Of a stretch of 34,947 nucleotides of DNA, positions 1-34,947 are shown piece after piece. Positions within the stretch are counted from its first letter, which is position 1. Each line of letters begins with the position of its first letter. This DNA comes from a bacterium (GTDB lineage Bacteria > Acidobacteriota > Blastocatellia > HR10). A model generated the notes under the pieces. It was not told the origin of the DNA, did no database searches, and worked only from the letters and a program-made list of their open reading frames with translations. The translations under genes were made by a program, and so were the position numbers. Where the stretch lies: positions 1 through 34,947 of the forward strand of contig JBEPZV010000027.1 of the NCBI GenBank assembly GCA_041640655.1, read 5' to 3'.

Positions 1-2
1 TC

Positions 3-293
3 AACTGGCGCGTGGAGCTGGAGCCCGACGTCATTCCGGCGCTGGAGATCAATCGCGAGGCCGAGGTGCGGCTGCGCATCCTTCCCCCTCCGGATGTGCC
101 CGTCGGAGAATACGAGGTGCGGATTCGAGCGGAGAGCTCGGCCTACGGACGGCGCGTGCAGGCTGAGGACAAGATCTACCGGGTGAGTGTGAAAGCGCGC
201 ACCGAGCTGTGGACGACGGCCGTGCTGATCGGCGGCCTGCTCGCGCTGGTCATTGGGATCGTCATCTTCGGTGTTCGACTCACGCGACGATGA
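3..293 (+). CDS. C-terminal part of a membrane-anchored Ig-like (NEW3-like) protein associated with an ABC transporter; 5'-truncated by the window edge
   Basis: Frame is open from base 3. Beta-strand pattern 'VRLRILPPPDVPVGEYEVRIRAES' is followed by a C-terminal TM helix and a basic tail (RLTRR). Lies directly upstream of an ABC ATPase. Confidence 0.6.
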   Translation, partial: NWRVELEPDVIPALEINREAEVRLRILPPPDVPVGEYEVRIRAESSAYGRRVQAEDKIYRVSVKARTELWTTAVLIGGLLALVIGIVIFGVRLTRR

Positions 294-310
294 GATCGGG
301 AGAAAGGGCG

Positions 311-1048
311 ATGATCGAGGCCATCAATTTGACCAAGCGGTATGAGGATGGGACGTTGGCCCTGGACGGGCTCACGTTGAAGGTCAATCCGGGGGAGATC
401 TATTGCCTGCTCGGGGAGAACGGGGCGGGAAAGACGACGACGATCAACCTCTTTCTGAACTTCATCGAGCCGACGGCCGGTCGGGCGCTCATCAATGGCA
501 TTGATGTGACGCGCGATCCTCTGGAGGCGAAGAAGTACGTCGCCTACTTGCCGGAGAACGTCATGCTCTATGGGAACTTCACGGCGCGGCAGAACCTGGA
601 CTTCTTCGCGAAGCTGGGGGGGCGGCGCGACCTCCGCCGGGAGGACTACTATCGCGTCATGCGCGAGATCGGGCTGCCGGAGAAGGCGTTCGAGCAGAAG
701 GTGAAGGAATTCTCCAAGGGGATGCGGCAGAAGCTCGGTCTGGCCATCTGCATGATCAAGCAGGCGCCGGCGATGCTCCTGGATGAGCCGACGGCGGGAT
801 TGGATCCGGCCTCGGCGGCCGAACTGCTGCACCTGCTCCGGCGGTTGCGGGAAGAGGGGCGGGCGATTCTCATGTCCACGCACGACATCTTCCGGACGAA
901 AGAGATTGCGGATCGAGTGGGCATTCTCAAGCAGGGTCGGTTGGTCGTGGAACTGACCGCGCGCGAATTGGCGCACGAGAACTTGGAGCGGCTGTATCTG
1001 GAATACGTCGCCGGAACCGCTCTTCCCCAAGCGGGAGACGCCGCGTAG
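311..1048 (+). CDS. ABC transporter ATP-binding protein (ABC-2/exporter type)
   Basis: Walker A GENGAGKT, signature FSKGMRQK, Walker B LLDEP, H-loop STHD. ATG at 311 follows GAAAGGG. Confidence 0.93.
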   Translation: MIEAINLTKRYEDGTLALDGLTLKVNPGEIYCLLGENGAGKTTTINLFLNFIEPTAGRALINGIDVTRDPLEAKKYVAYLPENVMLYGNFTARQNLDFFAKLGGRRDLRREDYYRVMREIGLPEKAFEQKVKEFSKGMRQKLGLAICMIKQAPAMLLDEPTAGLDPASAAELLHLLRRLREEGRAILMSTHDIFRTKEIADRVGILKQGRLVVELTARELAHENLERLYLEYVAGTALPQAGDAA

Positions 1049-1266
1049 CCTCGGGACGGTTTGAAAAGGCGCTCGCGTCTCGCCTCGAATGATGACATCG
1101 CCCGTCGTCGGCGGGAGCACCGATCGGCATGCGCGCGAGGACCCGGAGCGATCGTATCTCGACCCCATGATGGTGGGCGTTGAAGCGTGAGCGCCGGCTT
1201 CGCGTGTCCGGCGGGCTCCCCCCCCGAGAGTGCCACATTGCGGAAGCGGATCGCTCTCCTCCCTCG

Positions 1267-1294
1267 TTGCACTCGCACGAAGGGGGCATATAAT
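1267..1294 (+). promoter_or_regulatory. Candidate sigma70 promoter for the ECF sigma gene
   Basis: TTGCAC-16 nt-TATAAT, about 70 nt upstream of ATG 1364. Confidence 0.5.
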
Positions 1295-1363
1295 GTCTCT
1301 CGATCGGGAGCAGCTCAACACGAGTGGGGAGTCCGTGTTGAGCGCGGCTTTGGGAAGGGAGCG

Positions 1364-1936
1364 ATGATGCGCTTCGAACGCGCCAGCGATGCGGAATTGG
1401 TACGCGCGTGCATACGGGGCGAGGCGGCGGCGTGGGAAGCGCTGATCACTCGCTACGAGCGCCTCATCTACTCGATCTCGCGCACCCAGCATCTGACGGC
1501 CGACGAGGCGGATGAGGTCTTTCAACAGGTGTGTTTCCTCTTGCTCACGCGCTTGGAGACGCTCAAGGACCATTCTCGGCTGAGCGCCTGGGTGATCACG
1601 ACGACTTTGCGCGAATGTTGGAAGCTTCGGCGGCGCGTCCGCGAACGCGAGGATGAGGCGGATCCTGATTCGCTCGTGCACATTCCCGATCCGCAACCGC
1701 TGCCGGATGAAGTGATCGAGCGGCTCGAGCGGCAGCACCTGATCCGTCAGGGATTGAAGGAACTCCCCGAGCGATGTCGTCGGCTCCTCGTGCTGCTCTT
1801 CTATGAGAAGCGATCCTACGAGGAGATCTCCCGCGAGTTGGGGCTGCCTCCATCCAGCATCGGACCGGTTCGGGCTCGGTGTTTGAAGCGGTTGAAGAAG
1901 GTGCTCGAGCGGTTTGGCCTGTTCGCCGATCGGTGA
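1364..1936 (+). CDS. ECF-family RNA polymerase sigma factor (sigma 1)
   Basis: Region 2 'SDAELVRAC..AWEALITRYERLIY..DEVFQQV' and region 4 'LPERCRRLLVLLFYEKRSYEEISRELGLPPSSIGPVRARCL'. RBS GGAAGGGAG. Confidence 0.92.
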   Translation: MMRFERASDAELVRACIRGEAAAWEALITRYERLIYSISRTQHLTADEADEVFQQVCFLLLTRLETLKDHSRLSAWVITTTLRECWKLRRRVREREDEADPDSLVHIPDPQPLPDEVIERLERQHLIRQGLKELPERCRRLLVLLFYEKRSYEEISRELGLPPSSIGPVRARCLKRLKKVLERFGLFADR

Positions 1937-1970
1937 GGATACCGATCGGCCGGCGCGATTTTTCGCCGGA

Positions 1971-1998
1971 TGTATTTTTTCGTGGCCCGGGAATCTCT
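1971..1998 (+). promoter_or_regulatory. Candidate ECF-dependent promoter (TGTATTTTTT...CTCT), copy 1
   Basis: The same motif occurs at 7340-7366. Both copies are intergenic and upstream of genes of this cluster. Confidence 0.4.
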
Positions 1999-2018
1999 GT
2001 AAGTGTGGGGGGACGAGG

Positions 2019-2639
2019 ATGCGCTGCGGGGATTACGGACGTTTGATCGCATGGGTCTGTGGTGAAGTCTCCGAGGCCGAGCGGGCGCGCATTGAGGCGC
2101 ATCTTGAGGAGTGTGCGGCCTGTCGGCGCGAGGCGGGCGAGCTTGAGACCCTGATCCATTTGATGCGGACCGATGAGAGCATCGAGGCGCCTCCCGAAGT
2201 TCGGGCGGCGGTCCTGCGGCTGTTCGAGGCGAGTCGGGGGGCGACGGCTTCCGGGATACGGCGGTGGATCGCCTCTCTGGTGCGCGATACCTGGGCGAGG
2301 CCGGCGGTGGCGGGAGTGCGCGGTCAAGGGGAGGCGGCGCGCCAGATGCTCTATCGAGGTGGAGGCTATGAGATCGCTCTGGCTCTGGAGCCGATCGCAG
2401 GGAGGCGGGTTCGCCTGATCGGACAGATTCTTCCCCTTTCGGATCGGCCGGAAGAAGTCGCCGGACGCGAAGTCTCCCTGCGGCGGGGGCGGGAGCCGAT
2501 CGCGCGCGGGAGGACGAATCATCTGGGGGAATTCGAGTTCGCGGCGATCCCCGAAGGGATCTACCAGTGGGAGATTCGCCTTGAGGGAGAAGAGGTGTGG
2601 ATCCCACAACTCGATGTTCGGGCCAGAGCGCGCCACTAG
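2019..2639 (+). CDS. Soluble zf-HC2 (ZAS) anti-sigma factor with C-terminal beta-sandwich (carboxypeptidase-regulatory-like) domain
   Basis: HxxxCxxC motif HLEECAAC near the N-terminus; directly downstream of the ECF sigma; no TM helix visible; C-terminal 'TNHLGEFEFAAIPEGIYQWEI' pattern. Confidence 0.85.
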   Translation: MRCGDYGRLIAWVCGEVSEAERARIEAHLEECAACRREAGELETLIHLMRTDESIEAPPEVRAAVLRLFEASRGATASGIRRWIASLVRDTWARPAVAGVRGQGEAARQMLYRGGGYEIALALEPIAGRRVRLIGQILPLSDRPEEVAGREVSLRRGREPIARGRTNHLGEFEFAAIPEGIYQWEIRLEGEEVWIPQLDVRARARH

Positions 2640-5517
2640 TTCGGCCCGGGCGCGCGCGGCGTTCGTGGAGCAACTGATCGAGTGCGCGACTCTGGAGAAG
2701 GCGCGGCGGATGCTTCGGAAAGCGCGCCAGGTCGTGGACCTCTCTCTGTGCGAGGCTCTGAGGGCGCGGGTTGCGCGCGAGGTGCGGACCGATGTGAAGC
2801 GGGCTCAAAAGCTCGCGGCGCTCTGTCAGCTCGTGGCCCGGCGCGTGCGCGATCCGCGGGCCCGGGCTGTGGCGGCGCATGCGCGAGCGATGGTGCTCGA
2901 TAGTGCGGGGGATTACCGCCGTGCGCTTCCGCTCTATGAGCAGGCTGAACGCCTCTACGAGCAGGTGGGGGCTTCGCTGGAGGCCGCGCGCATCCGACGC
3001 GCGAAGATGGGCGCGCTCATGTATCTGGGACGCTATGCGCAAGCGCTCTCTGCGGCGCGCGCGGCGTACGTCGTGTTCGCGGCGCATCGGCAGCGCCGAT
3101 TGAGGGCTGAGGTGCTCGCGAATCTCGGGGCGATCTATCATCATCTAGATCGGTATCCGGAAGCCCTCGCCTGTCTTCGCGAGGCGCGGCGGAGGTTGAG
3201 CTGGCACCGGGACGGTGTGGCGCGCGCGCATGTGGAGTTGAATCTGGCGATCGTTCACGTCTGTCTAGGGCACGTCGAAGCGGCACGGCGAGGGTTCGAG
3301 CAGGCGCGCGCGCAGTATGAGCGGTTGGGCCTCTCGCTGATGGTCGTGCAGGCGGAATACAATCGCGCGTCGCTGGAGCTGGAGTTGGGGAATCTGTATG
3401 ATGCCCTGCGCTTGTTCCTGCGCGCGAAGACGGCGGCTCGGGCTCTGGGCGAGCGCACGATCCCCTCCCTCTGCGATCTGGATCTGGCCGAGGTTTACCT
3501 CCACCTGAACGCCTTCGCGGAAGCGGTGGCGTCGGCCGAGTCGGCCCTGGAGGCCTTTGAAGCGGCAGGGATGCCGGCCGAGCGGGCGCGCGCGCGTCTG
3601 CTGCGGGGGCTGGGACGCTTGCACATGAAGCAATGGGATCGGGCTCGGGAGGATCTGAAGCGGGCGCGCGAGGAATTCTCGACATTGGGGAATGAGGTCG
3701 CCGCCGCTTTGGCCGATTTCTATCTGGCCGAGCTCTTCCGGCAACAGGGGAGGTGGCGCCAGAGCGAGCGGCTGGCCGAGCGTGCTTATGCCGTCTTCCA
3801 TCGGCACCGCCTGGGGGTGAAGGCGGCAGCCGTTCTGCTGCATCTGGCTCTTCTGAAGAGAGCGCGCGGCAGCGAGGTCGAAGCTCGACGTCTGGCCGCT
3901 CATGCGCGTCGCCTATTGCGACACCGCTCGGCACCTTGGGTGCTGTGGCGCGCGCATGCTCTCTGCGGGCAGCTCGCTGAAGCGCAGGGGCATCGCCGAC
4001 GCGCCATGGGACATTATCGCGAAGCCCTGCGCGCGATCGAACACTGCTGCGCTCACCTTCCCGTGGATGAGATGAAGGCCACATTCCTGTCGGACAAGCT
4101 CGCCGTGTATCAAGCCCTTGCGCGGATGTTCGCGGAGGAAGGGAACGAGGAGGCGGCTCTCACTTACACCGAAGCGGCCAAAGCGCGTGTGCTCCGCGAG
4201 TCTTTTCAGGCGGCGACTCTTGCGTCGGAGACCGATCGCTCACAGCTCTCTCCTCATGGAGGGGGACGCTCGTCACGGATTCTAGCTCGGTGGCGACGTC
4301 TCCGCCAAGAGCTGGACGCCGCCTATACGCATCTGGACCGCTTGCGCTCGTATGGGCAGGTCCGTCACGCACGAATCGCCGCTCTTCAACGAAGCATCCG
4401 AAAACGGGAAGCCGAACTGCAGCAGCTCCTTCCTCACCTCCGGTGGGCGGAGGCGGCTCGGGAAGTATCGCCGCCAGAGCACCCGATCGAGCTATCCCGG
4501 CTTCGGGCCGCACTCGCTCTCGACGAGGTCGTGATCGAGTATATCTGGCTCGATGGTGCGGTGAGCGCCTTTCTCCTGGAGCGCGAGCGGCTTCGGCTCA
4601 TGGGGCCGTTGACGACCTCGGAACGGCTGGAACCGTTGCTCGCTCGGCTGCGCTTTCATGTGAACCATCGCGTGCTGGACGACACCTATATCCGTCGCCA
4701 TGCGCGGACGCTCGAGCGGGCCCTTCGGGAGACATTGAGAGCTCTCTACGACGAGCTGCTGGCGCCGCTTCGAGCGGAGATCCTCGCGAAGCGCCTCATC
4801 ATCGTGCCCGCGGGGGCCTTGCATTACGTTCCTTTTCACGCGCTCTTCGATGGAACGGCGTACATGGTGGAGGATCACGAAGTCACCTACAGTCCGAGCG
4901 CGATGCTCTTCCGACTTTGCCGGGAGCGGGCGTCGCAGCAGGGGGGCATTTCCGGAGAAGGAGCGCTCCTTGTGGGCGTTCCGGATGAGCAGACTCCGCA
5001 TATCGAGGAAGAGGTTCGGCGGCTCGGACGACTCATCGCGGATGCGCGTCTGCTCCTGAGAGAGGCGGCAACCAGCGCGCGGTTTCTCGAAGAGGCCCCA
5101 CATGCCCGCCTCCTGCATGTGGCGGCTCATGCCGTCTTTCGCGCGGATAATCCTCTTTTCTCCGCAGTGCGCCTGTACAACTCGTGGCTGACCTTTTATG
5201 ACCTCTGGCAGCGTCGCTTCCGCGCGGAGTTGGTCGTCCTGAGCGGCTGTCAGACGGGGCTGACGAGCCTCTCTCCGGGCGACGAGATGATGGGACTTCT
5301 GCGCGGTTTCCTCGCCGCCGGTGTTCCCTCTCTGGTGTTGAGCCTCTGGGCCGCACATGATGCTCCGACCACGGAGTTCATGGAGGTGTTCTATCGCCAG
5401 CTCTCCGATGGGCGCTCGAAGCGAGAGGCGATCGCTCGAGCTTACCGCGAGATGAAGGAGCGATATGCCGATCCCTATTTTTGGGCTCCCTTCTTTCTGA
5501 TGGGGAGTCCCGAGTGA
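2614..5517 (+). CDS. TPR-repeat CHAT-domain (caspase/HetF-like) protease, probably cytoplasmic; start uncertain (2581 TTG or 2614 ATG)
   Basis: Degenerate TPRs in the N-terminal half. CHAT motifs IIVPAGALHYVPFHAL, LHVAAH (His), VVLSGCQTG (Cys), LSLW and PYFWAPF. Confidence 0.92.
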   Translation: MFGPERATSSARARAAFVEQLIECATLEKARRMLRKARQVVDLSLCEALRARVAREVRTDVKRAQKLAALCQLVARRVRDPRARAVAAHARAMVLDSAGDYRRALPLYEQAERLYEQVGASLEAARIRRAKMGALMYLGRYAQALSAARAAYVVFAAHRQRRLRAEVLANLGAIYHHLDRYPEALACLREARRRLSWHRDGVARAHVELNLAIVHVCLGHVEAARRGFEQARAQYERLGLSLMVVQAEYNRASLELELGNLYDALRLFLRAKTAARALGERTIPSLCDLDLAEVYLHLNAFAEAVASAESALEAFEAAGMPAERARARLLRGLGRLHMKQWDRAREDLKRAREEFSTLGNEVAAALADFYLAELFRQQGRWRQSERLAERAYAVFHRHRLGVKAAAVLLHLALLKRARGSEVEARRLAAHARRLLRHRSAPWVLWRAHALCGQLAEAQGHRRRAMGHYREALRAIEHCCAHLPVDEMKATFLSDKLAVYQALARMFAEEGNEEAALTYTEAAKARVLRESFQAATLASETDRSQLSPHGGGRSSRILARWRRLRQELDAAYTHLDRLRSYGQVRHARIAALQRSIRKREAELQQLLPHLRWAEAAREVSPPEHPIELSRLRAALALDEVVIEYIWLDGAVSAFLLERERLRLMGPLTTSERLEPLLARLRFHVNHRVLDDTYIRRHARTLERALRETLRALYDELLAPLRAEILAKRLIIVPAGALHYVPFHALFDGTAYMVEDHEVTYSPSAMLFRLCRERASQQGGISGEGALLVGVPDEQTPHIEEEVRRLGRLIADARLLLREAATSARFLEEAPHARLLHVAAHAVFRADNPLFSAVRLYNSWLTFYDLWQRRFRAELVVLSGCQTGLTSLSPGDEMMGLLRGFLAAGVPSLVLSLWAAHDAPTTEFMEVFYRQLSDGRSKREAIARAYREMKERYADPYFWAPFFLMGSPE

Positions 5518-5529
5518 GGAGAAGGTGCG

Positions 5530-7326
5530 ATGAGGAAGATCGTCTCCAGCGTGTTGGTGGTAGTCGGGGTGCTCTTCGGTCGCTTGGGGAGTCTCCCATC
5601 CTGGTCCGAATCGGGTGTCCTCTGTTCTCACCTCGAAGGCCGTAACATTGCGGCTGAGGACGATGATCGGCAGGAGGCGGAACGGAAGATCCAACGCGCG
5701 CAAGCGGCCATAGCGCGTGCGCAGGCGGCCATCGAACGAGCGCGTCAGGCGGGAGCCGATGTCCGAGCCGCCGAAGCCAAACTCGAGCAAGCGCAAGCGA
5801 AATTGGCCGCCGCGCGCGCGGCGTTCGAGGCCGGTCACTACGAGAAGGCGGCCGAAGAGGCCGAAGAAGCCGAGGAGTTGGCCAAAGAGGCTGAAGAGCT
5901 GGCTAAGGACGCCGAAGAAGATCTCTCGGATCGGCATCGTGCCGTCGAGGCGCTTCAGGAAGCCGAACAGGCTATAGCGCGCGCGCAGGCGGCCATCGAA
6001 CGAGCGCGTCAGGCGGGAGTCGATGTCCGAGCCGCCGAAGCCAAACTCGAGCAAGCGCAAGCGAAATTGGCCGCCGCGCGCGCGGCGTTCGACCAAAGCG
6101 AGTTTCAGCGCGCCCGAGAATTGGCCCGAGAAGCCGAAGAGCTGGCCGAAGAGGCTCGGGAGCTGGCCGAGGGGGAGGATTCTCGGGACTCGGTCGAAGA
6201 TGAAGTCGTCTTCGAAGCGACCACTCCCGCTCAGGTCCAGACCATCGCCGCTCGACATGGTCTCACCGTCCTCGAACGGATCGAGGGAACGGGGATCGCG
6301 CGCGCTCGGATCCCTCAGGGGGCGAACGTCGGACAAATTCTCGCATCTTTGAGGACGGATCCCGATGTCGTTCAGAGCGAGCCGAATTTCCTGCTGCAGA
6401 TGCCGGAGGTGGCGCAAAAGACGGTCATCTTCATTGATCAGAAGACGGTGATCTTCATTGATGGCTCTTCTCCGGCGGCCTATTTCGATCAATCGGCCGG
6501 AGCGCGCATCGGACTCGCCGCTGCCCATCGGATCGCGCGGGGAGCCGGCGTGACCGTCGCCATCATTGACACGGGCGTGGATCGCACGCATCCGGCCCTT
6601 CGGAATCGGCTCGCCCCGGGCATGTTCGATTTCATCGAGGGGGATGCCGATCCCTCAGAAGCGGCGGGAGGCCCGGGCTTCGGACATGGGACGTTCGTGG
6701 CCGGGATCGTCGCCCTCGTGGCTCCGGAGGCGAAGATTCTGCCTCTGCGCGCCTTCACGGCCGAAGGCGTGAGCACGAGCTTCACCGTCGCGCGCGCTAT
6801 CCGCTACGCCCTCGCGCAAGGAGCACAGGTCCTCAATTTGAGCTTCGGCATGTTGGGATTCTCGCGCCTCATTGACAGCGCATTGGAAGAAGCGCGGACG
6901 CGTGGGGTGATCGCCGTCGCCTCGGCGGGCAACGATGGACAGGAGGTGCCCCACTATCCCGCGAGTGACGAGTCTGTGCTCGCCGTAGCGGCGACGGATG
7001 CGGCCGATCGCAAGGCGAACTTCTCCAATTACGGGCGTCATGTGGATCTCTCGGCCCCGGGTGTGGGCGTCTACAGCGCCTATCCCGGTGCGCTCTTCGG
7101 CTGGGCGAGCGGAACATCCTTCGCCGCGGCTTTTGTGAGCGGAAGCGCGGCCCTCGTCCTCTCCGCTCTGCCCGCTTCGGTGCGCGCGCGCAGCCGAAGT
7201 CAGGTCATTCGAATCTTGCAGGATTCAGCCAGCGATATTCGAGGGGTGAATCCGCGCCCCTACTGGGGGAAGCTCGGAAGCGGAAGGCTCCACGTGGGGA
7301 ATGCCCTCGCCCTCCTGGCACGATGA
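5530..7326 (+). CDS. S8 (subtilisin-like) serine peptidase with N-terminal hydrophobic segment, duplicated helical domain and propeptide
   Basis: Catalytic triad motifs IIDTGVD, GHGTFVAG and SGTSFAA; oxyanion SAGND; RBS GAGGAGAAGG. Confidence 0.93.
   Translation: MRKIVSSVLVVVGVLFGRLGSLPSWSESGVLCSHLEGRNIAAEDDDRQEAERKIQRAQAAIARAQAAIERARQAGADVRAAEAKLEQAQAKLAAARAAFEAGHYEKAAEEAEEAEELAKEAEELAKDAEEDLSDRHRAVEALQEAEQAIARAQAAIERARQAGVDVRAAEAKLEQAQAKLAAARAAFDQSEFQRARELAREAEELAEEARELAEGEDSRDSVEDEVVFEATTPAQVQTIAARHGLTVLERIEGTGIARARIPQGANVGQILASLRTDPDVVQSEPNFLLQMPEVAQKTVIFIDQKTVIFIDGSSPAAYFDQSAGARIGLAAAHRIARGAGVTVAIIDTGVDRTHPALRNRLAPGMFDFIEGDADPSEAAGGPGFGHGTFVAGIVALVAPEAKILPLRAFTAEGVSTSFTVARAIRYALAQGAQVLNLSFGMLGFSRLIDSALEEARTRGVIAVASAGNDGQEVPHYPASDESVLAVAATDAADRKANFSNYGRHVDLSAPGVGVYSAYPGALFGWASGTSFAAAFVSGSAALVLSALPASVRARSRSQVIRILQDSASDIRGVNPRPYWGKLGSGRLHVGNALALLAR
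5710..6092 (+). repeat. Near-identical direct repeat of about 119 bp (5710-5828 / 5974-6092, 264-bp period) inside the S8 gene
   Basis: Both copies encode IARAQAAIERARQAG(A/V)DVRAAEAKLEQAQAKLAAARAAF. Confidence 0.9.
6415..6462 (+). repeat. 24-bp tandem duplication encoding QKTVIFID x2 at the S8 propeptide/catalytic junction
   Basis: caaaagacggtcatcttcattgat / cagaagacggtgatcttcattgat, with two synonymous differences. Confidence 0.9.
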
Positions 7327-7339
7327 CCCTTCGGGGCGC

Positions 7340-7366
7340 TGTATTTTTTGGCAGCGTCGGCGCTCT
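7340..7366 (+). promoter_or_regulatory. Candidate ECF-dependent promoter (TGTATTTTTT...CTCT), copy 2
   Basis: Matches 1971-1998; lies upstream of ATG 7408. Confidence 0.4.
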
Positions 7367-7407
7367 ATTCCCTGTGGAAGGAGAAATCTCGTGCGATGGA
7401 GGGAGAG

Positions 7408-8232
7408 ATGATGAACAAGAAACTTGTGGTGATCGGCTTAGGATTGTTCGTAGCAACCGCATGGCCGGCCTCCTCGGCCTCCAAGCGCTCCCCATCCGTG
7501 CCCAATGGGGCCGATTTCGAGGCGGGGCTCGTTCGATGCGCGGATGTGATGGTGCCCAGCTCGCTTGCAAACTGCGGGACTGATCCTCTGGTGCGAGGGG
7601 AAGCGGAGATCAAGAAACAAGGGGACATCGAGATCGCCGTTGTGGGAGCTGCGCCCGCGTCCACATATGATGTGGTCTATCGTTCCCTCGATGCTTCGAC
7701 CGAACTCCCTTTGGGGACGCTGACAACAGATAATTCGGGCGATGGCGTGCTCAGGCGGCGGGGATTTTTCCCGGTCGGCACGACGGGAGCCGGCACGATC
7801 GTTTTGAAACGAGACGGGCAGGATCAGTTCCTCAGTGGATTCGATGCTTCCAATGCTGAAGAGGAAAAGTTCGAAGCCGGTCTGGTCCGATGCTCAGAGG
7901 TCACACAGCCCGCCTTGCTTACCTCCTGTGGGACGGATCGGCTCCTTGTGGGAAAGGCCGAGATCGAAGAAGATGGGGAGGTTGAAGTGGCTGTCGTCCG
8001 GGCCGAGCCCAATCAAACATACGACGTCTTCTACCGATCTCCGGACGGCTCGACCCAAGTGTCGTTGGGCTTCCTTGCGACGAATCGGGCCGGAAACGGA
8101 AGGTTGAAGCTTCCGAACTTCTTCCTCTCGGAGATCGGCTCTGGAAACATTGTTCTGCGGCGAAACGGTCAAGATCAATTCGCGACGGGGTTCAAGGTGA
8201 ACCAAGGAGGCAATGGGCGCAGACGCAGATGA
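7408..8232 (+). CDS. Secreted hypothetical protein with two tandem Cys-containing beta-rich domains
   Basis: Signal peptide MMNKKLVVIGLGLFVATAWPASS. Internal repeat FEAGLVRC...CGTD...TYDVxYRS...GQDQFxxGF occurs twice. Confidence 0.8.
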   Translation: MMNKKLVVIGLGLFVATAWPASSASKRSPSVPNGADFEAGLVRCADVMVPSSLANCGTDPLVRGEAEIKKQGDIEIAVVGAAPASTYDVVYRSLDASTELPLGTLTTDNSGDGVLRRRGFFPVGTTGAGTIVLKRDGQDQFLSGFDASNAEEEKFEAGLVRCSEVTQPALLTSCGTDRLLVGKAEIEEDGEVEVAVVRAEPNQTYDVFYRSPDGSTQVSLGFLATNRAGNGRLKLPNFFLSEIGSGNIVLRRNGQDQFATGFKVNQGGNGRRRR

Positions 8233-8257
8233 TTCGCCCTTCGGTTCGACTGGAAAG

Positions 8258-8284
8258 AGGGGCTTCACCCGAAGCCCCTTTTTT
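8258..8284 (+). terminator. Intrinsic terminator, possibly bidirectional
   Basis: Stem AGGGGCTTC-accc-GAAGCCCCT followed by a T run, between convergent genes. Confidence 0.8.
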
Positions 8285-9165
8285 CACAGGAGGCCTTTCG
8301 CCCTGAGGAACGCTCGGATGACCTCGCGCGGGTCGCGATGTTCTCCATCCACGGCATAGTTCAATCGGCGCATCTCCTCCGCAGAGATGCGTCCCCCCAA
8401 CCGTTCCAGGAGGGCGCGGAGTTCGGGATGGCGGCGCAAGGTCTCGACGCGCACGATGGGCACGGCCTCATACGGGGGGAAGTAGTGACGATCGTCGTCC
8501 AGGGCGACGAGGTCGAGTGCGGCGATCACGCCATCGGTGGAATTGCCGGCCACGACGTCCACCTGCCGCTCCCGGAGCGCGCGATAGATCAAACCGAGGT
8601 CCATGATGCGGGGCGGCTCGGCGAAGCGCAATCCGTAGGTGCGGGCCAATCCGGGGAAGCCGTCGGCGCGCTCCATGAATTCGTAACCGAATCCGGCGCG
8701 CCAGCGCGGCGCGTGCGGCACCAGATCGGAGATCGTGCGCAGGTTCAGCCGACGCGCGTCCTCGCCGCGCACGACGATGGCGAAGGTGTTCTCGAAGCCC
8801 AGCGGTCGCAACCATTCGATGCCGAATTGCGCGAGATAGGCGTCGCGCACCTGCTGATAGGCCTGGCGGGGATCGTGCACGGGCGCGCGGTTGAGGATGG
8901 CCGTGAGCGCCGTCCCCGTGTACTCGACGTAGAGATCAATCTGCCCGGAGACGATCGCGCGATGACAGATGAACGTCCCCCCGAGGTTGAGGCGGCGCTC
9001 GACACGAAGCCTCGTCTTCGCCTCAAGATATTGGGCGAGCAGTTCACCGAGCACGATCTGCTCGGTGAAATTCTTCGAGCCGATGACGATCTTCCCTCCC
9101 GAGCGCGAACAGGAGGGGACGAGCGCCACCAGCAGAAGCGCCATGAGGAGGGCGCGGGCGATCAT
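8284..9165 (-). CDS. Glycine betaine/osmoprotectant ABC transporter substrate-binding lipoprotein (OpuC/OsmF-like)
   Basis: Lipobox-like LVPSC; motifs IGSKNFTEQ, YVEYTGT, GFENTFA and FPPY. Confidence 0.92.
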   Translation of the reverse strand: MIARALLMALLLVALVPSCSRSGGKIVIGSKNFTEQIVLGELLAQYLEAKTRLRVERRLNLGGTFICHRAIVSGQIDLYVEYTGTALTAILNRAPVHDPRQAYQQVRDAYLAQFGIEWLRPLGFENTFAIVVRGEDARRLNLRTISDLVPHAPRWRAGFGYEFMERADGFPGLARTYGLRFAEPPRIMDLGLIYRALRERQVDVVAGNSTDGVIAALDLVALDDDRHYFPPYEAVPIVRVETLRRHPELRALLERLGGRISAEEMRRLNYAVDGEHRDPREVIRAFLRAKGLL

Positions 9166-9821
9166 CGCGAACGCTCCTCTCGGCGGAGTCCCTTCGGCGC
9201 GAGCCGCCGCTCCACATGGCCGAGAGCGAAGTCGGCCACAAGCGCCAGCAGCGCGGCCGGAACAGCGCCAGCGAGGATGAGCGTGTTATCCACCATGGCG
9301 ACGCCGCGAAAGATGAGGACGCCCAAGCCTCCGGCTCCAATGGCCGCGGCGATCGTCGCCGTGCCGATGGAGACCACGAGCGCGACGCGCACGCCGGCGA
9401 GGATGACGCTGAGCGCCAAAGGGATCTCGACGCGCCAGAGGAGTTGCCGATCCGTCATCCCCATGGCCAGCGCGGCGAAACGGACATGGGGATCCACGGC
9501 GGTGATGCCCACATAGGTGTTCCGCACAATGGGCAACAACGCGTAGAGGACGAGCGCGACGATCGCCGTGCGCGCTCCGATCCCACCGATCCCCGGGATC
9601 GGAATGAGGAAACCGAAGAGCGCGAGGCTGGGGATCGTCTGGACCACGTTCACGAAGGCGAGCAACGGCTTCCGCCATCGCGGTCGTCGCGTGAGGGCGA
9701 TGCCCAGGGGCACCCCCAGGGCGACGGCGATCCCTGTGGAGACGGCGGCCAACAGGAGATGCTCCACCGTCAGGTGGAGGATGTCACGAGGGTAACGAAG
9801 GAGGACGTCGCTCATCGGCAT
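9162..9821 (-). CDS. Osmoprotectant ABC transporter permease (start could be 9833, 9821 or 9815)
   Basis: QTIPSLAL, YALLPIVRNT, EAA-like loop AALAMGMT, AAAIGAGGLG. Confidence 0.92.
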   Translation of the reverse strand: MPMSDVLLRYPRDILHLTVEHLLLAAVSTGIAVALGVPLGIALTRRPRWRKPLLAFVNVVQTIPSLALFGFLIPIPGIGGIGARTAIVALVLYALLPIVRNTYVGITAVDPHVRFAALAMGMTDRQLLWRVEIPLALSVILAGVRVALVVSIGTATIAAAIGAGGLGVLIFRGVAMVDNTLILAGAVPAALLALVADFALGHVERRLAPKGLRREERSR

Positions 9822-9829
9822 AGGTCGTC

Positions 9830-10603
9830 TCACCCTTTCCCGCGCGCGTCACGGGCGGTCTCGCGCAGAACGCGGAGGAAGCGGTGCGCCTCCTCCAGCT
9901 CGAGCTGCAGGAACTCCGATGGGGAGCAGAGCGCCAGGAGTCGGCCCTCGGCCAACAGGGCGATGCGCGTGGCCAGGGCGAACGCTTCATGGACATCGTG
10001 CGTGACCAAGAGCGTCGTCTTGCGCAAGCGTTCGTGAAGTCGGTGGAACTCCGCGCGCAGCTCCCATCGCGTGATCGGATCGAGCGCTCCAAACGGCTCG
10101 TCCAGCAGGAGAATCGGGGGATCGGCCGCGAGCGCGCGCGCCACGCCAACACGCTGGCGTTGTCCGCCGCTCAGCTCATGCGGGTATCGGCGGGCGAAGA
10201 TCGCCGGCTCAAGCCCCACCAGCTCGAGTAGCTCGCGCACGCGCGCGGCCGTGCGCTCAGGACCCCACCCTTCGAGCGTCGGCACGAGCGCGACGTTCTC
10301 CGCGACGGTGAGGTGGGGGAAGAGACCGACTTCCTGGATGACGTAGCCGATGCGGCGGCGGAGGCGAATCGGATCCCAGGCCGTCGTCGGACGCCCTTCG
10401 ACGAGGACCTCGCCCTCGGTCGGCGTGAGCAATCGGTTGATGAGTTGGAGCGTCGTGGTCTTCCCCGCCCCGCTGCGACCGAGAAGGACGAGCAGCTCGC
10501 CGCGCCGCACCTGGAACGAGAGCGCCGTGATCCGCGGCGGCTCCCCCTCTGGGCGATAACTCACGTTCCGGAACTCGATGATGACATCCTCGCCTGAGGT
10601 CAT
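9830..10603 (-). CDS. Osmoprotectant ABC transporter ATP-binding protein
   Basis: GRSGAGKT, LRRRIGYVIQEVGLFPH, LSGGQRQR, LLDEPFGALDP. Confidence 0.93.
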   Translation of the reverse strand: MTSGEDVIIEFRNVSYRPEGEPPRITALSFQVRRGELLVLLGRSGAGKTTTLQLINRLLTPTEGEVLVEGRPTTAWDPIRLRRRIGYVIQEVGLFPHLTVAENVALVPTLEGWGPERTAARVRELLELVGLEPAIFARRYPHELSGGQRQRVGVARALAADPPILLLDEPFGALDPITRWELRAEFHRLHERLRKTTLLVTHDVHEAFALATRIALLAEGRLLALCSPSEFLQLELEEAHRFLRVLRETARDARGKG

Positions 10604-10634
10604 GCCCCTTGGTCTCTCGGCGCTGCGAAGCGAT

Positions 10635-10664
10635 ATTCTAGAAGGTCACGGGCGCGAGGGGCAA
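10635..10664 (-). promoter_or_regulatory. Candidate sigma70 promoter for the osmoprotectant operon
   Basis: Minus strand TTGCCC-18 nt-TAGAAT, about 30 nt upstream of the start at 10603. Confidence 0.35.
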
Positions 10665-10738
10665 GCGAGGCGATTGAGCAGGACGAGGCGCACATGCTAA
10701 CGTTGAGGGAGATGAATCGGCGGGCGTGGAACGAACGC

Positions 10739-11647
10739 ATGCTCGATCTCCGGTTGCTGGAGATCTTCTGCGCCGTGTACGAGGAGCGGAGCTTCTCGCG
10801 GGCGGCGGCGCGACTCTATCTCACGCAACCGACCGTGAGCGGACACATCAAGGCGTTGGAGGCGAGGCTCGGCGCGCGGCTCTTTGATCGGCTGGGGCAC
10901 GAGATTCGACCCACGGCCGTCGGGGACGTGCTCTACGAAGAGGCGCGACGGCTTCCGGAACTGCGGCGCGCGATCGCCGAACGCGTGGGCCGCTTCCTCG
11001 ATCGCCTGGAGGGCGAGCTGCGCGTGGGCGCCAGCACCATCCCCGGAGAGTATCTGTTGCCCGACGTGCTTCGACGCTTCCGGCACGCGCATCCGCAGGT
11101 GCGCGCGATAGTGGTCATCGCCGATACGGCAGGCATCATCGAGGAGGTCGAGCGCGGGCGCGTGGAGGTGGGGCTGGTCGGCGCGCGCCGCCCGCAGCGC
11201 GACCTGGACTTTCAGCCCTTCGCCTCCGATCGCCTCGTTCTCGTAGCGCCCGGCGATCGGCAGTGGGCGCGCGTGAAGGCGCTCTCACTCGCCGAGCTGC
11301 GCGATCTGCCGCTGCTCATCCGCGAGCGCGGATCGGGCACGCGCACCGCCCTGGAGCGCGCGTTGGCGGAACTGGGCCACCGCTTGACGGAGTTCACCAT
11401 CGCGGCCGAGCTGGGGAGCACAAGCGCCCTCAAGCAGGCGGTGATCGCAGGCGTGGGCGTCGCCTTCCTCTCGGCGCGCGCCGTCGAACACGAGGTGAAA
11501 TGCCGCCTGGTGCGCGTCGTGCCGGTGCGCGAGCTTCCGGTCATCGAGCGCGAGTTCTTCGTCGTGCGGCATCGCCAGCGCGCCCTCTCTCCGGTGTCGG
11601 AGACCTTCCTCGAGTTCCTCCAAAAGTCGGGCGAGGACCAAGCCTGA
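10739..11647 (+). CDS. LysR-family transcriptional regulator (CysL-like subgroup); start may be 10694 or 10712
   Basis: HTH 'SFSRAAARLYLTQPTVSGHIKALE'; GASTIPGEY and RERGSGTR motifs. Confidence 0.92.
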   Translation: MLDLRLLEIFCAVYEERSFSRAAARLYLTQPTVSGHIKALEARLGARLFDRLGHEIRPTAVGDVLYEEARRLPELRRAIAERVGRFLDRLEGELRVGASTIPGEYLLPDVLRRFRHAHPQVRAIVVIADTAGIIEEVERGRVEVGLVGARRPQRDLDFQPFASDRLVLVAPGDRQWARVKALSLAELRDLPLLIRERGSGTRTALERALAELGHRLTEFTIAAELGSTSALKQAVIAGVGVAFLSARAVEHEVKCRLVRVVPVRELPVIEREFFVVRHRQRALSPVSETFLEFLQKSGEDQA

Positions 11648-11729
11648 AGGCGAGCCCGACTTGGAGACTCTCCCCCGGAGATGCTACACTCACTTTGCTT
11701 GAGATCATCTGAGGGGCTCGATCACCGTC

Positions 11730-12779
11730 ATGCACGCGATCATCCTCGCCGGCGGGAAAGGGACGCGCATGCGCCCGCTGACGGTTCACCTGCCGAAGCC
11801 GGCAGCTCCGGTGGTGAACCGACCATTTCTCTTCTACCAGCTCGATCTGCTGCGTGGGACGGGCGTCGAAGAGGTGATGGTCTGCCTCGCCTATCAACCA
11901 CAGCGGATCGAACATGCCCTCACCGAGAGTGAGGACTACGGGTTCTCCATTCGGTATGTTGTGGAACCGACTCCCCTGGGGACAGCCGGAGCGTTCAAGA
12001 ACTGCGAAGCGTATGTGCAGGGGACGGCCATTGTGCTGAACGGGGATATTCTGACGGATCTCGCTCTCTCCGACGTCCTGAGGCATCATCGAGAGACGGC
12101 GGCGGTGGCGACGATTGTCCTCGTGCCGGTTGAGAACCCATCGGCCTACGGGGTCGTCGAGATGGCCGCCGACGGGCGCGTCACGCGTTTCGTCGAGAAA
12201 CCGCGCGCAAGCGAGGTGACGTCGCGGTTGATCAACGCGGGCATCTACGTCCTGGAGCCGCGCGTGCTCTCTCACATCCCGGAGGGCAAGACGTTCTCCT
12301 TCGAATACGACCTCTTCCCTCTGCTTCTGGAGCGGGGGGAGCCGGTGCAGGCCTACGTGTGGGAGGGGTATTGGCGGGACATCGGGACACCGCGCCATTA
12401 TCTGCAGGCGAATCTCGATGTGCTGGCCGGCAAGGTGCGGACCTATTCCCCGGTGCGCCCGCCGCGAGGCGAACGATTCGATGAGGCCGCGGGCATTGAT
12501 CGGCTCTCGGTCGTGGATCCGAGTTGCACGGTGAAGGCGGGAGCCGAGATCGTGAATTCGGTCGTAGGGCCGCACTGCTTCATCGAAGAGAGGGCGCGGA
12601 TCGAGGATTCCGTCCTGTGGTCGGGGACGCGCGTCGGCGCGCATGCCGAGGTGCGCGGATCGGTTCTGGGGCGAGGCTGCCATGTCGGGCGCGCGGCTCA
12701 GATCGCCGCGGGGACGTTCCTCGGAGACAAGTCGGTCGTGACCGACTACAGCATCATCGGTGGAGAGGAGGAGACCTGA
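11730..12779 (+). CDS. NDP-sugar pyrophosphorylase (mannose-1-phosphate guanylyltransferase-like)
   Basis: LAGGKGTRMRPLT..PKP, EPTPLGTAG, FVEKP, WRDIGTP; C-terminal hexapeptide beta-helix. Confidence 0.92.
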   Translation: MHAIILAGGKGTRMRPLTVHLPKPAAPVVNRPFLFYQLDLLRGTGVEEVMVCLAYQPQRIEHALTESEDYGFSIRYVVEPTPLGTAGAFKNCEAYVQGTAIVLNGDILTDLALSDVLRHHRETAAVATIVLVPVENPSAYGVVEMAADGRVTRFVEKPRASEVTSRLINAGIYVLEPRVLSHIPEGKTFSFEYDLFPLLLERGEPVQAYVWEGYWRDIGTPRHYLQANLDVLAGKVRTYSPVRPPRGERFDEAAGIDRLSVVDPSCTVKAGAEIVNSVVGPHCFIEERARIEDSVLWSGTRVGAHAEVRGSVLGRGCHVGRAAQIAAGTFLGDKSVVTDYSIIGGEEET

Positions 12780-14251
12780 TGCCAACGTCCATTCGATTCG
12801 GGACGGATGGATGGCGAGGACGTATTGCCGAGGACTTCACCTTCCGCAACGTGGAGATCGTGGCGCAAGCGTTGGCCGATTATCTGAAGGCTTCGGCAGG
12901 AGGGGCGGATGCGGATCGGCCGGTGCTGGTCGGCTACGATCGGCGATTCCTCTCGGAGCACTTCGCCGCGCGCGTGGCGGAGGTGCTCGCCGGAAATGGC
13001 CTTCATGTCGGGCTCTATCGACGGGATCTGCCGACGCCGTTGGTCTCCTTCGACGTGCACCGGCAGCAGGCGCGCGCGGGCGTGGTCATCACGGCCAGCC
13101 ACAATCCGCCGGAGTTCAACGGCTTCAAGATCAAGGAGGCCTTCGGGGGATCGGCGCGCCCGGAGGTGACACGGGCTGTGGAAGCACAACTCGGGCGATC
13201 GCAACCCTGCCGACAGCCGCTCGAGCGCGCTCACGCCGAGGGGCTCGCGCAATGGATAGATCCTCCTGATGACGCCTACTTCCACCGAGTGCGCGCGCTC
13301 GTGGACGTGGGAGCAATCCGTCGCTCCAACTGGCACATCATCGTGGATCCCATGCATGGGACGGCCGATCGCTACATGGAGCGTGTGCTCGGCGGGGGGC
13401 GCTGCCGTGTGGAGACGATCCGCACCGAGCGCGATCCGCTCTTCGGGGGCGTCAACCCGGAGCCGATGCCGCAGAATCTCGGCGCGCTCTTCGATGCCGT
13501 GCGCGCGACGCAGGCCACTATCGGCCTGGCTCACGATGGCGATGGCGATCGGCTGGCTGCCATTGGCGAGGACGGCCTGTTCATCACCCCACATCAGATC
13601 TTCCCACTGCTGGTCTGGCATCTGGTCCGCGAACGGGGGGAGCGCGGGATCGTCGTGCGCACATTCTCGCAGAGCGTGCTCGTGGATCGCATCGCGGACG
13701 CCCTGGGGTGTCCCGTGCGCATCGTGCCGATCGGATTCAAGTATATCGCCGATCTGATGCTCACCGAGGACGTCCTGATCGGTGGGGAGGAATCCGGGGG
13801 GATCGGCGTGCGGGGATATTTGCCGGAACGCGATGGGACCTTCGCCGGGTTGCTCCTGCTCGAAGCCCTGATCGCGCGCGGGCAGCGCCCTTCGGAGGCG
13901 GTGCGCGCCCTCTGGCGCGAATTCGGAGAATTCCAGTACCGGCGTGAGGATCACCACATGCCCGTCGAGCGCGGGAAGGCGATCGTCGCTCACTTGACGG
14001 CCGATCCGCCCGACCGACTGGCCGACTTCCGCATCGTGGACGTCCAGACGCTAGACGGGACGAAATTCCTGTTCGAAGACGCCAGTTGGATCCTCTTTCG
14101 ACAATCGGGGACGGAGCCCGTCCTGCGCATCTACGTTGAGGCGACGTCCGTGGAGAAGCGAGATCGGATCATGGACGCGGGTCTGGCGCTCGTGCGCGAG
14201 CTCGCGGCGCGCCTCTCAGACGAAACTCCAGTGGGGGAGGGCGAGGCATGA
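12779..14251 (+). CDS. Phosphoglucomutase/phosphomannomutase family protein
   Basis: FGTDGWRG, phosphoserine TASHNP, metal loop DGDGDR, GGEESGG, RQSGTEP; overlaps the upstream stop (TGATG). Confidence 0.95.
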   Translation: MPTSIRFGTDGWRGRIAEDFTFRNVEIVAQALADYLKASAGGADADRPVLVGYDRRFLSEHFAARVAEVLAGNGLHVGLYRRDLPTPLVSFDVHRQQARAGVVITASHNPPEFNGFKIKEAFGGSARPEVTRAVEAQLGRSQPCRQPLERAHAEGLAQWIDPPDDAYFHRVRALVDVGAIRRSNWHIIVDPMHGTADRYMERVLGGGRCRVETIRTERDPLFGGVNPEPMPQNLGALFDAVRATQATIGLAHDGDGDRLAAIGEDGLFITPHQIFPLLVWHLVRERGERGIVVRTFSQSVLVDRIADALGCPVRIVPIGFKYIADLMLTEDVLIGGEESGGIGVRGYLPERDGTFAGLLLLEALIARGQRPSEAVRALWREFGEFQYRREDHHMPVERGKAIVAHLTADPPDRLADFRIVDVQTLDGTKFLFEDASWILFRQSGTEPVLRIYVEATSVEKRDRIMDAGLALVRELAARLSDETPVGEGEA

Positions 14252-14499
14252 AGCGCGTCATCTGCACCTACTGCAACACGCACATCTACACGTACACGGG
14301 GCCGGATGATCCGATCCGGTTCAAAGCCGAATATTTCATCCCCACGAGCCCGGCCTACCTGCAGCCACAGAAGGGGGATCGGATCAAATGCCCCGAGTGC
14401 GGGATCGAATTCGTGGCCTTCTCCAATCAGCTGAGCACGATTCAGATGCTCGCGGACTGGCCCTTTCAAGGCACGGGCATGCAGGAGTGGAAGAAGTGA
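14248..14499 (+). CDS. Small zinc-ribbon protein
   Basis: CTYC...CPEC; ATGA overlap with the phosphomutase stop; RBS GGAGG. Confidence 0.7.
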   Translation: MKRVICTYCNTHIYTYTGPDDPIRFKAEYFIPTSPAYLQPQKGDRIKCPECGIEFVAFSNQLSTIQMLADWPFQGTGMQEWKK

Positions 14500-14611
14500 A
14501 GAGCTGCGGCGTCTTCCCTTCCCGCGAGGGGGAGCGCGCACCGCATCAGGGCGATAGGCGATCACGTCTGAGCGCGAGCGTTGTCCGTCGAAGCGGGTTT
14601 TCCAGACGTGT

Positions 14612-14641
14612 TTGACAAGCCGAAGCGCCGAGGCCTAAAAT
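14612..14641 (+). promoter_or_regulatory. Candidate sigma70 promoter
   Basis: TTGACA-18 nt-TAAAAT upstream of 14690. Confidence 0.6.
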
Positions 14642-14689
14642 CTCCTTCTGGTTTGGAGCTGAGGGACCGGACGGTGTTGAGGGGCGCTC

Positions 14690-16360
14690 GTGAACGTCGG
14701 CACACCACATCGTCGCAGGGGGCCCGCCCCCCATTGGTCGAAGGGCTCGCGAGTCGCCCTCATTCTGCTTGTGCTTCTCGGTGACGGCGGGGCATTCTCC
14801 GGCTTCGCCACGTCGTTCCTTCCTGAAGAATCCCCCCGATCGAGCGCGGTGCAATCGGCCGGGCGGCGGTATCGGCAGGCCGAGCGCTTCATGCGCGAGG
14901 GGGATTACGAGAAAGCCGCCCAGGCCTATCGCGAGCTGCTGACGAAGAATCCCAAGGATCAACCGGCGCGGCTGGGACTCAGTCAGGCGCTGTTGAAGCT
15001 CGGGGACCTGAACGAGGCGTTCGAGCATGCGGCCGAAGTGCTGCGACAGGACCCGCAGAGTGCGCGCGCGCGCGCATTGATCGGCCTGGTGCTCCTGCGC
15101 TCGGGCGTCTTTCGAGAAGCGACCGAAGCGTTCGCCGCGGCGCTCGTTCTGGATGAACGCGAGGCCATCGCCTGGGCCGGATTGGCCGAGATTGACTTCT
15201 TCGAGAATCGCACCGAGCTGTCGTACCAACGGCTGCGACGGGCGACGGCGCTCGATCCGAGCGAACCCGACTATTGGATCGCCTTGGGACGGGCCGCCGC
15301 TCGATTGGAGAAGTTCCGCGAGGCGGCCGAGTATTATGAGAAATTCCTGGCCGTCTCCCCCAAGATGGATGTGGAGCGGCGGGAGCGGTATCGCGGATTG
15401 ATCGCCTTCTATCGCGCACTCTCGCTACTGGGCATCACGCATCTGCACCGTATCGAGGGGGAGCGCACGACCCGCATCCCCTTCCGATTGCAACGGGATC
15501 GCCCCTTCATTCAAGCGCGCGCCGGAAACAACGTGCTGCTGAACCTCGTCATTGATACGGGCGCGAGCATCTCCGTGCTCTCCTACGAGGCGGCGGAACG
15601 GTTGGGCATTCGTCCACTGGCGCGCGGGGGCGAGGCGCGCGCCGTCGGCGGCGGTGGGAAGTTCCCCATCGTCTATGGCTTGCTGGATTCGCTCGACCTG
15701 GGCGAGATTCGCATCTTCAACGTCCCGATCTATATTCGCACGATTCACCACACGGGAAATCCCGAGGGTGAGGGCGAAGCCGTGCGGGCCGACGGTTTCC
15801 TCGGACTCTCGGTATTGGCGAATTTCCGGTTCACCATCGACTATGCCGCGCAGACGATCATCTTGGAGACCGAACCGGTATCGGCGACGACCCCGGCGCC
15901 CATCGCAGAGGGTTCGGAGATCCCCTTCCGCACGACCAACGGCGGTCTGGTCAGCGCCGAGGTCAAACTGCATAACGGCGAGATCGTGAACTTCCTGATT
16001 GATACCGGGGCCAGCGCCACCGTCGTCGGCGCCCACGTGGTGAAGAAATACAACCTGGAGAAGCATATCCTCCCGTCTCCGAAGATTCGCGTGCTCGGCG
16101 CCGCAGGCGTCATCGAGAACGTAGATCTGATCCTGCTGCCCTCCCTCTCGATGAACAGCTTGGAGCAACGGAACATTCGCGCGCCGGTCCTCGACCTGGG
16201 AGCGGTAAACGAATCGGCGGGCTTCATGCAAGCGGGGATTCTGGGCGGGAGCTTCCTCAAACATTTCCGCGTGACGTTCGATTTCTCCCGCGCGCGGATT
16301 CGGCTCGTGCCGCAGACCGATGCCATCCGGTCCACGAACGAGCGACCTTCGGAGGGATGA
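14690..16360 (+). CDS. Exported or membrane-anchored TPR protein with two retropepsin-like aspartic protease domains
   Basis: N-terminal hydrophobic stretch and TPRs, then LVIDTGAS...GFLGLSVL and FLIDTGAS...GILGGSFL. Confidence 0.88.
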   Translation: MNVGTPHRRRGPAPHWSKGSRVALILLVLLGDGGAFSGFATSFLPEESPRSSAVQSAGRRYRQAERFMREGDYEKAAQAYRELLTKNPKDQPARLGLSQALLKLGDLNEAFEHAAEVLRQDPQSARARALIGLVLLRSGVFREATEAFAAALVLDEREAIAWAGLAEIDFFENRTELSYQRLRRATALDPSEPDYWIALGRAAARLEKFREAAEYYEKFLAVSPKMDVERRERYRGLIAFYRALSLLGITHLHRIEGERTTRIPFRLQRDRPFIQARAGNNVLLNLVIDTGASISVLSYEAAERLGIRPLARGGEARAVGGGGKFPIVYGLLDSLDLGEIRIFNVPIYIRTIHHTGNPEGEGEAVRADGFLGLSVLANFRFTIDYAAQTIILETEPVSATTPAPIAEGSEIPFRTTNGGLVSAEVKLHNGEIVNFLIDTGASATVVGAHVVKKYNLEKHILPSPKIRVLGAAGVIENVDLILLPSLSMNSLEQRNIRAPVLDLGAVNESAGFMQAGILGGSFLKHFRVTFDFSRARIRLVPQTDAIRSTNERPSEG

Positions 16361-16830
16361 ACGTGGCCAAGATCAGCATCTACCTGGAGACATCGGTCAT
16401 CGGCGCCTATCTGGATAACGAGGACCCGTTCCGCCGTGACCTGACCATCCGCTGGTGGGAACATGAGCGCCCGCTCTACGACGCCTATATCTCGCCGCTC
16501 GTCGTGCGCGAGCTGGAACGGATGCGAGAGCCCCGCCGACAGGCCTATCTGAACCTCATCCGCGACATCCCCCAACTGGAGATCACCGAGGAGGTGGGCA
16601 TCCTGGCCGAAGGTTATATCGCGCGCGGTATCTTCCAGCGCAAGTACATGGCCGATGCGCTCCATGTGGCCGTGGCGTCCTTTCACAAAATCGACTTCCT
16701 GGTCACCTGGAACTTCGGCTACCTGGCCAATGTCTACCGGCAAGCGCGCGTGCGGCTGTTCAACGTCACGTCAGGTTTCTTCGTGCCGACGATCATCACG
16801 CCGGAATTCTTGGTCTCCGAGGTCGGGTGA
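16357..16830 (+). CDS. PIN-domain protein (VapC-like)
   Basis: IYLETSVI, ISPLVVRE, DALHVAVA, LVTWN; ATGA overlap with the upstream gene. Confidence 0.85.
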   Translation: MNVAKISIYLETSVIGAYLDNEDPFRRDLTIRWWEHERPLYDAYISPLVVRELERMREPRRQAYLNLIRDIPQLEITEEVGILAEGYIARGIFQRKYMADALHVAVASFHKIDFLVTWNFGYLANVYRQARVRLFNVTSGFFVPTIITPEFLVSEVG

Positions 16831-16832
16831 CG

Positions 16833-17030
16833 ATGTATCGCAAGCCGAAATTCCTCGAGGTCCTGCACGCTGTGCGCGAGCAGATGGCGCGCGAGTGCGA
16901 CTATGACATGGACCTCTTCATCCAGATGATCCGGCGCGAGGCGAAGCCCGATGAGAATCCCTCGGAGCCGGTGCCCTCGAACTCCCCATCACCGGCCCCC
17001 GCCCCACGGAAGGCGAAGCGGAAGTCATAA
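16833..17030 (+). CDS. Small protein downstream of the PIN gene, putative antitoxin
   Basis: Helical 'LEVLHAVREQMARECDYD' pattern of small partners found after this PIN type; 2 nt after the PIN stop. Confidence 0.6.
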   Translation: MYRKPKFLEVLHAVREQMARECDYDMDLFIQMIRREAKPDENPSEPVPSNSPSPAPAPRKAKRKS

Positions 17031-17039
17031 TACTCCCGC

Positions 17040-17227
17040 AAATAAGGAAGCCCCCGTGCCCTCAGGCGAGGGCAAATGCTCAACTGGGGGAGGTCTCCAA
17101 ACGGGGGCTCCGTCTCGGATCAAGAGGGGCTACGCCTCTTGATCCCACGGGCGATCCGCACAGCGGGCTTCGGACCGCCCTGGTTGTGCTCGGCCGCTTC
17201 GCTGTGTTGTGGCACCGTCTTCACGCC
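17040..17227 (-). ncRNA. Candidate structured small RNA (~190 nt)
   Basis: Hairpins GGATCAAGAGG/CCTCTTGATCC, TGCCCTC/GAGGGCA and closing stem GGAGCCCCCGT/ACGGGGGCTTCC, followed by TTATTT. Lies immediately downstream of a sigma54 promoter, with no convincing ORF. Confidence 0.55.
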
Positions 17228-17237
17228 AAAAATATAA

Positions 17238-17253
17238 TGCAACCGCCATGCCA
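17238..17253 (-). promoter_or_regulatory. sigma54 (RpoN) -24/-12 promoter
   Basis: Minus strand TGGCATGGCGGTTGCA fits TGGCA-N6-TTGCW with exact GG-N10-GC spacing. Confidence 0.7.
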
Positions 17254-17343
17254 GAGGATGCACTCCCACCGGGGACAACCCATAAGTCCAATCGCATGAA
17301 CCCATTCCCCACCACCAGACCCCTCCTCGACGAAGCCCCGAAC

Positions 17344-17363
17344 CTGTCGCCACGCAGCGACAG
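17344..17363. promoter_or_regulatory. Palindrome, candidate enhancer-binding-protein site 1
   Basis: CTGTCGC-N6-GCGACAG, about 120-135 bp upstream of the predicted +1. Confidence 0.55.
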
Positions 17364-17524
17364 AAAGCCCCTCACAAGCTCCCCCCTCAAGCATCGGCCA
17401 CGCCTTTCAGACGGTCTCACTGCCAGCCGAATGAGCCAAATAGACGCCTGAAATCCCACAATATACGTGCGACGCCAGGACGCCAGGCGCCCCCACAAGA
17501 TCGTCCGCTCCCCCTCAGAATGTG

Positions 17525-17542
17525 TGTCGCCACCATGCGACA
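17525..17542. promoter_or_regulatory. Palindrome, candidate enhancer-binding-protein site 2
   Basis: TGTCGC-N6-GCGACA, same arms and spacing as site 1. Confidence 0.5.
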
Positions 17543-17640
17543 GCCCCCCCATAGCAGGCGCACACGGTGAGGCAGAGGTTCGGAACACGAAGGTTGATCC
17601 GCACAAAGCATCGCGGCGCCAGCCCCCCGTAGGCCCCGAG

Positions 17641-18558
17641 TTACGGATAGTGGAGCGCAACCAGATACTCCGCGATCTTCTGAAGGCGCTTCCCACTCCG
17701 GCCGTAGAGCAGTAGCCGATAGGTCCCCGGACTCAGGAACGTGCGATCCAGCGTGAGGGTGAAATTTCCCCGCCGGTCTCGTTGCCACCCGACTGCACGC
17801 CAGCGAACGCCCCCCTGCCGATCCACAATCTCGATGGCGTAGCTCGAATACTCGGGCAGCCCCTCCCCGTTGAGAACCAGCGTGAAGCTTCTCGCCCCCG
17901 GCGAAACGGTGACCCGATTGACCGGGTCCGTCTGCCCGGATCGCAAAAGCGCTTCTTGTGAGAAGACGTCATAGACCGGAATGTTCAGTTGCGGCTGCCG
18001 AAGCCGAGCCAGTTGCGATTCCAGTTCGGTTAATCGCGAGGCATAGTCACGCTCGACGGCGTCCGTCCGGTCCTGAAGGCGACGATGTTCGCGCTCCAGC
18101 TCCAGGCGCCGCGTCTGCTCGGTGTGCAATTGGTGGGCCAACTGCTGCCGCTCCTGCCGCAGGTGGAGCGCCCAGAGGGTCATCAGTCCCACCGCCACCA
18201 GCGCGCTCGCGGCCAGAGCAAAGAGCGCTCGCGCGGGAAACCACGCGCTTTTTCGGAAGACGGCGGCTTCTTCCTCGCGCAGGTGTCGTCGGAAGGCCCG
18301 CCACTGCCGCCGAACGAAGCGTTCGCCGACCGGTTCCTCTCCCTCCCGAACGTCGTCGAAGAAATCTGCCACGTCTTTGAAGGCTGCCAGGCACCGATCG
18401 CACTGCACCAAATGCGACTGCACGGCGTCCGCGTCGGCCGCCTCAAGTTGCCCCCGATGATATGCCATCAGCTCCTCGTCATCGAGATGACGTCCCAGGC
18501 GGTCTTCCCATCCCCCGCCGAGAGCTTCCCAGTATCGTCGCAATTCCTCGCTGCTCAT
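17641..18558 (-). CDS. Transmembrane zf-HC2 anti-sigma factor with coiled coil and extracytoplasmic beta domain
   Basis: HLDDEEL...HLVQCDRC; TM ALFALAASALVAVGLMTLWAL; RBS GGAGGAGG; downstream of an ECF sigma. Confidence 0.85.
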   Translation of the reverse strand: MSSEELRRYWEALGGGWEDRLGRHLDDEELMAYHRGQLEAADADAVQSHLVQCDRCLAAFKDVADFFDDVREGEEPVGERFVRRQWRAFRRHLREEEAAVFRKSAWFPARALFALAASALVAVGLMTLWALHLRQERQQLAHQLHTEQTRRLELEREHRRLQDRTDAVERDYASRLTELESQLARLRQPQLNIPVYDVFSQEALLRSGQTDPVNRVTVSPGARSFTLVLNGEGLPEYSSYAIEIVDRQGGVRWRAVGWQRDRRGNFTLTLDRTFLSPGTYRLLLYGRSGKRLQKIAEYLVALHYP

Positions 18559-18626
18559 CGTCCCTCCTCCGCGAGAGTGCGCAAACGAAGGTCTCGCCGC
18601 GCCTTCCCGGCAAACGCGATGTTCAT
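18555..18626 (-). CDS. 23-aa linker minigene (MNIAFAGKARRDLRLRTLAEEGR)
   Basis: ATGA overlap with the sigma stop (18623-18626) and ATGA overlap with the anti-sigma start (18555-18558). Confidence 0.35.
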   Translation of the reverse strand: MNIAFAGKARRDLRLRTLAEEGR

Positions 18627-19240
18627 GGGAGCCCCTCGCCGAAGACCGCAGCGAGTTTCGCCTGAAGCGCCCGCCGCCCCTGATGAAGATGAGCTTTGAC
18701 GGTATTGACGGAGAGGCCCATGATGGTCGCGATCTCCTGAACGGATTGTTCCTTCACGATTCGGAGGTACAGACAGCGGCGCATCTGCGGCGGCAGCTCC
18801 TCGAGGGCCTCGCGCAGCTTCTCCAACTTCTCCTTCTGCAGCACTCTCTCCATTGGATCGGCTCCACCGGTCACGACGTGCCGGGCCTCGCGATCGGACT
18901 CCGACGCGTGCGCCTGCTGCTCTTCCAGCGGGACCTGGGCGACGGCCCGCTTTTTCGCCCCTCGCCGCTCCATCTCGTTGATGTAGACATTCTTCGCGAT
19001 CCGATATAGCCATAACTCGAATTGGGCGGCCTCCCGCAGCTCGCCCAACCCTCTATAGACAGAAAAAAACGCCTCCTGGGTGAGGTCGCGCGCATCTTCC
19101 GACGACAACCCCTTTCGGCAGAAGAAGCGATAGAGCTGGCCGTAGTAGCGCTCGAACAGCAGGCGGAAGTTCTCTTCCCTGTCCCGCCCCTGTTGCAATT
19201 CCCGGATGATCACCGCCGTCGGCTTCTCCGACCCGATCAT
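18623..19240 (-). CDS. ECF-family RNA polymerase sigma factor (sigma 2)
   Basis: FRLLFERYY..EDARDLTQEAF..WLYRIAKN; region 4 LPPQMRRCL..EIATIMGLSVNTVKAHLHQGR. Confidence 0.93.
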   Translation of the reverse strand: MIGSEKPTAVIIRELQQGRDREENFRLLFERYYGQLYRFFCRKGLSSEDARDLTQEAFFSVYRGLGELREAAQFELWLYRIAKNVYINEMERRGAKKRAVAQVPLEEQQAHASESDREARHVVTGGADPMERVLQKEKLEKLREALEELPPQMRRCLYLRIVKEQSVQEIATIMGLSVNTVKAHLHQGRRALQAKLAAVFGEGLP

Positions 19241-19276
19241 GCTCAGGATTATACTCCTCCGAGGCCCACAACGTCA

Positions 19277-19362
19277 TCACGGCCCTACCGTGAGGGGCGC
19301 GCGCTGGCCAGGAGAAATGTGGACGTTTTGAAATTCCCGCTCATCCATCCAGGCGGAGAAGA
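19277..19362 (-). pseudogene. 3' fragment of a DUF2442-like gene interrupted by the IS607 element
   Basis: Reads VFSAWMDEREFQNVHISPG..., in frame with the 5' fragment once 19363-21066 is removed. Confidence 0.65.
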
Positions 19363-19545
19363 CCGTTGCCGGGACCATAGAAATCTATCCCCGACATCCG
19401 CCCGTTGCCGGGCGGAGGCGCCGGTCTTACGCGCAAGCCGCGCTGCCGGCTTCCCGCTTCCTCCAGGACTGCCTGCCCACTCCAGGTCTTACGTCCCGTC
19501 CACGGGCGTTTTCCGTCTCCGGTCCACTCCCGGCGACGGCGGCCG
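19345..19545 (-). ncRNA. Putative TnpB omega/reRNA scaffold plus flank-derived guide
   Basis: Overlaps the tnpB 3' end and the right end (hairpin TCCGCCCG-gcaa-CGGGCGGA; ends ...GGCAACGG). The 5' boundary is approximate. Confidence 0.55.
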
Positions 19546-20692
19546 CAAGGACCGCAAGGTTGCGTGCCGCGTTCTCGTCCCGATCCAGGACCAGACCGCA
19601 AGCACCGCACCGAAACGTGCGCTCCCACAGGGGCAACTTCTCCTTCACCGCTCCGCAGTGGGAGCACGTCTTGCTGCTCGGCCAGAACCTGTCCGCCTCC
19701 ACCAGGCGCGATCCGTACCACACGCACTTGTACGCCAGCATCCTACGCAACTCGGCCGGTGCAGCGTCCGCAACTGCCCGCGCCAGGCAGCGGTTCCGCC
19801 TCATCCCCGCCACGCAGAGCCGCTCCACCACGATGACGCCGTAGGTTCGCGCCAGGCGCGTCGTGAGCTTGTTCCAGACATCACGCCGGATGTTGGCCAC
19901 GCGGCTGTGGGCACGCGCAAGCCTCCGCCTGGTCTCCTCATAGTTCTGACTCCCCCGCTTCCGGCGCCCAAGCTCCCGGTTCAGACGCGCGATCCTGCGC
20001 AGCGCGGCCTTGAGCGGGCGCGGGTTTTCCACCCGCTCACCCGTCGAGAGGACGGCCAGGTGTCGCAGCCCGGCGTCCACGCCTACCGCGACGTCGGGGA
20101 ACCTGGGGGCTTTCGGCTCGCGCTCCACCTCGCAGGTGAAACTCACAAACCACCGCCCGCCTTCATGGGAGACCGTCGCTCGCAGGATGCGGGCTTTCCC
20201 CGCTTCGATCTTTTCCACGAGCGCCGTCGTCAGTTCATACGTTCGCACTCGTCCGATCCGAGGGAGGACGACGGGGCTTTTGTCATCCACCCGGATCGCC
20301 CCGGTGGTGAAGCACACCGACTCCCGGCCCCGCCCCTTCTTCCGCAAGCGGGGGAAGCCTACCCGGCGACCGCTGCGCCTGCCTTTCCTGCTGTCGGACC
20401 AGTTCTTCAGGGCCGCCGCCAGGCCCGCAAGCCCCGACGAGTACGCCTCCTTTGAGTTCTCCCGCCACCAGGGAGCAGCCGTCTCCTTCGCCCGGTTCCA
20501 TTCCCGCCGCAAGGCAGGAAGCGTCCAGGGCACCTCCACATCCTCGCCCCGCTTGCGGGCTTCCAACCGCTCCTTCACCAGCACCAGCCCCCAGTTGAAG
20601 GCGAAGCGCCGGGCGCCCACATGCGAAGCCAGCGCCCGCGCGGCGCGGGGGGACGGATCAAGGGCAAAGCGGTATGCCTGATGCACGATCAT
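19427..20692 (-). CDS. tnpB: IS607-family RNA-guided endonuclease TnpB
   Basis: N-terminal AYRFALDP..GARRFAFNW; RuvC D (VGVDAG), E (IVVERL) and D (DRDENAARN); zinc finger CSHC..CGAC. Confidence 0.95.
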   Translation of the reverse strand: MIVHQAYRFALDPSPRAARALASHVGARRFAFNWGLVLVKERLEARKRGEDVEVPWTLPALRREWNRAKETAAPWWRENSKEAYSSGLAGLAAALKNWSDSRKGRRSGRRVGFPRLRKKGRGRESVCFTTGAIRVDDKSPVVLPRIGRVRTYELTTALVEKIEAGKARILRATVSHEGGRWFVSFTCEVEREPKAPRFPDVAVGVDAGLRHLAVLSTGERVENPRPLKAALRRIARLNRELGRRKRGSQNYEETRRRLARAHSRVANIRRDVWNKLTTRLARTYGVIVVERLCVAGMRRNRCLARAVADAAPAELRRMLAYKCVWYGSRLVEADRFWPSSKTCSHCGAVKEKLPLWERTFRCGACGLVLDRDENAARNLAVLAAAVAGSGPETENARGRDVRPGVGRQSWRKREAGSAACA

Positions 20693-21009
20693 GGCTCACA
20701 AGCCGCCTTCACGGCCCTCTCCGCCCGCCGCCTGGCGGAGCGCCGCCCGTACAGCCGGGCGCAGAAGCTTGTCAGGACCTCGATCATGTCCTGCACGAGA
20801 TCGTCCTTTTATCTCGGTCGGCTCCATCACAACGAGCCTCCGCCCGGACGCGGCCAAGGCGGCCTCAATGTACTCCGCTCCGGTACGTCCACCAGGATGG
20901 TGCCCGTCGGTGTCTGGCGGGCAGGTACCGGGAGCTTGCCCCGCCTCCACCACAGCCAGGCGGTCTTGTACGAGATGCCGTTGGCCCGTGCCCAGGCTGA
21001 GAGTTTCAT
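20689..21009 (-). pseudogene. tnpA: IS607 serine-recombinase transposase TnpA with internal deletion and frameshift
   Basis: MKLSAWARANGISYKTAWLWWRRGKLP (MerR-like HTH) jumps out of frame to EYIEAALAASGRRLVV; a +1 A precedes DDLVQDMIEVLTSFCARLYGRR. The catalytic YARVS region is absent. Confidence 0.88.
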
Positions 21010-21066
21010 GGAAGCACCATACCACGAAATGGACCATATTTCTATAAAAGCCTCAGCAGCTACGAA

Positions 21067-21175
21067 CCCCCTTGCCGACGAGGCCGGAGAGATCCACGAC
21101 GCCTTCCACGCCATCCGAGAACTTGACCCACAGTCTATAGTTCTCCAGCGGTTTGACTTCGATCGGTCTCGGCAT
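21067..21175 (-). pseudogene. 5' fragment of a DUF2442-like (antitoxin-type) gene
   Basis: MPRPIEVKPLENYRLWVKFSDGVEGVVDLSGLVGKG with RBS AAGAGGGAG. Confidence 0.75.
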
Positions 21176-21305
21176 AGATCTCCCTCTTGTCACTGTCCGC
21201 GATGCTTTATTCCACTATGCTCACGCCTACAACCCACTCGCTCCCCCGACACCATCGGAGACGACCCATTCAGGAAGCGAAGGACGCGCATCGTCCCCGG
21301 CAACC

Positions 21306-21377
21306 GCCTAACGGCCTGCGCTTCACCTGCGCCATGAAGCGCGGTGGAGCAGCGTCTGGGGCAAGCCCGTGTTGGAT
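21306..21377 (-). other. Degenerate integron attC-like recombination site
   Basis: Starts 5 nt after the hicA stop: R'' ATCCAAC (RYYYAAC) ... R' GTTAGGC (GTTRRRY); 72-bp imperfect inverted repeat. Confidence 0.55.
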
Positions 21378-21382
21378 GGCAC

Positions 21383-21526
21383 CTAGGCTCGAAGCAACTT
21401 GCGAAACTCTTCAACTTCTCGCCACATATGCAGATGACTGCCCTTCTGTCGCTTCTTCACGAAGCCGGCGCGTTCCAGCGCTCTCACTAACTTCTGACCG
21501 TCTATGCGGGGAAGTTTCTCACTCAT
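21383..21526 (-). pseudogene. hicA: HicA toxin with in-frame internal deletion (47 aa)
   Basis: MSEKLPRIDGQKLVRALERAGFVKKRQKGSHLHMWRE is joined directly to VEEFRKLL; the usual VPxH...GTLxxIL segment is absent. ATGA overlap with hicB. Confidence 0.75.
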
Positions 21527-21756
21527 GAAGCCACCGGTACCGAGAGACGGGTAATGAACACCGGTTCGCGCTCCACCGGCACCGGCTCGCCATCTTCAAG
21601 CATGCTTTGGACATGAAGCTCGATGGCTTCCAGGATGTTCGCACGGACCTCATCAATCGTGTCGCCAAAGGTGTGGCAACCGGGCAGGGCGGGCACGTAT
21701 GCGTGGAATCCCTGCTCGTCAGGTTCAATCACGACGGTGAAGTGATAGATCGGCAT
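21523..21756 (-). CDS. hicB: HicB-family antitoxin
   Basis: FTVVIEPDEQGFHAYVPALPGCHTFGDTIDEVRANILEAIE; RBS GGAGGTG. Confidence 0.92.
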   Translation of the reverse strand: MPIYHFTVVIEPDEQGFHAYVPALPGCHTFGDTIDEVRANILEAIELHVQSMLEDGEPVPVEREPVFITRLSVPVAS

Positions 21757-21984
21757 TTCGCCCCACCTCCGTGCTCAGCGGGCAGTCTCCACACGAGACG
21801 CTCACGCCGTCGTCTGTCGGCCTGAGACACCCGCGTGGATTGTTTCTTTGCTTTCATGGCATTCGCCATGCTTTGAGTGATCCTCTGTCATGTTAGATGA
21901 TCTCCGTCTAACACGCAATGCGTCACCCGAGTTTTGGGCACCTCAACCGCCCCGGACTGACCAACATCTTCTGAGGGTCGCGAG

Positions 21985-22222
21985 CGAATGATCCGCCCAA
22001 TAGTGGAAACGGAGGGAACCTGCAGGTTGTGCTTGTGGCAAAACCCTTCCAAAAGGGGCGGGAGCTTCTCCTTCCCGATGTTGGGCGAGACCTGCCGCCG
22101 CGGCCCAGTCTCCGTCACAAGCTCCGGTGGGTGTGATGCTCGCCGCATCCGCTTGGGATGGGCAGGATGTCGGCGTCAACGCCTCCTGCCGTTCCCCGGC
22201 CTCTTGCAGCTTCCGGTGCCAT
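21985..22222 (-). pseudogene. Transposase remnant, IS481-like N-terminal region, frameshifted
   Basis: Fragments in two frames: WHRKLQEAGE..EALTP and HPPELV..PNIGKEKL..VPSVSTIGRII. Confidence 0.5.
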
Positions 22223-22457
22223 GGGCCTTCGTTTGTCCGCGCGATCGGCGACCGCAAGAGGGAAGCCCTCCCGGTGGCAGGCTTTCGATCCCCCACCCGG
22301 CCAAAAGTTTCGACCCCGCGGCTGCCCCGTTTGCCCGCGCCCCTGCTTGCGCGAGCGCGTCCGACAAAAGTCCCGGCGGCCGACTAAACCTTTCCTCCGT
22401 TTTCCTGTCTTATTCTGGGCGGAAGCGGTACGAAGATCTCGCGAAGGAGGGAGAACA

Positions 22458-22886
22458 ATGATCGAGACGCGAAAGACACTGCTCGCCGCGACACTCGGGG
22501 CGATGATCCTCACGGGCGTCGCCCACGCACAGAACAGCCGCAGCTACTGGGGCTGGTCCCAACAAAGCGGCTCCTCGACCTATACCACGCTCTACGGCAG
22601 CGACGGGAGCGTGATCTCCGGGTCGTCGTATCGCATGGGCTCGCTCACACTCTATAGCCTCTCGGACAACAGCGGTCGTTCCCTCTGGGGCTCTTCCTAT
22701 CGGAGCGATCCACTGACCTTCTACAACTTCTTCACAAATGACGGCGACTCGATCAGAGGGACGATACAGCGGCTCGGTTCGCTCACCTCTTACAGCTTCA
22801 CGAGCAATAGTGGAAGCTCGCTGACGGGCTCCTCGTATCGGCTGGGTTCCCTGACCATCTTCAACTTCTCCATCCGTCAGTGGTAA
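22458..22886 (+). CDS. Secreted Ser/Gly/aromatic-rich protein built from 23-aa repeats
   Basis: RBS AAGGAGG; signal peptide ending AHA; repeats GxSxxGSSYRxGSLTxYxFxxNx. Confidence 0.8.
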   Translation: MIETRKTLLAATLGAMILTGVAHAQNSRSYWGWSQQSGSSTYTTLYGSDGSVISGSSYRMGSLTLYSLSDNSGRSLWGSSYRSDPLTFYNFFTNDGDSIRGTIQRLGSLTSYSFTSNSGSSLTGSSYRLGSLTIFNFSIRQW

Positions 22887-23016
22887 GAGAGTACTTTGGC
22901 AGAGCGCATCCCGCGCCTCTCAGACCAACGCGGGATGCGCCCCATCAGCATCCGATCACACTATGAGAAACAACGACACTCAGGTCAGTTCCTATCTCGC
23001 CTATCGTCATGGCTCC

Positions 23017-23196
23017 ATGGGTTATCTCAAACGATGCAGCGACTGTGGAGAGACGATCTACCTCTGGCGCGGGTTCGATGGGAAATGGCGGCCTTACGAA
23101 TCCTGGATCGCCGGAAATGCTCCCGAGGGCGAGTGGATCCTCCATAGATGTGGGGAGCGGGAGGACGACGATGGCATATTAGTCGTCGAGGAGTAA
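23017..23196 (+). CDS. Small putative zinc-finger protein (start may be 22963)
   Basis: CSDC...HRC metal-ligand pattern. Confidence 0.5.
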   Translation: MGYLKRCSDCGETIYLWRGFDGKWRPYESWIAGNAPEGEWILHRCGEREDDDGILVVEE

Positions 23197-23225
23197 CGAG
23201 TAGATCCTCCATAGATGTGGGGAGC
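23130..23225 (+). repeat. 29-bp direct repeat pair separated by 38 bp
   Basis: CGAGTGGATCCTCCATAGATGTGGGGAGC (23130-23158) and CGAGTAGATCCTCCATAGATGTGGGGAGC (23197-23225). Confidence 0.85.
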
Positions 23226-23387
23226 AGCGGATCTCACTCACGGACTTGTCAGCCTCGGATGTGAGGATGTGATGAAGTAACACGTCAGGCGCGCAAGCGC
23301 CCCGATTCCCGTGAGCCGGTGCCCAGATTTCTCCCGACGGCAACGGCTCACGGGTCATCAGCCCCAACCCGGAGGGAGGAGACACTT

Positions 23388-23954
23388 ATGAGGAAATTCG
23401 CGCTCGTTTGCTTTTGCTTGTCAGCGGTGATCGTCATGGCGGCACGTGGCTACCAGAAGCCGCCACAATCGGCGACCGGCGAGTCTTCGCCTGTTCACAT
23501 CGTCGGAGAGAGCAACCGGAAACCAGAGGGCCTCTCGGAGGACCTCTTCAAGCTATGGCGATCTTTGACCGAGCAACAGCTTCGATCCTCCGAAGAGACA
23601 CAGGCCAGCTCGGCCGAGTTTCTCCTTCGAGGTGACTACATCTTCTCCTCGACCGGAGCCTCTTATAGCCTCGGTCGCACCGACATCCAGAGCGCCATCG
23701 GGGGATTCACCTTCGATGGAAGCGGCAACTTCACGGGATTTCAGCAGTCGCGGACGCTCTTCACCGGCACGCAGACCTTCAGATTCGGCGGAACATACAC
23801 GGTAGACGCGAGCGGCGTGGGACTCCTGTTCTACCTCTACCCGGATGTGCAGACGCAGACCATCATCGTCGTCAAAGGCGGAGATGCCTTCTTCTTCGTG
23901 GACGTCAACAGCTCGAACTTTCGGGAGGCGGGCTATGCGCGGCGGCTCTATTGA
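23388..23954 (+). CDS. Secreted hypothetical protein with beta-strand-rich C-terminal domain
   Basis: RBS GGAGGAG; signal MRKFALVCFCLSAVIVMAA; alternating beta strands (FTFDGSGNFTG, GTYTVDASG). Confidence 0.7.
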   Translation: MRKFALVCFCLSAVIVMAARGYQKPPQSATGESSPVHIVGESNRKPEGLSEDLFKLWRSLTEQQLRSSEETQASSAEFLLRGDYIFSSTGASYSLGRTDIQSAIGGFTFDGSGNFTGFQQSRTLFTGTQTFRFGGTYTVDASGVGLLFYLYPDVQTQTIIVVKGGDAFFFVDVNSSNFREAGYARRLY

Positions 23955-24192
23955 CGCTTCCGGCTTCGAGCCTTCGCACGGCGGACGAAACGGCCACAGG
24001 GAGAGGATGCCCCTCAGCGGCGTGGAAGGGTCGCGCCTGCGGACGCACGGGCAGAACAAGAAGGCTTCGCTCGAGAGAAATCTTGCCGCAAGGTGGCTCC
24101 CCCTTCCGGCAGGACGGTCCGAAGTGGTATCTCACATGAGCTTCGTCCGGTGGAGTTCACCGGAGCGAAGGACAAAAAGGAGGTGATGAACC

Positions 24193-27100
24193 ATGTCCCG
24201 TGACGAGACACGTGAAAAAGCGCGGCGACTCTTTCACTTCCTCAAAGAGTATGCGGCCATTCGGTTTCCCCTCGTGCGAGACCTCGACAGGGTCCGGTGG
24301 AAGCTCGCGCTCAATGAACTGCCCAAACATCCGACCATCACCGTGAACCGGTCTGTCGCCGAGGAGCCGGAGAACGCGGGCAATGACGAGCCCGCGATTC
24401 TCATGCGCATTCGGAGGCCGCGTCGCTCGACCCCGCCCCGGCTGCCGACTTCTCTGGAGGGCTGGCTTGATGGCCCCTTCGACGATCCGCATACGGAGCC
24501 CAAAATTCGCCCCGAGCGTCGCGTTGGGGAGGCTGACGGCACAGCGGAACGCTTCGATGCCGATCCGGCGCGATCTCGCGACTGGTCGGCATGGCTGGAG
24601 AAATGGCGCGCCTGGGCACAAAATGAACGCCCCACCCGCGAAGCCGAGAAGATTTACGAACGGTTCCACGAGCTGTACGGCGAGCTACAGCGCGAGGGAG
24701 AGCGCTACGAGCTGGTCCTCGCCGATGGGGTCCTCTTCTGGAAATGGCGCGACGGCTTCGTCCACTATCCCCTCATTCTGATGCCCGTGCAGTTGCGCTT
24801 CGATTCGGATGTCCCCGAGTTCATCATCCAGGAGACCGACCGAAACCCGGAGTTGAACACCCTGATTCTGCGCGACGCGCCGCTCACGAACCCCACCGTG
24901 CTCTCTTCCTTGCGCGACGAGGTCGCTTCCGGGAGCACGGTACTTCATCCTCTGGAAGAGGGAGGAGAGACCACGGCGTTTCTCACGCGATTGGCGCGCT
25001 CGCTCAGTGCGGACGGTGAGTTCACCGATGAGCCTCTTGATCCCCGCAGCGTTCGCGGTCCTCATCCCCTGCGCATCTGGCGGCAACCGATGCTGATGCT
25101 TCGAGAACGCTCCCAGGGGTATGCGCGGGGCGTCGAGCGCGTGCTGGAGGTTCTCCAGCAGGATGGGGAGATCCCCGAAGCGATCCGCTCGATCATGGGC
25201 ATGGCGCCGTCTTCCCGGACGAGCGTTTCGGGCACTTCCCACCGCGACGTCGCTTCCGATGACGATCTGGATCGCCTTCGCTCGGTGTACTTCACCAAGC
25301 CCTGGAACCGCGAGCAATTGCACATCGCCGATCGGCTCGCCCGATTCGGAGCCGTTCTCGTTCAAGGTCCGCCGGGGACGGGAAAGACGCACACCATCGC
25401 CAATCTCATCGGGCACCTGCTGGCGCAGGGTCGGTCGGTGCTCGTGACCGCGCACACCTCGAAAGCCCTGCGCGTGCTGCGCGACTTCATTCCGGAGCGG
25501 TTGCGCCCCCTGGCCGTCTCCGTTCTCGACGACGAGCTGGCCAGCCGCCAACAACTGGAGGAAGCCGTGCAGGCGATCACCGAGCATTTGAATCGTGACG
25601 CCAAACAATTCCACGAAGAGGCAGACCGACTCGAGCGCGAGCGCCAGCGCCTCCTTCAGGACATCGCGCAACTGCGAACGCAACTGGTCGAAGCTATCGG
25701 CAAAGAATATCGTCCCATCGTCATCGCCGGGCAGGAGTATTACCCTTTGGAGGCAGCGCGACGCGTTGCCGAAGGAATCGGATGCGATGATTGGATTCCA
25801 TCACCGGTGGAGCCGGGAACTGCTCTGCCGCTCAGCCACGAAGAACTCGCCGAGTTGTATCGCCTCAACCGCGAGCTTCCGAAGGAAGACGAACGCGAGC
25901 TGCTCGCTTCGCTTCCCGATCCGGAGAAGCTCCCCTCTCCCGAAGAATTCGAGAACCTGGTCGCGCGGATCACGCAAGCGGTGGAAGGTCACCGTCCGGA
26001 GTGGTGGGCGCAAGACCACACGGTCTCCGATATTCCCCTTCTGCAGGACGCCGCGAGGCGTGCACGCGAACTCGGCGAACGTTTGCAAGAAGCCAAGTCG
26101 TGGGAGCTGATGTTGATCGGGAGCAACTCCGCGCTCTTCGAGACAGAACTCTTCGGCCCAGCCGAAACCCTCCGTCGGCTTGTCGGGGAAACCGCCTCGC
26201 TGCGCATCGAGCACAATCCAGTGCTGCCGAATGACGGCGCCTGGGAGGAGCACGAGTGGATGGCCGAAGAACTGGCCGCACTCGCCGAGCGTCGAGGTGG
26301 GCGATTGACCTGGTGGGATGCGTCCGTTGCGCCACTTCTCAAGCGCCGCCGCAGGCGATTCCTCGCCTCGGCCAGAGTCGCCACGGGCAGGCCGATGCGG
26401 GTCGAGCACTTTCGTGCTCTGGCGGCGGAGGCGAGAATCAGAAAAGAGCGCGAGCGCCTCTGCCGAGCCTGGAACTATCTCATCACGCAGCGAGGCGGAC
26501 CGGAAGCGAAGACCCTTGGACCACAACCGCCGGAAGAAGCGATCGCGCAGCAGACCCCGTATCTCCTCCGGTGGCTCTCTCTGAACGAGGAGGTTTCGAC
26601 GCTCCTGGACGAGTTGCAGCGCTTGGGCCTGCGTTGGGATCATGCCTTTCGGGAACCGACCGGAGGCGATCCCGTTGCGCGGTGGCGTGCGCTCGGAGCA
26701 TTCCTCTCCGAGGCGCTCCCGGAGGCGTTGAACGCCGCTGCGCATAGGGCCGATCAGCAGGAGGCCAGGCAGCGCGTTCAAGCGGTGGACGGTTTGCTGG
26801 ACGCCTTTACCGATAGTGAGATCGCGACCGCCCTTCGGGAAGCGCTGAAGCGCCTCAATCCCGACCGCTATCGAGAGGCCCACAGACGCCTCCGCACCGT
26901 TTGGGCGAAACACGTTCATCTGGTGCGCCGCAAGGAGCTGCTCGAACGGCTCGCCCGCGTGGCTCCCGGTTGGGCCGATGCCCTTCGCACGCGAAGCGGC
27001 CGGCACGCTGAAGCCGAACTTCCCGGCGATCCGCACACGGCCTGGCTCTGGCGGCAACTCCACGACGAACTCGTCCGCCGTGCACAGGTAGACGTGCAGG

Positions 27101-28938
27101 AGCTTCAACGGCGACTCGAAGAACAGATGAAGCAGCTCCGCCAGGTGACCGAAGAACTCGTCTATCATCGCACTTGGGCTTATCGCATCGAGCAGACAAC
27201 ACAGGAGCACCGGCAGGCTCTCGTTGGCTGGCTCAACACGATCCGCCGACTCGGGAAAGGAAAGGGACGTTCGGCACCCCGCCTCCGCGAGCAAGCGGCC
27301 ATGCTGCTCGCCAAAGCCAAAGACGCCGTCCCCGTCTGGATCATGCCGCTTGGGCGCGTCGTCGAGCAAATAGATCCCACCCGGACGCGCTTCGATGTCG
27401 TCATCGTGGACGAGGCCAGCCAGTGCGACATGCTCGGTCTTCTGGCCGTCTTCCTCGCACGGCAGGTGATCGTCGTCGGGGATCACGAGCAGGTGAGCCC
27501 CGAAGGCGTCGGGCAGGAGCTTGCTCGTCTGGAGCATCTGCAACAGGAATTCCTGGAGGGCCACATCCCCAATGCGCATCTCTACGACGGCCGGCGTTCG
27601 CTCTACGACATCGCGCGCGAATCCTTCGGCGGCGCCCTCATGCTCACCGAACACTTCCGCTGCGTGCCCGAGATCATTGCCTTCAGCAACCGACTCTGCT
27701 ATGGCGGTCAAATCCGTCCGCTTCGCGAACAGAACAGCACACCACTGAAGCCCGCCGTCGTGCCTTATCGAGTCAGGGGGACGGCTCAGGGGAAGGTGAA
27801 CGAAGAGGAGGCGGAGACGATCGCCGCGCTCATCCTGGCCATACTGCAGCATCCGGCATACGCCGGAAAGACCATCGGCGTCATCTCCATGGTCGGCGAC
27901 GAGCAGGCCAAGCGGATCGAGCGTCTGGTCCGCGAGCGGTGCCTTGACAATCCCCCGCTGGAGCACGAGCTGGAGAAGCGGAAATTCCTCTGCGGCAATT
28001 CGGCGCAATTTCAGGGCGACGAACGGGACGTCGTTTTCCTCTCCCTGGTGGACAGTCCGAGCCCCGACGGCCCGCTTCCGCTGCGCAACGATGACCGATT
28101 CAAGCAGCGCTTCAACGTCGCCGCCAGCCGCGCCCGCGATCAGCTCTGGGTCGTCTACTCGCTCGATCCGGCGAGCGATCTCAAAGAGGGAGACCTGCGG
28201 CGCGAGCTGATCGAATTCGCCAAGCAAGCCTATGACAACCCCAATGCCGTGATCGCCATTCCGGAGGCCGAGCGCACCGAGTCCCCGTTCGAGCGGGAGG
28301 TGCTCGAGTGGCTGGTGCACAAAGGCTATCGCGTGCGTGCGCAGTACACGGTCGGAGCCTATCGCATTGACCTCGTCGTCGAGGGCGAGGCGGATCGCGT
28401 GGCCATCGAATGCGACGGGGGTCGCTACCACTACTCGAACGAACAGATTCAGCGAGATCTTGAGCGGCAGGCCGTGCTCGAACGGCTCGGTTGGCGCTTC
28501 ATTCGCATTCGCGGCTCCGAATTCTATCGCGATCGCGAAACTGCCATGCGCCGCGTGGAGCGGGAGCTGGAGCGGCTAGGCATCCGTCCGCGCGGCCGCT
28601 TTGCCGGTGAAGGTGATAACAAGGAGGTCTCCCCTCAGCCCTTGGTCGAGAAGATCCGCCGAGAGGCGGAGAGGATTAAGGCCGAACGCTCCGGGGACCG
28701 CGAGTCGGTGGAGCCGGTGCCGTCGCGCTACGCACTCTCATCACGGAGTGACGACAAGCCCGACACTCGTTCGTCTCCGCCCTCGCCCGGCTCGACGGTA
28801 CTCCGCTGGGCCGAACGACCGCGCGAATTAGGGGCGCAATCATCAACGGGCGCGACTTCTCCACCACCAACGGAAAGACTCTCGGAGCAACAGCCTCTCC
28901 ATCCTATCGTGCGAATCTTCCGGCATGGGAGGCGCTGA
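24193..28938 (+). CDS. SF1 (DNA2/Upf1-like, AAA_11/AAA_12) helicase fused to a C-terminal Vsr/DUF559-like endonuclease
   Basis: RBS AAGGAGGTG; motifs QGPPGTGKT, DEASQ, GDHEQ, LTEHFRC, FQGDERD and NVAASRAR; nuclease motif ESPFE..YRIDLVV..AIECDG..LERLGW. Confidence 0.92.
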   Translation: MSRDETREKARRLFHFLKEYAAIRFPLVRDLDRVRWKLALNELPKHPTITVNRSVAEEPENAGNDEPAILMRIRRPRRSTPPRLPTSLEGWLDGPFDDPHTEPKIRPERRVGEADGTAERFDADPARSRDWSAWLEKWRAWAQNERPTREAEKIYERFHELYGELQREGERYELVLADGVLFWKWRDGFVHYPLILMPVQLRFDSDVPEFIIQETDRNPELNTLILRDAPLTNPTVLSSLRDEVASGSTVLHPLEEGGETTAFLTRLARSLSADGEFTDEPLDPRSVRGPHPLRIWRQPMLMLRERSQGYARGVERVLEVLQQDGEIPEAIRSIMGMAPSSRTSVSGTSHRDVASDDDLDRLRSVYFTKPWNREQLHIADRLARFGAVLVQGPPGTGKTHTIANLIGHLLAQGRSVLVTAHTSKALRVLRDFIPERLRPLAVSVLDDELASRQQLEEAVQAITEHLNRDAKQFHEEADRLERERQRLLQDIAQLRTQLVEAIGKEYRPIVIAGQEYYPLEAARRVAEGIGCDDWIPSPVEPGTALPLSHEELAELYRLNRELPKEDERELLASLPDPEKLPSPEEFENLVARITQAVEGHRPEWWAQDHTVSDIPLLQDAARRARELGERLQEAKSWELMLIGSNSALFETELFGPAETLRRLVGETASLRIEHNPVLPNDGAWEEHEWMAEELAALAERRGGRLTWWDASVAPLLKRRRRRFLASARVATGRPMRVEHFRALAAEARIRKERERLCRAWNYLITQRGGPEAKTLGPQPPEEAIAQQTPYLLRWLSLNEEVSTLLDELQRLGLRWDHAFREPTGGDPVARWRALGAFLSEALPEALNAAAHRADQQEARQRVQAVDGLLDAFTDSEIATALREALKRLNPDRYREAHRRLRTVWAKHVHLVRRKELLERLARVAPGWADALRTRSGRHAEAELPGDPHTAWLWRQLHDELVRRAQVDVQELQRRLEEQMKQLRQVTEELVYHRTWAYRIEQTTQEHRQALVGWLNTIRRLGKGKGRSAPRLREQAAMLLAKAKDAVPVWIMPLGRVVEQIDPTRTRFDVVIVDEASQCDMLGLLAVFLARQVIVVGDHEQVSPEGVGQELARLEHLQQEFLEGHIPNAHLYDGRRSLYDIARESFGGALMLTEHFRCVPEIIAFSNRLCYGGQIRPLREQNSTPLKPAVVPYRVRGTAQGKVNEEEAETIAALILAILQHPAYAGKTIGVISMVGDEQAKRIERLVRERCLDNPPLEHELEKRKFLCGNSAQFQGDERDVVFLSLVDSPSPDGPLPLRNDDRFKQRFNVAASRARDQLWVVYSLDPASDLKEGDLRRELIEFAKQAYDNPNAVIAIPEAERTESPFEREVLEWLVHKGYRVRAQYTVGAYRIDLVVEGEADRVAIECDGGRYHYSNEQIQRDLERQAVLERLGWRFIRIRGSEFYRDRETAMRRVERELERLGIRPRGRFAGEGDNKEVSPQPLVEKIRREAERIKAERSGDRESVEPVPSRYALSSRSDDKPDTRSSPPSPGSTVLRWAERPRELGAQSSTGATSPPPTERLSEQQPLHPIVRIFRHGRR

Positions 28939-29066
28939 GATGTGCTCGATGCCGGCATCTGCCGACGTGGTCCCGAATCAGATCGTCGAGGACTTTTGCA
29001 CTGAATCCGTTCACCAGCGGTCCTGAGCTGCCATGTCGCTTCGGGCATTTGTTCTCCTCCGAAAAG

Positions 29067-29131
29067 GGCCACAGATTTCACGGATTCGCACCGAATTGTT
29101 ATCTCTGTGAGAATCGGTGTCTTCTGTGGCC
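29067..29131. repeat. Short intergenic palindromic (REP-like) element
   Basis: GGCCACAGA...TCTGTGGCC ends, with inner CACCGA/TCGGTG pairing. Confidence 0.5.
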
Positions 29132-29290
29132 GGCTTTTCATCGGTTCGGGGCGCCGCCACCGGCGACATGAATAACTCCTCCCGCTCGAATTTCTCGCGC
29201 AAGACGCGGCGAAGAGCGTGATGAAGCCTCATCATGCCAGTCCCAGAACCCGATCGGAGTTGGGGTGAACGGGCGGGGCAGAATCTTTGC

Positions 29291-29319
29291 TTGACGGACT
29301 CCGGGAGAAGGGATAAGCT
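29291..29319 (+). promoter_or_regulatory. Candidate sigma70 promoter for the TPR-CHAT gene
   Basis: TTGACG-17 nt-TAAGCT, about 35 nt upstream of ATG 29353. Confidence 0.5.
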
Positions 29320-29352
29320 CTTGCCAAACGATCCTGATCGGAGGGAAGGCTC

Positions 29353-32300
29353 ATGACATCACCGATGAGCGTCGGTTTGCCGCAGAGGGTTACCGGAGGA
29401 AGTCTGGGGGCCTCGCTTCTTCTGATCGTCGCCCTGGCGTTGCCGTCGCGCGTCCTTCTGCGGGCCCAGCAAGCGCAGGTGCTGGAGCCGGGCCAAGCGG
29501 TGGAACGGACGCTGGCCGGTGGGGAGCGTCACATCTACGCGCTCACCCTTTCGGCGGGTCACTACTTCCGTCTGGCCGTCGAACAGCAGGGGGTGGACGT
29601 GGTGGTGACGTTGTTCGGCCCCGATGGGCAGAAAATCGTCGAGATGGACAGTCCGACCGGGACTCAGGGGGTCGAGTCGGTGGCTCATGTCGCAGATATC
29701 GAGGGAGTTTACCGCGTGGAGGTGCGCGCTCTGGAGGAGCGAGCGCCTGCCGGGCGCTATACCATGCGCCTGGAGGAGCTGCGTCCGGCCACCGAGCAGG
29801 ATCGAACCCGCATCGCTGCCGATCGGGCCTTTGCCGAAGCCACGCTTCTCACTGCACAGCAGACGGCCGACGCACTCCGCCGGGCGATCGGGAAGTACGA
29901 GGAAGCTGCTCGGCTCTACCGCGCCCTGGATGATCGCCGGAAGGAAGCCGGATCTCTTTACCTGACCAGCGCCGTCTCCTTTCTGATCGGCGAAATCCGG
30001 AAGGCGCTCGAGTACCTCGGCCAGGCGCTGCCCATCTTCCGAGCCGTTGGAGATCGCCAAGGGGAAGCCATAACGCTCCACAGCATCGGCAGGGTGTATT
30101 GGGACCTGGGCGAGCAGCAGAAGGCGCTGGAGTACTACGGCCAGGCGCTGCCCATCTTCCGAGCCGTTGGAGATCGCCAAGGGGAAGCCATGACGCTCCA
30201 CAGCATCGGCAGGGCGTATTCGGACCTGGGCGAGCAGCAGAAGGCGCTGGAGTACTATGGCCAGGCGCTGCCCATCTTCCGAGCCGTTGGGGATCGCCGA
30301 GGGGAAGCCACGACGCTCAACGGCATCGGTGTGGTGTATTCGGACCTGGGCGAGAAGCAGAAGGCGCTGGAGTACTACGGCCAGGCGCTGCCCATCTTCC
30401 GAGCCGTTGGGGATCGCCAAGGGGAAGCCGCGACGCTCAACAGCATCGGTGTGGTGTATTCGGACCTGGGCGAGAAGCAGAAGGCGCTGGAGTACTATGG
30501 CCAGGCGCTGGCCCTCCGCCGAGCCGTTGGGGATCGCCAAGGGGAAGCCACGACGCTCAACAACATCGGCAGGGTGTATTCGGACCTGGGCGAGAAGCAG
30601 AAGGCGCTGGAGTACCTCGGCCAGGCGCTGCCCATCTTCCGAGCCGTTGGAGATCGCCGAGGAGAAGCCACGACGCTCAACGGCATCGGCTGGGTGTATT
30701 CGGCCCTGGGCGAGAAGCAGAAGGCGCTGGAGTACTATGGCCAGGCGCTGGCCCTCCGCCGAGCCGTTGGGGATCGCCAAGGGGAAGCCACGACGCTCAA
30801 CAACATCGGCACGGTGTATTCGGACCTGGGCGAGAAGCAGAAGGCGCTGGAGTACTTCGGCCAGGCGCTGGCCCTCAGCCGAGCCGTTGGGGATCGCCAA
30901 GGGGAAGCCACGACGCTCCACAACATCGGCACGGTGTATTCGGCCCTGGGCGAGAAGCAGAAGGCGCTGGAGTACTATGGCCAGGCGCTGGCCCTCCGCC
31001 GAGCCGTTGGAGATCGCCAAGGGGAAGCCATGGCGCTCAACGGCATCGGCAGGGTGTATTCGGACCTGGGCGAGCAGCAGAAGGCGCTGGAGTACTACGG
31101 CCAGGCGCTGCCCATCTTCCGAGCCGTTGGAGATCGCCAAGGGGAAGCCACGACGCTCAACAACATTGGCCTAGTATACTCGAAGTTGGGCGAGCAGCAG
31201 AAGGCGCTGGAGTACTATGGCCAGGCGCTGGCCCTCCACCGAGCCGTTGGGGATCGCCAAGGGGAAGCCACGACGCTCCACAACATCGGCGGGGTGTATT
31301 CGGACCTGGGCGAGCAGCAGAAGGCGCTGGAGTGCTTCGGCCAGGCGCTGCCCATCCTCCGAGCCGTTGGGGATCGCCAAGGGGAAGCCAGGACGCTCCA
31401 CAACATCGGCGGGGTGTATTCGGCCCTGGGCGAGCAGCAGAAGGCGCTGGAGTACTATGGCCAGGCGCTGCCCATCTTCCGAGCCGTTGGGGATCGCCAA
31501 TGGGAAGCCACGACGCTCCACAACATCGGTGCGGTGTATTCGGACCTGGGCGAGCAGCAGAAGGCGCTGGAGTACCTCGGCCAGGCGCTGGCCCTCTTCC
31601 GAGCCGTTGGATATCGAGAGGGGGAGGCCGTCGCGCTCGGCAATATCGCGCGCATCGAGCGGGATCGAGGGGAGCCGGCCCAGGCGCGGACCCGGATCGA
31701 AGCGGCGCTCGAACTGATCGAAGCCCTGCGGGCTGCTGCGCCGGGACCGGAACTGCGGGCGACCTTCTTGGCGTCCAACCGCGACTACTACGAGTTCTAC
31801 ATTGACCTGCTTGTGCGGCTCGATGAGCGGGAGCCGGGACGGGGGCATGATCGCGCCGCATTTCAGGCGAGCGAGCGGAGTCGGGCGCGAAGCCTGCTCG
31901 AGCTGCTGACCGAAGCCCGAATGGATGTGCGGCAGGGCATCGCGCCCGAATTGAAAGAGCGCGAGCGAGCCGTTCACGCCCGCATCGCCGGGATTCAAAG
32001 CCAACTGCTGCGCGTCCTGTCCCGAGCCAAGCCGAATCCGGCCGAAGTCGCGGCGCTCGAAGAGGCGTTGAAACAGGCCGACGCCGAGCGCGAGCAGGTG
32101 GAGCTGGAGATTCGGCGGAAGCATCCGCGCTATGCCGCGCTGCAGTATCCGACGCCGGTGGACGTGGCGTCGGTTCAAGAGGTGCTGGATGAGCAGACGG
32201 CGCTGCTCGAATATGTCCTCACGCGGGAGAGCGCGCTGCTGTTCATCCTCACCCGCGCGGATTTTCGGGTGCTGCGGTTGGGCGCGACGCCGGCGACGAT

Positions 32301-33339
32301 TCGGGAGCGGGTGGAGAAGCTACGGGCGGCCATCGCCGAGGGACCACAGTGGACGGTCTTCTCCAACTACGTGCTCAATGCCCGCTGGCTTTATCAAGAC
32401 CTGATCCAGCCGGCCGAGAAGTGGCTGGCGGGGAAGCGGGAGCTGATCATCGTGCCCGACGGCGTTTTGCATTATCTGCCCTTCGAGGTGTTGTTGACCA
32501 AGGGCGAGCTGACGGTCGAGCCGCGCGAGTTGTCTTACCTGGCGCGTGACTATGCCGTTCGCTATGTGCCGTCGGCGAGCGTGCTGGTCGAGCTGTCGCG
32601 GCCGGAGGCGGAGCGGTCCAAGCCGGGGAAGACGCTGGTGGCCTATGCCGATCCCGTCTACGGCGAGCCGGATGAGGCGAGCGCGGTGGGGAGGGCGCTG
32701 CGGAGCATGTGGGGGGAACTGCGGCGGCTGCCCCGGCTGCCCTACAGTCGTCAGGAAGTCGAGCGCATCGCCCGGCTCTATCCCGACGCCGAGGTCACGC
32801 TCTTTCTGGGCGCCGACGCCCGCGAGGAGAATGTCAAAAGCGGAGAGCCCGCGCGCTATCGCTTCGTCCACTTCGCCACGCATGGCGTGCTCAACGAGAA
32901 GCAGCCGCAGTATTCGGGCATCGTGCTGACGACGGGGGCGACGCGCTCCGGCTCGGGCGCACCGCGAGAGCCGGCGATGAGGGAAGAGGCGACCGAGGAC
33001 GGCCTGCTGCAGGTCTACGAGATCTTCAACCTGAAGCTGACGGCCGATGTCGTGGTGCTCTCGGCATGCGAGACCGGATTGGGCCGGGAGGTCAGAGGCG
33101 AAGGGATGGTGGGGCTCACGCGAGCGTTCCTCTACGCGGGCGCGCAAGCGGTGGTGGTGAGCCTGTGGAAAGTGGCCGATCCGGCGACGGCCGAATTGAT
33201 GATGCGGTTCTATCGCCAGATGAAGGCGGGCGTGGGGAAGGCCGAGGCGTTGCGCCGCGCGCGTTTGGAGTTGTTCCGCGAAGGTCGGTATGTGCATCCC
33301 TACTATTGGGCGCCGTTTGTCCTCGTGGGCGGGGCCTAG
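29353..33339 (+). CDS. Exported TPR-repeat CHAT-domain protease with N-terminal PPC-like beta domain
   Basis: Hydrophobic signal LLLIVALAL; PPC-like 'VEQQGVDVVVTLFGPDG'; 40-aa TPR array; CHAT IVPDGVLHYLPF, HFATHG (His), VVLSACETG (Cys), HPYYWAPF. Confidence 0.95.
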   Translation: MTSPMSVGLPQRVTGGSLGASLLLIVALALPSRVLLRAQQAQVLEPGQAVERTLAGGERHIYALTLSAGHYFRLAVEQQGVDVVVTLFGPDGQKIVEMDSPTGTQGVESVAHVADIEGVYRVEVRALEERAPAGRYTMRLEELRPATEQDRTRIAADRAFAEATLLTAQQTADALRRAIGKYEEAARLYRALDDRRKEAGSLYLTSAVSFLIGEIRKALEYLGQALPIFRAVGDRQGEAITLHSIGRVYWDLGEQQKALEYYGQALPIFRAVGDRQGEAMTLHSIGRAYSDLGEQQKALEYYGQALPIFRAVGDRRGEATTLNGIGVVYSDLGEKQKALEYYGQALPIFRAVGDRQGEAATLNSIGVVYSDLGEKQKALEYYGQALALRRAVGDRQGEATTLNNIGRVYSDLGEKQKALEYLGQALPIFRAVGDRRGEATTLNGIGWVYSALGEKQKALEYYGQALALRRAVGDRQGEATTLNNIGTVYSDLGEKQKALEYFGQALALSRAVGDRQGEATTLHNIGTVYSALGEKQKALEYYGQALALRRAVGDRQGEAMALNGIGRVYSDLGEQQKALEYYGQALPIFRAVGDRQGEATTLNNIGLVYSKLGEQQKALEYYGQALALHRAVGDRQGEATTLHNIGGVYSDLGEQQKALECFGQALPILRAVGDRQGEARTLHNIGGVYSALGEQQKALEYYGQALPIFRAVGDRQWEATTLHNIGAVYSDLGEQQKALEYLGQALALFRAVGYREGEAVALGNIARIERDRGEPAQARTRIEAALELIEALRAAAPGPELRATFLASNRDYYEFYIDLLVRLDEREPGRGHDRAAFQASERSRARSLLELLTEARMDVRQGIAPELKERERAVHARIAGIQSQLLRVLSRAKPNPAEVAALEEALKQADAEREQVELEIRRKHPRYAALQYPTPVDVASVQEVLDEQTALLEYVLTRESALLFILTRADFRVLRLGATPATIRERVEKLRAAIAEGPQWTVFSNYVLNARWLYQDLIQPAEKWLAGKRELIIVPDGVLHYLPFEVLLTKGELTVEPRELSYLARDYAVRYVPSASVLVELSRPEAERSKPGKTLVAYADPVYGEPDEASAVGRALRSMWGELRRLPRLPYSRQEVERIARLYPDAEVTLFLGADAREENVKSGEPARYRFVHFATHGVLNEKQPQYSGIVLTTGATRSGSGAPREPAMREEATEDGLLQVYEIFNLKLTADVVVLSACETGLGREVRGEGMVGLTRAFLYAGAQAVVVSLWKVADPATAELMMRFYRQMKAGVGKAEALRRARLELFREGRYVHPYYWAPFVLVGGA
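30001..31620 (+). repeat. Tandem array of 120-bp units (13 complete plus a partial 14th) encoding 40-aa TPR motifs
   Basis: The unit start AAGGCGCT(C/G)GAGT recurs every 120 nt from 30001 to 31561. Confidence 0.97.
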
Positions 33340-33513
33340 ACAACCCGCGCGAAGCGTTCCGAACACAAGCCCGAAGCGTTCCGCATCCAAGCCCGCGCAC
33401 GCAGGCGGCCCATGCGGAAGGCGGACCGTGATGTCGCCGGATGAACACCGTGTGCGATCGTGCGGATGGGCCGCCCCCTTCGGGGGCTTGGGGAATGATC
33501 GGGGCGACGTTGT

Positions 33514-33570
33514 CCCAGGGCTCGCTCGCGCTCGCCTCGGGCTACGTTCGCACGCCCGCTCGCGCGGGCT
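33514..33570 (-). repeat. REP-like element (same family as 34422-34610, opposite orientation)
   Basis: Reverse complement reads AGCCCGCGCGAGCGGGCG...AGCCCGAGGCGAGCGCGAGCGAGCCCTGGG. Confidence 0.55.
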
Positions 33571-33691
33571 TGATGCGGCGTGGCGGCCTCTCGAATAACC
33601 TCGCCTCCGGCCCGCTCTGGACGAGATCCGGACGCCTGCTCGATCTGGCTTCGTGCAGAACATCTCAATGGGGCTCACACTCTCATCAGCC

Positions 33692-34150
33692 TCACGGGAC
33701 CTCCGGGTTGAGAACGCGAAGCCCCTCGCGTTGAGCAGCAGCGCAGAGCCTGGCATCTGCGCACACAAAGCAATCTAACGAGCCTTGAGCGCGAAGCCAG
33801 ACGGCCACCGCCAATTGCAGTGCATCGAGCGTACGCAATGGGTGACGCAATCCCCACCTCGCCAACAAACGAATCGCTTCCCGCTCGTGAACGAAAGTGA
33901 ATCGAACGATCCGGAATGTCCTCGCCCTGAGGTCCGCAAAGAAACGCCCCTGCCATTGCCGGAATGGCGCCGCCGTGATCTCTCCTGCTCTAACGCGCCG
34001 GGCAAAGGCGGCGTGAATCTCCACCAGACGGATGTGAGAGATGAAACAGCGGTGAGCGGGGTCATCAACAAGCGCGATCACCGTGGGACTGCCGATCTCC
34101 AGGTGATAATACTTCACCAGGGCGCTGGTATCGAGAAAAAGGTGAGCCAT
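33692..34150 (-). CDS. vapC: VapC-family PIN toxin
   Basis: LFLDTSALVKYY, E in RLVEI, LRTLDALQLA, FVCADARL. Confidence 0.92.
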   Translation of the reverse strand: MAHLFLDTSALVKYYHLEIGSPTVIALVDDPAHRCFISHIRLVEIHAAFARRVRAGEITAAPFRQWQGRFFADLRARTFRIVRFTFVHEREAIRLLARWGLRHPLRTLDALQLAVAVWLRAQGSLDCFVCADARLCAAAQREGLRVLNPEVP

Positions 34151-34161
34151 AGCGGGCGAAC

Positions 34162-34365
34162 TCAGCGCCGATCACGCTCGGCGCTCACATCGGCTGCCAG
34201 AGGCCCGGGGATGGCTGCCAGGGTTTGACGCACGGATTCAATGGAGATGCGCTCATCCGCTTCGGTCTCGATATATCTCCCCAGTTCGTTTTGCCAGAGC
34301 GCTAGATCTTCTACGGGCTCTTGTGGGGCATGCTTCGGTTTTCTGCGTTTCCGTGTCGTCGCCAT
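34162..34365 (-). CDS. Putative cognate antitoxin
   Basis: Small ORF (MATTRKRRK...GPLAADVSAERDRR) just upstream of vapC, with an antitoxin-like C-terminus; RBS GGAGG. Confidence 0.7.
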   Translation of the reverse strand: MATTRKRRKPKHAPQEPVEDLALWQNELGRYIETEADERISIESVRQTLAAIPGPLAADVSAERDRR

Positions 34366-34421
34366 CCTGGACCCTCCGAAGGCCAGATGATAGCAACATC
34401 GAGGCGGCCGAATCAACCTGG

Positions 34422-34610
34422 GTTCCACCCGTGAGCCCGCGACGCGGGCGGCCGAGTTCAGCCCGGAGTGAGCACGCACGAACCCACGGTGTGAAACCGA
34501 CCCCGTTCCACCCGCGAGCCCGCGAAGCGGGCGATCGAATTTCGCCTAGGGTGAGCGCCGCGAACCCACGTTGTAAGCCCAATCCCATTCCACATGCGAG
34601 CCCGCGCGCG
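34422..34610 (+). repeat. Tandem REP-like units (82-83 bp period, two full and one partial)
   Basis: TTCCAC..GAGCCCGCG starts at 34423, 34506 and 34588; the two full units continue ..GCGGGCG...GTGAGC..CGAACCCACG. Confidence 0.7.
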
Positions 34611-34679
34611 GATGGGCCGGGCGGATTCGCCCGCTTGCCCGTGTCGGTGACATGGGGGAATCGCGTGCAGGGAATTTTT

Positions 34680-34707
34680 TTGACATCGCCGAGGTTTTTG
34701 TTATTCT
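34680..34707 (+). promoter_or_regulatory. Candidate sigma70 promoter (extended -10)
   Basis: TTGACA-16 nt-TATTCT, with TG immediately upstream of the -10. Confidence 0.55.
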
Positions 34708-34846
34708 AGGTGCCGATCGCGGCGTCGGGTGGACGAACGATGGAGGAAGAGGCGAGGCTCGCCCTCTCAACGTCGTGAAGGGGGTGAGTGATCCTCATCC
34801 CCGGTCGGGTGAGGGAGCATGAATTTATCCTGGAAAGGAGGGCGTG

Positions 34847-34947
34847 ATGATGACCAAGCGGCGAATCGCGAGAATGATGCTGGCGGCGGGCACGGTTGGG
34901 CTTCTGATCTTGCCCGCCCTGGTCTATACGCAAGTCACCGGACGCGT
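34847..34947 (+). CDS. N-terminus of a secreted protein, truncated by the window edge
   Basis: RBS AAAGGAGG; MMTKRRIARMMLAAGTVGLLILPALVYTQ is a signal-peptide pattern. Confidence 0.6.
   Translation, partial: MMTKRRIARMMLAAGTVGLLILPALVYTQVTGR

What the first reader, a model, noticed from the sequence alone, without database searches (positions are those of the whole stretch)
1364..8232. Candidate caspase-gated signalling cassette: ECF sigma + soluble ZAS anti-sigma + TPR-CHAT protease + S8 subtilase + secreted effector
Seen: five co-oriented genes closed by one terminator. The anti-sigma has no TM helix, the CHAT protein keeps its His/Cys motifs (AAH, LSGC) and has no visible signal peptide, and the S8 has an intact D/H/S triad. 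Established: TPR-CHAT domains are tied to ECF sigma control in type III-E CRISPR (Csx29/Csx30/CASP-sigma) and in Myxococcus DdvS/DdvA. Inference: this is a CRISPR-independent two-protease circuit. A TPR-sensed signal would activate CHAT, which would cut the anti-sigma and/or mature the subtilase, releasing sigma to induce the cassette.
Basis: partly seen in the sequence, partly recalled or inferred. Interest (0 to 1): 0.85.

Follow-up and report, generated by a model that had tools for sequence, protein, structure and literature searches.

The report
Sigma switch with caspase-like protease
A hot-spring acidobacterium carries a widely conserved four-gene unit (sigma factor, soluble zinc-type inhibitor, cytoplasmic caspase-like protease, secreted subtilisin) that probably turns genes on by cutting the inhibitor; the gene set is already catalogued but has never been tested at the bench.

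Summary
Five co-oriented genes (1364-8232) end at a real terminator, and every stated domain and catalytic motif is present. Only the first four genes form a conserved unit. Collinear sigma / anti-sigma / TPR-CHAT / S8 was found in 57 of 61 assessable loci seeded by the sigma factor, and a paralogous copy lies on another contig of this genome. The fifth gene recurs in 2 of 117 other loci.

The combination is not new. It matches the computationally described "ECF54" context (CarboxypepD_reg-like +1 protein, subtilase, TPR-CHAT), and this scan met it at least 14 times on other DNA.

- The cassette occurs in Acidobacteriota and a second phylum.
- The +1 protein has a hidden zinc anti-sigma domain and one invariant arginine in an exposed loop.
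- The operon promoter looks housekeeping-type.
- The exported S8 carries 2-6 identical copies of a 6-8-residue peptide after its prodomain. Identity is kept despite synonymous changes, and the peptide diverges in step with the TPR part of the CHAT protein.

Best reading (0.5): CHAT cuts the soluble anti-sigma factor and frees sigma. Bolder reading (0.2): S8 releases a peptide signal that the TPR senses. No cleavage or binding was shown.

The parts
1267..1294 (+). Promoter-like site TTGCAC-N16-TATAAT upstream of the sigma gene
   Evidence: Read from the sequence. The C30 paralogue has TTGCGC-N16-TATACT. 16 of 124 related upstream regions have GCTAGACA-N~17-TATGCT-like pairs, against 0 on the opposite strand. 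The simple scanner did not flag the window site because its -35 matches only 3 of 6.
1364..1936 (+). ECF-type sigma factor (190 aa)
   Evidence: TIGR02937 E 1.7e-25; Sigma70_r2, r4 and r4_2. It belongs to a distinct clade, scoring E 1e-30 to 1e-81 against the cassette sigma model, while neighbouring non-cassette ECF sigmas score about 1e-13. C16, C138 and C173 are invariant in 34 of 34.
2019..2639 (+). Soluble two-domain anti-sigma factor (206 aa): N-terminal zinc anti-sigma helices plus C-terminal beta-sandwich
   Evidence: zf-HC2. AF2 model has pLDDT 88.8, with helices at 6-74 and a beta-sandwich at 81-200. No TM helix. CarboxypepD_reg matched in 12 of 35 relatives. The best solved look-alike is ChrR, but weakly (E 4e-3).
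2295..2339 (+). Exposed loop (residues 93-107) holding invariant Arg101: candidate cleavage or recognition site
   Evidence: R101 is one of only two invariant columns in 35 sequences. The loop is the lowest-confidence part of the model, with block pLDDT about 65. Its role as a cleavage site is inference.
2581..5517 (+). Cytoplasmic TPR-CHAT protease (ORF from 2581; homologues align from 2665, giving 950 aa)
   Evidence: CHAT E 6.5e-59 and TPR_12. AF2 pLDDT 87.8, pTM 0.83, with TPR at 1-505 and CHAT at 700-950. Foldseek finds separase at 1e-15, Csx29 8eey_B at 4e-14 (TMt 0.55) and DdvA at 3e-12. Dyad H850 (5128-5130) and C890 (5248-5250) are kept in at least 95% of 108.
5530..7326 (+). Exported S8 subtilase (598 aa): hydrophobic N-terminus, two DUF4398 coiled-coil repeats, fervidolysin-type prodomain, catalytic domain
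   Evidence: Pfam. Triad D347/H386/S530 and N468 are kept in 98-100% of 96. 87 of 96 relatives have a hydrophobic N-terminal segment.
6415..6462 (+). Tandem identical octapeptides QKTVIFID x2 between the prodomain and the catalytic domain of S8
   Evidence: The two copies differ at 2 of 24 nucleotides but at no residue. 40 of 96 cassette S8s have such tandems (2 to at least 6 copies).
7408..8232 (+). Lineage-specific secreted two-repeat protein (274 aa), not part of the conserved unit
   Evidence: No Pfam or NCBIfam match. Found only in L068 and L069 among 117 other loci. It belongs to a family of 58 unnamed proteins.
8256..8285 (.). Intrinsic terminator (hairpin with flanking A-run and T-run, possibly bidirectional) shared with the convergent OpuAC operon
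   Evidence: z -3.2. The OpuAC gene at 8284-9165 lies on the minus strand.

Best explanation
This is a four-gene, protease-gated sigma-factor switch of the ECF54-type context.

Proposed sequence of events:
1. The operon is transcribed from a housekeeping-type promoter, so all parts are present in the resting cell.
2. The soluble anti-sigma factor holds the ECF sigma factor through its N-terminal zinc-binding helices (inferred from family membership).
3. The cytoplasmic TPR-CHAT protease is kept inactive until its TPR array binds a signal (inferred by analogy with separase and Csx29).
4. It then cuts the anti-sigma factor, most likely in the exposed loop around invariant Arg101 of the beta-sandwich domain (inferred).
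5. The damaged anti-sigma factor is lost and sigma is freed to direct transcription of a regulon that is not identified here.
6. The fourth gene, an exported self-processing subtilase, is either an output of the unit or the source of its signal.

What is shown: the gene order and its conservation, the domain identities, the conserved catalytic residues, the cytoplasmic versus exported topology, and the folds.

What is not shown: sigma/anti-sigma binding, any cleavage, the signal and the regulon.
For: - **Conserved order.** Collinear sigma/anti-sigma/TPR-CHAT/S8 occurs in 57 of 61 sigma-seeded loci with at least 6 kb downstream, in 20 of 36 anti-sigma-seeded loci with 8 more holding all four in another order, and in 5 of 12 loci from a second phylum sample.
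- **Paralogue.** A second cassette lies on C30 at 46/34/38/52% identity.
- **Active enzymes.** The CHAT dyad is kept in at least 95% of 108 and the S8 triad in 98-100% of 96.
- **Anti-sigma motif.** H-x3/4-C-x2-C is present in 29 of 35 aligned and 101 of 120 non-identical +1 proteins.
- **Topology.** No TM helix in 35 of 35 anti-sigma factors, and no export signal in 29 of 29 CHAT proteins.
- **Candidate site.** R101 is invariant and lies in a low-confidence surface loop.
- **Fold.** The TPR-CHAT fold matches separase, Csx29 and DdvA.
- **Precedents read in papers.** Csx29 cuts Csx30 to relieve inhibition of CASP-sigma (PMC10028731, passages). CalpL/CalpT/CalpS form a protease / anti-sigma / ECF-like sigma effector system (abstracts in the listing). 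Proteolytic control has been proposed for ECF54 (PMC8999054, passage).
Against: - No cleavage or binding was demonstrated.
- 6 of 35 +1 proteins lack the zinc anti-sigma part altogether yet keep sigma, CHAT and S8 as neighbours. Sigma sequestration by that domain therefore cannot be the whole story in those lineages.
- Sigma itself has three invariant cysteines of unknown role.
- The role of S8 is unexplained by this model alone.
- No ECF-type target promoter was found.
- CHAT specificity for Arg is only an analogy with separase.
Confidence: 0.5

Rival explanations
1. Peptide-signalling loop, an extension of the main model. The exported S8 processes itself and releases the 6-8-residue repeat units as an extracellular oligopeptide. 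The peptide is taken up, by an Opp-type importer where one is linked. It binds the TPR array of the cytoplasmic CHAT protease and switches it on. This would be a quorum-sensing-like circuit with a caspase-like receptor-protease.
For: - 40 of 96 cassette S8s carry 2 to at least 6 tandem copies of one short peptide at the prodomain/catalytic junction. More have spaced or degenerate copies.
- In 22 of 25 tandems examined, the copies are identical in protein while differing at 0-5 of 18-24 nucleotides. The other 3 of 25 also differ at residue level: 1 residue each in L044 and L120, and L045, whose first two copies are identical but whose array is followed by further degenerate copies near the catalytic domain.
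- The unit differs between orthologues and between paralogues of one genome (window QKTVIFID against C30 QRSQAFVD).
- Peptide distance tracks TPR divergence best (r 0.76, n=13; r 0.37, n=24). It keeps a positive partial correlation given CHAT domain, anti-sigma, sigma or S8 (0.32-0.64 and 0.12-0.27). No other part does so once TPR is given.
- An Opp-like binding protein and permeases abut the cassette in about 12 of 130 loci, in several arrangements.
- In this genome, 1 of only 3 SBP_bac_5 genes sits directly upstream of the paralogous cassette.
Against: - Over half of the S8s (56 of 96) have no perfect tandem. By eye in the listing, about 30 of these belong to one long-S8 group with no repeat at all.
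- The window's own cassette has no Opp neighbour; its upstream ABC ATPase is exporter-type (DrrA-like).
- Partial Mantel tests are inflated by shared ancestry, and TPR is simply the faster clock among the slower parts.
- No released peptide, uptake or binding is shown.
- The repeats could be plain autoprocessing sites.
Confidence: 0.2
2. S8 is only an output. The switch senses an unknown intracellular cue through the TPR, and the co-transcribed exported subtilase (plus variable secreted beta-rich proteins) is the product it delivers, for example for protein foraging or cell-surface remodelling.
For: - S8 is exported with its own prodomain and needs no cytoplasmic partner.
- Cassettes often carry variable secreted cargo. 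Examples are the window's fifth gene and DUF5666/CusF-like or DUF4214 repeat proteins inserted between sigma and anti-sigma. Pfam matched these families in 9 of the 12 insert proteins scanned.
Against: - The promoter upstream looks housekeeping-type, so S8 would be made whether or not sigma is freed.
- This reading does not explain selection for identical tandem peptides or their tracking of the TPR.
Confidence: 0.2
3. CHAT acts on the subtilase. The tandem units of the Q..AF[IV]D class end in Asp and are caspase-like cleavage sites cut by CHAT before export.
For: - The class A unit ends in an invariant Asp preceded by hydrophobic residues (D22 and D30 invariant, F20 and F28 in at least 90% of 12).
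- The peptide co-varies with the CHAT protein.
Against: - 87 of 96 S8s have an export segment while CHAT has none.
- Class B units (G.SW..) have no Asp.
- The covariation is with the TPR part, not the CHAT domain (partial r -0.32 and -0.17 given TPR).
Confidence: 0.07
4. Anti-phage or conflict system. The TPR senses a phage protein and CHAT triggers a defensive transcription programme, as proposed for DdvA/DdvS and shown for type III-E.
For: - The fold resembles Csx29 and DdvA.
- The window also holds PIN toxins, TnpB and a helicase-nuclease that matches PADLOC PDC-S37 and Hhe models.
Against: - Sigma, anti-sigma and CHAT match no PADLOC model at E 1e-5 or better.
- No cas genes are nearby.
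- There are up to 7 copies per genome.
- No plasmid carries a full-length relative: 0 of 56 matching records cover at least 80% of the query.
- Neighbours are housekeeping transporters.
Confidence: 0.08

Closest known systems
ECF54 genomic context (Huang et al. 2015, not held here and recalled only through citations; Casas-Pastor et al. 2021, PMC7826278, supplement file 1 part 14 read; review PMC8999054, passages read)
   Same: An ECF sigma factor with a CarboxypepD_reg-like protein at +1, a subtilase and a TPR-CHAT protein as conserved neighbours. Proteolytic control has been proposed and never tested.
   Different: - ECF54 is described as 100% Actinobacteria. Here the hosts are Acidobacteriota (Blastocatellia) and a second phylum.
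- ECF54 is described as lacking an anti-sigma factor. Here the +1 protein has a zinc anti-sigma domain that Pfam detects in only 5 of 35 members.
- The order here is sigma, +1, CHAT, S8, whereas ECF54 has the subtilase at +2 or -1 and CHAT at +3 or -2.
- The ECF54 promoter motif GTATCAG..CTCC was found in 0 of 124 upstream regions.
- I could not compare directly with an actinobacterial member.
Type III-E Craspase: Csx29 (TPR-CHAT), Csx30, CASP-sigma (PMC10028731)
   Same: [quoted passage not shown] Foldseek matches 8eey_B at E 4e-14.
   Different: - There is no Cas7-11 or CRISPR, so activation cannot be RNA-guided.
- The inhibitor is a zinc anti-sigma plus beta-sandwich protein, not Csx30.
- The NCBIfam Csx29 model scores 33.6 bits against a cut-off of 300.
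- An S8 subtilase is part of the unit.
DdvS/DdvA of Myxococcus xanthus (PMC11506125, PMC6061681)
   Same: An ECF sigma factor controlled by a zinc-type anti-sigma domain linked to a TPR-CHAT module. Foldseek matches 8rw5 at E 3e-12.
   Different: DdvA is one transmembrane protein with a periplasmic TPR-CHAT. Here the anti-sigma factor and CHAT are separate, soluble and cytoplasmic. DdvA has no S8 partner.
CalpL/CalpT/CalpS (abstracts in the listing)
   Same: [quoted passage not shown]
   Different: The protease there is a SAVED-Lon activated by cA4 from type III CRISPR. The proteins are unrelated.
RNPP-type peptide quorum sensing and tandem-repeat pheromone precursors cut by S8 (Kex2) proteases (recalled, not read here)
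   Same: Only for the bolder reading: an exported precursor with identical tandem peptide units, oligopeptide import, and a cytoplasmic TPR receptor.
   Different: The units sit inside the protease itself. The receptor would be fused to a caspase-like protease and act on an anti-sigma factor. No homology is claimed.

Membership tests
ECF54-type context | Sigma factor falls in the ECF54 clade (ECF Hub models or tree) | not testable with these tools
   No ECF Hub models are on hand, and no actinobacterial ECF54 member could be fetched. The sample reached lacks WhiB in 0 of 5 genomes, so it is probably not Actinobacteria.
ECF54-type context | +1 protein with a carboxypeptidase-regulatory-like domain | tested here: met
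   PF13620 matches 12 of 35 family members (best E 1.7e-8). The window's own member is below E 0.01 but aligns along its whole length and models as a beta-sandwich.
ECF54-type context | Subtilase and TPR-CHAT protein as conserved neighbours | tested here: met
   57 of 61 loci, with a slightly different order from the published one.
ECF54-type context | Predicted promoter GTATCAG (-35) / CTCC (-10) | tested here: not met
   0 of 124 upstream regions.
ECF54-type context | No anti-sigma factor; Actinobacteria only (descriptive features of the published group) | tested here: not met
   A ZAS motif is present in 101 of 120 +1 proteins. By record titles the hosts are mostly Acidobacteriota.
Type III-E Craspase (Csx29/Csx30/CASP-sigma) | Csx29 family membership and association with Cas7-11 | tested here: not met
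   NF041237 scores 33.6 bits against a cut-off of 300. No cas gene is among the 28 window ORFs scanned. CRISPR arrays were not searched for.
Separase/Craspase-type TPR-CHAT fold | N-terminal helical repeat array plus C-terminal caspase-like domain with a His-Cys dyad | tested here: met
   AF2 pTM 0.83. Foldseek finds separase at 1e-15 and Csx29 at 4e-14. The dyad is conserved.
DdvA-type anti-sigma | Single polypeptide: cytoplasmic ZAS, TM helix, periplasmic TPR-CHAT | tested here: not met
   The genes are separate. 0 of 35 anti-sigma factors have a TM-grade segment, and 0 of 29 CHAT proteins have an N-terminal one.
Zinc-binding anti-sigma (ZAS, zf-HC2) | H-x3-C-x2-C motif in an N-terminal helical anti-sigma domain | tested here: met
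   Window residues H28, C32, C35 and C3. zf-HC2 scores 31.5 bits against a cut-off of 22.2. Four N-terminal helices are modelled.
Zinc-binding anti-sigma (ZAS, zf-HC2) | Binds and inhibits its cognate sigma factor | not tested
Peptidase S8 (subtilase) | Asp-His-Ser triad, oxyanion Asn, N-terminal prodomain | tested here: met
   D347, H386, S530 and N468. Fervidolysin_NPro-like at E 5.6e-6. It is not a mycosin: 174.8 bits against a cut-off of 278.75.

The most novel reading that the evidence does not exclude
The cassette is a self-contained peptide-signalling circuit of a kind not described.
1. The exported subtilase carries its own pheromone as identical tandem 6-8-residue units between prodomain and catalytic domain, and releases them by self-processing.
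2. The peptide re-enters the cell, through Opp-type importers that flank some cassettes.
3. It is read by the TPR array of a caspase-like CHAT protease.
4. CHAT then destroys a soluble zinc anti-sigma factor and frees an ECF sigma factor.

Paralogous cassettes in one genome would be insulated by different peptides.
Probability: 0.2. Interest if true: 0.85.

Novelty: new member of a known kind. Interest (0 to 1): 0.55.

Why it matters
Caspase-like CHAT proteases that switch transcription have so far been shown only inside CRISPR type III-E. The ECF54-type cassette would be the free-standing form.

It is common. The anti-sigma profile finds 1,293 50%-identity clusters at E 1e-30 or better, although part of these are unrelated repeat proteins. 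The sigma search found 346 genomic relatives.

Because protease and presumed substrate are small, soluble and separate, the idea is directly testable in vitro. The candidate site (Arg101) and a candidate ligand (the S8 repeat peptide) give concrete experiments.

If the peptide reading holds, it would be a new family of cell-cell signalling systems in Acidobacteria and Chloroflexi, phyla where almost nothing is known about signalling.

Tried and rejected
- **Complex prediction of TPR-CHAT with the S8 repeat segment.** The verdict was 'no answer', so it counts neither for nor against. The CHAT:anti-sigma and sigma:anti-sigma pairs were therefore never folded, because the cap is one job.
- **The search for related loci with three alignments.** An 8-row sigma alignment worked.
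- **Search for an actinobacterial ECF54 member.** The phylum sample centred on a record titled Rubrobacter is probably not Actinobacteria: WhiB was found in 0 of 5 genomes, and one of its loci equals a record titled Chloroflexaceae (L181 = L137).
- **Plasmid search.** It gave only distant CHAT domains; 0 of 56 records cover at least 80% of the query.
- **ECF54 promoter motif and k-mer search for an ECF-type motif.** Only a sigma-70-like pair emerged.
- **Hairpins after sigma and after S8.** They fold no better than shuffles.
- **RNA.** One metatranscriptome run holds short contigs on 4049-4411 and 7401-8219. These are contigs from an RNA library that may contain DNA, so no conclusion on expression or operon structure follows.
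- **PADLOC.** No defence model matched sigma, anti-sigma or CHAT.
- **Literature searches for a described link.** Searches combining CHAT, peptide quorum sensing, and tandem peptides in subtilases returned nothing relevant. The papers library lacks most subscription journals, and Huang et al. 2015 could not be read.
Full report
**What is there.** The window is contig C27 of a 3.1-Mb, about 90% complete genome. Its DNA recurs in hot-spring metagenomes: 11 runs hold at least half of the sampled words, and three of them may be the source.

Between 1364 and 8232 lie five + strand genes:
- An ECF sigma factor (TIGR02937, 89.5 bits against a cut-off of 42.9).
- A 206-residue protein with a zf-HC2 motif (C3, H28, C32, C35).
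- A TPR-CHAT protein of about 950 residues (CHAT E 6.5e-59).
- A 598-residue S8 subtilase. It has a hydrophobic N-terminus, two DUF4398 coiled-coil repeats, a fervidolysin-type prodomain and the triad D347/H386/S530.
- A 274-residue protein with a signal-peptide-like start and two internal repeats that matches no family.

A hairpin plus T-run at 8256-8285 closes the row. The weaker hairpins after sigma and after S8 are no better than shuffled sequence.

**Is it a unit?** Yes, for four genes.
- The same genome holds a second copy on contig C30 in the same order, at 46, 34, 38 and 52% identity. It lacks a fifth-gene homologue.
- A profile of the anti-sigma protein found full-length relatives in at least 25 of 400 other sampled genomes of the phylum, with up to seven per genome.
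- Of the 36 places fetched, 20 have sigma / anti-sigma / TPR-CHAT / S8 collinear. Eight more hold all four in another order: S8 divergent upstream (2), CHAT-S8-sigma-anti (2), sigma-CHAT-x-anti-S8 (3), and one with S8 on the opposite strand. Two are cut by a contig end, three lack S8 in the DNA fetched, two are sigma plus anti-sigma only, and one is anti-sigma alone.
- Seeding independently with the sigma factor gave 346 genomic relatives. Among the best 80, 57 of the 61 with at least 6 kb downstream have the complete collinear set.
- The four exceptions are L070 (S8 divergent), L075 (sigma only), L112 (sigma plus anti-sigma) and L129 (no S8).
- Record titles place most of these in Acidobacteriota (Blastocatellia, Pyrinomonadaceae, Chloracidobacterium), with a few in Chloroflexota and Zixibacteria.
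- A second phylum sample gave 10 of 301 genomes with strong sigma matches, and 5 of 12 fetched loci were collinear.
- That phylum is probably Chloroflexota rather than Actinobacteria. WhiB was found in 0 of 5 genomes, and one locus equals a record titled Chloroflexaceae.
- The fifth gene recurs only in the two nearest relatives, 2 of 117 other loci, and belongs to an unnamed family of 58 proteins. It is cargo of this lineage, not part of the unit.
- Other lineages carry different cargo. In 12 loci a 350-890-residue ORF sits between sigma and anti-sigma. Pfam matched DUF5666/CusF-like repeats in 7 and DUF4214 in 2.

**The parts.**
- *Anti-sigma factor.* It models with high confidence (pLDDT 88.8) as four N-terminal helices followed by a beta-sandwich. 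The best solved look-alike, weakly, is the soluble two-domain anti-sigma factor ChrR.
- Across 35 relatives only two columns are invariant. One is Arg101, in the motif FDS...P..AG[VFM]R[SG]. It lies in the least confident, exposed loop of the sandwich (residues 93-107).
- None of the 35 has a TM-grade segment.
- 29 of 35 aligned, and 101 of 120 non-identical, +1 proteins keep H-x3/4-C-x2-C. Six lack the N-terminal domain altogether.
- *TPR-CHAT protein.* It models well (pLDDT 87.8, pTM 0.83) and matches separase, Csx29 and DdvA by fold. Its His/Cys dyad is kept in at least 95% of 108 relatives. It has no export signal.
- *S8.* It keeps its triad in 98-100% of 96 relatives, and 87 of 96 have a hydrophobic N-terminal segment.
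- Three proteins are therefore cytoplasmic and one is exported.

**Prior art.**
- The supplement of Casas-Pastor et al. 2021 describes group ECF54 as 100% Actinobacteria. It lists a CarboxypepD_reg-like protein always at +1, a subtilase at +2 or -1, CHAT at +3 or -2, TPR repeats, 'lack of putative AS factor' and a GTATCAG/CTCC promoter.
- A 2022 review lists ECF54 under sigma factors proposed to be controlled by proteolysis.
- Here, 12 of 35 +1 proteins match CarboxypepD_reg, and only 5 of 35 reach zf-HC2. This explains why the anti-sigma domain was missed.
- The ECF54 promoter motif is absent, 0 of 124.
- Instead, the window (TTGCAC-N16-TATAAT, 1267-1294), the paralogue (TTGCGC-N16-TATACT) and 16 of 124 other loci (GCTAGACA-N~17-TATGCT) show sigma-70-like pairs close to the start codon.
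- Earlier agents of this scan reached the same filing on other DNA, so the scan has found this before.

**A feature that needs explaining.**
- Between prodomain and catalytic domain, the window S8 has QKTVIFID twice (6415-6462) and its paralogue has QRSQAFVD twice.
- Of 96 non-identical cassette S8s, 40 have such tandems. There are two classes: 8-mers Q..AF[IV]D, and 6-mers G.[SG]W.. with up to four copies. One 8-mer (QSTGAILD) has at least six copies.
- Several more have spaced or degenerate copies. One large group of long S8s has none.
- In 22 of 25 tandems examined the copies are identical in protein yet differ at 0-5 of 18-24 nucleotides. The remaining three also differ at residue level: one residue each in L044 and L120, while L045 has identical leading copies followed by degenerate ones. 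Identity is therefore maintained by selection rather than by recent slippage.
- The unit changes between orthologues and between paralogues of one genome.
- Peptide distance is best tracked by divergence of the TPR part (r 0.76 for 13 class A cassettes, 0.37 for 24 class B).
- It keeps a positive partial correlation after controlling for the CHAT domain, anti-sigma, sigma or S8 (0.32-0.64, p at most 0.03; 0.12-0.27, p 0.001-0.10).
- No other part keeps one once TPR is given.
- These tests ignore shared ancestry and are suggestive only.
- Opp-type binding proteins and permeases abut about 12 of 130 loci in several arrangements.
- In this genome, one of only three SBP_bac_5 genes sits directly upstream of the paralogous cassette.
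- The window's own upstream ABC ATPase is exporter-type.
- I saw the repeats before consulting the scan's notes. Three earlier notes report the same repeats and importer link on other DNA.

**Mechanism.**
- The best-supported reading is a protease-gated switch. Sigma is held by the zinc anti-sigma domain. TPR-CHAT, activated through its TPR array, cuts the anti-sigma factor, most plausibly at the Arg101 loop, and sigma is freed.
- This rests on conservation, topology, intact catalytic residues and experimental precedents: Csx29/Csx30/CASP-sigma, CalpL/T/S and the DdvA proposal. Binding and cleavage are inferred.
- The exported S8 is the open piece. It may be an output, or, as the repeats, their tracking of the TPR and the Opp neighbours suggest, the source of an oligopeptide signal read by the TPR.
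- Maturation of S8 by CHAT is unlikely on topology.
- A defence role has no support from PADLOC, neighbours or plasmid distribution.

**Verdict.** This is a real, strongly conserved four-gene unit and a member of an already catalogued but untested kind, here in new phyla and with its anti-sigma domain recognised. It is moderately interesting as it stands. It would be highly interesting if the peptide loop is real.

Noticed in passing
G000 contig C30 (L001:2631-14385): A paralogous sigma/anti-sigma/TPR-CHAT/S8 cassette is flanked upstream by an Opp-like SBP_bac_5 gene with two divergent permease genes. Downstream, overlapping S8 by 4 nt, is a GAF-PAS hybrid histidine kinase.
   Followed up: partly
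window 1364-1936 and alignment A4: The cassette sigma factors have three invariant cysteines (C16, C138, C173 in 34 of 34), which is unusual for ECF sigmas. They could bind a metal or sense redox.
   Followed up: no
L059, L063, L052, L062, L065, L067: Six of 35 +1 proteins lack the whole N-terminal zinc anti-sigma domain. They keep the Arg loop, the beta-sandwich and the sigma/CHAT/S8 neighbours.
   Followed up: partly
window 5709-5974: A metagenome contig of a related strain skips 264 nt (88 codons), which is one of the two DUF4398 coiled-coil repeats of the S8 N-terminal region. The repeat number varies between strains.
   Followed up: no
L071-L118 (12 loci): A variable 350-890-residue ORF is inserted between sigma and anti-sigma. 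Pfam matched DUF5666/CusF-like repeats in 7 and DUF4214 in 2. In addition, 23 of 80 loci have a second, distantly related ECF sigma gene just upstream.
   Followed up: partly
window 29353-33339 (+): A second, larger TPR-CHAT protein (1328 aa, 14 TPR_12 stretches) has no sigma or anti-sigma neighbour. A PIN-domain gene follows on the opposite strand (33692-34150). The genome has four CHAT proteins in all.
   Followed up: no
window 17641-20692 (-): A second ECF sigma (18623-19240) with a zf-HC2 anti-sigma factor (17641-18558) lies next to a TnpB/IS605 OrfB gene (19427-20692).
   Followed up: no
window 14690-16830 (+): A protein joins TPR repeats to two retropepsin-like aspartyl protease domains (556 aa). 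It overlaps the start of a PIN-domain gene.
   Followed up: no
window 24193-28938 (+): A 1581-residue SF1 helicase with a C-terminal MTES_1575/DUF559 nuclease domain matches the PADLOC candidate defence models PDC-S37 (E 4.7e-72) and Hhe.
   Followed up: no
window 209-1048 (+): The ABC ATPase directly upstream of the cassette is of the DrrA/ABC-2 exporter type (TIGR01188, E 7.6e-56, below its cut-off). It is not a peptide importer. It is shared with L068, and one search found no match to it in L069.
   Followed up: partly

Follow-up and report, generated by a model that had tools for sequence, protein, structure and literature searches.

A half-decayed IS607-family tnpB element in a DUF2442 gene, with a rebuilt target and a predicted guide RNA and G-rich TAM

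In ISXfa1, an element of Xylella fastidiosa, tnpB follows the gene for the serine recombinase TnpA, and the guide RNA, a 144-nt scaffold plus a 17-nt guide, overlaps the 3′ end of tnpB and passes the right end of the element (Yoon et al. 2023, 10.1101/2023.08.09.552727). Its TAM is GGG, not CGG, and because CGG precedes the right-end guide when the site is occupied, the element is not targeted by its own nuclease; for IS607 TnpA itself, the insertion sites are GGG or CGG (10.1101/2023.08.09.552727). ISFba1 and 22 other IS607 TnpBs are described with guide RNAs derived from RAGATH-18, and TAMs such as AGGAG and GAGGG adjoin the left end of IS607 elements (Ren et al. 2024, PMC11061315). The IS607-family IStrons of Clostridium botulinum leave scarless donor joints without target duplication, and their TnpB, with a predicted TAM of TGGG, cuts the vacant site and so retains the element (Zedaveinyte et al. 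2023, 10.1101/2023.11.20.567912). From the IS200/IS605 side, mutant data on the RuvC residues are available for the TnpB of ISDra2 (Karvelis et al. 2021, PMC8612924).

The element described here occupies positions 19363..21066 (1704 bp) of the window, by which we mean the whole stretch of 34,947 nucleotides that was analysed; its features all lie on the minus strand, and junction coordinates are window positions read along that strand. It resembles ISXfa1 as published in that tnpB follows a serine-recombinase tnpA, the predicted guide RNA overlaps the 3′ end of tnpB and passes the right end, the insertion site is GGG, and the scaffold is predicted to span about 145-160 nt against the 144 nt there. 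Unlike in ISXfa1, tnpA is dead here, the element is present in a single copy, and both the TAM and the RNA ends are predicted. With the ISFba1 group it shares an IS607-type TnpB and a G-rich motif beside the left end, here the predicted TAM, whereas its RNA belongs to the Rfam family Transposase-2 and not to RAGATH-18. With the IStrons it shares the scarless mode of joining, the lack of a target duplication and a TnpB predicted to cut the vacant site; a group I intron, such as IStrons carry, was not found when the window was scanned with Rfam. ISDra2 TnpB is the closest solved natural structure (8bf8, 8exa, 8h1j), aligned over residues 2-409 with D191 and E278 conserved here; however, ISDra2 is mobilised by a Y1 transposase through single-stranded DNA, whereas the transposase remnant here is of the serine-recombinase type. 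The ISDra2 TAM is TTGAT. Like other tnpA-less derivatives of IS607, such as the related locus L079 and a decayed element on contig C1 of the same genome, the element has lost its transposase and kept tnpB, but unlike in those the wreck of tnpA is still readable, so that the order of events, insertion and then a 244-bp deletion, can be stated.

The element, with a G+C content of 67%, starts with TTCGTAGCTGCTGA at 21066, ends with ...CCCGGCAACGG at 19363, and has neither terminal inverted repeats nor a target duplication. It splits a DUF2442 gene whose 5′ part (21067..21175) runs from an ATG at 21175 to ...GGCAAGGGGG, the final base being the first base of the split codon, and whose 3′ part (19277..19362) continues beyond the element as TCTTCTCCGCCTGG... 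up to and including the TGA at 19279-19277. A GTG at 21193, upstream of the ATG, is also in frame with the 5′ part. When 19363-21066 is taken out (a join made in script only), a single open frame of 64 codons results, and this agrees with the earlier note, which had proposed that excision restores an in-frame DUF2442-like protein: identity with the N part is 83% in two intact homologues, P0002 (70 aa) and P0003 (74 aa), which pass the junction spot without a gap (GKGVFSAW and GKGVFAAW). The N part alone, the only DUF2442 match in its own genome, scores 29 bits against PF10387 (DUF2442; cut-off 23.9, profile 2-30), and the 27-aa C part alone matches P0003 with 59% identity over 22 residues (E 2.9e-9 in a two-sequence search). 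The Pfam DUF2442 match in P0003 extends over residues 5-54 and therefore covers the junction position; P0002 and P0003 have nothing that corresponds to the final ~10 residues of the restored frame.

GGT is common to both junctions, and shifting both cuts by -1 to +2 yields identical joined DNA, so the crossover is placed to GG(T) and no finer. The shared GG (plus T) and a GG join that rebuilds the gene with no extra bases are as expected of IS607, and the same note's premise that such elements join at GG without duplication thus holds for this target, which is rebuilt exactly from the shared GG. Judging by both junctions, the element entered the DUF2442 gene by recombination at GG, and the target was not duplicated.

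The ends so placed are shared with relatives. Homology to related elements breaks at query positions 96-98 and 1804-1809, the element itself being query 101-1804; independent elements in other genomes lose homology 0-5 nt from the predicted ends, and breakpoints coincide with the same ends in up to seven such elements. The right-end terminus AACGG (19363..19367), whose GG is the crossover core and whose CGG stands before the DNA matching the guide when the site is occupied, is kept in all 13 right ends aligned, with the following base varying (T in six, C in five, A and G in one each). The non-coding left end (57 nt, 21010..21066) carries the word A[A/G]CTGCTG near its tip, conserved in an alignment with L033, L036, L037, L039 and L041 and present in L079 too. 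The reading of the element as one that ends in ...AACGG and follows a G run thus extends to its relatives (AACGG in 13/13, GGG at the left flank in 6/7). The earlier note had proposed comparing the ends of other copies; the genome itself has a single full copy, and the ends compared here are those of related, non-identical elements.

Between the left end and tnpB stand the remains of tnpA. An ORF of 60 codons (20830..21009, stop at 20827-20829) retains ~45 native N-terminal residues of the helix-turn-helix, with the remainder out of frame; the junction of a 244-bp deletion lies at 20881..20882, and with this segment the catalytic serine region (approximately residues 47-121 of the 187-aa sister protein) was lost. 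The 3′ remnant (20692..20811) preserves 38 native C-terminal codons, its stop overlapping the tnpB start (ATGA), and an A run near 20810 bears a 1-bp insertion. The N-terminal remnant and residues 1-46 of L033 TnpA, which is intact, are 87% identical. The NCBIfam profile NF033518 (transpos_IS607, cut-off 110) matches the remnants in two pieces (profile 2-32, 18 bits; 161-187, 38.7 bits), whereas a Pfam scan of them gave no match; as only these pieces below the cut-off remain, the element is a defective derivative and not an autonomous member of IS607. Full IS607 transposases are encoded by the sister elements L033 (194 bits) and L039 (196 bits) under the same profile and cut-off. The segment deleted here is present in the DNA alignment of L033, L039 and L041, and this ~240-bp stretch is kept in all five relatives with the left end and the tnpB start in view; in a sixth, L079, just 179 nt separate the two. 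The 244-bp deletion and the 1-bp insertion came after insertion of the element. Neither of two weak NF033518 matches in the assembly (89.8% complete) rose above the cut-off, and no intact IS607 transposase was found there. Without the catalytic region and with no intact transposase found, this copy cannot excise by itself, and the vacant allele at which its guide would be aimed is therefore no longer made in cis.

In contrast to the two lesions in tnpA, tnpB (19427..20692) is intact, with 421 codons plus stop, the RuvC triad D206/E290/D372 and a zinc finger (CSHC at 343, CGAC at 362). Its product scores 510.7 bits against NF038280 (IS607_TnpB, cut-off 350) and contains the Pfam domains OrfB_IS605, Cas12f1-like_TNB and HTH_OrfB_IS605. 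Against the ISDra2 TnpB structure 8bf8 it aligns over residues 2-409 (E 3.1e-58), better than against the 384-aa chain 8iaz (E 7.3e-34), and its D206 and E290 correspond in the alignment to D191 and E278 of ISDra2, and its D372 to the second D of the DRDEN motif there (D361). Membership in IS200/IS605 was considered and rejected, as the protein stays below the cut-off of NF038281 (IS200_TnpB; 245.5 bits against 425) and what remains of the gene upstream belongs to the serine-recombinase type of IS607. The assignment to IS607 made from the letters alone accordingly stands on the TnpB score, on the tnpA remnants and on sister elements with full IS607 transposases. An attempt to derive the TAM from TAM-contacting residues was dropped as too indirect; by hand count, Q80 of ISDra2 aligns to a serine.

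The right end of the element is predicted to encode the scaffold of an omega/reRNA-type guide RNA (19363..19522), which overlaps the 3′ end of tnpB and is drawn from an alignment of 13 sequences. RNAalifold finds eight covarying helices from 19506 to 19368 with 43 pairs, 26 of them with compensatory changes on both sides and 96% of cells paired; none of 500 shuffles reached the observed values, and slid controls were 33-44% paired. A possible closing helix (19522-19520 with 19365-19363), which would fix the 5′ end of the scaffold, does not covary. An inspection by eye for a pseudoknot pairing the AACGG tail with a loop further upstream identified none; the sole candidate, helix 1, is not covarying. 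Within the scaffold, 19393..19460 matches the Rfam family RF03015, Transposase-2 (66 bits, gathering score 42.7, covering the whole 69-position model), as two hairpins, the second with a GNRA-type loop, and the match recurs at the same place in 13 of the 18 related loci scanned. Among the papers searched, Transposase-2 was nowhere linked to TnpB, nor did the motif name or accession appear.

In the 13-element alignment the flanks diverge beyond the scaffold end, and since conservation of the RNA ceases at the boundary of the element, the adjoining flank, TCTTCTCC..., should supply the guide. Both the RF03015 match and the halt of covariation at that boundary favour the prediction, already made in the earlier note, of a right-end RNA with the flanking DNA as guide. 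The predicted guide, and with it the target in the vacant allele, is 19343..19362, the 20 nt with which the right flank begins (TCTTCTCCGCCTGGATGGAT); by precedent the guide would have a length of 16-20 nt, that of ISXfa1 having 17 nt. At the other end, a run of five G (21067..21071) lies 5′ of the left end, its last two bases forming the GG crossover core and GGG(G) the predicted TAM. GGG precedes the left end in six of the seven elements compared, the exception being L039 with GGTGG; among aligned left flanks position -3 is G in six of seven and position -4 in all six in view, while positions -5 and beyond vary. Over the 27 nt that lie 46-72 nt ahead of the tnpA start, a run of at least three G occurs in 32/35 loci against 37% of 7000 control intervals, and one of at least four G in 22/35 loci against 10%. 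The G run that had been noted beside the left end is hence seen both here and in related elements. At this end the needs of the recombinase and those of TnpB are inseparable. In the rebuilt vacant site the target follows GGG(GG), and at the right end of the occupied site CGG stands in that place; because this is the pattern published for ISXfa1, a G-rich TAM and a guide beginning TCTTCTCCGCCTGGAT... are reasonable predictions, though not new in kind.

The genome itself holds one full copy and, on contig C1, a decayed IS607-like relative of 48% identity. No second match to the guide with an intact 5′ part was found in it; a 15-nt match to the guide region on another contig, C101 (E 0.27), misses the first three bases of the guide, falls in an unrelated reading frame and was set aside as chance. 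The element was not found in the 60 related genomes searched, where foreign DNA reached at best 71-90% identity over no more than 239 bp, and related, non-identical elements occupy other sites in other phyla. A scan of viral contigs gave 14 loci of at most 50% identity, which were not used further. In L033, the closest relative, tnpB appears broken, with only a 149-aa ORF, and decay is thus common in the clade.

The target is rebuilt through protein homologues only, the vacant allele not having been found as DNA in these searches. Across 20 related genomes, the right flank is matched only from the sigma-factor gene on (query 109 or 153) and never in the 3′ part of the DUF2442 gene. The left flank is matched only in HicA/HicB-like stretches elsewhere and never in the 5′ part. 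A 24-base stretch of the left flank, searched over metagenome contigs, met a single record, L114, which is occupied and identical down to the tnpA deletion. Contigs of four runs (X1-X4) over 18900-21500 contained no joint spanning the element; this says nothing on absence, because rare variants are lost from contigs and this DNA may itself derive from the runs. Left out of this comparison were seven runs with small shares (0.05-0.06) and three added ones in which the words were almost absent. In run X3, one contig agrees with the element exactly as far as 19363 and then continues with different letters, which points to a second insertion context. Hot-spring labels on the runs fit the hot habitat that the earlier note had considered for the host.

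We regard the locus, with good confidence, as a single-copy, non-autonomous IS607 remnant with an intact tnpB and right-end RNA that would work by the mechanism published for the family. TnpB would bind an RNA made of the scaffold ending in AACGG and 16-20 nt of the right flank, and the complex would cut DNA in which the guide sequence follows GGG or GGGG, as it does in the DUF2442 allele without the insertion; the occupied copy would be spared because CGG stands before the target instead. In an intact element such cutting would drive repair from the occupied copy, and the element would be retained. Here, with the transposase dead, the nuclease would be left without a self-made target and could act solely on a vacant allele arriving from outside. 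Of the proposal that the guide is aimed at the empty allele, therefore, the match between flank guide and rebuilt allele stands, but the allele is not produced in cis.

That the whole element is an inert fossil, with tnpB and its RNA inactive and the frame open merely because the insertion is recent and in GC-rich, stop-poor DNA, is unlikely. In its favour, tnpA carries two lesions, the copy is single, the C1 element is decayed too, tnpB of L033 seems broken, and the base composition of the element is G+C-rich (67%). Yet neither lesion touches the 1266 bp of tnpB, both lying in the 375 bp ahead of it, an outcome of about 5% if two events struck at random, as we infer, and all catalytic and zinc-binding residues are kept, while the scaffold fits the covarying consensus with no helix broken. 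An intact tnpB without its transposase might also suggest that the host has co-opted the protein, for example as a TldR-type RNA-guided repressor, and such take-overs are described in the literature. This we consider very improbable, since all three RuvC residues are kept, the would-be guide is no more than the sequence beside the insertion and has no second match in the genome, and the 60 related genomes did not yield the element.

The boundaries and the TAM invite separate doubts. One join in three would be in frame by chance, and the vacant DNA allele was not found, so that the restored frame might be a coincidence and the real boundaries elsewhere; against the gap-free junction in two homologues, the agreement of breakpoints in up to seven elements and the terminus kept in 13/13, this has almost no plausibility left. 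It is harder to set aside, if still improbable, that the left-end G run reflects target choice by the recombinase only and that the true TAM is different or lies further upstream. IS607 TnpA inserts at GGG or CGG while the crossover strictly needs just GG, positions -5 and beyond vary, and other IS607 TnpBs are reported to need 5-nt motifs such as AGGAG (PMC11061315). However, AACGG on the right against GGG(G) on the left is the self/vacant distinction measured for ISXfa1, as published, and the G at -3 (6/7) and at -4 (all six in view) falls outside the dinucleotide core.

Taken as a remnant with an intact nuclease gene, this is an ordinary, half-decayed IS607-family tnpB element that matches the papers of 2023-2024, and its principle has been published since 2023. 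It serves as a clean worked example: a single insertion, set beside its relatives, is enough to read off the target, the guide and the likely TAM of an IS607 TnpB. It also provides, from a hot environment, a candidate for a compact nuclease whose predicted TAM is short and made of G only, an incremental gain, as heat-tolerant TnpBs have already been reported (10.1101/2023.03.06.531077). Further, across 14 elements of different phyla, it ties the Rfam motif Transposase-2, so far unannotated, to the predicted scaffold of the TnpB guide RNA. With chances that we place a little short of even, RF03015 may be the guide scaffold of a cross-phylum clade of IS607 TnpBs, found in MAGs of Bacillota, Chloroflexota, Deinococcota, Armatimonadota and Actinomycetota and ending in AACGG, with CGG in the occupied and GGG in the vacant state, and the 421-aa TnpB from hot-spring DNA may be active and heat-tolerant with a short GGG or GGGG TAM. 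Both readings, of the scaffold and of the heat-tolerant TnpB, would be new, if true.

The element lies within a DUF2442 gene, and both of its junctions can be read from the flanks. On the minus strand, the 5′ part of the gene runs from its ATG at 21175 to 21067 (last bases ...GGCAAGGGGG), followed by the 1704-bp element, from TTCGTAGCTGCTGA at 21066 to ...CCCGGCAACGG at 19363, and then by the right flank, the 3′ part of the gene, which opens TCTTCTCCGCCTGG... and reaches its TGA at 19279-19277. Joining the flanks without the element, a join computed in a script only, gives a single open frame of 64 codons. The N part matches Pfam DUF2442 (29 bits against a cut-off of 23.9) as the sole such match in its own genome, and a search with it recovered two intact homologues, P0002 (70 aa) and P0003 (74 aa, from a record named as a KSB1 MAG), each 83% identical to it. 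Both read GKGVF(S/A)AW without a gap over the junction position, and, since the Pfam match in P0003 covers residues 5-54, it crosses that position. In a two-sequence search, the C part alone (27 residues) aligned with P0003 at 59% over 22 residues (E 2.9e-9). Neither P0002 nor P0003 has an equivalent of the final ~10 residues of the restored frame. With this frame and the colinearity of both homologues over the junction, the earlier note was correct in observing that removal of the element rebuilds an in-frame DUF2442 protein. Because GGT stands at both junctions, cut points moved jointly by -1 to +2 yield identical joined DNA; the crossover is resolvable only to GG(T), matching the expectation for a dinucleotide-core serine recombinase.

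The DUF2442 gene is immediately preceded by a toxin-antitoxin pair within 21383-21756 on the minus strand, made up of a HicA-like gene (47 aa, truncated match) and a HicB-like gene (77 aa); on the other side of the DUF2442 gene are an ECF sigma factor and a zf-HC2 anti-sigma-like gene. The same-genus genomes searched at the locus have neither the HicA/HicB-like pair nor the DUF2442 gene at this place, and the patch therefore looks accessory. In metagenome run X3, a contig of a ~91%-identical relative (record 13) tracks the sigma-factor region as far as position 19278, which falls within the DUF2442 stop codon, and parts from it beyond that point; hence, the gene may sit at the edge of the patch. 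Its 3′ end may thus be an older insertion or deletion boundary, which, if real, would account for the tail of the restored protein differing from its homologues. Run X3 is one of four, labelled hot springs metagenome (three) and viral metagenome (one), that hold 98-100% of the window's words and are not independent of it, being possibly the source of its DNA.

In the own genome (128 contigs, 89.8% complete), the element occurs once in full, and contig C1 carries a relative 48% identical to it; a search of 60 related genomes found nothing close to it. A protein scan with TnpB over one genome per species returned 80 loci, the nearest (71-88% protein identity) in MAGs named Symbiobacterium thermophilum, Bacillota, Clostridiales, Meiothermus, Chloroflexota, and Armatimonadota. 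DNA homology to the relatives breaks off at query 96-98 and 1804-1809, the element being query 101-1804, and alignments of five left and seven right ends bear out these breakpoints. In 13 of 18 related loci, Rfam scanning placed the Transposase-2 motif at the 3′ end of tnpB; one of these, with its match cut by the locus end, was left out of the right-end set (the window and 12 loci). AACGG is the element terminus in 13/13, lying 30-45 nt past the motif, and the flanks diverge beyond it, the next base being T in six, C in five, A in one, and G in one. One X3 contig also agrees with the element exactly to 19363 and carries other DNA beyond.

The tnpA gene is wrecked. About 45 native helix-turn-helix residues remain at its N-terminus, with 87% identity to the TnpA of the sister element in L033, the closest relative; a 244-bp deletion (junction 20882/20881) has removed the catalytic-serine segment, and beyond it come a 1-bp insertion near 20810 and the native final 38 codons. 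DNA alignment shows the missing segment to be present in the related loci L033, L039, and L041, and the TnpA proteins of L033 and L039 pass the IS607 transposase model (194 and 196 bits). As the own genome, at 89.8% completeness, also has no IS607 transposase above cut-off, the window copy is a non-autonomous derivative. The earlier note's interpretation, with recombination at a GG core without target duplication and a TnpB guide taken from the flank, is sound in principle but describes an intact IS607 element, whereas this copy is without its transposase. L033 (78% TnpB identity) appears to show the opposite pattern of decay, with an intact tnpA (187 aa) and an apparently broken tnpB (longest in-frame ORF 149 aa). 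L079, from an Armatimonadota MAG record, has just 179 nt between its left-end motif (2322) and tnpB start (2501) and is a second, independent tnpA-less derivative within the clade.

The IS607-like C1 relative (C1:28736-30255, minus strand, 1520 bp; loci L002 and L003) interrupts a gene that we take to resemble 6-phosphogluconolactonase. Its tnpA is a frameshifted stub and its tnpB has a stop at the second codon; its ends follow the same logic, in that GAGGG stands 5′ of the left one and the right one terminates in AACGG. The site is vacant in the same-genus genomes G002 (L136) and G005 (L137), with flanks 92% and 90% identical, and both vacant sites have an extra 90 bp, so the C1 insertion was accompanied by a 90-bp target loss. 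In G002, where the segment itself was read, it is bounded by direct CGAAGG/T repeats; for G005 the comparison is of the 90-bp length only. The loss could reflect repeat slippage or an adjacent deletion made by the recombinase. A third, more distant TnpB-family match lies on contig C12 of the own genome (5906-6502; 84.7 bits, or 100.1 with its same-frame neighbour).

The TnpB of the window element (421 aa) scores 510.7 bits with NCBIfam IS607_TnpB (cut-off 350), falls below the IS200_TnpB cut-off (245 vs 425), and contains the Pfam domains HTH_OrfB_IS605, OrfB_IS605, and Cas12f1-like TNB. Its residues 2-409 align with ISDra2 TnpB (E 3.1e-58), D206, E290, and D372 occupy the RuvC positions, and the protein has both CxxC pairs; the ISDra2 residue aligned to D372 is presumably D361. 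In ISDra2 TnpB, D191A and E278A are dead mutants (Karvelis 2021, PMC8612924).

The sequence 5′ of the left end is GGGGG in the window and L033, GGGG in L036, L037, and L079, at least GGG in L041 (at a contig start), and GGTGG in L039, so that GGG precedes the left end in six of seven elements. In a survey of the window and 34 relatives (n=35; 4/38 loci dropped for too short an upstream sequence), the stretch 46-72 nt before the tnpA start has a run of at least three G in 32/35 loci, compared with 37% of 7000 control windows, and one of at least four in 22/35, compared with 10%. The shares of the recombinase and of TnpB in this G run are inseparable. Given GGG(G) at the left flank and the invariant AACGG right end, the target follows GGG(G) if vacant and CGG if occupied. 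The same contrast has been measured in ISXfa1, where GGG is cut and CGG spared, CGG borders the guide at the right end, and the majority of copies lie in GGG (Yoon et al., 10.1101/2023.08.09.552727). Other reports give the IS607-type TAMs AGGAG/GAGGG (Ren et al. 2024, PMC11061315) and a predicted TGGG (Zedaveinyte et al. 2023, 10.1101/2023.11.20.567912). These papers already describe the mechanism, where the TAM lies, its G-rich character, and the discrimination of GGG from CGG. On this precedent and the vacant/occupied flank pattern, the guide is predicted to be the right flank read downward from 19362 (first 20 nt TCTTCTCCGCCTGGATGGAT); no second guide match with an intact 5′ part occurs in the own genome.

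The right end also bears the marks of a conserved RNA. Rfam RF03015 (Transposase-2) matches 19460-19393 on the minus strand at 66 bits (threshold 42.7). The aligned final 180 nt of the 13 elements fold into nine helices with 43 pairs; 96% of cells are paired and 26 pairs show changes on both sides, values matched by 0/500 shuffles, and sliding the partners leaves only 33-44% pairing. The covarying helices (19506-19368, minus strand) overlap the tnpB stop at 19427-19429. The closing helix predicted for the putative 5′ end of the scaffold, of 19522-19520 with the terminal CGG, is invariant in the alignment. The predicted scaffold is of a size fitting the 144 nt measured for ISXfa1 (Yoon et al., 10.1101/2023.08.09.552727). 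A literature search, which did not extend to the supplements of the motif's first description, found no paper with the Transposase-2 name or accession. Transposase-2 may be the guide-RNA scaffold of this clade, a link that is perhaps unpublished.

Follow-up and report, generated by a model that had tools for sequence, protein, structure and literature searches.

Homogenised TPR units with diversified codons, aligned to the ligand face, on a putative CHAT protease of a hot-spring acidobacterium

We describe in a hot-spring acidobacterium a gene in which thirteen near-identical TPR units stand before a putative caspase-like protease of the CHAT family, and in which a few codons of the units appear to be under diversifying selection. 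The gene lies in a window of 34,947 nucleotides, the whole stretch of DNA that was analysed (contig JBEPZV010000027.1 of assembly GCA_041640655.1; the genome is labelled G000). The overall observation, a homogenised array with few hypervariable codons, is confirmed and real, and it is joined by changes of unit number and content among close relatives. We consider it rather probable that the protein is an exported or anchored PPC-TPR-CHAT receptor, whose homogenised array binds its ligand through diversified groove residues, is renewed by unit turnover, and couples binding of a peptide to the protease. The pattern itself is not a new principle, as it is known from fungi and has been noted for bacterial NLR-like proteins.

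Results

The open reading frame at 29353..33339 of the forward strand encodes 1328 amino acids plus stop and, according to the ORF list and Pfam, comprises a PPC-like domain, a TPR array and a CHAT domain. An in-frame stop six codons upstream of the ATG makes 29353 the first possible start. The features are as follows.

29340..29345, forward strand: GGAGGG, Shine-Dalgarno-like, 7 nt 5' of the ATG (read in the sequence)
29353..29463, forward strand: N-terminal hydrophobic segment (residues about 17-37), possible signal peptide or membrane anchor (Kyte-Doolittle)
29464..29832, forward strand: PPC-like beta-rich domain, residues 38-160 (homologue matches)
29833..29994, forward strand: degenerate N-terminal capping helices of the TPR domain, residues 161-214 (Pfam, orthologue conservation)
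29995..31554, forward strand: 13 near-identical TPR units of 120 bp (40 aa) (TRF, unit alignment)
31555..31674, forward strand: unit 14, a diverged C-terminal capping unit, orthologous across genomes (unit distances)
31675..32379, forward strand: helical linker or scaffold, residues 775-1009 (conserved across the family alignment)
32380..33336, forward strand: CHAT caspase-like protease domain, residues 1010-1328 (PF12770)
32881..32883, forward strand: codon of the putative catalytic His1177, in HFATHG (family alignment)
33067..33069, forward strand: codon of the putative catalytic Cys1239, in SACETG (family alignment)

The original prediction of a TPR array fused to a caspase-like protease is well borne out by the profiles. 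TPR_12 matches 14 stretches (E 5.6e-185) and TPR_1 matches 12 (E 3.3e-79), while PF12770 gives a full-length match, profile positions 4-288 of 289 over residues 1010-1326 (E 1.6e-76). His1177 and Cys1239 occupy columns at least 90% conserved among 49 aligned homologues; the dyad appears intact and the protease is a putative one. Pfam matches of the SNAP/TPR kind begin at residue 172, inside the capping stretch that is conserved in orthologues, and for the linker Pfam offers no more than weak matches below threshold (best E 0.0012). The 16 Pfam families matched include neither NACHT/NB-ARC nor another NTPase, and zf-HC2 had no Pfam match in this protein; an Rfam scan of 28000..34947 and a promoter and terminator scan of 28800..29450 returned nothing.

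The hydrophobic segment is preceded by about 16 residues, and its best 13-residue Kyte-Doolittle window reaches 2.75 at residue 18 (2.51 and 2.84 in orthologues); a hydrophobic window of at least 2.0 stands before the domain in 113 of 131 homologues. The PPC-like domain of the window's own protein has no Pfam match at E<=10. As a query, however, it matches 7259 cluster representatives at E<=1e-3, three tandem-PPC proteins among them, and PF04151 matches at E<=0.01 were obtained for 15 of 30 short homologues, 2 of these reaching the cut-off, and for 3 of 9 long TPR-CHAT homologues. PPC domains accompany secreted enzymes. Beside this evidence for export we list the occurrence of only two cysteines in the whole protein, 661 and 1239. 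The hydrophobic N-terminus and the PPC-like domain make an extracytoplasmic location plausible from sequence, the protein being either Sec-exported or N-terminally anchored, and at this strength the earlier placement outside the cell can be kept. A possible signal cleavage site, between LRA and QQ, was read by eye.

TRF reports one array, 30000..31610, with period 120, 13.4 copies, 91% matches, 0 indels and a score of 2494. In the register used here unit 1 begins at nt 29995 (residue 215), and the spacing of all 13 units is exactly 40 aa. Pairwise nucleotide identity of units 1-13 averages 90.2% (range 82.5-99.2%), and the mean protein identity of adjacent units is 0.82. Unit 14 carries 31-36 nucleotide differences against units 1-13, and its nearest sequences are the last units of three other genomes or loci (G002, G005 and L098; 9-18 differences). 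The units had been called nearly identical even at synonymous sites: the high mean identity agrees with this, but silent differences are present in 9 columns (pS 0.087), with a cluster of them in unit 10.

The three residue runs listed earlier are exact for units 1-13. In unit order, IG is preceded by HS, HS, NG, NS, NN, NG, NN, HN, NG, NN, HN, HN, HN and followed by R, R, V, V, R, W, T, T, R, L, G, G, A, while EA is followed by I, M, T, A, T, T, T, T, M, T, T, R, T. The full set of variable columns comprises 26, 29, 30, 33 and 37, which are TPR positions 2, 5, 6, 9 and 13, together with 15, 8, 13-14, 22 and 1; columns 1, 8, 13-15 (PIF versus ALR, ALS or ALH), 22 and 37 were absent from the earlier listing. 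Column 33 is the most variable one. The Asn of position 6 is kept in 7 of 13 units in G000 and in nearly all units of relatives, and the 13 variable-residue words of G000 are all distinct.

A per-codon comparison across units agrees with the proposed diversification. By NG86, dN/dS in units 2-13 is 6.4 for columns 26, 29, 30, 33 and 37, a set chosen post hoc, versus 0.14 in a further 29 columns. A cross-validated test took its variable columns solely from the arrays of two other genomes (8, 15, 22, 26, 29, 33, 37); in G000 it counted 20 replacement events on 17.1 sites and 9 silent ones on 30.4, which gives a replacement-to-silent ratio of 3.97 (binomial p=3e-4), with 0.42 in the other columns. 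The counts are minimum-event estimates; the 120-nt units undergo recombination and have common ancestry, and independence does not hold between units of different genomes. At codon positions 1, 2 and 3 the pairwise difference is 0.38, 0.42 and 0.09 in the five helix-A codons, and 0.07, 0.04 and 0.07 in 34 other columns. These values speak for diversifying selection on a few codons, which alignment places on the binding surface.

Three other sources of the variation were considered and rejected. A mutational hot spot is rejected because third positions of the variable codons stay at background. Purifying selection against homogenisation, meaning long-term upkeep of unit-specific residues, is rejected as the main cause because neither the variable-residue words nor their order are conserved between close relatives, with one shared exception (unit 3 of G002 and unit 3 of L098). 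A diversity-generating retroelement came into consideration as AAC codons dominate columns 29-30, and it is rejected since no reverse transcriptase was found among the 25 window ORFs scanned and no second copy of the unit DNA, as a template repeat would be, elsewhere in the genome.

Comparison with relatives shows turnover of the units. Unit numbers are 14 in the window and 9, 7, 5 and 4 elsewhere; the C-terminal halves of the relatives are 93-97% identical, and the variable residues are different. The nearest relative, with 96.6% DNA identity in the C-terminal half, shares none of the 13 variable-residue words of G000. Among alleles, P0153 equals L098 minus units 2-4 and P0166 equals P0159 plus one unit, although these indels are seen in metagenome assemblies, where collapse during assembly could account for some of them. 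Invariance across close relatives would have spoken against the original prediction, but the array clearly differs among them; concerted evolution is evident as well. Units cluster by genome, the nearest neighbour of a G000 unit being another G000 unit in 12 of 13 cases, and distances per 120 nt are 10-13 within a genome versus 15.5-16.7 between genomes; the dS of units (0.09) is below that of species (0.16-0.20, C-terminal half). The units are mosaic, with all four gametes at 54 of 78 site pairs and Rm at least 6. There is no sign of fast change within the population, as Logan contigs of 4 metagenome runs from 4 studies carry the same unit-specific sequences with 0 mismatches.

The same organisation is spread more widely. 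Of 79 related TPR-CHAT loci, 27, most of them cyanobacterial, carry arrays of period 120, and the C-terminal half has matches at E<=1e-100 in 863 proteins. Column variability in G000 correlates with that in G002 and G005 (Spearman 0.71) and in 14 cyanobacterial arrays (0.64, p=9e-6).

One could suppose that the array is a recently amplified structural spacer or a generic scaffold, in which variation just marks the surface positions under least constraint, with no specific recognition evolving there; we judge this unlikely. The same columns are the most variable in TPRs generally (PMC1261162) and in the diverged arrays, dN/dS over all columns is about 1 (1.2 by NG86, 0.70-1.48 by event counts), and the unit variants are stable in the four runs, all of which would suit a spacer. 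But neutral sites should not exceed the silent rate, and here the excess is about 4-fold by the cross-validated estimate and 6-fold by the post hoc one, with third positions of the variable codons at background. Nor would a spacer readily account for 13 distinct words, none of them found in so close a relative.

The position of the variable columns can be read from solved TPR proteins. In the Pfam register, position 1 of the TPR_1 profile falls on residue 599, which is column 25; HMMER aligns columns 25-40 with A1..D16 of the consensus TPR, and I-G-[column 33] with the L-G-N of Pins/LGN, so that column 33 meets the Asn of the Leu-Gly-Asn triplet. The alignments to Pins/LGN and to consensus TPRs are gapless with a 40-aa period (E 1e-38 to 1e-43; 5a7d_B, E 1.6e-41; 6hc2_A, E 1.5e-40). 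Published work on TPRs gives positions 2, 5, 9, 12, 13, 33 and 34 as the most variable and concave ones, and positions 2, 5, 6, 9, 12 and 13 as ligand contacts in HOP (PMC1261162). It was expected that helix A lines the groove and that the variable codons lie there, and the alignments suit this well: columns 26, 29, 30, 33 and 37 would lie on the concave, ligand-contacting face of helix A, their groove exposure resting on alignment to solved TPRs, and position 31 varies too. In LGN/Pins the Asn of the triplet is described to hydrogen-bond the bound peptide, which lies extended in the inner groove and is held there by its main chain (PMC3438535), and the TPR lumen of OGT to be lined by an asparagine ladder (bioRxiv 10.1101/2020.12.22.423982).

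The genomic neighbourhood gives other hints. A paralogue on another contig of G000 (C34) is immediately preceded by genes for an ECF sigma factor and a zf-HC2 anti-sigma factor, while no sigma or anti-sigma gene adjoins 29353..33339, the nearest ECF sigma gene being 10 kb off. The neighbours are defence-like, namely a PIN gene and a gene for a helicase-nuclease that PADLOC matches to PDC-S37/Hhe. For the TPR-CHAT protein itself PADLOC offers a generic TPR model only, and NCBIfam nothing beyond partial matches of TPR type that fall far short of the cut-offs. The name "Regulatory protein AfsR", carried by two orthologues, is unsupported (AfsR model 189.8 bits versus a cut-off of 1430). No type III-E genes were found among the window ORFs scanned.

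It is improbable, in our estimate, that the array binds a variable ligand which is not a peptide read per repeat, for instance an envelope or matrix polymer or a folded surface, with a CHAT domain that is constitutive or acts as a site-1 protease in sigma/anti-sigma signalling. The operon of the paralogue and the general company of PPC domains with secreted enzymes could be taken in its favour. The periplasmic TPR domain of PgaA binds polysaccharide (PMC9384988), and DdvA is proposed to cleave itself in the periplasm (PMC11506125). Yet the closest solved relatives, Pins/LGN, bind extended peptides in the groove, and the position-6 Asn is kept in most units; as for a site-1 protease, no sigma or anti-sigma gene stands beside this locus.

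It is very doubtful that the array, or the order and number of its units, is an artefact of short-read metagenome assembly, even though the window is one contig out of a bin of 128. In all 4 runs the Logan contigs break off where the array begins and ends (30039/30047 and 31561), their in-array pieces among the matches listed are only 55-94 nt long and none spans one unit, and of the orthologues one lies on a contig that ends in the gene and another is frameshifted inside the array. On the other hand, the unit-specific pieces recur without mismatch across the 4 studies, with depth in run X1 of 2831-3278 versus 3267-3484 in the flanks, and comparable arrays stand in records labelled as complete chromosomes or on very long contigs (L027, L066 and L098, the latter on a 1.25-Mb contig). 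The longest exact repeat is 107 nt and 54% of 31-mers are unique, so that large-k assembly or 150-nt reads can order the array.

Discussion

The closest parallel to the described organisation is found in fungal NLRs with high-internal-conservation (HIC) repeats (HET-E/HET-D/NWD WD40; TPR and ANK NLRs), described as having units at least 80% identical, a handful of codons under diversifying selection on the binding surface, and gain, loss and shuffling of units via unequal recombination (PMC12222747). Internal identity of at least 80%, diversifying codons, unit turnover and, in the assemblies, polymorphism of repeat number and content are found here as well. In contrast to the fungal receptors, the present protein is bacterial, has no NACHT/NB-ARC NTPase, is probably extracytoplasmic, and combines 40-aa TPRs with a C-terminal CHAT protease. 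For bacterial NLR-like proteins, TPR and WD HIC repeats and a 42-residue TPR-like class with 80-90% internal identity were reported, and rapid diversification was suggested (10.1101/2020.01.06.895854, which cites Marold et al. 2015). Those carry NB-ARC or NACHT and a 42-aa period, whereas the period here is 40 aa, with no NTPase and an exported-looking N-terminus. In the literature collection searched, a limited one, no publication was found that treats exported CHAT proteins with HIC TPR arrays.

Cyanobacterial TPR-CHAT arrays have the same period of 120, the same variable columns and a consensus unit identical at 33 of 40 positions, but they belong to another phylum and their C-terminal halves are only 34-40% identical to ours; the PPC-like N-domain is found in only 3 of the 27 related period-120 loci. 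Among natural solved structures Pins/LGN (GPSM2) are the closest by sequence, sharing the gapless 40-residue period including the GDR loop, and they bind extended peptides in the inner groove via helix-A residues (PMC3438535). They differ in being eukaryotic, with 8 diverged repeats and no protease, and position 9 is in LGN a conserved Asn and here the most variable position.

With respect to the protease, DdvA of Myxococcus xanthus is described as a periplasmic TPR-CHAT protein with proposed signal sensing and cleavage, including self-cleavage (PMC11506125). It resembles our protein in the TPR-CHAT module, the His-Cys dyad and, to judge from sequence, probably the location outside the cytoplasm; it differs in its cytoplasmic zinc anti-sigma domain, transmembrane helix and nine diverged TPRs, the window protein having only the short stretch before its hydrophobic segment and no zf-HC2. 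The TPR-CHAT protein of craspase (Csx29) and separase share the TPR and CHAT architecture, but both are cytoplasmic; allosteric or substrate-guided control of the protease is described for them (PMC11506125). Since the CHAT half matched no sequence of solved structures (PDB chains) at E<=0.01, the likeness to DdvA, craspase and separase is one of Pfam family and architecture.

That the protein is a cytoplasmic defence sensor of NLR-like, craspase-like or DGR-diversified kind is most unlikely: CHAT domains and repeat sensors are common in such systems (10.1101/2020.01.06.895854; PMC10907252) and the neighbours are defence-like, but an NTPase is lacking among the Pfam families matched, the Csx29 model NF041237 reaches 20.8 bits versus a cut-off of 300, the scanned window ORFs include no reverse transcriptase, and the hydrophobic N-terminus is followed by a PPC-like domain.

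We propose for the receptor reading, which we favour, the following mechanism. The protein would be Sec-exported or N-terminally anchored and consist of the PPC-like beta domain, a TPR superhelix of LGN/Pins type, the helical linker and the CHAT protease, with the array as its ligand-binding part. Unequal crossing-over and gene conversion among units would keep the scaffold positions near-identical, and selection for amino-acid change would drive apart the concave residues of helix A (2, 5, 6, 9, 13), position 31 and the loop. As units are gained, lost or recombined, new combinations may then arise at the pace at which species and strains diverge. By analogy with LGN/Pins and the TPR lumen of OGT, the ligand would most likely be an extended polypeptide stretch held in the groove, and its binding may deliver a substrate to the CHAT site or else activate the protease allosterically, as craspase and separase do and DdvA is proposed to do. 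We infer that the receptor serves to recognise variable proteins of non-self or environmental origin; export, the kind of ligand and the coupling to proteolysis are likewise deduced here, beside what was observed directly, namely the architecture with its dyad, where the units vary and the statistics of this variation, and unit turnover in relatives.

It may even be suggested, as a conjecture that we hold to be quite unlikely, that the array is a modular peptide reader, in which the Asn of position 6 would hold the peptide backbone and positions 2, 5, 9 and 13 would read two or three side chains, so that changes of units would rewrite the specificity of a surface-exposed protease, serving this thermophilic acidobacterium as a receptor in innate immunity or in the recognition of kin.

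Proteins of the PPC-TPR-CHAT type and their TPR-CHAT relatives exist in very large numbers, as the 7259 cluster representatives matched by the N-domain and the 863 matches of the C-terminal half indicate, and the present findings extend the evolution of HIC-repeat receptors from cytoplasmic proteins of NLR type to a probably extracytoplasmic protease of Acidobacteriota. The locus offers a compact natural series, in which 4 to 14 units precede a protease that hardly changes, and the identification of candidate residues that may set specificity makes binding and activation directly testable. If the peptide-reader conjecture were true, one ancient consensus cassette would have been reused widely as a programmable binding module, because the scaffold has stayed so alike across phyla in comparison with the protease half.

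Architecture of the protein

The gene studied here lies on a contig (C27) that makes up the entire window and belongs to a genome bin (G000) of 3.1 Mb, 128 contigs and 63.7% G+C.

29353..33339 (+): ORF of 1328 residues

Its start codon is well defined, since GGAGGG stands 7 nt 5' of the ATG and an in-frame stop occurs 6 codons upstream. Pfam finds TPR_12 (E 5.6e-185, 14 stretches) and CHAT (E 1.6e-76, residues 1010-1326) in the product, and no NTPase domain. The putative dyad of H1177 (HFATHG) and C1239 (SACETG) occupies columns at least 90% conserved among 49 aligned homologues, and besides C1239 the protein has a single further cysteine. No PDB sequence matched the C-terminal half at E<=0.01.

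A strongly hydrophobic stretch spans residues 17-37 (Kyte-Doolittle 2.75). The orthologues have one too, and such a segment precedes the next domain in 113 of 131 homologues. This domain, residues 38-160, has no Pfam match in the window's own copy; it matches 7259 cluster representatives (E<=1e-3), mostly N-termini of TPR-CHAT proteins of 1000-1300 aa, and also three proteins built of 7-16 tandem PPC domains. PF04151 is matched by 15 of its 30 short homologues (E<=0.01, two of them reaching the cut-off) and by three of nine long ones, and we call it, from this similarity, a putative PPC-like domain. Together with the hydrophobic segment it points to a protein that would be exported or membrane-anchored.

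The repeat array and its variable columns

TRF places the array at 30000..31610, with a period of 120, 13.4 copies, 91% matches and no indels. Written in rows of 40 residues from residue 215, it consists of 13 near-identical units and a diverged 14th capping unit, and no second copy of the unit DNA was found elsewhere in the genome. The homogenised TPR array with a few variable codons, as first noticed, is confirmed, and the three residue series quoted in the original prediction are exact against the translated units. Its statement that units are nearly identical even at synonymous sites holds as to the mean pairwise DNA identity (90.2% for units 1-13), but silent differences are present (pS 0.087), several of them grouped in unit 10.

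According to Pfam, position 1 of the TPR_1 profile is residue 599, that is column 25 of the unit, and an independent HMMER comparison with solved chains gave the same register, with columns 25-40 on A1..D16 of the consensus TPR. As the two agree, columns 26, 29, 30, 33, 36 and 37 are TPR positions 2, 5, 6, 9, 12 and 13. Magliery and Regan (PMC1261162) report the highest variability at positions 2, 5, 9, 12, 13, 33 and 34, all on the concave face, and ligand contacts in HOP at positions 2, 5, 6, 9, 12 and 13. The variable columns (26, 29/30, 33, 36/37) are spaced with helical periodicity; variation also occurs in columns 13-15 (TPR positions 29-31) and 22-23 (loop). The array aligns with Pins and LGN/GPSM2 gaplessly, at a 40-residue period (HMMER, E 1e-38 to 1e-43), and I-G-[column 33] falls onto their L-G-N triplet. 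The asparagine ladder of OGT is at TPR position 6. That ladder lines the TPR lumen which holds substrates (bioRxiv 10.1101/2020.12.22.423982). In Pins/LGN an extended peptide lies along the inner groove, its main chain held by bidentate hydrogen bonds from the Asn of the LGN triplets (PMC3438535). By homology to these solved TPRs, the variable helix-A residues are predicted to face the ligand groove.

Tests for selection on the variable codons

Over units 2-13, dN/dS (NG86) is 1.18 for all columns, 0.14 for the 29 least variable ones and 6.4 for columns 26, 29, 30, 33 and 37, which were chosen post hoc. Because of this post hoc choice, variable columns were redefined without G000, as those with three or more residues in the arrays of two other genomes; this gave columns 8, 15, 22, 26, 29, 33 and 37, and the G000 array was then tested. 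It has 20 replacement events per 17.1 replacement sites vs 9 silent events per 30.4 silent sites, a ratio of 3.97 (binomial p=3e-4) against 0.42 in the remaining columns; the event counts are minima, and the units are short, recombining and of common ancestry. A local mutational hot spot could also concentrate differences in these codons; it is unlikely, since the pairwise differences at codon positions 1/2/3 are 0.38/0.42/0.09 in the five helix-A codons and 0.07/0.04/0.07 in 34 other columns, which leaves the third base at background.

Concerted evolution and turnover of units

The C-terminal half as a query has matches in 59 of 61 related genomes, and its close orthologues carry arrays of very different length.

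Units per array and C-terminal protein identity to G000
G000 (window): reference; 14 units
L098 (1.25-Mb metagenome contig): 97% (96.6% in DNA); 7 units
P0152 and P0153 (homologous proteins): 97%; 4 units each
G002 (related genome): 95%; 9 units
G005 (related genome): 93%; 5 units
G007 (related genome): 70%; 3 + 5 units, frameshift within array
G020 (related genome): 58%; about 10 units, diverged

Far from being invariant, the assembled arrays thus have 14, 9, 7, 5 or 4 units at 93-97% C-terminal identity, and their words, the sets of variable residues of each unit, differ. All 13 words of G000 are distinct and none was found again in L098; the sole orthologous-looking pair is unit 3 of G002 and unit 3 of L098, with the same word and 5 nt differences. 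Twelve of the 13 G000 units have another G000 unit as their closest. On average, units of one genome differ by 10-13 nt per 120, and units of different genomes (G000, G002 and G005) by 15.5-16.7; the capping units, unlike the array units, are orthologous across genomes. Between species, the C-terminal half has a dS of 0.157-0.199; unit dS (0.09) is lower, so the arrays were rebuilt after the lineages split. Of 78 biallelic site pairs within units, 54 have all four gametes (Rm at least 6), and the units are mosaics.

Whole units are also gained or lost: P0153 equals L098 without units 2-4, and in a group of about 70% identity, with arrays of 4 to 17 units, P0166 equals P0159 plus one unit. Such indels are the expected outcome of unequal crossing-over, though assembly collapse could mimic them; P0152 represents 7 member sequences. 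In the sister-genus orthologue (L016, G007:C62) the frame shifts at about 2040-2077 within the TPR array, 3 units before and 5 after, which points to a pseudogene or else to an error of assembly or sequencing within the repeats.

As to the window's own array, exact repeats in it reach at most 107 nt and 54% of the 31-mers occur only once, so 150-nt reads could order it in principle and the assembled order and number of units are plausible. In four metagenome runs from four studies 69-82% of the sampled sequence words were present; Logan contigs matched the flanks without differences, ending at 30039/30047 and 31561, and the listed pieces inside the array (55-94 nt) had 0 mismatches, with no within-population variation of units seen in them. 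The depths in run X1, 2831-3278 for unit-specific pieces vs 3267-3484 for flanks, agree with single-copy units in most cells.

The gene itself is a mosaic. The 177 residues before unit 1 (29353-29994 region) are 71/68% identical to G002/G005 with dS 0.94/0.90 (loci L013, L014), and the 554 residues after the array 95/93% with dS 0.16/0.20; the G000 signal segment is unrelated to those of G002, G005 and L098. This suggests that the 5' module was replaced by recombination.

Spread of the pattern

Similarity to the C-terminal half alone was used to fetch 79 genome loci. A tandem array of coding period is present in 32 of them; in 27 of these the period is 120, mostly in filamentous cyanobacteria. 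Of these 27 we examined 16; all but L027 could be translated in an open frame, and these 15 have the same variable columns as G000. In per-column entropy, G000 correlates with the average over the 14 arrays that have four or more units (Spearman 0.64, p=9e-6), columns 15, 26, 29, 33 and 37 being the top variable ones in both. Their consensus unit shares 33 of 40 residues with that of G000 vs 34-40% identity of the C-terminal halves, so the TPR scaffold is far better kept across phyla than the protease, which we read as probable strong purifying selection on a consensus-like TPR. The PPC-like domain occurs in 6 of the 79 loci (3 of the 27 of period 120), and 3 of 61 long proteins among the best 150 N-domain matches have stretches of at least 70% lag identity.

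Genomic surroundings

24193-28938 (+): SF1 helicase (AAA_11/AAA_12) with C-terminal MTES_1575/DUF559 nuclease domain, 1581 aa, upstream of the studied gene
33692-34150 (-): PIN-domain ORF (E 4.8e-7), downstream
34162-34479 (-): small ORF without family match, beside the PIN-domain ORF

The helicase matches PADLOC PDC-S37 (E 4.7e-72) and Hhe (E 4.6e-38), and in G005 the helicase-nuclease gene is likewise 5' of the orthologue (88.7% nt identity). The two downstream ORFs may be a toxin-antitoxin pair; an 83-bp tandem repeat (34423-34606, 2.2 copies, 78% matches) contains G+C-rich inverted repeats. A second TPR-CHAT gene (2581-5517 (+), 978 aa, diverged repeats) is directly followed by an S8 subtilase with a fervidolysin-like prodomain (5530-7326 (+)), and the neighbour of a third CHAT gene, on another contig (G000:C30), is subtilase-like by eye only. 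In a 556-aa ORF (14690-16360 (+)) TPRs at the N-terminus are joined to two retropepsin-like aspartyl protease domains (Asp_protease_2, E 1.2e-24; gag-asp_proteas, E 1.1e-22), and an IS605-type TnpB gene (19427-20692 (-); OrfB_IS605, Cas12f1-like TNB domain) is near an ECF sigma gene (18623-19240 (-)). The public-record name of orthologues P0154 and P0155, 'Regulatory protein AfsR', is a mis-annotation, as the AfsR model gives 189.8 bits vs a cut-off of 1430 and covers the TPR part only.

Proposed function

The best-supported reading is that of a diversifying ligand-binding TPR superhelix which would be coupled, outside the cytoplasm, to a caspase-like protease. What could be tested of the original prediction, a variable TPR array fused to such a protease, is supported: by alignment the variable codons are on ligand-contact TPR positions, replacement in variable columns is in excess (3.97, p=3e-4) and the arrays are rebuilt among relatives. 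Its per-repeat peptide-reading code and its gating of CHAT activity are hypotheses. The coupling itself we infer from the fusion and from known TPR-CHAT proteins. In craspase and separase, control is allosteric or comes from a bound substrate or inhibitor, and for the periplasmic TPR-CHAT part of DdvA it was proposed that it senses a signal and then cleaves its own linker (PMC11506125). A paralogue on contig C34 has PPC-like, TPR and CHAT parts in 1010 aa, but diverged repeats, and stands directly 3' of an ECF sigma gene and a TPR-bearing zf-HC2 anti-sigma gene; this operon-like string (L144, 614-5280 (-)) resembles DdvA/DdvS divided over separate proteins, and its setting fits a role of the family in envelope signalling.

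Arrays of this kind are already known: fungal NLRs have repeats of high internal conservation (HIC) with few codons under diversifying selection and repeat-number polymorphism (PMC12222747), and in bacteria the HIC state has been described in NLR-like proteins with TPR or WD repeats (10.1101/2020.01.06.895854). In the literature searched we found no publication on HIC arrays in exported CHAT proteases. The value of the locus is mainly that of a clean allelic series for experiments.
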